64,000 nucleotides of DNA from Cenococcum geophilum (taxonomy: Eukaryota): the NCBI GenBank assembly GCA_050273025.1, contig CP158635.1, positions 14,942,001 to 15,006,000 on the forward strand. The letters are read 5' to 3'. The position numbers and the translations under genes are program-made. Under the pieces are notes generated by a model. It had not been told where the DNA came from. It did not search any database and saw only the letters and a list, made by a program, of their open reading frames with translations. Numbering within the stretch: position 1 is the first letter of the stretch; each line of letters begins with the position of its first letter. Below are positions 1 to 64,000 of this stretch, one piece after another.

Positions 1-859
1 CAGTTTGCCATGTCCGTCTATAGCGGCGGCCCTATAGGCCTACGGCTACGTCCTGTCCTCCTTAGATGTTCAAACTCCTTAGGAACCGCTACTTCCTTCT
101 CTAGCTTATCCTAGCTAGGGTTCACTACGTCCTAGCTAGGCCTTGCCGTTTAATTACTATACACTTGTGGTTGTATTCCATATTTTAACCACCCCCTATA
201 TACTATCTCTTGTTAACCATTATTATATACACTATGCCTTCCCCCCCCTAAGGCCTATCAAAGGCATAAGGGGGATTTATTTATAAACTACTATTATACT
301 AAAAGGCGAGCGGAACGTATATACCTAAGTATCTTTTATGCCTAGGCCCTAGTTACTAGGCCCTCGCCAAGGGTTACTACTCCTTAAGAGGAGATAGGAA
401 AACCGTACGGTATTATCTAAGCTGCTAGGTAGTATTTAATAGTTAATAGTAAGTAACCGTATACTCCGCGGGCGATTGCCCTAGGGGTTAGGAGGGGCCG
501 TATATTTACTCGTTGCTCATTTATTTACAATCACTCGTTTATTAACGTAAGAGGTCGTTAATACTCTCTACTAGGGGTTAGGGGATGTTATTAAATACCG
601 CGTATCTATATTAGATCGTATAGGTGCCTTAATAGGAGAATAGTGTTGCTGTTATTCATAAGGGGCACTTAGTAGTAGTTTTCGAGATCTCACCATCCCA
701 TATGAAAACTTTTCACTACCGCCCATAATACCCACCACTACCACTAGGTCGTATCGCACGCTGTACAACGTCTCTGCATTAGCTCTAAGTCTAAACTTTA
801 AAGACTTAGGTTCGTAGCCGTCACCACGTACAGGTGCAGAGTCCGTTTTTAACGGCTAA

Positions 860-1560
860 GTGTTTTTAATATATATATAGTTTATTAATTATATATTAAA
901 TAAATTATATTAAATTTTAATATACTTAAAATATATATATTTATATTATAAATAAAGTTTTTACATAATAAATTAAGGATATAAAATACTTTATTATAAG
1001 TAAAATTAAGTATAAAAAATATAATTAAGCTTATTATTATATCTAATATAATAATTGAAATTTTTTAGTATATATAAAAAGTAAGCTTCTTTATTTCAAG
1101 TTATAACCAATAATATTTTTCAACTTTTATTTTATAAATACTTTTATTTGTTATAGAATAAGCTATATTAAAAAAATTATATTAATTGCTATTATAGTAA
1201 TTAAGTTATAAGCATTTAAATATAATTTTTTTAAAATGATTTTTAGAACTATATATAAGCTAATTATATATATAAGCTAGTTACTAATATATTTAAAAAA
1301 AAAACTTACTTATATAATAAAACTAGATATATATATAATCTAGCTATATAGTAGCTTTATTATTAATATTATTAATATTATCAAGTTTTATTAAAAAAGT
1401 ACTTTTTTAACCTAATTTTAAGTATATATATTTTATAATATATTATAATATTTTTATATAAAATTATAGCTTTAGTATTTAATAAGCTATATTAAAAATT
1501 TTATAAAATTCTATTAAAAGGTTATTAAGTTATAGGTGGTATAAAAAGGTGTATTTAAGC
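860..1560. other. Extremely AT-rich, heavily RIP-degraded relic of unidentified origin
   Basis: Very low GC, TpA-saturated; no recoverable ORF or termini. Confidence 0.6.
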
Positions 1561-1623
1561 AAATTTTGGTAAGGAAAACCGTGCATTGAGTAGGACCGTG
1601 CACGCAGTGGTGAGGTACTCTAT

Positions 1624-1708
1624 TCTAACTTGATGAGGATGCATCTAACTTAATGAGGATGCATCTAACTTAATGAGGATGCATCTAACTTAATGAGGAA
1701 GCATCTAA
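1624..1708. repeat. Tandem 20-bp repeat, about 4 copies (TCTAACTTAATGAGGATGCA)
   Basis: Directly visible; followed by three GGGGGTGTA units at ~1721-1775. Confidence 0.9.
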
Positions 1709-1941
1709 ACCAAATGAGGTAGGGGGTGTATGCGTATTAATTGGGGGGTGTACGTGTATTGTTTAGGGGGTGTATAAATAGTGGCGACCTATTTTTTAAT
1801 TTAGAGGTATTAATAGAGTTAAGAGCTTCTAATTCTACTTCTAAAGCTATATTTTATATAATAATAAAGAAGAAGAAGGCAAATGAAAATTTATTTAGGG
1901 TATGCTAAGACTTATCGCAATAAGACACAATATATATCCTT

Positions 1942-4040
1942 TTTTTTTGTCCATTGTATTATACTATATACAATACTGCGCATACAGCCTTAGGCTATAG
2001 CGCTATAGTTCTATATACATAAATCCTTTCTAGGCAGCTTAATATATACTAGTAGCTATATCCTAGTAGTTTATAAACCCCTAAACTATAAGTTTATAGT
2101 TTCCTAGTAAAATACTAAGATACTACAACTACTAGGGAATGAGAAAATGGTAGGAAAAACTATAAGAAATCCTAACCCCTGTCCCTGTCCTTTTGCAATT
2201 TATTTCTATCCTTTTGCTCTCTAATATCTTTTACCTAAAAGCCTAGTAGGAGGTACCTCCTTCTAGAATCCTATTAATTTTTATTTTTCTATAGAATCTT
2301 CTACACTAGTACTATGTACTAGTTTAGCTACTTTAAGAACCTCGCAGTCTTTGCTATTAGCAAAGTGTTTTTCTTTACAATTGATGTAAAGAGGGGTAGT
2401 ATGCTTATAAGGCCTGCCCCCTACTATACAGGTAGGACAGACGTGGTCTTTAGATAGATATGCAGCCGCATAATATCTACAGGCCCTAGTAGAGCATCTG
2501 TCTCCTATATAGCCAAATTTTTGGCAGCTATTATACTGCGTAGTAGGAGAGACTTCGAGGTATTTTACTACCTTAGTAGCTGTACCTGCAATTGATATCT
2601 CTTTTTATTTAAGGATTTCTTGTCTTTTTTCTTCGTTCTCTATAGTAAAAACTATAGAGCTAAATCTGGTCTATGGATCGTATCTTTTTACACTAGATAA
2701 GATCCATCTAGGTAGTCCTTATATCCTTATAGGATTAAAAGTCTCAATTTCTTCTTTTAGAAGCTTAGAGCCTTCTTCTCCTAGGAAAGGTAAGGTAGGA
2801 ACCCTATGGGCTATAATTTAAACCCATAGTTCTAGTTTTTGCTCTCTTTAAAAGGTAAAGCAGTTATGCCAGATTTCCTTATATTTAACTAGGAAATCCG
2901 CATTATACTCTTCCGTAGTCGTAAGGAGAATATTTTATTTTCCTTTAGTTCTAGCTATGGATACTAAAACAGGTTTTTCTACTTGCAGTTTTGATGCAAA
3001 TAGTTAATTGACTTTGTTTCGTATAGAGAAGGTATCTAAAGGTTAGTCCTTTTGGTCCGTAATTAGGACTAGCTTTCTTTTTTATAGCTGCTTTTTCTTA
3101 CTTCTAGTAGAAGTAAAAGGAGTAGGAGGTGGTAGTGACGAGGAGGGTAGAGAGGACGAAGTAGGGAGGTCCTTCTTTAGCCTCTCTGCGTAGGTTTCTT
3201 TAGTAGGGGCTACCTCCTTACGGAGAGCTCTTACTTCTTCAACTAGTCCTTTTAGGACATCTTTTGTCTTTTTTTTTCCTTTTATAAAGGGATTTTCTCC
3301 TACTAGGATACTACGTGTATAGTCCTCTAGCTGTTTAACTTGTTCCTTTTTATCTTCTTCTTCTTCTTCTTCTAACCCTTTATAGGCCTGGGTTAGGCTA
3401 TCTAGAGCCTTTTATAGGTGTTATTCTGGAGAAAGGGAAGAGAAAGATATACTAGGTATACCAGCCGTAAAAGTTATTAGTTTAGTTGTCTTTTTTTATA
3501 GGTTTTTGGTTTTCTTTTTCAGTAGAAAACTAAGGATGTCCTCTTTTTTCTCCTGTCCCAAATAGGCCAGGAGAAGGAGAAGGGCCAGAAAAAGTGAATG
3601 TAGATATAGACTTATTATCACTTATTTCTATAGAAGGTTTCTTTTTAGGCCTACCGGGCCTTGGCATTTTGTGTCTTATAGGGGGGTTTTCCTAGTTTTT
3701 ACTATCCTTATACCTTTTCTCCTTACTAATCCTACTAGAAGATTTCTGGGGAGATTAGGCTAAGAGGTAGTAGAAAATCTAGCCTCTATATTTCGTGGTT
3801 TTGGTATTTAGTTTTGGTGTTCCTGTCCATACCTCGCTTATAAGCTAGGACCACCCCTAAGAAGAATTTTCTGTTGGGGGAAAGGGGGTAAAACGACAAA
3901 TAAATCCACCTCTAGCTCGCTAGGCAGTAGGAATTAAGTCTTAAAAGTTGGAAAATCGATTGTTTTTGATGGTAAGATGGGTATGCGTAAGTTTAGAAGT
4001 GTGGCGCTACCTTTTAGTAAGGTTGCATATGCGGTTTATT
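1942..4040 (-). mobile_element. Non-autonomous LINE (Tad1-like) derivative carrying only ORF1/gag
   Basis: Poly(T) at 1940-1948 (poly-A on minus strand); 13-bp TSD AATRTATATCCTT at 1929-1941 and 4041-4053; gag zinc knuckles; no room for endonuclease/RT. Confidence 0.8.
2282..3830 (-). pseudogene. LINE ORF1 (gag-like nucleic-acid binding protein), RIP-inactivated; start approximate
   Basis: De-RIPed translation near 2340-2550: QCNSCQKFGHIGDRC..CRYCAAAH..CINCKEKHFANSKDC, the triple Cys/His knuckle of fungal LINE ORF1. Confidence 0.8.
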
Positions 4041-5394
4041 AATGTATATCCTTATCGCGATAAGGATATCCATTGCGCCTTATCGCGATAAGATTTATCC
4101 AAAATAACCCTAAATAGTATACCTAATAATTACTAGCTAAAGCCGTAGGATTAATTATAGGATCCTACTAAGAAGTTTAAGGACATCTACTAAAGAGTAT
4201 AAGGATACCTTAAGGAATAGGAGGAGTAATAGAAGTATATAAAGCAGAGCATATAAAATACCTAAGAGCAGTAGAGACTTTAGTACTTTTAATATACTTT
4301 TAGGGCGCTTTTCCTAGTAGTGTAAGTGCTGTAAATCAGGATTAAATACTCTCTTACCCCCTAGCCCTACTCGTAAGCTCTATAGCTTTGCCCTTTTAAA
4401 ATACCCTAAGAGCTTATAATAAAGCTCTATTCTAAATTGCAAGTATATAAGAGGACGCTTGTTTATTATATGTAATTAATATAGCCTATAAGCATTTATA
4501 TAAGCTATGTTAATTAACTAGTAAAATAAGGGCTACTAAGTCCTAAAGGTAGGCTTATAAGTCTCGTACGCTTCCCTAAACTAATTTGCAAGATCTACGC
4601 CTTCTATATATTAATTATAATTATTAATAAAGCAAGAAATCTAAAGCTCTTTTATTGGGGAATCGCCGAATATACACCGGATGATTCGGCTATTTATTAA
4701 GGTCTTTATAGGATACCTTCTTTCCTTTACCTAAAAGTCCTCTGCCTCATCTATAGTATAGATATTACTTAAAGCTAGGATATTATTATTATCCTACTAA
4801 GCTAGGCAAAGTATATCCTAAACTACCGCCGTAAAAAGAGTATTCTATGCAAGCTTTATAGAGAATCGGTTCTTTACCTCTATTAAATCCTTAGGAAACT
4901 CCTTATATGGCCATATAGTACCTACTATTACGGACGCTTTAAGTACGATGTTACGACTACTTGGAGAGGAGTCGGAAGAAGCTAGTTAGTTAATTTAGGC
5001 ACGGTCTAGGATGGAACCGGTAGAACTATGTGACGAGGAATGGTAGCCGAGGTCATATAATGTGCTACGTAGTGTATAAAGGGAACGAGAGGAACTTACG
5101 TACCTTATATATAATACGTATATTACGTATAAGAAGGATTTTATAGGAGTACGGTTGTGTATTTAAGGACCCTTAGTCCCTACCTAGATAGTTTCTTCCT
5201 TGTAGTGATTCTCAGAATATAATTAGAGTTAATCTATTAGGCAACCACTCCACTAGTTATTATTACGTTGTTAACTTTTATTTGCATTACCTATACACCT
5301 AGCCTATTAACGAGCCTATTGTAGTACCTACTACAAGGTTCCGTTATATAATTACTACCTGGTTACGGTATTAAATACAGAGAAGTCGAATAAC

Positions 5395-8390
5395 ATGCCA
5401 CCAAAAGCAGCCACTATAACGCCATCGACGGCGGTAACTACTTTAAGGTTAGGTGACACTAGTATAGCAGATACTAACTTACAGCAACCTATAACGGTTG
5501 GACAACTATAAGAGATAGTTAACTAGCTGATAAAGAATAATGCGGCGCTTAAATAAAGGATTAATGGGATAGGAGCAGCGAAGATTAAATTACCTTTAAT
5601 TAAGAGATTCTTAGGAGAGAGATTAAAGCTTAAAGGATTTCTTACGCAAATGCACTTTAAGGTTATATAAGAAGGGGCGAAGCTACTAACACCTATGGAT
5701 CGAATAGCTTATGCGGGACTATTCCTATTAGGAAAGGCACTTAAGTGGTTTAAGCCTTACCTTATAGAAATATAGGCAAATAGAATAACGACCACTAATT
5801 AAGATATGCGGTTTATGTTCTTAAGTTAAGAAGGATTCGCGGAATAATTTATACAAATGTTTGGAGACCTGGAGGTAGTAACTATAGCGGAAAGAAAACT
5901 TTAAGATATTACGCAGCGAACCTTAGTAATTAAGTACATAATATAGTTCTAAACGCTAGCTATATAAGTTAAGTAGAATAATAGGGCGCTTATAGTATAG
6001 TATAAATAGGGACTTAAGGCTAAAGTCTAGGACGCGATTATTTTAATAGAAGATGCGGACACCCTACGGGAACTAATAGATTAAGTAATTAAGATTAATA
6101 ATTGAATCTACTAAAGGGAGCAGGCTAAGAGAGGCTAAGATAGAGTTTTATAGTTATATAAGGCGCAGAGTACGCATTAACTAAAGCTAAGTTAGAAATT
6201 ATGGTATAGCGTAGAGCTAATGGACCTAAGTGGTACTAAAGAAGCCTATAAAAGATAGAGTAAGAAACTATAAAAACCTAGAGGTTAAGGATCTAGTAAT
6301 TATAGGACTAAGGAGTAGAGGCTAAACCAGGGATCTTATTAGTAGAAGATGTTTAGGCGGACTCTATAGCAAAGTTAATGGTTTAGAAACGGAGCTTGTA
6401 TAAATTGCGGGAAATAAGGCTATTTCGCGAGGGATTATAAAGATAGTTAGAGTTACTATGTAATAAAGGGAACTAGATTAGCAGTAGAAGACATATACGT
6501 ATAGAGGGATAATAGTATACTGCGAGGAACAAAAGAATATTTAATCTAAAGTTTTGCGTTTTGTTATAACAACGCATACTAAATTTATAAAGACGCTAAG
6601 TATGGCGTAAGCTATTAGCTATAGGAGCTAAAATCTATAGAGTATAGAGGAACTAATAAACTAGTTTATAGATCGGATATTAAGGACGATGAATTTAATA
6701 TAGGCGAAATATTTTGTAACAATAAGGTAATAGAGGCGGTTTACTAGGAATACATAGCTATTAGAGATGTTATACTAGAGGTAGAGGATAATTCCACTAT
6801 AGAATAGGGAATATTAGTAGGGATCGAAACCCTACTAGATACGATATCTATCGCTTTGCGAGATATAAGAGAAGTAGAATAGAGAACTACTTCGGCACTT
6901 AATAAAGGCAAAAGGCTAAAGGCTTAAGATTTTTATAATGAAATAAGAGACGACTAAGATTCTTAAGACAAGATAAGGTAAGCTTAAGGACCTATAACGG
7001 ACAATAACCAATAGAGCAGAGTAGCAGCTTAGTTTAAGAATATATAAATAAGCTCGGGATAAGAGTTCCCAACGGCATAAGATTCTTAAGACGAGATAAG
7101 TGAGATTTAAGACTCTTAAGATGAGATAAGAATACTAAAGATGCCTAATAGGACTAAGGCGGGAGCTAAGCTTAAGTTAGAAGTAAGCTTAGGATTAAAA
7201 AATCTAAGGAGCTAAGAATTTGGAGTACGAATAAGAACACCTATAGGTAAAAAGTAAGCGGCTTCTTTATAGATTAGAGAATCTGCGATATAAACAGTAA
7301 CTAGACTAGGAGATAGATATATAGACCTAGAGGACTTACTAGGTAAATAAAGCGTTCAGCTTAAAGATTAAAAGTTTAATATAGAGATTAGGAAGTAGGA
7401 AGACTTTAAAAATCTACTTATAAGACGCAAAAGAAAAGAAACTATAGAGGAGTTTAGAGTAAGAATTACCTTATAGCAAGAGCAGAAACTAATTAAGAGA
7501 TTTAGTAGATTGGATTATATAAGGGACAGAGCACCTATATAAAGAATCACTAATAGGCCTAGAGCAGGTACACTAAGAGCTAAGTAGCTTACTAAACTGG
7601 AATAAGAAGAGAATCTAGGGATTCTAACTAGGTTTAAAGAACGACATATAAAGGGCTATTATAACGCAGTAATAAAAAGATACTTCCTTACGGACGAGCC
7701 GTATATACTTAAAGGGTTATACTAAAAGTGGTATAGACAACGACACAACGATAAGTGGGAAGATTTCTATATATAGTTGGACGAGAAAGTTGCCTAAGAC
7801 CACCTAATTATAGAAAAGGCTATAACTCACATTAAAGGAGCCTTAATTATAACATTAAAGGATCTAAAGGAGTAATTAGAGGACTAAAGAAGCGAGAGGC
7901 AAATTATAGTATCTATAAACGAAGTTGTAACGCTTAAATTAATATAAGAGAGGTTTAAACTTAAGGATAAAGACGAGCTAAGAGTTAACCTAAGACACTA
8001 AGCATATTATACATTGGCGTGGATTATACATGTGGATAATATATATAACATATATAGAGCACCTAAAGATAAAAACCGAAAATATCTAGTAAGGATGTAT
8101 TAGTTATTAGACGAGGCGAAATATTAAAACGCTAAGTATATACATAGTTGGTACCTAATAGAAGTTTAAAAATAAGGGGGCTTAATACTTTAACCAGAAA
8201 AATTCCTTATAGAAGAATGCCTAGATAGACGACAATGGTGGGAATGTTTAGAAAATACCTATCTATAGCATATTAAAGATAAGAAACGAACTAAGTATTA
8301 GCCGAAGTTAGACTAAGTATAAATAGGATCTAGTAGCCAATAGTTAGGAAAAGTAGAGGCCTACGGGACCAGAGGGAACTAGTAGTAGAG
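5395..8390 (+). pseudogene. Gag of copy A, unusually long (~1000 codons)
   Basis: ATG CCA CCA AAA at 5395; CINCGKxGHFARDC knuckle ~6397-6440; further W/F-x2-C-x4-C-x2-H motifs at ~6555, ~8017, ~8237. Confidence 0.75.
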
Positions 8391-11300
8391 CCTTAAACCC
8401 TTAAAGGAATTTAAGGACGACACCTAAATTTATAAATTAAGTAGTAAGATTAACAGTTTGAGGTACTAATAGATAGTGGAGCAATAAGGAACTATATCTT
8501 ACTAGCAGCAGTTAAGAGAATGGGACTACCTTATTGATAGAAGGAGCAACTTTACCTATTAGTTACGATTTTAGGAGATCTAATAGCCTATAGAGGAGGG
8601 ATTATTAACCTTAAAACAGGACCTATTTAGTTAACTATTAAAGGAAAACAGATTAAGATGTCTTTTAATATATTACTATTAGGGAATAATAAGGCAGTAC
8701 TAGGGATGCCTTAGTTACAGAAATACAATCTAAAGATTAATTGGATTATAGGTTAGGTCGATATTAGAGATACTTAACGCCATAAGATATAACAATAAGC
8801 CAAGCTGGTATAGTACTAAGTTAGAGCGATATATAAAGAAACCAAGAAAGGGTTAAGCTATGTACTAAAGAGATACTATAAGTACGGTAAGAAACTATAG
8901 TTACTAGAAAGTAAGAAGCTATTAGAGCATATAGCGTGGGACTATAAAATAGAGTTAGAACTAGAAATAAGTCCAAAATTCTTTCCAATCTATAAGCTTA
9001 CCAAAGAAGAAGGTAGAGCACTTAAAGAGTTTATCTAGGAAAACTTATAAAAGGGATATATTAGACTATCGCAGTTATTAGCGGGTTATCTAGTACTATT
9101 TATACTAAAGAAGAATAGCAAACTAAGGCTATATATCGACTATAGATAGTTAAATAGTATTACTAGAAAGGATAGGTATCCTTTACTATTAATTAGCGAA
9201 ATTTAGGATAGGATAGGCAATGCGCAAATCTTTATAAAGATAGATCTAAGATAGGCGTACTATTAGATTAGAATTAAGAAAGGCAATAAATAGAAGGCAG
9301 CCTTTAAGTTAAAGGAAGGACTGTATAAACTATTAGTTATACAATTCGGGCTTATAAACGTACTAGTAATATTCTAAAAGCGTATTAACAATGTATTAAA
9401 AGAATACTTAGATAAATTTGTTATAGTATACCTTAACAATATTATTATCTACTTAATAACTAAGGAAGAGTATAGAGAACACGTTAAATGGGTTTTAAAG
9501 AGACTATAAGAGGAATAGATGCTAGTAGTAATTGAGAAATGCGAGTTCTTTACTAGGAAGACCGATTTTATTAGATTTATTATTAAACTAGGCTAACTTA
9601 GTATAGATCTAAAGAAGATTAAGGCTATAGTAAATTAGCAAGAACTAGAGAACGTTACACAGTTAAGATTGTTTTTAGGGTTTTGCAACTACTGCAGAAG
9701 GTTTATAGCGCAATAGTTAAAGAATATTAAGCTATTTACGCGATTAATAAAGAAAGAAGAACTGTAAATATAGGGAAAGGAATAATAAGAACTATTTAAG
9801 GAAGTTAAAAGGTTGTTTACCTAGGAGCTAGTTCTTAAAATCTATTAATTAGGACTAGAGACGGTTATAGAGACAGATATATTAGACTTTATACTAGGGG
9901 TATATTTTATATAAAAGCATTAAGATGGATAGCACCTAGTAGTATACTATAGTTAAAAGATAACACCACCGGAGTTAAACTATAACATCTATAATAAGGA
10001 GTTGTTAGGTAGAGTTACAGTACTAAAGAAATAGAGAGCATTCTTATAAGGTATAGAGAAACTATTTATAGTTAAGACGGATTATAAAAACCTAATAGGA
10101 TTCCTAACAATAAAGGAACTTAACTAAAGATAGGTTAGATGGGCAGAGATACTTACAGAATACCATTTTAAGATTTAGTATACTAAGGGTATAGACAATA
10201 CGCAAGCCAATGCGTTAAGTTAAAAGGCTAAACTATAGAATAATAAAAAGCTATTAGGGGCTTTATTACAAAAAGATATAGACGGATTAATTAAATATAA
10301 TTATCCAAAAATCGCAGCAACTTAGGAAGATAAGTTAGAGAAAGTCTACGAGACACTAAAGAGCTTTTAGGTATAAAGAATTCTAAAAGCACAGCTAGAA
10401 GATCTATAGACGGATATATATAAAAATTAAGAAGTAAAGTATATCCTAAGAAGTATAGCAGAGTAGTTTATAGAGGACTTCTATAAGGGACTAACTTAAG
10501 GACATAACAGAGCTATAGGCTTAGTGTTAAGACTTTAAGAGGAGTATATTATTAACGGAATTTAGAGGATAGCTAGGAAGGTTATAAAGGAGTGTCTAGA
10601 TTGCTAAAGGAATAAACTAATAAGGTATAAGCCGTATAGAGGGCTATAACCTATTAAAATACTAAAGAGACTATAAGAGGTTATATTATAGGACTTTATT
10701 ATTAAGTTGCTAAAGTTAAAAAACCCTATTACTGGATAAGATTATAACGTAATCTTAGTAATAGTAGATAAGCTTATAAAGTGGGGATACTTTATAGTAT
10801 ATATAGAAGAAATCTTAGTGGAAGATATCGCTAAAATCTATATTAAAGAAGTATTTATAAGATATAGAGCACTAAGCAAAATTATATTAGATAGAGATTT
10901 AAGATTTATAATAGTATTCTAGGAGGTATTTTTAGTAGAATAAGGAGTTAGAGCAGTAACTTTTACTGTATATTATCCGCAGACAGACAGTTAAACGGAA
11001 AGATTAAATTAGACACTAGAACAGTATCTAAGACATTATATTAATTACGCATAGAATAATTAGGTATCATTACTACTAGTTATATAGTTTATATATAATA
11101 TAATACTATAAGAAGGAATAGGTATATTACCATTTAAGGCGAATTATGGATATAAGCTAAGGATATTATTATCGCTACGTTAAGTAAAGAAGATAAGTAG
11201 TATAGCTAAATAAAGAATGGAGACTTTAATAAATCTTTATAAGAACTTTATAAAAATAGCTAAGGTAGTATAATAGAGAATAAAAAAGTACTACGACGCT

Positions 11301-11760
11301 AAGAGATCTGAGGGACTAAATCTTAAGGAGGGAGATAAAGTATAGCTACTATATAAAAATTTTAAGAGTTAATAACTAAGTAAGAAGTTGGACTATGTTA
11401 GACTAGGACCTTTTAAAATTATTTAGAGGATTTTACTAGTTATATTTAAGTTAAACCTACTAGCTAAAATAAAGATCTACCCTATATAGCATATTGTAAT
11501 GCTAGAGCTAGCATATAGGAATATTAAGCTATTGGTTTATAAAGTAAACAAGTATAAAGGACAGGAAGAAGACAAATAGCAAGTTTTAAGGATTATTAGT
11601 TATAAGGACGTTAACAATAAAACATAGTACGAGGTTAAGTAGATAGGCTATAATAAGACTACCTAGGAACTACTAGAAAATTTAAAGAATACTATAGGAA
11701 AGGTATAGGAGTATTAGAAGAAAATAGGTTAGGTAATATTAATAAAGAAGGATCGCTAAA
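8345..11760 (+). pseudogene. Pol of copy A (protease, RT, RNase H, integrase, chromodomain)
   Basis: LIDSGA ~8467; LRLCIDYR ~9123; YLNN (RIPed YLDD) ~9429; YHPQTDGQTERLN ~10970; chromodomain-like segment ~11570-11720. Confidence 0.9.
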
Positions 11761-12343
11761 GAATGAGTTACCTAAGGGGGACCTAGAAAGAGCGACTACT
11801 AAACTACTTAAAGTTGTTTCCTTTACTATAGGACAAGAGTCGGTTCTTTTATTACTAAGTTCCTATAGACCCTATTCTATAAGCTTCTACTCCTTAAAAT
11901 AGACCTTCTTACGTACTTTCTTAAGATAAAGTAATTAAGTAGACGCCATAATATAAGTATTTAAGGCCTTTTGTTCTATATCCTAAGAACGCTTAAGCTC
12001 TATAAAAGCCTACGCTAGATTACTATTAAGCTTTACAGTAGTAGATTAAATATAAGACCCTATAATAAATTACTTAAGGAATATAAAGACTACTAAGAGT
12101 TATAGGATGTGTATACTTAGCGTTAGAAGTAGAACGAACGTTATAAGAGGAACGAATGTTTGCTTTAGTACACTTTAAATAAGAAGAGGGCTGTTAAGAC
12201 AAAGGACTCGCTAACGCGACGTAAACTAACCCCTCTTTCGCACAATAAGAATATGGAGATAGTATAATTTCACCTAGTAATAATATAGTAGTAATAGTGC
12301 GAGTATAACATTACGCGCGTAAAGAAAAAGATACTTTAGGTAT
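11740..12343 (-). pseudogene. Antisense accessory ORF (Zn2Cys6-like + coiled coil) of copy A
   Basis: Homologous to 13543-14147 in copy B; second Cys codon (TGT) intact here. Confidence 0.6.
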
Positions 12344-13542
12344 AATAAGTAAAGATATTAACTAAATTAATTAGACGGATATTACACCTCTAGTAAATAA
12401 TTTAGAGATATTAGGAATCTTTAAGGACGAAGATAAAAAGGAGGGAGATAGTGTTACGGACGCTTTAAGTATAATATTATAACTACTTAGAGAGGAGTTA
12501 GAAGAAGTTAGTTAGTTAATTTAAGCACGGTTTAGGATAAAACCGGTAGAACTATATAATAAGGAATAGTAGCCAAGGTTATATAATGTGCTATATAGTA
12601 TATAAAGGGAACGAGAGAAACTTATATACCTTATATATAATACGTATATTATATATAAGAAGGATTTTATAGGAGTACGGTTGTGTATTTAAGGACCCTT
12701 AGTCCCTACCTAGATAGTTCCTTCCTTATAGTAATTCTTAGAATATAATTAGAGTTAATTTATTAGGCAACCACTCCACCAGTTATTATTACGTTGTTAA
12801 CTTTTATTTATATCACCTATACACCTAGCCTATTAACGAGCCCATTATAGTACCTGCTATAAGGTTCCGTTACACCTATAGCACTAAATTTATAAGCTTG
12901 TAGCTCTAAAAATAGGGGTATTAATATAAAGTAGTTGTCTATATATATTATAAGGTAACGGCATAGGAGGGAAAGCGTAAGATTGCGTATAAGACACCTT
13001 ATATTTATAAGGGTTATATAATAAAGCCTTATAGTAGGAACTACGGTAGACTTATTAATGGGCTAGGTATATAGGTAAATAGGAAGTTAACAACGTAATA
13101 ATAACTAGTGGAGTAGTTGCCTAATAGATTAACTCTAATTATATTCTAAGATTTACTATAAGAAAAGAACTATCTTAGTAGGGACTATAGTCCTTTAAAT
13201 ACACAACTATACTCCTAAGAAATCCTCCTTATATATAATGTACGTATAGTACGTAAGGTATATAAGTTCCTTATATCCCTCTTATTTAGTACGTAGTATA
13301 TTATATAACTTTAGCTACTATTCCTTATTATATAGCTTAATTAGTTTTATTCTAGACTATACCTATATTAACTAACTAGCTTCCTTTAACTCCTCTCTTA
13401 ATAGTTATAATATTATACTTAAAGTGTCTGTAATACTATCTCCCTCCTCTTTATCTTTATCCTTAAAGATTTCTAATATTTTAAGTTATCTACTAGAGGT
13501 ATAATGTCCGTCTAATTAATTTGGTTAATATTGTTACTTATT

Positions 13543-14147
13543 ATACCTAAAGCCTCTTCTTTTTTATACGCGTAACGCTATGCCCGCACTATTACTATAA
13601 TATTATTACTTAGTAAAATAATACCGTCTCCGTGTTCTTATTATATAAAAGAGGGATTAGTTTATATTACGCTAGTAAGCCCTTTATCTTAGTAACCCTC
13701 TTCTTATTTAAAGTGTACTAAGGCAAACGTTCGGTCCTCTTATAATATTCGTTCTACTTCTAACGCTAAGTATACGCGTCCTATTACTCTTAGTAGTCTT
13801 TAAGTTCCCTAAGTAATTTATTATAGGGTTTTATATTTAGTCTACGGCTATAAAGCTTAATAATAACCTAGCGCAGGCTCTTGCTAAGCTTAAGCGCTCT
13901 TATAACGCGAAGTAAAAGGCCCTAGATACTTATATTGCGGTATCTACTTAATTACTTCGTCTTAAAAAGGTTTATAAAAAGGTGCGTTTTAAGAAGTAAA
14001 AACTTATAGAATAAGGTTTATAGGAACTTAGTAATAAAAAAATAGATTTTCTTTTAACTAAAAAGGAAATAGATCTAAGTAGTTCGGCAACTGCTCTTTT
14101 TAGGTCCCCCTTAGGTAACTCATTTTTTAGTAATCCTTTTTTATTAA
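13543..14147 (+). pseudogene. Antisense accessory gene of copy B: Zn(II)2Cys6-like cluster, predicted intron 13772-13826, coiled-coil exon
   Basis: C-x2-C-x6-C-x13-C-x2-C-x8-C after reverting TAT->TGT; internal stops are all TAA/TAG as expected from RIP of CAR/CGR codons. Confidence 0.65.
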
Positions 14148-14310
14148 TACTACCTAACCTAATCTCTTCCAATACTCCTATACCTTTCTTATAGCGTTTT
14201 TTAGGTTCCCTAGTAGTTTCTAGGTAGTCTTATTATAGCCTATTTACTTAACCTTATACTATATTTTATTATTAATATCCTTATAACTAACGATCTTTAA
14301 AACTTACTAT

Positions 14311-17300
14311 TGTTACGGACGCTTTAAGTACAATGTTACGACTACTTGGAGAGGAGTTAGAAGAAGCTAGTTGGTTAATATAAGCACGGTTTAAGATAGA
14401 GCCAATAGAGCTATATAACGAGGAATAGTAACTAAGGTTATATAACGTAATCTATATTATCTATATTATCTATAGGATCCGTAATAGAGTAAATAGAGCA
14501 CATATACCTCACGTATAAAGGGGATTTCTTAGGAGTACGGTTGTATATTTAAAGGACCACAGTCCCTACCTAGATAGTTCTCTCCTTTGTAGTAAATCTT
14601 AGAATATAATTAGAGTTAATCTATTAGGTAACCACTCCACCGGTTATTATTACGTTATTAACTTCTTATTTACCTATATACCCAGCCTATTAATAAGTCT
14701 ACCGTAGTTCCTACTACAAGGCTTTATTATATATTTACTACTAAGGTTACGGTATTAATAAAGTCAAATAACATGCTACTAAAAGCAGCTACTATAACGC
14801 TATTAACGGCGGTAACTACTTTAAGATTAGGAAACGACACTAGTATAGTAGACACTAACTTATAGTAATCTGTGACGGTTAGACAATTATAAGAGATAGT
14901 TAACTAGCTAATGGAAAATAATGCGATATTAGAAAATAGGATTAACGGGATAGGAGTAGCGAAGATTAAGTTACTATTAATTAAAAGGTACTTAGGAGAA
15001 AGATTAAAACTTAAAGGATTCCTTATATAAATACACTTTAAGGTTACGCAAGAAGGAGTAAAGCTGCTAATACCTATAGATCGAATAGTATATGCGGGAC
15101 TATTCCTATTAGAAGGGGCACTTAAGTAGTTTAAATCTTACCTTATAGAAATATAAGCGAATAGAATAACGACTACTAATTAAGAAGTATGGTTTATATT
15201 TATAAGCTAGGAAGGGTTTACGGAATAACTTATATAAATATTTAGAGACCTAAAGGCAGTAACTATAGCAGAAAGAAAACTTTAAGATATTATATAATGA
15301 ACCTTAGTAATTAAGTATATAATATAGTTTTAGATATTAGCAATATAAGTTAAATAAAATAATAAGGCGCTTATAGTATAGTATAAGTAAGGACTTAAGG
15401 CTAAAGTCTAGGATATAATTATTCTAATAGAAGATACGGAGACCCTACGGGAATTAATAGATTAAGTAATTAAGATTAATAATCGGATCTACTAAAGGGA
15501 GTAGGCTAAGAGAGGCTAGGATAGAGTTTTATAGTTATATAAGGCGTAGAGTACGTAATAACCAAAGCTAAGTTAGAAACTATAGTATGGCATAGAGCTA
15601 ATAGACCTAAGTAGTACTAAAGAATCTAAAAAATAAAATAAGAAATTATAGAAATTTAGAGGATAAGAATTAAGTAATTAAAGGTTTAAGGAGTAGAGGC
15701 TAAACTAGGGATCTTAATAGTAAAAGACATTTAGGCGGACTCTATAGCAAGAAAAATAGTTTAAAAAAGGAGCTTATATAAATTGCGGAAAATAAGGTTA
15801 TTATATTAAAAACTATAAAAGTAGGCAGAGTTACTATATAGTAAAAGGGATAAGACTAGTAGACGATATATATATATAGAGGGATAATAATATACTATAA
15901 GGAACAAAAGAATATTTAATTAAAAGTTTTGCGTTTTATTATAATAACGTATACTAAATTTATAAAGACACTAAGTATAGTATAAGCTATTAGCTATAAG
16001 AGCCAGAACTTATAGGATATAGGGGAACCAACGAACTAGTTTACAGATCGGATATTAAGGATAATAAGTTTAATATAGGCGAAACATTTTATAATGATAA
16101 GGTAATAAAGGCGGCTTACTAGGAGTATATAGATCTTAGAGATGTTATATAAGAGGTAGAGGATAATTCTACTATAAAATAGGGAACATTAGTAGGGATT
16201 AAGACCCTACTAGACACGATATCTATCGCTTCGCGAGACGTAAGAGAAGTAGGATAGCGAACTACTTCGGCACTTAATAAAGGTAAAAGGCCAAAAGTTT
16301 AAGATTCTTAAGACGAGATAAAAGATAACTAAGATTCTTAAGACGAGATAAGGTAAGCTTAAGGACCTATAACGGATAATAACCAATAGAGTAGAGCAAC
16401 GGCTTAGTTTAGTAATATATAAATAAGCTTAGGACGAAGTTTCCTAAAGGTATAAGATTCTTAAGACAAGATAAGTAAGATTTAAGACTCTTAAGATAAG
16501 ATAAAAATACTAGTAAAGCCTAGTTAGACTAAGGCTAGAGCTAAGCTTAAGATAGAGGCAAGCTTAAGATTAAAAATCTTATAGGACTAAGATTTTAGCA
16601 ACAGAATAAGGACTATTAAAGAAATTGCGAGTAAGGCTTAACAACCAGATTAAAATGTTAATACTAAAATTAAGAAGTAAGAAGACTTTAAGGATCTATC
16701 TATAAGACGCAAACTAAAAGAAACCATAAAAGAGTTTAGATATAGAATTATCGTATAGTAAGAATAGAAACTAGATAAGAGATTTAGTATATTAGGTTGT
16801 ATAAGGGATAGAGTATTTATATAAAGAATTACTAATAGGTTTAGGGCAGGCATACTAAGAGCTAAGTAGCTTACTAAACTGGAAAATAAAGAGGATCTAA
16901 GGATCCCTATTAGATTTAAAGAACGATATATAAAGGGCTATTATAACGCAGTAATAAGAAGATACTTCCTTATGGATAAGCCGTATACACTCTAACAGCT
17001 ATACTAAAAGTAGTATAGGTAACTGTTGGTAACATAAGGTGATATCACGTATCTACAAGTTATAGGTAGTATGATAATTGTTATTCTATATTCCTCTTAC
17101 TTAAGGAAGGGCGAGGAGCTTAGGGCTCCTCGCCACGCTAGTGCCGCGGCGACACGTAACGGCAACTTGCCTCACGTAATGGCAACTTACCTCGCGTAAC
17201 GGCAACTTACCTATATTCCTAACACTAGCAACTCTTTTTTTGCGGTTACTATCTATATATATATACCGCTCGACTAGCATAATAAATATTAATTCTCCTT

Positions 17301-20300
17301 ATTTACTATTGCTATTATAATATAAGTCTCGCTGTCCTAAAATATGCCTCTTAGCACGTAGTGCTTTCTTACTTAGGAGTTATAGGTAGATATCTTATTA
17401 GGAGGGCCGCTAAGGCGCTAGTAGTAAGTAAGCTAATAGCAATTTTCTATCCCGGGGATAGAAAATCCTAATTAGCTGGTTTAAGTTAGGGTTTACAGAA
17501 TATTATACTCCTACTCCCTTTTAACTTAACCTTTAACTTATATACGTAGAGTATTTATATTAATAAACATCTCTAGTACCTTATTTGGGTTCGCCTTTGT
17601 TATTATATCTACTAGGTTATCTTAGCTATTAATTTATTAAATCTTAAATAGTTCTTAACACTTATAGGATTGCTAAAGTGCTATAATATTAATTATAAGG
17701 CGCTTTTCCTTTGTGGTACCAAGTTTGACTAAATACTCGTAGAGGGAATATAAGTTAGTGTATATAATCGTAAGGATAGCAGAAAGTTTAAGTTGATCTA
17801 TAATTATCTTTAGGGTAGTTCTAATTGTAATTACTATATTAACTCTGCTAACTATTCTATATATCTCTAACGCTAGAACGCTTTAAGTAACGCGCTTACT
17901 CTTAGTTAAGCTCTAGTAGATAAGATTACTATAGATTATAAAGTTATTCTCTTTAGTGGATTCGTTTGCAATAATAATTTTATATCCTAGCTAAAAGCTA
18001 AAATCTTTATTATTTATAAACGATCTATTAATAAATATAAAGAGCTTAGCGGTGGGAAGATTAATAGGCACGTAGAGTAGTCCCTAATTAAGATGGTTCA
18101 TTTACTAGGAAAAACGTTTATTTAGGGCAAAAATGTTATCCTTAGTTAGTTCCTAGTGTTAGGCGGCAATAGAAAGATTAAATAAAGCCTTAGGTTAATA
18201 AATAGAAGCAATATACGCTTTATAAGCGCGTTACTCTACATATCTTTGCTTTAAAGAATTAACGTTAATAACGTTAATTTTTTTGCCTTAACCCTTCTGG
18301 CGTAAAGCAATAGAATCCTTATTTAGGGCGAGGATACATTTATTAAAGAGTAATGGTATTATTAAATTAAGCTTTTCCTTTGGCTTTACTATAAGATTTA
18401 CCTTTACTAGCTTATCTTCTTTAAGAGCTAAGAACTAATCGTCTCCTAAGATAATTATATTATTAGTTTATATACCAACAATTCTAAATAAAGTTCCTAT
18501 AATTGTGATAAGGAAGTAGGGATTAAATATAGAAGTAGTTATTAAAAGCTTCTCTTTATAGTGCTTGCTGTAGGTAGCCTACTAGTAAGTTCCTACCTCT
18601 GCGATTCTATATAATAGCTTAAATACAACTATAATCGTATCTTTAGGATACTGGTAGCGAATTTACTCCGGAAGGTATGCTAATATTAAGCGCTAAAGGT
18701 GCGTCTCTAATTGGGTATAGGCTTAAGTAATATCTTATAAATAAACCGCTATTCTATTCTTTATTAAGGAGGGAGCTAGCGTAATAATAACTTGCTAACT
18801 AGCTCGTTAAATTATAAGAGATTGCGTAAGAATTACCTCCTTACTATTATTGTTATAACTTTAGATAATAAGCCTTAATTTCTCCAATAGGGCATTAGTA
18901 GCTTTACCTTTAATCTTATTAACCATTCTTGACTTAAAGATGCGAACTTTATTAAACTTAGTAAGGTTATACTTCTTAAATTTAAAAACTCCTCTTATAA
19001 TAAGATTGTTGATCTCCTGCTTATTAGATGCTTAGAAAGGAGCTTTAGGAGTTATAATATAACCTTTCTTTTAGAGCTGTTTTGCGAGCTTAAAGTTAGC
19101 CTTCTCCTTAGTTATTATAAAGGCTATTAATAACTTAATTCCATTCTTAATAGCGGTAATAAATTACTCTTCAAAATTAACAAGATATTGGTAATTTTAT
19201 AATCTCTTTAGGCGACCTCTACCGCGTTATAGTTGCGACATATCTACTATAATTATATTAGGATTGTAGCTGTCTTCTAGAGTATATTAATCGTAGTTCC
19301 CCTCTAGGGCATCTTTTAGGGCATCCTGTAAAGGCTTAAAACTATTATCTTTATAGTAAGGCTTGATAACGGTTAAATAGAATTAAGTGGGTCTGTAAGG
19401 CATCTAAATAGTATAAGTTTAACTATTAATTATAATAAGTTAATATAGACCTAACTATTCTCCCTTTTTACGCTATACGTGTACCTTAGACTAGAGTGGT
19501 AAATTAAGCGTAGTTAAGGTATTTAGGCTATTTCTTATTCCTAGTACGTTGTTGACCTAGCTTATAGCGTAGAGACGTCGTACCTCCTTCGTTACCTTAT
19601 AAATAGCCTTAGTTTATTATATAATAGAGGGAGATAGCAGAGAATTATTAGTTATTTAAGGGTAGGCGCTAAAGACTAGCAATATGGGTATAAGTTTATC
19701 CAGGCCAGCGGAATCGTTAATGGCTTTAATAGCCATTTATAAGGTAAGTTCTTCGCTAGCGTCCTTTAGTTCTAAAGAGATAATTTTATATACGCGGCGT
19801 AATAGCGCATAATATCGCTCTACTTTTTTAATACTATTATATGCCTTAATAGGGACTTCCTTAACCTTAATTGCCATTGCCTTTGTCTATTATTAAAACT
19901 CTATAGATAAGAAATTCTTTCTTATATTATGGACGATTTAATTAGGGGGTCCTAGGTAGATATTAATCTAGTATAATTATAGGGTATCTTATGCATTCTT
20001 AGCTAATATATCCTTTAAGAAACGTGCGGCTTAGAAGAAGGTTAAGAAGTTAATAACTTAGAGTACTAGCTTGCCGCTAAGATATATAACGTTAACGATA
20101 ATATAGAAGTTAAAGTTATAGTTATCTTTAAGGGTGAACTTATATCGGCTAGGGGACTTCTGGTTTATTTGGTAGTAATAGTAGTATTTTATAAGATACT
20201 TAATTGCCTTAACCTTAACTTTATGGCCTGCTTACTAAAGAACCCTAAGTAATTAATAAACGGATAGGTGGCTAAAACAACGGTGTAGTTGGCGTAACTC

Positions 20301-23300
20301 TAACTTAGTTAAGTGGCTCTAAGTAACGCTCTTTTCTAGTTGTTAAAGGAGCAACTAAGGGTAACCCTACTTACGTATAATAGGCACCCGATTATCTCCC
20401 TATATAAGTATATTCTTAAGGTTATTAAGCTTAACGCCTAATTTATTTATATCCCTAATATAGAATAGAAATGGGGTGTTTATGGGAATAATATAGAAAG
20501 TAATGTATCCTAAGGGGGTTTAGACCCTAATTATGCCGAGAGAGATTATAGTACCTTTGCTAAAACAAATCGTATATTAGCCTGCCGTTAAATAGTTAAT
20601 CTAAATAGAGCTATTAAGCTGCTAAAGGGTTTAAACTTAAGGTTCTCCTATTATAGATACTCCTGCGGCTCTAGTGTCTGGCATAATACTATAAAAGCCG
20701 TTTACTAAGTATCTATCGTTAAAGGAGAACGTAAAACTCTCCTTTAGCTCGCTAAAGATATCTAACTTCGTAATAGAGTGGAGCGTAGATTAATCATTAA
20801 GAACAGCGACGGTTTGTATACTATTTACCTTACTATACTTAGTAAAGTATTAGTTAGGTAAGTAGTTCTTAATTTCTATATCTATAAGGAGCTATTTAGC
20901 CTTATTAACCTTACCCTTAAGATCTTTTACGCCTTTATATTAAACTAGGAAGCTTTAGAAGTAGGCCGTAGTAACCTTATAATTTCTAATATTTCTTATA
21001 CTCTGGCGAAACTTATTATATACCTCCTTTTGTTTATTAAAAGAATGCCTAGTTAACTAGCAATTTGGTTTCTTATAAACGTAGCACTTCTTCTAGTAAT
21101 TACTTCGGAATAAACCTCTATAAGGACCTCCATAATTGCCTTATAGTTAACGTTAATTATACCCTTTACTATATTCTACACACGGCTACCATATATTTAG
21201 TTAGTCTAGTTATAATTATATTAGTTAGGTAGGGTTTTTAGTATAGAACTATTAGGATTCTTATATTTATATTATAGTACCTATAGCGGAGCGTAGCTCG
21301 GTATATACTCCTTTAAATATATCTATAGGTTTATATAGCGCTAAATTACACTTAGGAATGCTACGGCAGGCTAAGATAACCTAGTCCCTTAGGCTGTTCT
21401 TATTTTAGTAAGTTTCGGTAAGGCCACGTTAGATTTTCTAGAGTTTATTAAAGAGTAGTTAAAGGCACTCTAAATAAGTCTTTATTAAATTAGAAGCGAT
21501 AACTCTTTAAAATATAGTCTTCTACTATTTAGACATATAAAGCTGGCAATTCTTATTAGTCTTAAAGTGGGCTCTAGTAAGCTAAAGTATTATATTAAAG
21601 CTATAGTTTCTACCCGCAATATAGTTATAATAAAATATTACTGCCCGTCCCTTTAATATAATAGAGAAAGCGTAATGGTACTGGTGGCTCTAAATTTTAA
21701 CTTTGTTGCAACAGTTATAAAAGACCTATAGTTTTATTCCGAGTATATTATACAGTTCTTCTTTAAACTTCTTCTCTTCGTCTAAATATACCTTTATTAG
21801 ATTCGTGACTTCTTATAGTAGAGGCTTACCGGTTAACTAGGATAGAGGAGTTAAAGGCAGCGAAGGAGGTGGAGGAAGAGCACCTTTAGGTAGGAGGGCA
21901 CCTTTTAGTAGGAGAGTACCTTTAGGTGGGGAATTAGCGTTCTGGGGGTTTTAATATAAATTAAAGTTACCTTTTAAAAAATATAGGTTGGTTTTAGGTT
22001 TCCGTAGTTAACGTATAATCTTAGTTTCCGTCTATACTAGTTCTTCTATACTAATAATAACGGCCTAAATATTACTAGTAATTGGGTTACCGTTCTTAGT
22101 AATATATACCCTATTTCTATAAAAGAAGTCTTAAAAATCCTAAACAATATTAACGTTACTAAGTGCCTAGGTATTAGCAGTCTATCCTATAAAATCCTCC
22201 CTAAAATACTCCTATAGTTGTGAATCGGCGTAGTATCTATTTTAGTAAAATATAATATAGTGTAGAAGAAAGCCGTTAACCCGTTTTATAGTATAAGTTG
22301 TTATATTAAAGGCGAATTTGTCCTAATTTTTATCGATAAGTTTCGCGTACTTAGCTACCCCTAGTAGTAAGGAGTCTTTCCAGTTATTTAGAGTAGCTAT
22401 ATTTTTAGAGGAAGGGATATATTGTCGGTATAGGGATTATTATTTAGTACGCGTTTATAACAAGAATCTGCAATTATAGGGCTTAGGACTAGTTCTAGCC
22501 TTAAATTACAAGGACTTATAAAGCGTATTATTCTGCGTAATAGACACAAGAATCTATAATCTAGGAAAGGCTTAGGACTAGTTCTAGCCTTTTAAATCCT
22601 TAAATTTGTGGAAGAGTTTTATTTAAGGTTTAGGACTAGTTCTAACCTTAAAAGATAGCTTCCTCTAGCACGAGTAGCACTAGTATAGTAGCTCGTCTCT
22701 TCTTAGTGGAATACCTAGCTGTTTTATAATATAACAGTAAAGTTAACTACTAATTAGTATTGGTAATATAAGGTAATATTACGTATCTACAAGTTGTAGG
22801 TAGTATAATAATTGTTATTCTATATTCCTCTTGCTTAAAGAAGGGCGAGGAGCTTAGGGCTCCTCGCCACGCTAATGCCGCGGCAACACGTGACGGCAAC
22901 TTACCTCACGTGACGGCAACTTGCCTCGCGTGATGGCAACTTGCCTATATTTCTAATAGTAATGACATAATAATAAATAGGAAGATTTCTATATATAGTT
23001 GGATAAATAAGTTATCTAGGACCACCCTATTATAGAGAAGGCCATAACTTATATTAAAGGAGCCTTAATTATAACATTAAAGGATTTAAAGGAACGATTA
23101 GAGAACTAGAGGAGTAAAAGGCGCATCTTAGTACCTGCGAATAAAGTTATAACGTTTAGATTAATATGGTAAAGGTTTAAACTTAAAAATAAAAATAAGT
23201 TAAGAGTTAACCTAAAGCACCTAGTATACTATACGCTATTATAGATTATATACGTAGACAATATATATAAAATGCATAAAAATCCAAAGGAAAAGAATTA

Positions 23301-26300
23301 GAAATACCCTATAAGGATATATTAGGCGCTAGATAAGCAATAGTATAGAAATGCCAAGTATATATATGGCTAGTATTTAATAGAGGTTTAAAGGTTAGGA
23401 GACTTAATACTTTAACTAGGAAGATTCCTTACGGAAGAATGCTTAGATAAATGATAGTAATAAAATACCTAAAAAACACGTGTCTATAGTATATTAAAGA
23501 TAAAAAGCGAACTAGATATTGGCTAAAGAGCAAGCCAAGTATATAAAAATTAAGTAGCTAATAGTTAGGAAAAGTAGAGGCCTACGGGATTAAAGGAAGC
23601 TAGTAGTAGAGCCTTAGACCCTTAAAGGAATTTAAGGATAATACCTAAATTTACGAGTTAAATAGTAAGATTAACAGTTTAAAGTACTAATAGATAGTGG
23701 AGTAATACGGAACTATATCTCTTTAGTAGTAGTTAAAAGAATAAAATTGCCTTATAGACAGAAGGAGTAACCTTACCTATTAGTTACGATTTTAGAAGAT
23801 CTAATAGCCTATAGAGGAGGGATTATTAATCTTAAAATAGGACCTATTTAAATAACTATTAAAAGAAGATAAATTAAGATATCTTTTAATATCCTACTAT
23901 TAGGACGGGATAAGGTAGTATTAGAAATACCTTAGTTATAGGAATATAATCTAAAGATTAATTAGATTACAAGTTAGGTCAATATTAAAGATACTTAACG
24001 CCGTAAGATGCGACAGCAAACTAAGTTAGTATAGTACTAAGTTAGAGTAATATATAAAGAGACTAAGTAAGGCTTAAGTTATATACTAAAGAGATACTAT
24101 AAATACGGTAAGAAACTATAGAGCCTAGAAAGTAAAAAGCTGGCAAATTATATAGCATAGGACTATAAGATAGAGTTAGAACTAGAAATAAGTCTAAAGT
24201 TCTTTCTAACCTATAAGCTTACTAAAGAAGAGTCTAGAGCACTTAAAGAGTTTATCTAGGAGAACCTATAAAAGGGATATATTAAACTATTATAGTTATT
24301 AGCAGGTTATCTAGTATTATTTATACTAAAGAAGAATAGGAAACTTAGGCTATGCATTAACTATAAATAATTAAATAGCATTACTTAAAAGGATAGGTAT
24401 CTTTTACCCTTAATTAGCGAAATTTAGGATTAGATAGGTAATGTATAAATCTTTATAAAGATAGATCTAAGATAGGTATACTATTAGATTAGAATTAAGG
24501 AAAGTAACAAATGGAAAGTAGCCTTTAGGTTAAGAAAAGGACTATATAAGCCATTAGTTATACAATTTAGATTAATAAATATACCTATAACATTTTAGAA
24601 ATAAATTAATAGTGTATTAGAAGAACACCTAAATAAGTTTATTATAGCATACCTTAATAATAATATTATTTACTTAATAACTAAGGAAGAGTACGGGGAA
24701 TACATTAAATAGGTCTTAAAGAGACTATAAGAAGAATAGATGCTAGTAACAATTAAAAAATGCGAGTTCTTTATAAGAATAACCGATTTTATTAGATTTA
24801 TTATTAAACTAGGTTATATTAGTATAGACCTAAAGAAGATTAAAGCCATAGTAAATTATTAAGAACTAGAGAATGTAATACAGTTAAGGTTATTCTTAGG
24901 GTTTTGCAACTACTACAGAAGGTTTATAGCATAGTAGTTAAAGAATATTAAACCGTTTACCAGGCTTATAAAAAAAAAAGAGAAACTATAGGCATAGGGA
25001 AATAAGTAAAAGAAGTTGTTTAAAGAACTTAAGGAGTTATTTACCTAAGAGCTAATCCTTAAAATCTACTAACTAGGACTAGACACGGTTATGGAAATAG
25101 ATATATTAGACTATATATTAGGAGTATACTTACTATAGAAGTATAAGAATATATAGTATCTAGTAATATATTATAGTTAAAAGATAATACTACTAGAGTT
25201 AAACTATAACGTCTATAACAAGGAGTTATTAGGTATAGTTATAGTACTTAAAGAATAAAGAGTATTCTTATAAGGCGTAGAGAAACTATTTATAGTTAAA
25301 ACGGATTATAAAAACCTAATAGGGTTCTTAATAACAAAAGAACTTAATTATAGATAGGTTAGATAGGCAGAAATACTTACAAAATACCATTTTAAGATTT
25401 AGTATACTAAAGGAACTAAAAATGCAAGGGTAAACGTACTTAGTAGAAAAGCTAAACTATAGAATAATAAGAAGCTATTAAGAGCAATACTACGCAGAGA
25501 TAAAGATGGATTAATTAGGTATAATTACCCTAAACTAGCAGCAACTTAAGAAAATAATAAATTAGAAAGAGTCTACAAGATACTAAAAAGCTTTTAGGTA
25601 TAAAGAATTCTAAAAGCATAGCTAGAAGATCTATAGATAGATATATATATAAAAATTAAAAAGCGAAGTACATCCTAAAGAGTATAGTAGAGCATTTTAT
25701 AGAAGATTTTTATAGGGGAATAACTTAAGGACACAATAGAGTAATAGGCTTAGTGTTAAGACTTTAAAAAGAATATATTATTAATAGAATCTAGAATATT
25801 ATAAGAAAAGTAATAAAAGAGTATCTAAATTACTAAAGAAATAAACTAATAAGGTATAAGCTATACAGAGGGCTATAACCTATTAAAATACTAGAGAGAC
25901 TATAGGAGGTTATATTATAGGACTTTATTATTAAGTTATTAAAGTTAAGAAATCCTATTACCGGATAAGATTATAATATAATCTTAGTAATAGTAGATAA
26001 GCTTATAAAGTGGGGATACTTTATAGCATGTATAGAAGAAATCTTAGTGGAAGATATCGCTAAAATCTATATTAAAGAAGTATTCGTAAAATACGGAGCA
26101 CTAAGTAAGATTATATTAGATAGAGATTTAAGATTTATAGTAATATTCTAAAAGGTATTCTTAGTATAATAAGGAGTTAGAGCAGTAACTTTTACTATAT
26201 ATTATCCGCAGACAGACGGTTAAATAGAAAGATTAAATTAGACGCTAAAGCAGTATCTAAGATATTATATTAATTATATATAGAATAATTAGGTATCGCT

Positions 26301-28102
26301 ATTACTAGTTATATAGTTTATATACAATACAATACTATAAGAAGGAATAGGTATATTACTATTTAAGGCAAATTATAGATATAAGCTAAGAACATTGTTA
26401 TTACTATAGTAAGTAAAGGAAATAAGTAGCACAGCTAAAGAAAGAATAAAGACACTAATAAATCTTTATATAGACCTTATAAAATTAGTAAAAAAAGTAT
26501 AAAAAAGAATAAAAAGGTACTATAATACTAAGAGATCTAAGGGACCAGATCTTAAGGAGGGAGATAAAGTATAGCTACTATATAAAAATTTTAAGAGTTA
26601 ACAACTAAGTAAGAAGTTAAACTACATTAGACTAGGACCTTTTAAAATTATATATAAGTTAAACCTACCAGTTAAGATAAAGATCTACCCTATATAGTAT
26701 ATTGTAATGCTAGAGCCAGTATATAGAAATATTAAGCCACCAGTTTATAAAAAAGACACGTATAGAGAACAAAAGGAAGACAAATAGTAAGTTTTAAAGA
26801 TCGTTAGTTATAAGGACGTTAACAATAAAATATAGTACAAAGTTAAGTAGATAGGCTACACTAAGACTACCTAGAAGCCACTAGAGAATTTAAAAAATGC
26901 TATAAGAAAGGTATAGGAGTATTAGAAGAAATTAGGTTAGATAGCATTAATAAATAAAAAATCGCTAAAAAATAAGTTACTTCAGGGGAACCTAAGAAGA
27001 GCAGTTGCTAAACTACTTAGATCTATTTCCTTCTTAGTTAGAAAAAAATCCGTTTTTTTATTACTAAGTTCCTATAAACCTTATTTTATAAGTTTTTACT
27101 CTTTAAAATAAACCTTCTTATAAACCTTCTTAAGATAAATTAACTAAGTAAACGTAGCAAGATAAGAATTAAGAGCCCTTTACTAAGCTTTAGCAGCCTT
27201 TTACTTAGCGTTATAAGAATAATAGAGTTCTAATAATATAATAGACAGTTTATTATTTAGCCGCGTAGCAGCAGATTAAATATAAAACTTTAAGATAAAT
27301 TAGTTAAGGAACTAGACAACTATTAAGAGTAATAAGTTACGTATATTTAGTATTAGAGATAAAGCAAACGTTATAGGACAAATAAATATTCGCTTTAGTG
27401 CACTTTAAGTAAGAGGACGGTTGTTATAAAGATGGACTCGCTAATATAATATAGACTAACCCCTTTTTTAAACAGCAAGAATACGGAGATAGTATAATCT
27501 CACTAAGAGATAATATTATAGCAACGGTATAAGACTGGTAAACTATAGACAAAGAAGAAGGAGCCTTAGGTATAATAAGTAATAACGCTAACTAAATTAA
27601 TTAGATAGATATTATACCTCTAGTAAATAACTTAGAGATATTTAGAATCTTTAAGGACAAAGATAAAGAGGAGGGAGATAGTATTATAGACGCTTTAAGT
27701 ACAATATTATAACTACTTAGAAAGGAGTTAGAAGAAGCTAGTTAGTTAATATAAGCATGGTTTAAAATAAAGCTGATAGAGCCATATAATAAGGAATAGT
27801 AACTAAGGTTATATAATATAATCTATATAATCTATAGGATCTATATAATCTATAATAGAGTAAATAAAGTATACGCACCTTACGTATAAAGGGGATTTCT
27901 TAGGAGAATAATTGTATATTTAAAGAACTATAGTCCCTACCTAGATAGTTCTCTCCTTTATAGTAAATCTTAGAATATAATTAGAGTTAATCTATTAGGC
28001 AACTACTCTACTAGTTATTATTACGTTATTAACTTCTTATTTATCTATATACCTAGCCTATTAATAAATCTACCGTAGTTCCTGCTACAAGGCTTTATTA
28101 TA
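14311..28102 (+). mobile_element. Ty3/Gypsy chromovirus, copy C, nested in B and interrupted by a Copia
   Basis: 421-bp LTRs 14311-14731 and 27682-28102; TSD ACTAT at 14306-14310 and 28103-28107; gag/pol collinear with A. Confidence 0.95.
17024..22958 (-). mobile_element. Ty1/Copia retrotransposon D (RIPed), nested in the gag of C
   Basis: 201-bp LTRs 17024-17224 and 22758-22958, each with 3x ~20-bp CACGTGACGGCAACTTGCCT; TSD GTAAC/GTAAT; minus-strand order gag, PR (IMPDTGAAG ~20670), IN (EAHNSIGKVERYHAPL ~19830), RT, RH (IRWINGQDNPADAMTK ~17620). Confidence 0.92.
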
Positions 28103-31100
28103 ACTATTTATCTTCTTTTTATCCTCTATATATATCTACCTTATAGACTAGTAGCTTAATATTCCTATATATTAGTTCTAGCATTATAATATACTATATA
28201 GGGTAGATCTTTATTTTAGCTGGTAGGTTTAACTTAAATATAATTAGTAAAATCCTTTATATAATTTTAAAAGGTCCTAGCCTAATATAGTTTAACTTTT
28301 TACTTAGTTATTAACTTTTAAAATTTTTATATAGTAGCTATACTTTATCCCCCTCCTTAAGATCTAGTCCCTTAGATCTCTTAGCGTTATAATACTTTTT
28401 AATTCTTTTTTATACCTTTTTCGCTAATTCCATAAGGTCTATATAAAGATTTATTAATATCTTTATTCTTTCTTTAACTATACTACTTATTTTCCTTACT
28501 TATTATAGTAACAATAATATTCTTAGCTTATATCTATAATTTGCCTTAAATAGTAATATGCCTATTCCTTTTTATAGTATTATATTATATATAAATTATA
28601 TAACTAGTAATAACAATACCTAATTATTCTATACATAATTAATATAATATCTTAGATACTATTCTAGCGTCTAATTTAATCGTTCTATTTAACCGTCTGT
28701 CTATAGATAATATACGGTAAAAGTTACTGCTTTAACTCCCTACTCTACTAAGAATACTTCCTAAAATACTACTATAAATCTTAGATCTCTATTTAATATA
28801 ATTTTACTTAATGCTCTATATCTTATAAATACTTCCTTAATATAGATTCTAGCGATATCTTTCGCTAAGATTTCTTCTATATATGCTATAAAGTAGCCCT
28901 ATTTAGTTAACTTGTCTACTATTACTAAGATTATATTATACTCTTATCCGGTAATAGAATCTCTTAACTTTAGTAACTTAATAATAAAGTCTTATAATAT
29001 AACCTCCTATAGTCTCTCTAGTATTTTAATAGGTTATAGCCCTCCGTATAGCTTATACCTTATTAGTTTATTTCTTTAGCAATTTAGATATTCCTTTATT
29101 ACTTTTCTAGCTATATCCTAAATTCTATTAATAATATATTCTTTCTAAAGTCTTAATACTAAGCCTGTTGCTCTATTATGTCCTTAAGTTATTCCCTTAT
29201 AGAAATCTTCCATAAAATACTCTGTAATGCTTTTTAGGATATACTTTACTTCTTAATTTTCGTATATATCTATCTATAGATCTTCTAGCTATACTTTTAG
29301 AATTTTTTATACCTAAAAGCTCTCTAGTGTTTTATAGACTCTTTTTAGTTTATTATCCTCTTAAGTTACTACTAGCTTAGGGTAATTATATCTAATAAAT
29401 CCGTCCTTATTTTTATGTAGTATTACTCCTAATAGCTTCTTATTATTTTATAGTTTAGCCTTTCTACTAAGTATATCTACTCTTATATTCTTAGTTCCTT
29501 TAATATACTAAATCTTAAAATAATATTCTGTAAGCATTTCTACCTATTTAACTTATCTATAATTAAGTTCTTTAGTTATTAGGAACCCCGTTAGGTTTTT
29601 ATAATCTATTTTAACTATAAATAGTTTCTCTATACCTTATAAGAATACTTTTTATTTTTTAAGTACTATAACTATACCTAATAATTCCTTATTATAGATA
29701 TTATAATTTAACTCTAATAGTGTTATCTTCTAACTATAGTATACTACTAGATGCTCTATGTTCTTATATTTTTATAGTAAATATACTTTTAGTGTAAAGT
29801 CTAATACATCCGTCTTTATAACTATGTCTAGTCCTAGTTAATAGATTTTAAGGATTAGCTCCTAAGTAAATAACTCTTTAAGTTTCTTAAACAACTTCTT
29901 TTACTTATCTCCCTATGCTTATAGTTCCTCTTTCTTTATAAGCCTGGTAAAAGGTTTAATATTCTTTAACCATTATGCTATAAACCTCCTATAGTAGTTA
30001 TAAAACCCTAGAAATGACCTTAACCGCGTTATATTCTCTAGTTCTTACTAACTTACTATAGCTTTAATTTTCTTTAGGTTTATACTAATATGACTTAGTT
30101 TAATAATAAATCTAATAAAATCTGTCTTCCTTATAAAGGACTTATATTTCTTAATTACTACTAGCATCTATTCTTCTTGTAGCCTCTTTAAAACCCATTT
30201 AACGTATTCCCCGTATTCTTCCTTAGTTATTAAGTAGATAATAATGTTATTAAGGTATACTATAATAAACTTATTAAGGTGTTCTTCTAATATACTATTA
30301 ATCCGTTTTTAAAATGTTGCTAGTGCATTTATTAATCTAAACTATATTACTAATAGTTTATATAGTCCTTCCTTTAATCTAAAAGCTGCCTTTTATTTAT
30401 CGCCTTCCTTAATTCTAATCTAATAGTACGCCTATCTTAGATTTATCTTTATAAAGATTTATATATTACTTATCCTATCTTAAATTTTACTAATTAAGGG
30501 TAAAGCATACCTATCCTTTTAAATAATGCTATTTAACTACCTATAGTTAATACATAGCCTAAGTTTTCCGTTTTTTTTTGGTACGAATAATACTGGATAT
30601 CCTACTAATAATTACAATAGTCTAATGTATCCTTTTTATAGGTTCTCTTAGACAAACTCTTTAAGTACTCTTAACTCTTCTTAAGTAAGCTTATAGGTTA
30701 GAAAAAACCTTAGGCTTATTCCTAGTTCTAACTCTATCTTATAATCCTATACTATATAATTTACTAGCTTTTTACTTTCTAAGCTCTATAGCTTTTTACT
30801 ATACTTATAGTATTTCTTTAGTATATAACTTAAGCCTTACTTAATCTCTTTATATATTGCTCTAACTTAGTACCATACTAACTTAGTCTGTTATTACATT
30901 TTACGGCGTTAAGTATCCCTAATATTAACCTATCCTATAATCTAATTAATTATTAGATTATATTCCTATAGCTAAGGTATTCCTAATACTGCCTTATCCC
31001 GTCCTAATAGTAGGATATTAAAAGATATCTTAATTCATCTCCCTTTAATGGTTATTTAAATAGGTCCTGTTTTAAGGTTAATAATGCCTCCTCTATAGGC

Positions 31101-33007
31101 TATTAGATCTCCTAAAATTATAACTAATAGGTAAGGCTGTTCCTTCTATCTATAAGGTAATCCTATTTTTTTTTACTGCTATTAGTAAGATATAGTTTCT
31201 TATTGCTCTACTATCTATTAGTGCTTTAAACTTCTAATCTTACTAATTAACTTATAAATTTAGGTATTGTCCTTAAATTCCTTTAAGGGTTTAAGGCTCT
31301 ACTACTAGCTCCCTCTGGTTCTGTAGGCCTCTACTTTTCCTAACTATTAGCTGTTTAATCCTTATATACTTAGCTTACTCTTTAGCTAATACCTAGTTTG
31401 CTTTTTATTCTCTATATACTATAGACATATATTCTCTAGGCATTCCTATTACTATTATCCGTCTAAGCATTCTTCTATAAGAAATCTTTTTAATTAAAGT
31501 ATTAAGTCTCCTAACTCCTAAACTTCTATTAGATACTAGCTGTGTATATACTTAGCATTTTTATACTATCGCTTATCTAGCGCCTAATATATCCTTATAG
31601 GGTACTTCTAATTTTTCTTTTTTAGATTCTTATGCATTTTGCATATATTATTTATATATGCAATCTATAATAGCGTATAGTATACTAGGTGCTTTAGGTT
31701 AACTCTTAACTCGTCTTTATCTTTAAGTTTAAACCTTTACTATGCTGATCTAAACGTTATAACTTTGTTTATAGGTACTAAGATATATCTCTTACTTCTC
31801 TAGTCCTCTAATTATTCCTTTAGATCCTTTAACGTTATAATTAAGGCTCCTTTAATATAAGTTATAGCCTTTTCTGTAATTAGGTGGTCCTAAATAACTC
31901 GTTTATCTAACCATATATAGAAATCTTCCTACTTATTATTGTGTCGTTGCCTATACCACTTTTAGTATAGCTATTAAAGTATATACGGCTTATCCGTAAA
32001 GAAGTATCTTCTTATTACTATATTATAATAGCCCTTTATATACTATTCCTTAAATATAGTTAGGATTCCTAGATCCTCTTTATCTTCTAGTTTAGTAAGC
32101 TACTTAGCTCTTAGCGTGCCTACCCTAGGCCTATTAGTAATCCTTTATATAGGCGCTTTGTCCCTTATATAACCTAGTATACTAAATCTCTAATCTAGTT
32201 TCTGTTCTTACTCTATAAGGATTCTCTATCTAAACTCCTCTATATTTTCTTTTGGTTTTTGCCTTATAAGTAGATTTTTAAAGTCTTCCCACTTCTTAAT
32301 CTTAGTTTATTTAATAGTCCTTATTCGCGTCTAAAAATCTTAGTCCTATAGGATTCTTAGTCCCAAGCTTGCTTCTATCTTAAGCTTAGCTTTAACCTTA
32401 GTTTAACTAGGCTTCTATAGTGTTCTTATCTTATCTTAAGAATCTTAAATCTTACTTATCTCGTCTTAAGAATCTTATACCTTTAGGAAACTTCGTCCTA
32501 AGCTTATTTTTATATTACTAAACTAAGCCGTTGCTCTACTCTATCGGTTATCGTCTATTATAGGTCCTTAAGCTTATTTTATCCCGTCTTAGGAATCTTA
32601 AGCCTATAGCCTTTTACCTTTATTAAGTGCCAAAGTGGTTTATTATTTTACTTCTCTTACGTCTTATAAAGCGATAGATATCATATCTAGTAGGGTTTTA
32701 ATCCCTACTAATATTCCTTATTCTATAGTGGAATTATCCTCTACCTCTTTTATAATATTTCTAAGGTCTATATACTTTTAGTAAGCTGCCTTTATTACCT
32801 TATTATTACTAAATATTTCGCCTATATTAAATTTATCGTCCTTAATGTCCGATCTGCGAACTAGTGTGTTAGTTCCTCTAAACTCTAATAATTTTAGCTC
32901 CTATAGCTAATAGCTTATGCCGTACTTAGCGTCCTTATAAATTTAGTATGCGTTATTATAATAAAATGCAAAACTTTTAATTAAACATTCTTTTGTTCCT
33001 TATAGTA

Positions 33008-33194
33008 TGTCACAGCACTGACCTGACACGTTGTTATAACTTAGTGTTGTTATAACACAAGTACAGACCTAACCCCTAAGCGACGTGTATATATATCGCC
33101 TCACCTCCTACATAGATCCTCACACGACATCGTTTGTCAATTATATACAGTCACCTCGTATATCGTACCTTGACAGTCGGCACGTACTGTAATA
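33008..33194. mobile_element. Solo LTR (187 bp) in the gag of copy B
   Basis: TGTCACAG...CTGTAATA termini; TSD TAGTA/CAGTA; absent at the equivalent site in A and C. Confidence 0.85.
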
Positions 33195-36100
33195 CAGTAT
33201 ACTATTATCCCTCTATATATATATATCTTCTGCTAGTCTCGTTCCTTTTACTATATAGTGACTTTAGCTACTCTTATAGTCTTTAATATAATAACCTTAT
33301 TTTCCGCAATTTATATAAGCTCTTTTTTAAAACTATTTTTCTTACTATAGAGTCTGCCTAAACGTCTTCTGCTATTAAGATCCCTAATTTAGCCTTTACT
33401 CCTTAGACCTTTAATTACTTAATCCTTATCCTCTAGGTTTTTATAGTTATTTATTTTATTTTCTATTTTCTCTAGTACTACTTAGGTCTATTAGCTCTGC
33501 GCCATACTATAGTTTCTAACTTTAACTTTGTTATTATATATTCTGCGCCTTATATAACTATAGAACTTTATTCTAACCCTTCTTAGTCTGCTCTCTTTAG
33601 TAGATCCTATTATCGATCTTAATTACTTAATTAATTAAATCCCTAAGAGTATCCGTATCTTCTGTTAGGATAATTACGTCCTAAACTTTTGCTTTAAGTT
33701 CTTGTCTGTACTATACTATAAGCGCTTTATTATTCTATTTAACCTATATTACTAATATTTAAAACTACGTTGTATACTTAATTGCTAAAGTTCTTTATAC
33801 TAGGTTTTAAAGTTTTTGTTCCGCCATAGTAGTTACCTTTAGGTCTCTAAATATTTATATTAAGCGCTCTACAAACCCGTTCCAGTTTAAGAATATATAT
33901 TATACCTCCTAGTTAGTAGTTGTTATGCCGTGCTTCTATACCTTTATAAGGTAAGATTTAAACTATTTAAGTGCCCTTCCCGTTAAAAATAATCCTACGT
34001 AAGCGACTTAATCTATAGGTGTCCCTAGTTTAACTCCTTCCTACGTAACCTTAAAGTGCATTTACGTAAGGAATCCCTTAAGTTTTAACTTCTCCCCTAA
34101 GAATCGCTCTATTAAGGGTAGCTTAGCCTTAACTACTCCAATTCTATTAATCCTTTCTTTAAATATTCTATTATTGTCTATTAATTAATTAACTATTTCT
34201 TATAGCTGTCTAACGGTAACTAGCTGCGAGTTAGTATCTATTATACTAGTGTCGTTACCTAATCCTAAGGTAGTTGCTGCCATTAATGCTGTCATAGCTA
34301 CTACTTTTAGTGGCATATTATTTAACTTTTGTTAATACTATAACCTTAGTAGTAAATATATAACAAAGCCTTATAGTAGGAACTACGGTAGACTTATTAA
34401 TAGGCTAGGTATATAGGTAAATAGGAAGTTAATAACGTAATAATAACTAGTGGAGTAGTTGCCTAATAGATTAACTCTAATTATATTCTAAGATTTACTA
34501 TAAGGAAAGAACTATCTTAGTAGGGACTGTGGTCCTTTAAATACACAACCGTACTCCTAAGAAATCCTCCTTATATGTGATGTACGTATAGTATATAAAG
34601 TACGTAAGTTCCTTACGTCCCTCTTATTTAGTACGTAGTATATTATATAATCTTAGCTACTATTCCTCGTTATATAGCTAGATTAGTTCTATTCTAAACC
34701 GTGCCTATATTAACTAACTAGCTTCCTCTAACTCCTCTCTTAGTAGTTGTAACATTGTACTTAAAGCGTCCGTAACAGGTTAGGTAAAGAACTATATCTT
34801 ATAATCCCTTCTCCCTAAAGCTCCAAATCTAGTTAACTATATATCTATAATCCGCAATTCCGTAGATCTTATACCCTTATTTAATTGGTTTCTTTGGCAT
34901 CTTATATATATGTAAGGACCTAAGGTAATTAGCGGGGTAATAAGAGGAAGGAAGAGAGACGTACCTGCTAAAGCACCGTACTATAAGCTCGTTAATACTC
35001 ACTTTGGAAGAAGGAGAGTAATACCGTTAAGAAGAAGCTTAAATAGATAAAGCAAGAGGTTTAACCTTATACCACCAAATCTTATTAGAAGGTAAGTAAT
35101 ACCTATTTCTTTTATTACTCTTAGGGCAAGAAATATAGTAATACCGCTTAATTTGCTTAAAGTGGTAGAGCGATATATAACTTAAAATCGAATATAAAGG
35201 ACCTTTATTAAAGTCTGTATTTCAATATATTTTAATTTAAGGCTTCTCGTGGACTCCTATATATATAATAGCGCCGAGAAATATATATAACTCCTTCACA
35301 AGCATATCCGTCCATTCTCGTGCCCTTTCCCCTACTATATGTGGTCTCTATATACTCGCGTATCGATTTATATTTGTGGTTATTGTTTAAAAAAGGTCGC
35401 GGGTAAAAAATAAGCTGAAATAGTCGAATGTGTATGGTTTTTAAGGAAAGGAAGTAGGTAAGAGTGCTTTTGCTATCTGTCTAGGCTCGCATTAAAAGGG
35501 CTCGTAGGAAACGCTGTAATTGGTCTAAGTTTAAGGAGTATATCCTTAAGAGACTGAGCTTTTTGCCTCTTGGATTGTGTAGGTAGGTTAGAAGTATCCT
35601 CCATTACTTAAACGCGTAATTGGAGGAGGACTACTAGACGCGTTTTTATTTAAATGATATAGATTACTAATAAATTTATATGCGAAGGTATATAATATTA
35701 TACTATGCTAGCCCCCTTTATTAGCGTAGACTATGTCTTACCAGACAAGGGGATAGGAAATATTATAACTATTATAGTAAAAAGATATATTATAAATTTT
35801 AAAAATAATATTACTAATATTGCTAATGGGGCCTAGGGCTAGCGTAAAGAAGTGTATATAAGTAGATCAGCGGATCTAGCTGAAATAACCCCGGGCTAGC
35901 CCCTACCACTCTCCCGTTTTCCTGACGAAATAGTATTAGAATTTAGAATAGATAAAGTTGATTCTATAATTCTTATAAAGGTTCTAAATAAGGAAGTTAT
36001 CTAGTAGGCTCTTATTAACTTAGTTATTGTATAAAACCTTTTATTCTAGATTATAGAGTAGGAAGAGTTCTATATCTTCTGTTAGGCTCTTAACCTAAAG

Positions 36101-36683
36101 TCGTCTAATTTAATAATAATAACGTATATAGAAATTTCTTAGATAATTACCTATTCCTTTTAGTTATAGAAAGATATTATATAAAAACGAGTTTAATTAG
36201 CATTAATAAGTATTTATCTTTTTATTAATATCTAAATATCTCTAAATAACTACCTTCTTCTTACAGTCTGCGCCTACTTTATTAATAGCTAGGAAAACTA
36301 GATAAAAGCTCTTCTTGCCCTTTGTATAGTACCTAGTTATAGTAAAGCTAAATAATAAAATACTCTTCTCTTAGTCCTAGAGGAGTATAGGATTATATAA
36401 AAGCTTAGAGCTATTATTGCAGATAATTCTATAATAAATAATATTCTTTATTATACAATCTATAAGTATCTTGCTAACAATAAGGATATTACCTAGGATC
36501 CTATCCAATAACGTATCCGCTACTAGGGGTATACTATTAATCTTACTATTTAGGCCTTCCTCTTTAAAGATACTCTTAAACTTAAGGCTATTAAGTTATA
36601 TAAAAGGAACAACGTAAGTAAAAAGGAGTAAAGTTATAAGGAAGAGATTAAGCAGAAATAGGCTTTTTAAGCAATATGCCTAC

Positions 36684-36894
36684 TGTTACGGAAGTGGGCA
36701 TAAGCTAGAATACAATGTACTAAACGGGGTAGTAATTAAAGAAGGCTACGTACGCGTAACTATGCGTGGTTAATATAAAGACATTTAAATACAGAAACAG
36801 AACAGGTTAGGTTAACGTGGTTAAAGAAATAGGGGTAGTTATAGGACGTGCGCAGGTGTTACGGGACGAACGTGCGCGGGTGACTCCTGTAACA
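36684..36894. mobile_element. Solo LTR (211 bp) in the hAT transposase
   Basis: TGTTAC...GTAACA termini; perfect TSD CCTAC at 36679-36683 and 36895-36899. Confidence 0.88.
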
Positions 36895-37279
36895 CCTACT
36901 TAGTAAGCTTTATAATATTATAGTATACTTTTATACCTTAGTAAGTTATATAAAGGAGTTTAAGACTTTAGTTAGAAGATAAGTTCCATTTAATAATTAT
37001 ATAAGATGGAATAGCTGGTATTAAATGCTAAGCGTCTTACTTAAGCACGAGTTAGGAATTGATAACTATATTAAGAGTAACTTTAATACGCTTAAGGAGG
37101 ATTATATCTTACTATAAGACTAGAAGCTTCTTTATACAATTTATACCTTTTTAAAGCTATTCTATTATATAATATTAAAGATATAAGGGGATTATATAAT
37201 ACTTAATTAAGTACTCTTTATAAAGATGTACTTATTAAATATATAGAGAACTCTCTTATATAACTCTTCTTCTAACTAC

Positions 37280-40200
37280 TATTACGGCACTAGCAGAACT
37301 GGTAGAACTTGGCAGAACTTCACACCGGCAAGTTGCCACAGATTGCCACAGATTGCCGTATATTGCGATCACGTGACGCGAAGATCTTATAAAACACCAA
37401 ACGGCGCTACTTTTCTTCTCCTTTCCTTTCCCTAGCTTTAGATTCTCGTTTATAGACAATCTAATTATATAGGCTTGCGCGACCCTTTTGCTGTGCTTAT
37501 ATCTCGATTAACTAAGTCGCTAACATTATCTAAAGCTCACTCTACTCTTTCTTCCTAAGAAGGAACTTAAATATATTTACAAGAACACAGAATAGGACCA
37601 CAAGGACAGGACCTAAAAGAAAAGAACAGAACCCTAAGAAAAGAACCCATAAGATACGCACAGACCAAAACCCCTAAAGAAATTACCCGGAATTACCTAA
37701 TACCCCTACCACCATGCCACGAACTACAGTAGCAGGTAAAGCAGCTGCAGGACCCTTAAATACTTTAGATGAAGAAATAATTAACGTTTTAACCCCCTAG
37801 GCGGAGCTTGCGGCTGCTAATGCCGAAATTAAACAACTTCGAGAGCTGCTTAAAGCCAGAGATACCCCTATATCCAATAATAAGTCATTATTAGATAACT
37901 AAAGACTTGCTATAGTCCTTTAGGCCCTATTCTAGCGCCTTAGTAGACCTACTAAGGCCTATATAGTACTAAAGCGGTCGGTAAAGGTTGCGAATTCCCT
38001 ACTACTTATAAACGGAACCAACCCTATATTTAATAATTGGAAGCTTTAATTATAGCATAAGCTTAAAGTTAATATAGACTACTTCCCTAACGCCTAAGCC
38101 AAAATAGCCTATATTTTCGGCTGTATTAGCGGAGACACCTAGACGTATTTACGCCCGCGATATACTAAAGACTTAACAAACCCCTTTATCTCCGAAAAAG
38201 AAATAATTAAATACTTATCTTCTATTTATAAAGACCCTTTTAAAGTATAGAACGCCTGCCTTAGCTATAAAAGCCTAAATATAAAAATAATAGAGACCTT
38301 TTCGGCCTTCTAAACCCGCTTTCTATACCTAGCCATATAGGCCTAGATTCCCCAGGAAAACCTACTACTAGACCTCTTTAATAAGCTTACCCTAGACCTA
38401 CAGCGGGCCGTATTACTAGCTTATACTACGGTATAGATGTTAAAGGAACTTATAAACTATTACCTAGCTATTAACTAAGGCCTCTATTAAATTAAGGTAC
38501 GCGCTAACTGGCTAAAAACTAGAAACCTTATAAACTAGGCCGTAAGTACTATAAGTATAGCCCGTAGTGCCCCGGTATAATTAGCAACTCCTATAGTTAA
38601 CCTAGCAGCTAACCGCGTAGCTACCCCTACTACGGGCCTAGTATACACCTGGCCTATATATAGCGACCCCTATATATAGGCCCTTAGCGATTAAGAAGCT
38701 TGCTTCTCGTGTGGTTAAATAGGCTACCCTATAAAGAACTACCTAATAAAGGTAAAGATAAATAAGGTCTTGTTAATTTAGGAGGATAGTATAAAGCTAG
38801 AAAAAAAGGAACTTTAGAGGAAGACTCCTCTCTAGGGTTAAAAGGGATTAATATATTATATATTAATCTAGGTTAGCTAGTTAGTAGAAGAAGCTACACT
38901 ATCCCTTATACTTTATTTCGCAATAAATATTAAGTTTTAACCTCTACTTTAGCTAACTTAGGAGTAAATACCTTTACCTTAATTAATACAAAGTGCGCTA
39001 TAAAACTGGCTAACTTTTTAAATATACCCCTTAAAGAACTGCCTAAACTAGTCCCTATTTGCGGTTATAACGAATGGATAGAACTACCTATTATAACTAT
39101 CTTATAGATCTACCTCCGCGTTAACGGATAAAGGTAGTATAATATCCCCTTCCTTATTATAGACCTTAGAAGCTATAATATAATCTTAAGAAAAAAATGG
39201 CTAGCCTATTTAGGCTTATAGCTTAATATACGGAATAGGCAGCTTATTTAGCCCAAAACTATACCCTTAACGCCTTCCTTTATAAAAGAGATTAGTATTA
39301 TAATAAAAAACCTTATAAGGCCGTAGATAAATACCATTTACTAGGCTAATGCAACGCGTAGGGACTAGGCTTTTAAGAAGGATATATAGCTTAATCTGTA
39401 ACAGATCTGTATACTACGCCGCCCCTAGACTGCCTATATTACACTACCCGCACCAGAGACTTAGGAAGTTAATAATAGCCTAGCTAAGTCCCTAATAGAG
39501 AACTTAGGCCCTACGCAGCTACAAAGAAAGGCTAGGGATATTAGATAATACACTAAACTAATAAACTAAAAGAACAACTTGCGGAAAATAGAATATAAGC
39601 TAAGGAAGACTATAAACCCTATACCACAAAATACGGCCTAATGAATATCCGTAAAAAAAACCTATAAACCTCCCACTAGTTAATATCTGCTATATTAGCG
39701 CTATAGGATTCTACTAAAACCTAGTTTAGCTTAATACCGTTACCTTTATAACTAGCTTATACAAAATTAATTAAATAATTAAAAAGAAAAAAGCCCTAGC
39801 CTAAGAGAAAGGCGAGCTTATAGATAAGGAGCTAGTAGAACAGAAACTACCTCATTAATATTAGAAATTTAAAAACACCTTCTCTAAAGCAGCGTCTAAT
39901 ATACTCCCGCCTTACCGACCGTATAACTATAAGATTAAAATTAAGCCGGATAAGGTAGTTACCCTTAGCTATAGCCCCCTCTAATAGCAATCTACTGCCG
40001 AATTATAGGCCATAAAGTAGTATCTTATTAATAACCTAGATAAGGGCTTAATTAAGCCTAATTAAGCCCCTTTTAACTCACCTATTCTCTTTACTAAAAA
40101 GCTAAATAGAGGACTTCGTTTCTATATTAACTACCATAAGCTTAATAATTTAACCTTTAAAGACCGCTACCCACTGCCTTTACTTAATAAGACTTTAGCC

Positions 40201-43200
40201 CAAATAAGTAGAGCTAAGATCTTTACAAAGCTTAATATCCGCTAGGCTTTTTACCAAATTAGAATAAACCCTAAATTAGAAAACCTTACTATGTTTCGGA
40301 CCCGTTACAGAATATACAAATATAAAATACTACCTTTTAAACTAACTAATGGACCGGCCATATACCAACGATATATAAATAACGTACTATTTAACTACCT
40401 TAATAACTTATATACAGCATACCTAGATAATATTATAATCTACTCTAAAAACGAACTAGAATATAAAGAGTATATCTATAAAGTCCTATAACGGCTTTGG
40501 GAAGCTAGCCTCTAAGCCAATATTAAGAAGTTAGAATTTAGTGTTAAGCGTATAAAGTACCTAGGGTATATTATTAGTATAAACAGGATTAAAGCAGATC
40601 TAGAAAAGACGGCTATAATTAACTAATAGGTACTCCTAAGGACCGTAAAGGGGGTATAGTTATTCTTAGGGTTCTATAACTTCTACTAACGCTTTATTAA
40701 AAACTACAGCAGGATTACCCGGCTACTAAGCCTACTTACCCACAAGGACCAGCCCTTTTACTTTAATACCGTATATAGGCAGGCCTTTAATAAGCTTAAG
40801 AAACGACTAGTCTCTGCTCCCTTACTCGCCCACTTTAACCTAAAATGGCCCTTAATACTAGAAACCAATGCCTTAGATAGTATTATAGCTAGCATTTACT
40901 TCTAAAAGCAGACAAACGGAGAATAGCACCCTATTGCTTACTATTTAAAGACTATAGTAGATACTAAGCTAAACTACCCAATTCACGATAAAAAAATGCT
41001 GGCTATTATCTCTAGCTTTTAGCACTGGCGAGCCTAACTAGAAGGCACCCCTAAGTCTATCTAGGTAGTTTCTAATTATAAGGCCTTAGAATATTTTATA
41101 ATAATAAAGGCCCTTACAGCCTAACAGGCGCGCTAGGCAGACACCCTATCTTAATTTAACTTCCTAATTATATATAGGCCAGGCGCCACCAACTATATAG
41201 ACGCTTTTATAAGGCGTAAATAGGATATAAATAACCAGACAGCTATAAAGATCTCATTACGGACCTAAGCGCTACTATAACTAGAGCACCTTAACTCCTA
41301 GATACGGGCAAAACTAAATACAGACTCTTTAGATGCTAAGATATACCCTATTAACTCCATAAAACTAAACCTTATTAATAAACTACTATAGGTAAACCGT
41401 ACGGCCCCTTCTCTACAGGAGTACCACGAAAAGGCAAAGAACGTTTCTAGCCCATAGTCCCTTAAAAGTGAACTACTTAAGCACCGCGAACGGCTAGTGG
41501 TAGTAGAGGAATAAAACTTATAGACTTAGCTTATTACCGAAGCATATGCCTAGGTCTCTACAGCCCACCCTAGAAAAAATAAGACCTATAAAATTATTAG
41601 CGACCGCTACTACTAGCCCGGAATAATTATAGATATTAACCGCTATATACAGAACTGCAATAACTACTATAGGTCCACAATTCCACAAGATAAAACCCTA
41701 GGACTATTAAAACCCCTTCTAATACCTAACCGCCCCTAGCAATATATCTCTATAGACTTTTATAAGCTACCTCTAGACCGTAACGGATATAATATAGTTA
41801 TAATCCTAGTTAACTACTTCAGTAAGCGCCCATTTTTAATTCCCTATCATAAGAATATTAACGCTAAAGAGGTAGCCTAACTATATATCCACTACGTCTA
41901 CCAAATTTACGGACTACTAGACACTATTATATCTAACTATAGGCCGCAGTTTATATTAGCCTTTTAGAATAAATTTACCTAGATCTTAGGTATTAGGCTA
42001 AAGCTTTCTACGGTATATTACCCCCAGACAGATAGTTAAATAGAGATTATAAATTAATACTTAGACCAAAGACTCCGGCCTTTTGTTAACTACTTCTAGG
42101 ATAACTAGGCTAAACTATTACCCTTAATAGACTACGCCTAAGCAACCTTACCCCACGACTCTACCGGATTTGCCCCTATTTAACTAGAAATGGGTTACCT
42201 ACCCCATATAAGCTTTAACTAGGAAAGACTAAAAGGGCCCCAGACCGTACGCGAAAAACTATCTCATAAGGAAGCCTAGTAGTACGCTAAGCGCTTAGAA
42301 GAAGCCTAGAAAGTAGCCTGTATAAACCTAAAAAAGGCCTAGAAATTAATAGAATAATAGGCAAATAAGCATAGGCGCGAGCCTAACTTTACTATAGGCG
42401 ATATAGTCTAGGTTATAACAAAGAACTAGAAGACAAAACGGCCTAGCTATAAGCTAAACTATAAAATAGCAGGACTATATAAGATTCTTAATAAAGTAGG
42501 CAACTCGTACAAGGTTAAGCTCCTAGACTTAATTAAAGTTTACCATATCTTCTTACCGGATAAGCTACGGAAAGCTATAAATAACCTATTACCCGGACAA
42601 AAAAATAAACCTCCCCTGCTAATTTAAGTTAATGGTAATAATAAATAGGAAATTAAAGAAATACTGGCCTATAAACTTATAAAGGGAACGTTAAAGTATT
42701 ATATTAGTTAGAAAGGATATAACCCAGACCCCACTTAGTACCCTATATAGAACTTTATAGGTAGTCCCTATAAGCTCTAGGAGTTCTATAGCCATTACCC
42801 TAATAAACCCAGACCACTAAAGTACCTAGATAAGTAGATAAAATGCTAGCATAACGAAGATAATAAGCTACTAGAAGAATATAAGGACAAAAACGCCCTA
42901 GAAATTTCTTAGTTATGTTAGGTGTTAAGATATCTAGGAACTTTAACCGGCAGTTAAAGTTGTCTAATTAGTTAGATTTTCTTGCTAAGACTTTTAGCGA
43001 CAAAGCCTAAGGGCAGGCTTTTTTAGAGGGGGGGGTAATGTTACGGCACTGGCAGAACTGGCAGAACTTGGTAGAACTTCGCACCGGCAAGTTGCCACAG
43101 ATTGCCACAGATTGCCGTATATTGCGATCACGTGACGCAAAGATCTTATAAAACACCGAACGGCGCTACTCTTCTTCTCCTTTCCTTTCCCTAGCTTTAG

Positions 43201-43284
43201 ATTCTCGTTTATAGACAATCCAATTGTACAGGCTTGCGCAACCCTTTTGCCGTGCTTATGTCTCAATTGACTAAGTCGCTAATA
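37280..43284 (+). mobile_element. Ty3/Gypsy chromovirus E (second family, RIPed)
   Basis: 246-bp LTRs 37280-37525 and 43039-43284; TSD ACTAC; G-rich PPT before 43039; CFSCGxxGH knuckle at 38701; YLDNIIIYS in the ORF track (40291-40491); integrase and chromodomain ~42640-42790. Confidence 0.95.
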
Positions 43285-44910
43285 ACTACTTTATTTAAGC
43301 TAAAGCTAATATTATATAATAGGTACTCTTTAAATTAAATAAAGCTCTCTTACTTTAAGTAAAGAATATATAGGCGAAGTTTAATAAGTACTACCAGAGA
43401 ATAGATAACTCGCCTCTTTACGCTACTGCGCTTATTCTTTACCTAAATTATTATATAAAGTATATTAAAACATTTTAGAAGAAGGAATAGTAGAAAATAA
43501 TACTTTTAAAGGTCTAATAGCTCTGGGAAATATACTAAGAATTAGAGAAGCCTTCTTTTTAAATAGTATTATATAATAAGCTATTATAAGATAAGTATAA
43601 GGAACTTAATAAGTATAATTAAATTATAAATAAGTTAAATGAAAAGGTTACTTAACTAGCAAGCCAGGATAAGTATAATAACTACTACTCTAAAGTACTA
43701 TATAAAATTAAAGTTTCTCTACTTTAGTAGTAGTCTTAAGAATAACAAATAAAGCGCTAGCTATGGCTTTTACTTTTTGCAAAAGAGGTACCTTTAACCC
43801 TAGCTATAAGTAACAAGCTAGAGAGAGTATTTTTAGGAGGGCGTTATATAGTATTATGGGAGAGAGTGCAGCTTAGATTATAGAACCTTAAGAAGATGGA
43901 GTATATAAAGAGCTAGCACCAAAGTAGGATTTTAAAAGAAATATAGTAGTTATATAAAGAAAGGTATATAAGAGATATATTGTATAACGCTAAGGGGAAG
44001 GGTATAAGATATATAAATAAAATAGTTTTAGGTAAAAGGTAACCACTAAAGGCGCGTAGGTGGCGTAGGTAAATATATACTAAGTTTAAATCCTACTAAT
44101 GTTGTCCTTTATTAGGAATTGGGTAATATAATTATTTAGTACACCTCCTGTCCTACTATATAAGATATTCTTAGGTAATATTGCCATACTATAAGTAAAC
44201 TCTCCTCTCTATATAATATACCTATAACTAACTAGCCTTAAGATAAGTAGAAGAAGGTAGAAGCTTTACTGGCAATTAATATTAAGGCTTAGGTAGGGGG
44301 TATATTAGAAAAGTAGGTGCGGATAGGGAGGCCTTTATATATAAATGTAATTCTAATTTAAAGTCGTAGATCTCTAAATATAACTATAAGTAACCTATAT
44401 TACTTATATAAGGTAAAGAGCTAATTAATACTAGTTCTGCGAGGCTTATATAGCGACTCCGCGTCGTCTAGTGGGCCCTCACCCCTTTACTAAGTATAGG
44501 AGTCTCCTAGGGTTCTATAGTAGGTGCTGTGGAAATTATAAGTGGCGGGATTATAGAGCTCGATATTCGTTATATAATAAAATTTCTTAGCCTATAGTAG
44601 CGGCGGTAGGAGTACTAGAGGGTAAGGATTAGATTATAGAACTAGAGGATAATAAGGAATAGATAAAAGCTACTAAAATTTAACTGCTAGGTCTCCTCTC
44701 TTTTTTACTATTTTTATTTTATTTTATAGTATCTTATATAAGAAAAAGTATAAGTAAAGAGGGTAGAAATTAGCAGGAAAGTTAAGGATATTAGTAGAAT
44801 TCCCTATGGTCGCTTATTTAGTAGGGTTAATTAAAAAATTCGATTGATATGATATCGCTTATCGTATCAATCTAATCGATACTGATTTTCGCCCACCCTG
44901 GATGGGTGGG

Positions 44911-45065
44911 TATCCCTTAACCCGCCGAGTTACGTCCATCTGTTATCGATAAGGGTTTAGCCAATCAGATCAATAGGATCAAGGCTCCGTGACCATACGC
45001 GTAGTTTTGATTCTGGTGTTCCGCACGGACCATCTACTAGATGGACGCCGGCGGGTTAAGGGATA
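44911..45065. mobile_element. MITE (~155 bp)
   Basis: Perfect 17-bp terminal IR TATCCCTTAACCCGCCG / CGGCGGGTTAAGGGATA plus subterminal CGTCCATCT / AGATGGACG. Confidence 0.75.
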
Positions 45066-45825
45066 ACTCAGGGGTCCCAATGATATTTATATCCATTGCT
45101 TCTTAACGATATATTCATTCATAAGCAATGATAACAATTAGACTTTTTGAGATCCTTATGAATATATATAGGAGACTTGAAACCTCGTGGTGTAGTAAAA
45201 GGATGCTAAGTTTTATGCGCAGTCTATATTCTGATATATACGCAAGAGTAAAAATTTAATACTTGCCTTCAGATGCTTCTTTATTATAATATTATTCGAC
45301 CCCTCCCTCCTCTCTCACCACAACACCAACCATGATCTCGTGATATAGCTTCCCCCATGCCAAGACTGGTGATGTAGCTTATATAAGCCATATCACGAAT
45401 ATCCATTCATATCGTGATATTTTAGCTCCCTTAATGATAATGATTGATATTTGGTCAAAATATCAATCCATTCATCACTGAGACCGCTGCGGTATGACCA
45501 AGCTTATCGCCGGTTGCCACCGCTACCGCATCATTCGCCTCCTGCTGCACTCCGTCATTCCCATCATTGGCTTCGTCCTCCCCTGCTCCAACTAAAAGTG
45601 CCCATTTCTGCTAAAAATTTCCACAAGTCAGTAATGGTTACTACAGCCAAACATCTCAATCTCAGAACATACCTTGGATTCTAGACCTATAGCCTCCATT
45701 ATCATAAGCTGCGCTCGGGTTGCTGCGCTGAAGCTTGTCGAGGTTGGTGGTTGGCGGTTGCTCAAATTTAACTTCGTCTGCTTAGACGTGATCCCTTTCG
45801 AATACGTGCACCGAAGAAGCTTTTC

Positions 45826-48800
45826 TCAGCTTCTAGTGGACACATTGTGGCGAGTTTCTAGAACCTTACACACAGCGTCATGCCCATATCTCGCAGCCAA
45901 TTCTCGCGCACTTTTGAATTGCTTCGGGGCCACCCCAGCGTTGAGCAGCAGCTGTAACATATCAATGCGGCCGTGTTCCGCAGCTCCTTCAAGGGCTGTC
46001 CTGCCTCTTATAATAGCAGATGCAGCATTCACATCCGCTTTAGTATTGAGAAGTAACTGAGCAATCCTTACATATCCTCCGATTGCAGCAGCTTGAAGTG
46101 CAGTATACCCACGTTCGTTAGCTGGAGGAATATTGACATCCGCACCGGCATCAACTAGAATCTGAACTAGCTCGATATTGCCTTTCCCTGCTGCCGCTTG
46201 AAGCGCGGTACGCCCACCTTTATTAGCTGGAGGAGCATTAACATCTGCACCAGCGTCAAGCAAAATCTGAACTAGCTCAATATTTTCTTTTTCCGCTGCC
46301 TCTTGGAGTGCAGTACGCATATCTTCATCATCTGGAGGGGCGTTAACATCTGCATCAGCATTAAGTAAAATCCGAACTAGCTCAATATTTTCTTCTTTTG
46401 CCGCCTGTTGAAGCACAGTACGCCCACACTTAGCTGGGGGGGCGTTGACATCCGCACCAGCATCGAGCAATATCCGAACTAGCTCAATATTACCGTTTTC
46501 TGCTGCCGCTTGGAGTGCGGTACACCCAAAACGATTAGCTGGAGGGGCGTTAATATCTGCACCAGCATCAAGCAAAATCTGAACCAGCTCGATATTACCG
46601 TTCCCTGCTGCCGCTTGGAGTGCAGTACGCCCTAAAATATTAGCTGGAGGGGCGTTAATATCTGCACTAGCATCAAGTAAAATCTGAACCAACTCGATAT
46701 CCTCGTTTTCTGCTGCCATTTGAAGTACAGTGCGCCCAGTATCAGCTGGAGGAGCGTTGACATCCGCACCAGCGTCAAGCAAAATCTGAACTAGCTCGAT
46801 ATTGCCGTTCCCTGCTGCCGTTTGAAGTGCAGTATACCCTTCATCAGCTGGAGGAGCGTTGACATCTGCACCAGCGTCAAGCAAAATCTGAACTAGCTCG
46901 ATATCCCCTTGTTCTGCTACTTCTTGGAGTGCAGTACGTCCAATAAAATCAGCTGGAGGGGCGTTGACATCCGCGCCAGCATTAAGTAAAATTTGAACTA
47001 GCTCGATATTTGTGTCCCCCGCCGCCGCTTGGAGTGCGGTACATCCTATATCAGTTGAAGGGGCGTTGATATCTGCACCAGCGTTAAGTAAAATCTGAAC
47101 TAATTCAATATTTCCGTTTGTTGCTGCGGCTTGAAGTGCAGTATACCGATCTGTATCTGTTACAGGGGCATTAACATCTGCGCCAGCATCAAGCAAAACA
47201 TGAACTAGCTCAGTATTTCCGTTTATTGCTGCTGCTTGGAGTGCAGGACACCGATCCATATCAGTGGAATGGGCGTTGATATCTGCACCAGTGTCAAGTA
47301 AAATCCGAACTAACTCGATATTCTCGCTGTGTACTGCCTCTTGAAGTGCAGTGAGCCCCCCCTCATCTGCTGGAGGAGCGTTGACATCTGCACCAGCGTT
47401 GAACAAAATCTGAATTAACTCGATATTTCCGTTCCCTGCTGCCGCTTGGAGTGCGGTACTCCCAGCACGATCGGCTGGAGGGGCGTTAACATCTGCACCA
47501 GCATTAAGTAAAATCCGAACTAGCTCGATATTTCCGTTCCCTGCTGCCGCTTGAAGTGCGGTACGCCCATAGTTAAAGACTGGAGGGATGTTGACATCTG
47601 CACCGGCATCAAGTAAAATCTGCGCGATTTCGGTGCTTCCCTTGCTCGCAGCATACTGAAGAGGAGACCATTCATTGTACCCCATAGGCGAATCGGGGTT
47701 TGCTCCAGCTTGGATTATAATGTGTGTGATTGATGCGTCATTAAGTCGCAGTGCACTTGCGAGGAGGTTTGATGCAAACGCTTCAATTGTCGGTGAATCA
47801 AAGGAGAGCAAGGATGAAAGGAACCCGTGTCCCTGAATTCCATTAACCCATTGGACGATTTTGTCGCTCTCAGTCGCTGAGAGGATGTTGTTTGACAGCA
47901 GATTGATAACGTAGCTGAGGAATTGCAGGAACCCGCCTTTGGACCCAAAGATCTCCCGAACGCTTTCTAGAAGCTCCCCGTCGTGCCTTTCCAATATGAA
48001 AAGTTGGAGGTACGAGTACATGGATTGGATATTTTTCTCACTATCGTGTGTAGTCGGATTTGGAGCCCAGCGACCAAACACAGCTTGTACGAAGCTTGAC
48101 ACATCACCGAATGATTCCACTGTCCACTTGAGATCCGATGAGCCTCCATAAAATGGCACTAAGTTGAGATCGTTCATTATGTTTTTCCAATCTTCATCTA
48201 TGGAAGCGCCATATTCTGGATCTTCTATAATGAAACCAGACTGAGGGGAGTATGATAGTGAATTAAGAGGATGGATATGATGTTCCACTGCGGCTAATTC
48301 GGAAGTATGGTTATGCATGATCGAACTGATGACTGAGGACCGAGGGAGCTCAACTATCAGAATTTTAGCAAGTGAGAATGGCTACTTTGTTAGAGATTCA
48401 AGCCCATACTGCCTTGAGCCTTTAGAAGCTCGTGAAATTGGTCTTGAAATCCAAACCAGGGGAGGTTATCTACCAGAAAGGTGCGTAATGGAGAGGGCGT
48501 GCGGATCGAAACCCTTTCAGGCGTCTTTGGACTTAGAGCTAGCCAGGCTTAGTCATCGGGATACTCCTATTGTATGGTGGATTACCTCGTCGATATTTCT
48601 CTATAGTGGATACAGAGTTACGGCCTATCTCCTTCCGAATCTTGTCCTTGGGCACAAGAACACCATCGATGTACACATCACTTTCCTTTCCCGCCCTCTT
48701 CCTTTTAGACTGTCGATGGTTGATAAATTTCCATACGGACGGGTTCACATTCTTGCGGAAACCCCATTTCCTGAAATGACGCTCATACTGTGTTTTGCTT

Positions 48801-48991
48801 ACGTTCTGTTAGCTTCTTCGTTCTCGCTCAAAAACGGTGTCTTACGTTGCGACAAAGTCGTAGGAGCCAGCCATAATGTCCATGATTTCTTTAAGTGTCC
48901 TATCTTCCTTTAAGTACAAATCTTGTATCGTGATTTTGTGCTTGTCCATTTCGGTTTTAGCTGCAGCTTTATCGACCAGTTTGAGCGACAT
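45826..48991 (-). CDS. Clr5-domain ankyrin-repeat protein, 1004 aa; exons 48991-48846, 48797-48586, 48538-48410, 48353-45826
   Basis: Spliced CDS of 3015 nt is open from ATG to TGA with GT-AG introns of 48, 47 and 56 nt. N-terminus HKITIQDLYLKEDRTLKEIMDIM..FVATKTQYERHFRKWGFRKN matches the Clr5 domain pattern. 17 TALQxAA..LLxAGADVN ankyrin repeats. Not RIPed. Confidence 0.9.
45930..47670 (-). repeat. Coding tandem array of 102-105-bp ankyrin units
   Basis: Recurrent GCTGGAGGRGCGTTRACATCYGCACCAGC..AACTAGCTCGATAT on the plus strand. Confidence 0.95.
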
Positions 48992-50814
48992 TGTGAGTAA
49001 GAGTAAGCTTTTGGTAATGAAACGATGTTGATGGGTGTTTGCATAAAGGAACATGAGCACGCGTAAGGTTGATAAAGAAATAATAAATGTCGGGACTTGC
49101 TTCCTAGGCCGTTTCGTTTGTGGGGCATAATGACACACCGTTAATACCCATTGGCTGCGACCGAAATCTTCTGCTCGCTTCACATTGTTATTTGCGCCAC
49201 CCTAAGGATTCTAGCCTCGCCGATCAATTGGTCTGCTCCAAAATCTTTGTTTGACGGTGTTTGGGCCATTCACCTGATAAGCTCGTTAAGGCAGCGCCGC
49301 GCTGACAAGGAGTCTGGATATTGTAAACTTTCAGGGTACTTTAAAACGACGGCGTTCAGACTACCCTCACGCAAGTCCCGATCCACAGCACAGCCTGTCT
49401 GCGGGAATGGTAACCCTAGGCTTACTTGGAAAACTATTCCAAAGCATCCGAGGACGCGGAGGAGAGTAAGTATACGGACTTGACTTCAAGTGACAAATAT
49501 GAAGATAATATCAGGATCTGTTATCTCACTTTCAGAGTTTCAGTCATTCCTGGGACCTTATCCAGACTTCTTGTTTGAGCCGCTTTATGAACAGGCGATC
49601 ACTATAATCCGACGCAACATGACTGCGGCTGTGGTTAAGAGAAGGCACAACGAAGGGATGTGTTGTCGTCAGGTGCAGACACGAGGAGCTGGCCTAGTGC
49701 GGATCCAACCCTTTACATTCCAGAAATTTGTTTGATATTGTAAGTTATTCGCAAAAATACACACCAAGTGGGACTGGACGAAGTGGAGAACGATATGGAA
49801 TTGACAGCCGTGAGTCTACACCATATATCGAGCAGACTGATAAGTCGACGCATCGACAACGCATCAATAAATGGCAGCAAGGGAGGCAGATTCAAAGTAG
49901 TGAATCAATAAAAAAATGTCGCTCATGCTATAGCTTTATGAAAGTGATTGGACTCGAGCATAGATAAGCCGGGAATCGGATATACAGACCGTACAATATG
50001 ATCTCCCTTTGCAGGCATTGATTGAATTCAAAATGAGGCGTCTGTCGACTTCGGTAGAGGTACAACCTTGGCTCTCAATAAATGCCTATAAACACACTAG
50101 TTTTCTCGGTACAGAGACAACTACTATTTACTGTGTGATCTTGAAGAGTAGTAAACCTAGATCGTCTTTTACTCTGGTGAGAGTGAGCATGGGACAGACT
50201 TGCTAATAAACAAACAATTCAAACCATCGATCTTTGGTTTGGTTGATTGGATATTTTAAAGCTTCAAGCTTGTTTATTTCGTTTGGTTAATCAAACTAGC
50301 AAACGGTTTAGTTAGATTTGACTATTTAGATAGATTTATATACATTTTTACGCGACAGTAGGAAGATCTAGGAGCTCTATACTACAATTTGGTGATAGGC
50401 ATTTGGTATAGTACTAAGCTTATAAAAGTCAGATAAGGTCACGTGACTCCAACTTTAATGCAGAGTTTTCCTTATCTCATAAATCAGACCCCCGGGGAGA
50501 AATTGCGCCACGGCGTAGCGCTAAGGGCTAGCATCACTCCTAAGCCAATTAGATTACTGAACCCTAGTCCTGTGGATTCCTGTAAACTCCTAGACCAATC
50601 AGATCGCACCAAGAGGAATTTCTCCCCAAGGGTCTGAGAGCTTATGGGCCCTCTTTATATAAGAACTCAATGTTTCTTGTTAGGCGACAACTCTTCCATT
50701 ACAACGCTGTATCTCAACCCTTTTATAACGTCTAGTTATTATAAAAATACTATAAGGTAGGAGCTCTTTAATTTCTCTATCTATTGCAATAAATAACGAC
50801 GTCGTGGCTATATT

Positions 50815-51075
50815 AGTTAGTCGTATTTTCGTTGGTCGTATTTTCGTTGGTTGTATTTTCATCGGTCGCAAAAATCGTCAGTCGCAAAACTCGTCGGTCG
50901 CAATCTTACCTCGCTGCTCTGCTCGAAGCTCTGCATGAGGTTCTGCTCGAAGCTCTGCACGAGGCTCTGCTCGAAGCTCTGCACGAGGCTTTCTTGAAGC
51001 TCTGCACGAAGGCTTTTCTCGAAGCTCTGCACGAGGCTCTGCACGAGGCTCTGCTCGAAGCTCTGCTCGAAGCTC
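50815..51075. repeat. 15-bp (GTCGTATTTTCGTTG-like) then 12-bp (CTCGAAGCTCTG/CACGAGGCTCTG) minisatellites
   Basis: Directly visible; they generate the low-complexity ORFs in the track. Confidence 0.9.
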
Positions 51076-51246
51076 CATACCTTATATACTTCTCTACGTC
51101 TAATTATCTCTAAAATACTACGAGGTAAAAGCTCTTTATCTTCTCTATCGTCTCTACGTTATAGCAATATTATAGCTCTATTCTACAAGAAGTTAGTCAT
51201 AGGTAGTTGGTCTAGTTTTAAAATCCTATCATAATCTTGCCTTACT

Positions 51247-51346
51247 GCCGGACGATGGGCTCGCACCTTCACGTGGTGTCCGGTGTCTAGTATCTTTACT
51301 TGTCGGAGTTGTGAACCGACTTATATTAAGAAGCTAAGACGAGCTT
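51247..51346 (+). ncRNA. HDV-like (CPEB3-type) self-cleaving ribozyme, predicted
   Basis: P1 GCCGGAC/GTCCGGT with G1.U wobble; P2 GGGCTCGC/G(A)CGAGCTT; P3 ACC/GGT; L3 TTCACGT; GT after P1; P4 containing GTCGG/CCGAC; J4/2 GCTAA with the catalytic-position C at 51334. Confidence 0.8.
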
Positions 51347-52050
51347 AAGGGACAATAAACTCGCACCTTCCCGTGGTATCCGGGTCTAGTATCTTTACCT
51401 GTTGGAGCCGTGAACCGACTTATATTGAGAAGCTAAGACGAGTTTAAGTGGACGACGATATAAGCGGCCACGCATAATAGGGGGAGGGAGAGGAAGGCAG
51501 TCTCTTATCCACCGATCGAATCAAATCCGACGCGTACATAGGTCCTATACAAATACGACTTAACGTCAATCCGAATACCCCAAACCTCAGCGCTTAAGAC
51601 TACAGCCGTTAACAACTAAGAGGAACGGCCGTTGCACTATAACTGCTAGTCTACAACAAAGAGAACCCACGTCTGGTATTAAACACTGTAGTTTTAGCGG
51701 CGCTAAGCTACTTACCCCCAACCTTAACCACACATTAATTCGCCATCCCTACGGCTTTAACACTATAACGGTCACAAGGAGGTGGAGGCCCCAATATTAC
51801 TACCTGTGGGAACCCTAAGGTAGAGTTAGTAGACGGCCTTTCGGGCTGTTAGGCTATATAGTTATAGACGGCTATAATACAAGAAAATTATAAAGGTGTA
51901 TACAACAACGGGTAGATTTCCTTTATATTTTATTTGTATAGGATAAGCTTATATTAGGTAGATTGTTGTATGCATCTAAAATAAAAGACCTAGCATGGCG
52001 CCTTTAGGGCAGCTAAAACGGTGTATAATTTTTAAAAAAAAAAAAAAAAA
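51247..52050 (+). mobile_element. SINE-like non-coding retroposon with 5' ribozyme and poly(A) tail
   Basis: A-run 52034-52052; 14-bp TSD AATCTTGYCTTACT at 51233-51246 and 52051-52064; no credible ORF. Confidence 0.85.
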
Positions 52051-52232
52051 AATCTTGTCTTACTACTATACCTTACATACTTCTCTACGTCTAATTATCT
52101 CTAAAATACTACGAGCTAAAAGCCCTTTATCTTCTCTATCGCCTCTACGTTATAGTAATATTATAGCTTTATTATGCGAGAAGTTAGATATAGGTAGTCG
52201 GTCAGTTTAGTAGAAACATTCAGTTTTAAATA

Positions 52233-54625
52233 CGGAGGTCGGTAACTAAAGTTTTTGCACCTTCCTAATTAGGAAGTTTGGCTTACCGCCCGCTGACCGC
52301 TGACGGTAGAATACTTCTGCAGCCTCTCTGCCGCTCTAAAATTGCTGGTAAGGACTCTCTAAGCTTGAATCTTGCTGTACCAACTATGGTTTTCCATTAG
52401 CTCGCGACTAGGGCTTAGGCCCTGGCCATGAAAGCTATGGGAGCTACCCTTAAGCACATCCAGAGCGTTACCTTAATTAAACAACGCGCCCTCCAGTATT
52501 TGTTTATAAAAGCTATTAATTGTGGCTAGAATCCTACTACAAATCCTCTTATTATTAATGGCTATATTATTAACGGCCCACGTCCTAGTAGAAAGCCTAA
52601 AGTTACCTACGAGTTTGAATAACAGATCCTTAAGAAAGTTACCTCTGATTAATATGGGCGAGAGAAGTCCTGCGCTTATATCGCTGCTGAATGCGGCTGC
52701 TCTACCCAAACTGTTTGGCGAGTTCTGCGACGTCATAGATACCGAAAAACAAAGCCTATAAAGAAGCCTTATTTTACAAAAGCTATAAAGGAAGCTCGCT
52801 ATTAGTTTGCCCTGCGATATAAGGATTAGACGATTAAGGATTAGAAGGACGTTATATAGAGCAATAAAACGGGCGTTATTCTACACTATAGAAGAGGCGG
52901 CTATAAACTCTAGCACTTGGCTCAGGAAAAGGTTAATAAGTTAGCTATTCGTCCTTAATTTAAGAGGGCTAATAAATTTATGTTTTAGGGCGCCTTTTTA
53001 TATAATTGGAAGTCGCTATACCTGATCTAGAAGCCTAAGACTGTAGAGAAGAAGAAGGCGTTAAAGCTAGAGCTTTAAAAGATTAACAAGGCGATAGAGC
53101 CAGAGCTTTGTTAGGCATAGGAGCTTACCACTAGTTTAAGACAACTGGGCCTCCGCAATAAGCTGGGTAGGAAACCTTAGTTTTAAATAAGTAAGGAAAA
53201 CGGTGCTATTAAGCGTATAGCTAAGAAAGGTGGTATTAATTGGTATCGCTACCTTACTAAGTGCCTCCTTCCAGTCCTTATTCCCTTCGTAATTAAGTGC
53301 TAGATTAATTGCCTAAATACAATTATCTAAGAGGATAAAGCTCCCGCTTATTTATTAAAGTACTAGCAGATCTACTTTAACGTAGTAGGCCTCTAGCGTC
53401 TACTTTGGCTAGGTAATTTACCCGATCTAAATATAATTAAGCTATGCTGGTACTACCTCAAACGAGTTACTATAAAGAAGGGCGCACTAAAGAATCGAGT
53501 AGAAGCTAAGCAAGTTTAGCAAAAGGCATGGGACGAGCTTAAACAGTGGCGGATTTAAGCTTAAATAGAGCGAATTCTACGTTATATTTAAGAGGTTATT
53601 CGCTACAGAGGAGGCAATAAATATCGCGAGGGTGCTGCTAATGATGTAAGAGATTGGAAGGCGCTTAAATAGATAAATTAATATTACCGCTAAGTAATTG
53701 ATTATATGCGACAGTAGGTGCTTTTAAGCCTTAATCGTGTTAATCTAAATAAGCCTCCGCTTAGGAAGCCTTAGCCGCCAAAGCTTCCGCAGCGTATATA
53801 AATGGGACCTCATCTACCGAACGCCTTAATGGATATCGAGCCTCTACACCAAATTTACATCCTAAAGCTTCGCCGCCGCTAATGGGCTATATAGGCACCT
53901 AACCAGCCTCGCCCTTAGCCAACAGCTACCTCTAAGCCTCCTCCACTTAAGCCTCTACCACCTATTAAGCCTCCTCCACCGCAGCCTTAATTAATTTAGA
54001 ACCGACCGGATATAAAGGGCAGAAACTCAAAGAAGGTAGTGTTTAAAGTCGGCTTTATAGAGCCTTAAGTTCAGCAGCAGCCGGAGCGGCGGCAGGAGGA
54101 AGTTTAACACTATAAGGTAGATACTAGGTGGAATACAATTAATCAGCCGACAAGGAAGTGGGTAAGGAAGAAGGGCTCTACTACTACCTCTAATAAGACC
54201 GTAGATAAGAGCAGAAGCTCTGCTAGCAGGTCAATTAACGTTAGATTAAGCTCTATTAACGTAGATTTAAGCTTTACAGAGCCTCCTGTAGAGCCTCCGC
54301 CAGAGCCTCTACACTAAAGCTCTATATAGAAGATTTTGAAGAAGGCAGAAAGACGGCAGCGAATTGAGCATGTAGAGGACTCTGCTTAACTAGTGGGGGA
54401 CCTTTCTAAGCCTCCGCAGAGCCGAAAGCTACGCCTGCGCAAAGCTGAACACCTTCTAAATAGTTAGCTTATTGATTAGTTAATCAAATCTATATATATT
54501 GCCTTTCGTTCGAAGCTTTAAGTACAATTTTAATGCGGCTAGGGCTGAACTTCATGTTCTGCCGGTAGGCGGTGAGCCAAACTTCCTAATTAGGAAGGTG
54601 TAAAAACTTTGGTTACCGACCTCCG
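52233..54625 (+). mobile_element. Tc1/mariner transposon (RIPed)
   Basis: ~58-bp TIR CGGAGGTCGGTAACYAAAGTTTTT...; TA TSD on both sides; de-RIPed IIQEDKAPAH ~53325 and WPGNSPDLNMIEPCW ~53407. Confidence 0.93.
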
Positions 54626-55093
54626 TATAACTTAACTTTTACGACGATGTATCTCGCTCCTTAATACTCTAGATATAGGCCTATAGTATATATTTACAAA
54701 TATATAATTACCTAAAGAATCCATTACATCAAGCATATATATTATAAATATTATGGTTGGGACACGGCTCATAGAAATACACAGAATTTGATTTAAAACA
54801 TTCGATTCTCACTAAAGCGACGCCCATAAGCTCTCAGACGCTCCGCAGAAGATTTTGTCAGGTGACAGGGGTGCGCAGGGGGCTGAAATTAGTGCGTTGT
54901 TCTAATTGGTCCAAGAGTTAGCATGTGTTTTAGCGTGTCACGGAACAAATCTTCTGCGGAGCGTCTGATTCATGAGATAAAGTTTTCCTATAACATGCGG
55001 ATCGTTGGTACCCCCCAACGAAAATCCCGACCCGAGTTTATGATTAATAAGCCGGTTAATTAACCCAAAGCTTTAATTTAGAGCCTTATTGTA

Positions 55094-58000
55094 ACGTAAG
55101 TGACAGAGTTATAACGGCGATAGGGTTATAACGGTCGGCTAGTACCGCCTTCCTAATGTAGTATATTGCCGGTTCCAAAATCAAAATAGCAGCAACTTTA
55201 TCTTATTTTAAATGCTTGCGACTAAATCAAAAAATCTTTTACTAACACCATAATGCCCCGCTGGCTCCTACAACCTAGCAGGGAAGAGAAAATACAGAGC
55301 GCTATTATTGCCTGGCATTCTAGGCTCTATAAAGACCGGGAAACTTATGTAAATTCCTATGAGGTAGATATAGACATTGCGACGCCGTCTTAATGGAAAG
55401 CAATAGCCCCATAAAGTCGCCCATACCAACTAGAATCGTATTACTGTTGCTGGCGAAGATGCAATCGTTTAACACCTTATATATCTTGCAAACGCCGGAT
55501 TTCCATATCGGCAGCATACCGTTCAATTAATTGCTACAGTAGTCTTTTACCGGGAGTACGCCAACCTTCCTTAATACGTCTATGTCGACCCTCTTAGTAT
55601 AAAGTGGGTGTATAACTTCCTAAAACGGCAGAATGAGCTTCGTTACTACTATGTATGTTTAATTAATTAAGAACGAGCTCTCGCAAATAACAATCCCGGC
55701 CTTATTTAGAGATTCTTTACCGACTATACCGACGCTATTACCCAATACAATATTAGCGAATTTAATAGGTAGAATATAGATGAGACGGGCTATGCAATGG
55801 GACTAGCTTTTTCTGTAAAAGTAGTTATACTAAGAGGCAGAATTATTAACTTTAAGACAATTAATGGCAATAGGGAGTGGGTCACCTAAATTAACTCAAT
55901 TGGCATGCATGGATAGATAATTCCACCGTTTATTATTTTTAAAGGGAAGTAGCATATAAATATACTATGGGAAACAGCAGAGGAAGCTATAGGCGAGTGC
56001 TCAATTAAAATAACGGAGAATGGCTAGTTAAATAAAGAAATGGGCCTTAAGTAGCTTTAACATTTTAAGCGTTATATTTAACGAATAGAGGTATAGAAGG
56101 CCTCTAAAATTAATATACTAAACGTTAAACACTATAGCTACCGATTGCTTATTATGGATAGGCATATCTCTTATACTAATATTAAGTTTATAAAGTTCTG
56201 CTAGAAGTATAAGATTATTCCTATATATCTTCCACCTTACTTAACCCACTTCTTACAGCCTCTAGATCTTGTTATCTTTTTAGTGGTTAAGCGCCTATAT
56301 TTAGCTAAAGTTAATAAATACTTAGCTTGTGGTGTTACTGGTATTAATAGAGACTACTTTTTACAGATCCTGGGCGAGATTAGGCCTTAAATATATATAC
56401 CCAAACTTATTAACAGTGCATTTAAAGCTGTAGGCCTTCTTCCTTTTAACCCTAATTAAGTCCTTTAACGCCTTATAGGGCAACCTTCCTATGCGCGACT
56501 ATGTATACCTTAGCCCTTAAACAAACCAACGCTTTTATCCTCACCTCTACATCTAAAGACTCTAAAAAGCCACTCCGATCGAGCTCGGTATAGCTATATA
56601 ATCCGTTATTTAGATACCACTATTAAAGCAATTAACGTTGTTGTTAGGAAGCTTATAAGCTATATAGATACAATGAATAAAAGGCATAGAAATACTATAG
56701 CTAGAAAACACAGAGCTTTACAATGGCGCTGCAGATAGGAGAGCTAAGAAAAAAAAGAAGCGGGTAGTACTTTCTACTAAATTGGTCCTTACTACCGAAT
56801 GGGCTAAAGCACTTATTAACGCTAGGGAGGCTATAGAGGAGGCTAGGCAGAGGACTAAGAATACTAGACAGCAGCATAGAAAGGAGAAAAAGGAAATAGC
56901 TATAATTGCTTAGGCATAAGTTTAAGAAAGGAAGGAGGCTTAGGCTACTACTATAAAGGCTAAAAAGGCTGCAGATCTAGTAATTTAATTAGACTAGGTT
57001 AGAGTGGATTTAAGCTCAGCTCTAGTCTATCTAGCTAGTAAATAGATAGACTCTAGGAGCTCTATAAAGCTCTAATGCATATATATACTATATATAGAAA
57101 GGCTTGGCGTCAGTATAGTGTTATAATAAAAAAGGTAGTAGTAATATAACTATTTACACCCTATTAATTACCTTATCAATCACCGCATCCTAATCAGCTT
57201 TAATAGCCGCATATTAATTCTCTAGATCCTCCAGATCCTCCTTATTATTAACCCCATCGTCCTTTACTTAAGTGGCAGCCTCTACAGCAACTACGGCAGC
57301 TAGTTAAGCTTTAGCGGCAGCTTTAAATAGTATCCTTTTATAAGGCTCTCCTTCTACCTCACCCACTTCCTAATTATTAAACGTGCCTTTTAGCGGAGGC
57401 CTATACGCGTGCTAAAGAACCTCATTTGCCTTAATTATATCCATCTATAATTAGGCGCGTTAATCCTTAATAAGGATCTTACAACTACTAAAAAGTCGCT
57501 TATATTTATTGCTTATTAGAGGTACGGCTAATATATTAAGAGCAAATTAAGTAAGATTGGGCTGGCTTTCGTATTAATCCTGCCAGTATTATATAACATT
57601 AAAGTATTAATTCTCGTTAATAAGTACGCGATTAGTAGAAAGATATTCCTTAAAGCGATTAATTAACGGTGGTTCGTCTTATGCTTTATAGGTCCTCTTA
57701 AGGCGTTTATAAGCTTAAGTAGAGGTATATATTATCTCTCTTATAAAGGGCGGCTATAGCGTAGAATTAGATATAGATAAAGGCGACTAATCTAGTAGGA
57801 AGTTCTTGCCTTTATATTTAAGCTAGAGGACCTTAACTACCTCCTCTACCTTTAAGATCTACTCCTTCTTTTCCATATAGTCGCCCTAACGATTAGTAAA
57901 CTATTATATCTTAAGTGTTAGATTAAGAACGATTGCTATATAGTAAGCTGCTATATTATCTACTTTAAGGTAGTATTTCTTATACTTCTACTAGGCTACA

Positions 58001-60705
58001 CCTACGCAGCCTACCAAGTAGCGATAACCTTATACCTTAGCCTTCTTTTATATTTACATTAAGAGCTTAATAAACTTATATTTAGTATTTTTAAGCTTTA
58101 GTAAAAGCCAATCAAGTGTTTAAAAGTAGTTAGTAAGGCCCGTTTTCTGGCCTTCTACTATAATAGTTGCCTTATAAAACGTTTCTAGGTGGTTATATAG
58201 GTGTTTAAGCTGCTGCCAGTGGCGCTATTAGAGAAGGTCGTCTTTAAAAAGCTATCTTACGCCTGGGGTAGGTATATACTCTATATAGAACTTCTAAATA
58301 CATTCTTTATAGTTTAGAAAGCGTAATATAACTAAGAATAATAAGTTCTAACACGTCTGGTTATTTTAAATAAGCTAGTAGGTAGTTAGTATAGATATAG
58401 GAAAACATTTAACTTTTTTAACACTAGTAAGATTTTATTAATTTTCTACCGGTAAAAATAAAATCCAGTGCTAAGCTGTTAGATCTTAACACTAAAGCTT
58501 TATATAAGATCTCGTTACTTACCTCTAATCTATTAAATTCCGCCAAAGGCCCTCCCATTTTAATCCCCCGGAAAAAGCTATAACGCTAGGGTATTATATA
58601 AATATATTACATAAAGTTATAAAGTAATCTAATAGCTCTGCGCTTTCTCCATAACTCCTTAACCTTCTTAAAGTCCATTTCGCGATACACAGTTGCCAGT
58701 TCTTTACAAGTTCCTTCTACATTATTTCTAATAATAAAGGCCTAGGCGTAAAGGTTAGTAATATAGCCAAAGCAATAAAGCCTATATCCTTTACGTAACT
58801 TAGCTAACATATTTAGATATAGGGCTTAAAGAATTATATTAATACAAGTATCGTTTAACTCCGCATTATCAGCTATAAAATACCCAATATTACCCGAAAT
58901 CCTATAGTCTCGAAATAGATCTATAAGGACGCCTGCTATATTCTTACCACTATATTTACTAACTACTTTATAAAGCCTAAGAACTACTTAGCGACGCCTA
59001 CCGTCTTTATTAATAAAGTAGCTTATAACTCTAAGAATTATATACAAATTTAGTAACGTCTAGAGATTAAAGGACACTAATATTATACTACAGGCGTCCT
59101 TTAACTCTTCCCTTAGTAACTCCTTCCGCTTCTTAAACGATTATATTACCTATTTACAAATTATTCGGCTTACTTAAGGGAGGAACTTAATAAGGCCCGG
59201 GTAGAGGAAGTAGAGGAGTTAACAAAAGTAGGTATTCTTAAACTAGAAGAAGGCAATATAGCAATAAACAATCCATCAGATTAGGAGGGCTTTAAAGGCT
59301 TTAAAGTTATAATTTAAATTAAGTAATCTGGCCTCTGGATAACCTTTAAGTATTAGCTAATTTAGGTTAACTTCCTTCTTAGTAAAAAGCTTACCTGTTA
59401 TCTTATCTATATAGTAATCCTCTATAAGGTAATCCATAGCTATAGACCTTCCAGATAACACTACGCAGAGCTCCTGCTTATACTTTAATCGCTTATAAAT
59501 ATAACAGTAGTAAAACGTTCGGCAATCCTTAGAAAATTTCAACTAAATATCCTTACCCCACTTCCAAATTAATAAGGATCGCTGCTTTATATATTTTGGG
59601 CCTTTTATTAAGGCTTTATATTAAACGTATTACTCACCATAGAGCTTAAACTCCTTAATTGTTTTTAACTTATCAGCTGCCGGATTAATACTCTTTAGTA
59701 CGAGTATAATATTATCAAATGCAGGCGGGCCATAAATTAATAAATATTAATCTATAGCGGAGGTAAGGTAAAAGGTAAGGATAACTTAATGGAAGCAACA
59801 ACGACGATAGGAGCGATAATAACGGCGGGTGTATGCATCGGAGTCTTTAGATTGTATAGCTAATACACTACTTTTAAGACAGGAGCTCATCATTAAAGCA
59901 GCTGATTGGCTTACTTATATGCATTAACACCTCTACACTCTATCCTTTTACTCCACCTATTTAAATTAGGTTAGAGAACTGGAGCTCCAGAAGCTCTACG
60001 GCTTTAAACCCACTCTATCTACTAATTAAATTGACAGGATCTACCTCCAATGCAGACCTGGCTCCGCGCTGGAGCTCCAACTTTAACCCAGTCCAATTAG
60101 ATCACTGTGCAGATCAACATAAGAAGGACTTAGGAGAGGCTAATTGAGCTGCAAAAAGAGCGCAGAAGGCGTCGGTAACTACGGGCAATATATTAAATAG
60201 AAAGAAGACTATAGAAGCTTATATGGCAGCTGCTTAAGCAGTAGAGGAGGCGAAATCTAAAGCAGAAGCCTTAGCAATACTGCAGAAGCAATGGGAGGAC
60301 TCCTTCGCAGCAGCTACAGAGGCTATAGCTCGCTCTAAGGCTCTACAAGACGCTGCAAAGAAGGCAAAAGAGGCCTCTTAGCAGTCTACACAGGCAGATG
60401 AGGAAGTGGACGATGATGAAGTAGACGATGAGCTAGGTAGATTAAGCAACGATGAGGTGTCGGATGTAGACGAGGATGTTAGTTGGTACTGAAAACACCA
60501 AAAGATATTGATATAGGGCCTCTATTATATTAAATTAAGGCTTTATAAAATCTCAGTAATATTGTGATGCTGTGCGATGCCTTTTACTAGTATTTTACCT
60601 ACAATCGGGCATTCGGCAGTATTTTGATGTTCGTGAGCCCACTTAGGAAGGCGGTACTAGCCGACCGTCATAACCCTATCGCCGTTATAACTCTGTCACT
60701 TACGT
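55094..60705 (+). mobile_element. Fot1/pogo-like transposon (RIPed), interrupted by a hAT
   Basis: ~62-bp TIR ACGTAAGTGACAGAGTTATAACGGCG...; TA TSD; NMDETG ~55775, LIMDGH ~56150, LQPLD ~56255. Confidence 0.93.
56978..60107 (-). mobile_element. hAT transposon nested in the Fot1 element
   Basis: TIR CAGTGATCTAATTGGACTGGGTT (left copy RIPed); 8-bp TSD TGCAGATC at 56970-56977 and 60108-60115; minus-strand CFGHITNLCAQAF ~58760, NQTRWNS ~58350, dimerisation motif ~57450-57540. Confidence 0.92.
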
Positions 60706-60789
60706 TATAGAGCTTAATTAACATATACTATTAGGTATAGATTTGTTTCGTAAATCCTATACTTTCGTTGTGCTTTGTAGTAGGGGGTA

Positions 60790-62810
60790 AGCTTTAGGCG
60801 GAGCCTTGTGCAGAGCTTTAATGGAGCCTTGTATAGAGCTTTGGTAGAGCCTCGTGCAGAGCTTTGGTAGAGCCTCGTGCGGAGCTTTATGCAGAGCCTT
60901 GCGTAGAGCCATGTGCAGACGTGTAGACGTGCAGACGTGTTCTGGCGATTAACTGCAGAGATATTTGTAGAGATTATTGTATAGGCAATTATATAAGCGT
61001 TTAATTGATCGTTCGTACGGGCGTTCGTATAGGCAATTAATTGATTAATTAATTATCTGGACGTTTGTAGAGCTGTACATAAAGCAATATATAGAGCCAT
61101 TTGTAGAGCCGTTCGTAGAGACGTTTGTAGGCCGTTTAGTTAATTAATTAATTAATTAATCGATTAATTGACTAATTATATAGGTGTTCGTACGGGCGAT
61201 CGTGTAGACGTTTGTAGAGCCATTTATAGAGCTGTTTGTATAGACGATTATAGAGCCTTCCTAGTATATCAGTGCTGCATATTAGTAGAGCTTTAGAGCT
61301 CCGTATTAAGCTTTAAGTAGAGTTTTAAGTAGAGCTTTAAGCTCAAGGGGGAGACCCCCTTGGACCCCTATGCGTACTGCGTGCTTTATTTACCGCATAG
61401 GCAGAGCTCTTGCAGAGGATTTGGTAAAGCGTTTAGTAGAGCTTTTGCAGAGCTTTTATAGAGCTTTTGTAGAGCTTCGGTAGAGCTTCATATAGAGCTT
61501 CAATAGAGCTTCGTGCAGAACTTTAGTAGAACTTTGGTAGAGCTTTGTATAGAGCTTTAGTAGAGCTTTATCTAGAGCTTTAGTAGAGCTTCGTGTAGAG
61601 TTTTAGTAGAGCTTCGTGCAGAGCCTTATGCAGAGCTATATACAGGCGTTCGCACGGGCGATTAACTGCAGAGATGTTTATAGAGATAATTTTACAGGCA
61701 ATTGCATGGACGTGTGATTGATCGTTCATATAGGCGTTTAATTAATTGATTGTATGGGTGTTTAATTAATTAATTAATTGTATAGGCGTTCGTACGGGCA
61801 ATTGTGTAGACGTTTGTAGAGCCGTTTGTAGAGCTGTTTGTGTAGACGATTATAGAGCCTTCCTAGTATATTAGTGCTGCGTATTAGTAGAGCTTTAAGC
61901 TCAAGGGGGAGACCCCCTTGGACCCCCCCCCCCCTGGGGACTGTGTGCTCTATTTACTGCGTGGGCAGAGCTCTTGCAGAGGCTTTGGTAGAGGCTTTAG
62001 TAGAGCTTTTAGTAGAGCTTTTGTAGAGGTTCGTACGGAGGTTCGTGCAGAGCTTTTGTAGAGCTTTGATAGAGCTTTGAGTAGAGCTTTGGTAGAGCTT
62101 CGAGTAGAGCTTTAAGTACGGCTTTAATAGAGCTTTAAGTAGAGCCTTAATAAAGCTTTAAGCAGAGCCTTAATAAAGCTTTAAGCAGAGCCTCTTGTTT
62201 TTGAAGGCCTTATAAACGACTTTATAGAGGTTTAAGTAGAGGTTTGTATAGGCGTTCGTGTAGGTGTTCGTGCAGGCATTCGTGCAGGCATTTGTACAGA
62301 CGTTTGTATGGACGATTGTATGGGCGATTATAGACGTTTGTAGAGACGTTTATAGACGTTTGTAGAGACGTTTATAGACGCTCGTAGAGACGTTTATACA
62401 GGCGTCTAATTAATTGTATGGGCGTTCGTACGGGCGATCTTGTAGACGTATTGTAGAGCCGTTTGCAGAGCCGTTTATACGGACGATCATATAGGCAATT
62501 GTAGAGACGTTCGTAGAGATAATTGTGAGACTTCCTAGTATATTGGTGCTGCGTATTAGTAGAGCTTTAGAGCTCCGTATAGGGCTTCGAGCAGAGCTTC
62601 GAGCAGAGCTTTAAGGGGGAGACCCCCTTGGACCCCCCTGCGTACTGCGTGGTCTATTTCACTGCGTGGCTAGTACACTGGGTGGGTAGAGGTGTTGTAA
62701 AGTCTTTTAGTAGAGCTTTTGTAGAGCTTTGTGTAGAGCTTCGTGTAGAGCTTTTGCAGGGCTTTGGTAGAGCTTGGTGCAGAGCTTGTAGAACTTTGGT
62801 AGAGCTCGAT
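60790..62810. repeat. Higher-order repeat array of GTAGAGCTTT/GCAGAGCTTC-type units with three GGGGGAGACCCCCTTGGACCCCC modules
   Basis: Modules at ~61346, ~61904 and ~62615, each preceded by CTTCCTAGTATATYRGTGCTGCRTATTAGTAGAGC. Confidence 0.85.
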
Positions 62811-62918
62811 GTTTTGAAGTTCGTTACGAGGATTCTGCCACAACTTACCGCGCGCACTTTTTTTCTAACCAATGAGAAGCCGGCTTGGCGGGAGTTTGAA
62901 ATCCAGAACCCGAAAATA

Positions 62919-64000
62919 TAGACCACTCGTACCTCGGGTCAATAAAAGATGCCCAAAAAATCAATCGCCTCTACAACGGCAGCAACATCGATCCGGCTAT
63001 ATAGCCAATCCTCCCTATATATTATTATATGTATATAAAACAGCTCCTAAAGTAGGAGATCGCGGCTCGCAATAGCACCAAAGTTAGAGGCTAAATTAAA
63101 AATTTAGGTAGGACTTATCGCTCTATTTAAAAGTCAGCAAACCAAATTAAATAGCGCAATCTCCGGTTAAGTCCGAACTAGTATACAATTTCCTTATTAG
63201 GAAAGGTTATTTTCTGCGTTTAATAAAGCCGTTATGGTTTTAGCTTCGTATACACTATAAGGCTGCGATAATATTAGGCCGCATTTATAAGCAATAAGGC
63301 TTAAGCATATCACCTAGCTTACTAAATAATTATTCGCAGTTATAGCTTAATGGTAGTATACTTAGTATATTAAGCGCCATTTAACTAAGGTTAGGAAACT
63401 CTATTACTATTATCCTCTAATATAAGAATAGATTATAAGCTAATAGGCAATCTTCTATTAGTAGATTAAGTTTCTTTTACTACTTATACTCATCTTCTTA
63501 ATTATTAGATAAGGAGGGTGCTATAGTAAAGGCGGTGCCTATAAAGCTTCTAATAAAGTTATTAATATTAGATTGCAAAGGCTAATTTTTCTTAGAGGCT
63601 TACCTTGCCAACTATAGCTTCTTTTCTTTATACTTAAGCCAGAGCTTTTAAAAGGAAGCGTTATAGCTAGTTATCTAATTAAGCCTCTTTTTCTAGTTAT
63701 TTTAACAGAATTACTTAAGGTTAGGGTATAGTAGGCAAGCTATATAATAGATAGGCGTCTAATTAAGCGCTATATAGTATTTTTAAAGCTTCGCCTACTC
63801 GCGATTAATATTAATTTTATAGTAATTCTTAATTACCTCTTAATTAGGATAATCTTCCGTCGTTACCTTAGTTAATCGAGCTTTAGCTTCTTTATAGTGC
63901 CTTATTAAAAACTCTATCTATTATTTACACGCTTGCGGAGAAGAGGATTAAGAATTAATCTGATTGGTGGGTACGGGCTTAAAGGCATTAATTGAGAATG
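62919..64000 (-). mobile_element. 3' part of a hAT transposon (RIPed), continuing beyond the window
   Basis: Minus-strand MALNILSILPLSYNCExLFSKLGDML..IIAALxCIRS at ~63240-63380 = RIPed hAT C-terminal dimerisation domain; left boundary approximate. Confidence 0.8.

Follow-up and report, generated by a model that had tools for sequence, protein, structure and literature searches.

A spliced antisense gene encoding a six-cysteine, coiled-coil protein appears to overlap an extended Pol frame in a RIP-mutated chromoviral Gypsy family

The analysis of a 64,000-nucleotide stretch of Cenococcum geophilum DNA (hereafter, the window) indicates that a family of chromoviral Gypsy elements carries, on the strand opposite to pol, a two-exon gene for a protein with six cysteines and a long predicted helix. 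This antisense gene is almost certainly real and has evolved under selection. On the other strand, the Pol frame very probably runs about 290 residues beyond the chromodomain, to a fixed stop in the U3 of the 3′ LTR, and about 700 bases appear to be coding on both strands. The initial annotation had placed the gene between pol and the polypurine tract (PPT); this was a misplacement, the gene being located inside the Pol reading frame, on the opposite strand.

The window consists of AT-rich, fungal DNA with a strong signature of RIP everywhere except at 45-50 kb. A single Gypsy family accounts for three copies (A, B and C), each with a pair of LTRs and a target-site duplication, and copy B is split by the nested copy C. 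When stops were read as X, Pfam searches on element A detected capsid, protease, RT, RNase H and integrase domains. The family shows the hallmarks of chromoviruses (Ty3/Gypsy), namely, LTRs, gag, the PR-RT-RH-IN order in A and a chromodomain after the integrase; in the Pol of L003, an intact relative described below, Chromo (PF00385) scores above the Pfam cut-off. A, B and C are RIP-mutated chromoviral Gypsy copies. The main features are:

4926-12874 (+): element A, with an LTR pair and a target-site duplication
13017-34777 (−): element B, delimited by an LTR pair (91.6%, self-BLAST), its junctions, the target-site duplication GGTTA and tblastn with L003 Gag and Pol
14311-28102 (+): element C, within the chromodomain region of B
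13017-13435 (−): 3′ LTR of B, which may contain the promoter for the antisense gene
13436-13450 (−): polypurine tract of B, seen in the sequence and read through by the Pol frame

The antisense gene can be followed in all three copies:

13543-13771 (+): exon 1 in B; the start codon is ATA in B and ATG in L003
13633-13743 (+): Cys motif in B, C-x2-C-x6-C-x13-C-x2-C-x8-C, with 2 of 6 Cys left
13772-13826 (+): intron in B, 55 nt, phase 1, donor now AT, acceptor TAG, likely branch A at 13816
13827-14030 (+): helix part of exon 2 in B, a predicted long amphipathic helix or coiled coil, modeled on the relative P0163
14031-14194 (+): tail of exon 2 in B, acidic and Pro-Ser-rich, stop at 14192-14194
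11692-12343 (−): copy in A, with exon 1 at 12343-12115, intron at 12114-12060 and exon 2 at 12059-11692
26900-27573 (−): copy in C, with exon 1 at 27573-27345, intron at 27344-27290 and exon 2 at 27289-26900

The cysteine codons of B, spaced 2-6-13-2-8, start at 13633, 13642, 13663, 13705, 13714 and 13741, and the motif recurs at 12253 (−) in A and at 27483 (−) in C. The antisense frame with this spacing is therefore present in the three copies where the initial annotation had located it, and codon reading bears out its statement that cysteines 1, 2 and 5 are intact in at least one copy and the remainder are TAT or TAC. Specifically, Cys1 is TGT in B alone, Cys2 is intact in A and C, Cys5 is intact in all three copies, and Cys3, Cys4 and Cys6 are TAT or TAC throughout, so that no copy retains all six cysteines. 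The end of the frame had been set at 14147, wrongly; the actual end is the stop at 14192-14194. The 55-nt segment begins with AT in A, B and C, leaving no GT donor in the window, and ends with TAG in A and B and with TAA in C. Exon 2 of copy C includes a 21-nt in-frame extra segment that is common to L003. Compared to L003, the three copies show 136-167 C>T/G>A changes and 22-24 changes in the reverse direction, and the gene is, to judge from these sequences, dead in A, B and C through RIP. With Cys or Tyr codons permitted, the exact spacing occurs three times in the window, exclusively in A, B and C, with 0.05 occurrences expected, whereas a loosened GAL4 spacing yields 2 additional matches against 1.7 expected. 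Because the loosened spacing occurs at about the chance level, a lone RIPed copy is weak evidence, and the proof rests on the relatives.

Homologue searches that started from the RIPed frames led to the database protein P0131 and then to P0163, which has all six cysteines and the residues E-W-S at the exon junction. Seeds from the RIPed copies retrieved mainly RIP-like unspliced read-throughs, and six cysteines were found in 2 of 161 proteins. A metagenome scan, with patterns that demanded C or Y at Cys positions 1-3, confirmed 417 relatives, of which we analyzed the best 80; these come from six assemblies and are mutually related. The middle gap is 13 residues long in all 80 loci; 32 of them have a GT donor, 47 have AT, and 1 has a different dinucleotide. 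Within the same set, 491 of the 492 aligned codons in the six Cys columns are TGY or TAY, such that, RIP aside, the cysteines are invariant. Locus L003 combines six cysteines, a 55-nt GT-AG intron (GT...TAG) and an open spliced frame of 210 codons with a GC content of 0.49 and the absence of a RIP signature. The L003 contig (1-7513) spans one element length minus one LTR and begins and ends with the same stretch of Pol, which points to a collapsed multi-copy repeat or a one-LTR circle of an intact family free of the RIP signature.

Among the best 80 of 417 loci, the length of the intron could be estimated in 49; it is 55 nt in 33 of these, 127 nt in 8 and 61 nt in 5, the other lengths being 130, 54 and a doubtful 28. 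The 3′ end is TAG in 46 of the 49. An invariant A within a TRAY core occupies intron position 45 (window 13816) in all 33 of the 55-nt introns and is likely to be the branch site; the previously suggested site, ctaag, has to be abandoned given that L003 reads CTCGT there. The exact spliced junction E-W-S is found in nine database proteins, and this, together with the GT-AG ends in L003, substantiates the earlier proposal that the 55-nt segment is an intron joining E-W to a heptad-rich exon. In one cluster at 90%, an intron-read form, P0234, from a 120-kb contig is grouped with four spliced forms whose contigs are short; the latter are probably transcripts. Searching four RNA runs against copy A at 80% likeness yielded 115 raw reads, none at 99% identity; there is no joint at the intron in the reads on copy A, and strand and splicing are unreadable from these 115 reads. 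Two variants were also observed. L001 (1255-1262) has lost most of the intron; its exons 1 and 2 are fused in frame (P0131), and its Pol frame is shifted. In P0182, the N-terminal read-through is LTR-like and far nearer the ORF than it is in the genomic read-through P0184, hinting at an additional 5′ intron and a start within the LTR in this subfamily.

The gene is overlapped by the following Pol features:

13315-14305 (−): C-terminal extension of Pol in B, RIP-broken, with most of the chromodomain and about 290 codons
13315-13317 (−): terminal stop of the extended Pol in B, inside U3
8400-12572 (+): Pol frame of A, a single frame that crosses the antisense gene and ends with the U3 stop, 12570-12572

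In L003, no stop interrupts the Pol frame over 1242 codons from the contig edge; it crosses the antisense gene with its intron and the PPT and enters U3. Residues 896-1229 of this Pol align to B at 14303-13336, with a 1-nt frameshift in B near 13482; in A, one tblastn HSP connects residues 2-1233 to 8877-12563 (56.8%). A stop at the matching position of U3, TAA (59) or TAG (13), was found in all 72 locatable loci among the best 80 of 417, and the U3 motif is in frame in 72 of the 80, out of frame in none and not found in 8. In the same set, the chromodomain motif is in register with the Pol frame in 40 of the 42 loci where it was found. The lengths of the intron are informative as well: the difference from the L003 intron is a multiple of 3 in 26 of the 27 differing loci among the best 80 of 417. 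Counted as distinct lengths, 5 of 6 differ by multiples of 3, compared to 7 of 20 distinct lengths beyond the Pol stop. Because the antisense gene does not require this periodicity, it counts in favor of an open Pol frame. Likewise, anchor distances across the untranslated leader and the PPT are multiples of 3 in 73 of 73 and 76 of 76 loci, respectively (among the best 80 of 417), and just 18 of the 97 gap events beyond the Pol stop are. In U3, only 1 of 11 single pairwise gap events is a multiple of 3, the net sums alone showing this property, and we accordingly relied on the anchor distances.

The overlap in L003 contains no stops. Synonymous shuffling of exon 2 produced 3.9 stops on average, and zero in 0.4% of the cases (P0=0.004); for exon 1, the mean was 1.8, with zero in 6%. 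Among the best 80 of 417, L003 is the sole relative that is stop-free along the entire Pol tail. The stops in the other loci are put down to RIP, from which 1762 of 1840 are derivable, compared to 2114 of 2444 and 1788 of 2452 in the controls; inside the introns of partly RIPed loci, the stop counts do not tell the frames apart. A conserved acidic motif of the Pol frame lies just before the PPT (window 13436-13530 (−); L003 3926-4010) and is kept across families with 55-, 61- and 127-nt introns; it may represent the functional end of the Pol tail. According to the available text of one report, long 3′ UTRs trigger nonsense-mediated decay (PMC5031192). The Pol tail might have been kept open to avoid this decay, but this idea is retained as a minor possibility only: gag and pol are in different frames, so that most ribosomes would stop about 4 kb upstream anyway.

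Because RIP makes no transversions, these were used to read selection in the RIPed copies. In the window copies alone, third positions account for 13 of the 18 transversion columns in exon 1 and for 15 of the 24 in the coil, and the phase of the third position shifts across the intron in A, B and C. Within the Cys module, the value for third-position transversions is 0.144 where the antisense codon is fourfold degenerate (n=20) and 0.008 where the Pol codon alone is (n=13; p=0.0008). We further calculated pN/pS between L003 and 11 low-RIP loci (9-11 per region; among the best 80 of 417). The antisense frame is the more constrained one in the coil (0.47 vs 1.06 in the Pol frame) and in the Cys module (0.30 vs 0.38), whereas the relationship is reversed in the antisense tail (0.86 vs 0.48). 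For the Pol frame, pN/pS is 0.29 beyond the antisense stop; in the leader, its value of 0.51 is the lowest of the six frames; in U3, it is 0.62 and not the lowest, another frame having 0.41 and the control LTR 0.74-0.99, and constraint by the Pol frame in U3 is therefore doubtful. Constraint thus alternates between the strands. Going by these comparisons, the antisense protein dominates the Cys module and the coil, and Pol dominates the chromodomain-proximal part and, probably, the acidic motif before the PPT. The three tests on which the initial annotation had staked the gene in advance, namely the presence of the six cysteines, of a GT donor and of codon-level constraint, all came out in favor of the antisense gene.

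The protein of about 210 amino acids consists of a basic N-terminus, the six-Cys module, a helix of about 70 residues and an acidic tail. The coiled-coil exon postulated previously gains support from the AlphaFold2 model of P0163, with a helix at 77-151 and a pLDDT of 90-99 over residues 81-152. The Cys module is poorly folded in the models (pLDDT 51-60), and fold searches with these low-confidence models gave no match. Modeled as a homodimer with zinc, the protein scored 0.51 compared to 0.02 for the best control, with a pLDDT of at least 82 and agreement between runs in at least 90% of the contacts. For comparison, 21 of 30 solved homodimers came up to this mark, as did 0 of 23 monomers; among eukaryotes, the figures were 17 of 29 and 0 of 30, respectively. 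The modeled dimer is antiparallel and long, residue 136 pairing with 97 and 115 with 115. The model supports homodimerization via the helix, with the proviso that a long helix may pass by likeness to solved coiled coils.

What the protein does is a matter on which we can offer a proposal of about even standing: the six-Cys protein would bind two zinc ions, homodimerize and act in the nucleus on the DNA or chromatin of its own element, setting its transcription. In this scheme, the antisense transcript would presumably start in the 3′ LTR and then be spliced at its one phase-1 intron, which would persist since it is the opposite strand that is packaged as genomic RNA. The cysteines are predicted to bind two zinc ions per monomer, and the helix would form the homodimer; by analogy with HBZ of HTLV-1, the dimer would set the transcription of the element. 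If the model is correct, the antiparallel arrangement would place the zinc heads at opposite ends, which would suit the bridging of distant sites or partners and not binding to a CGG pair of the GAL4 type.

Alternatively, but with a rather low probability, the protein might counteract silencing by the host: it would bind sequences of the element and block heterochromatin, DNA methylation or RNA silencing, instead of acting directly on transcription. Proteins of this kind are encoded by plant DNA transposons, VANC being an anti-silencing protein of such elements, and the gene has been kept under selection in a heavily RIPed lineage. Nevertheless, Pfam and PDB reveal no similarity to a known anti-silencing protein, most of the carriers are RIP-mutated, so RIP was not prevented, and antisense transcription over pol would feed RNA silencing, as argued for such genes in the accessible part of a review (PMC7264820).

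A role in the retrotransposition machinery appears unlikely to a similar degree. Here, the zinc module and the rod would bridge integrase and chromatin, or else serve nuclear import or particle assembly, and the bridged part of the integrase could possibly be the very acidic Pol tail that the gene overlaps. Such a role would fit the absence of a GAL4-type recognition loop, the modeled antiparallel rod with two distal heads, which suits bridging, and the open tail of Pol with its conserved acidic motif; moreover, the review of plant elements, as far as its text is available, suggests import or integration roles for such ORFs (PMC7264820). However, chromodomain integrases already target chromatin, and overlapping genes need not have interacting products.

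It is quite improbable that the protein is an ordinary, host-captured GAL4-family Zn(II)2Cys6 factor that binds CGG triplets in the LTR. In the GAL4 type, the cysteines follow the pattern C-x2-C-x6-C-x5-12-C-x2-C-x6-8-C, the loop between Cys2 and Cys3 has, at +4, a basic residue that reads CGG, and a short parallel coiled-coil dimer adjoins the cluster. The likeness to the GAL4/PPR1 cluster (PF00172) consists in the six cysteines spaced 2-6-n-2-8, the apparently dimerizing helix that follows them and weak sequence matches. The GAL4-like spacing recorded in the initial annotation is near canonical, with a middle gap of 13 residues, one above the commonly quoted range. All 14 aligned members with the module are matched by Zn_clus (PF00172), which is among their top Pfam matches, with a best E of 0.0012, but all these matches are below the cut-off (best score, 19.3 bits vs 21), and in 5 of the 6 intact exons tested, the match is confined to the second half of the model (positions 17-38), mainly with the first CxxC-x6-C. 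The best PDB sequence match is PPR1 (E 0.56), where again the first CxxC-x6-C is paired with the second half. DUF3716 (PF12511) scores about equally, with a full-model match in 9 of 14 members and a best score of 18.5 bits vs a cut-off of 22. In the 19 six-Cys loci among the best 80 of 417, the Cys2-Cys3 loop is AKEGLV (CAKEGLVC) in 11, and the basic residue at +4 is found in 1. The LTR of L003 contains one CGG-N12-CCG pair that would suit a GAL4 factor; however, the CGG and CCG triplets are not conserved, each reference triplet being found in at most 49 aligned loci among the best 80 of 417, and we dropped the LTR sites as evidence of GAL4-type binding. Together with the sub-cut-off scores, the missing basic loop, the predicted antiparallel helix of about 70 residues and the overall size of about 210 amino acids set this protein apart from the GAL4 type, and its assignment to the Zn(II)2Cys6 proteins of that type is not sustained.

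Finally, it is scarcely credible that the antisense frame is a mere shadow of the Pol tail, or that antisense RNA alone matters: the wobble positions of exon 1 and the Pol frame do coincide, as in the classic shadow phase, and the Cys module has a low pN/pS in both frames, but this reading is already contradicted by the degeneracy test, which favors the antisense strand, by the coil, where the frames are offset and the antisense frame alone is constrained, and by the precise splicing of the intron in nine proteins.

Building on the proposal of a zinc-binding dimer that acts on its own element, the family could have a 3′ end resembling that of complex retroviruses, with a functional Pol tail reaching U3 across the PPT and, from the spliced antisense gene, a protein that would represent a zinc-cluster class not described before, its antiparallel dimer controlling or bridging the element's chromatin or integrase and the intron being bound by the Pol frame. 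We put this broader picture forward tentatively, as somewhat doubtful in its entirety.

Homologues of the antisense protein in the databases searched yielded no named match. The ESM Atlas returned unnamed Ascomycota clusters alone, with scores up to 0.85 (a lead), the RIPed antisense frames of the window had no match in Pfam, and the viral contigs searched produced two marginal 20-residue matches and nothing more, which were not used. The closest described system is the brtn gene, which is said to have been reported by Zhao et al. (2011, Virology 417:248). In the portions of the literature available, brtn is described from Boty/BcGypsy1 (Botrytis cinerea, Sclerotinia), a chromodomain Gypsy element, where it occupies the 3′ end in antisense orientation (PMC7264820, PMC8365987, PMC4227169). 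Judged by description, the two systems are alike in that a chromodomain Gypsy element of a fungus has an extra antisense gene at its 3′ end; they differ in that these portions of the accounts place brtn between pol and the 3′ LTR and give no Cys motif or function, whereas the window gene is within the open Pol frame.

Among retroviruses, HIV-1 has the antisense frame asp over env. The hbz gene of HTLV-1, in the accessible text of its description, is transcribed antisense from the 3′ LTR, is spliced and encodes a coiled-coil protein that regulates the virus's own transcription (PMC10186651). These are analogies without homology: hbz and asp are retroviral, HBZ is a bZIP protein and has no Cys module, and in the present family, the overlapped gene is pol. 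Plant elements carry aORF-3R genes (Grande gene23, RIRE2, Retand, PvRetro13), conserved antisense ORFs near the 3′ LTR whose function is given as unknown, with nuclear localization in one case, in the part of the review available (PMC7264820). They differ from the gene described here in that they are located in a long stretch that separates pol from the LTR, with no pol overlap described in that part, and encode unrelated proteins. DUF3716 (PF12511), according to the accessible text, occurs in REP9-1/-2 of a Zymoseptoria DNA transposon (PMC8232023), which is, similarly, a short Cys-rich fungal domain carried by a transposon; the difference lies in the sub-cut-off score and the class of element. 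Antisense 3′ genes as such are already known in plant elements and in Botrytis Boty from the available portions of several reports (PMC7264820, PMC8365987, PMC4227169, PMC3248453, bioRxiv 2022.03.07.483234); in the literature searched, in which subscription journals are thinly covered, we found no prior report of the Cys motif or of a pol overlap in fungal elements.

The function of antisense accessory genes of LTR retrotransposons is described as not established in the accessible part of the review (PMC7264820), and this chromovirus family provides an example that is small, intact and amenable to testing and whose domain layout is defined. That the gene overlaps Pol implies that a new spliced gene can be accommodated in a retroelement without lengthening the element, that the Pol of this family would exceed by about 290 residues the length expected from domain-based annotation, and that the intron length and codon choice of one gene can be set by a gene on the opposite strand. 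If it is true that the protein regulates or shields the element, it would be a fungal counterpart of the retroviral antisense regulators.

Several additional features of the elements and the window were observed. The Gag is very long, 947 amino acids in L003 (3457-614 (−)), with a window counterpart at 5395-8379 (+); in L003, it extends for about 600 residues beyond the CCHC knuckle and contains further Cys/His motifs, with no significant Pfam match, and its frame differs from that of Pol. The gag of B shows two alignments to the L003 Gag around 33008 (31308-33008 and 33008-33195), with about 190 extra bases compared to A and C. A second Gypsy family, with 242-nt LTRs and a Pol about 30% identical to that of L003, is found at 37282-43282; the antisense proteins had no match there in a window-wide tblastn search. 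Inside the gag of C, an element with 197-nt LTRs (D; 17023-22960) completes a three-level nest, B > C > D. The sole island without the RIP signature contains a stop-free frame of 851 amino acids at 45826-48381 (−), with about 16 ankyrin repeats of 35 amino acids (a 105-nt period) that are 75-78% identical and have been spared by RIP. A direct repeat pair of 142 nt is located at 50916-52208, and internal repeats with moderate RIP are present at 60805-62806.
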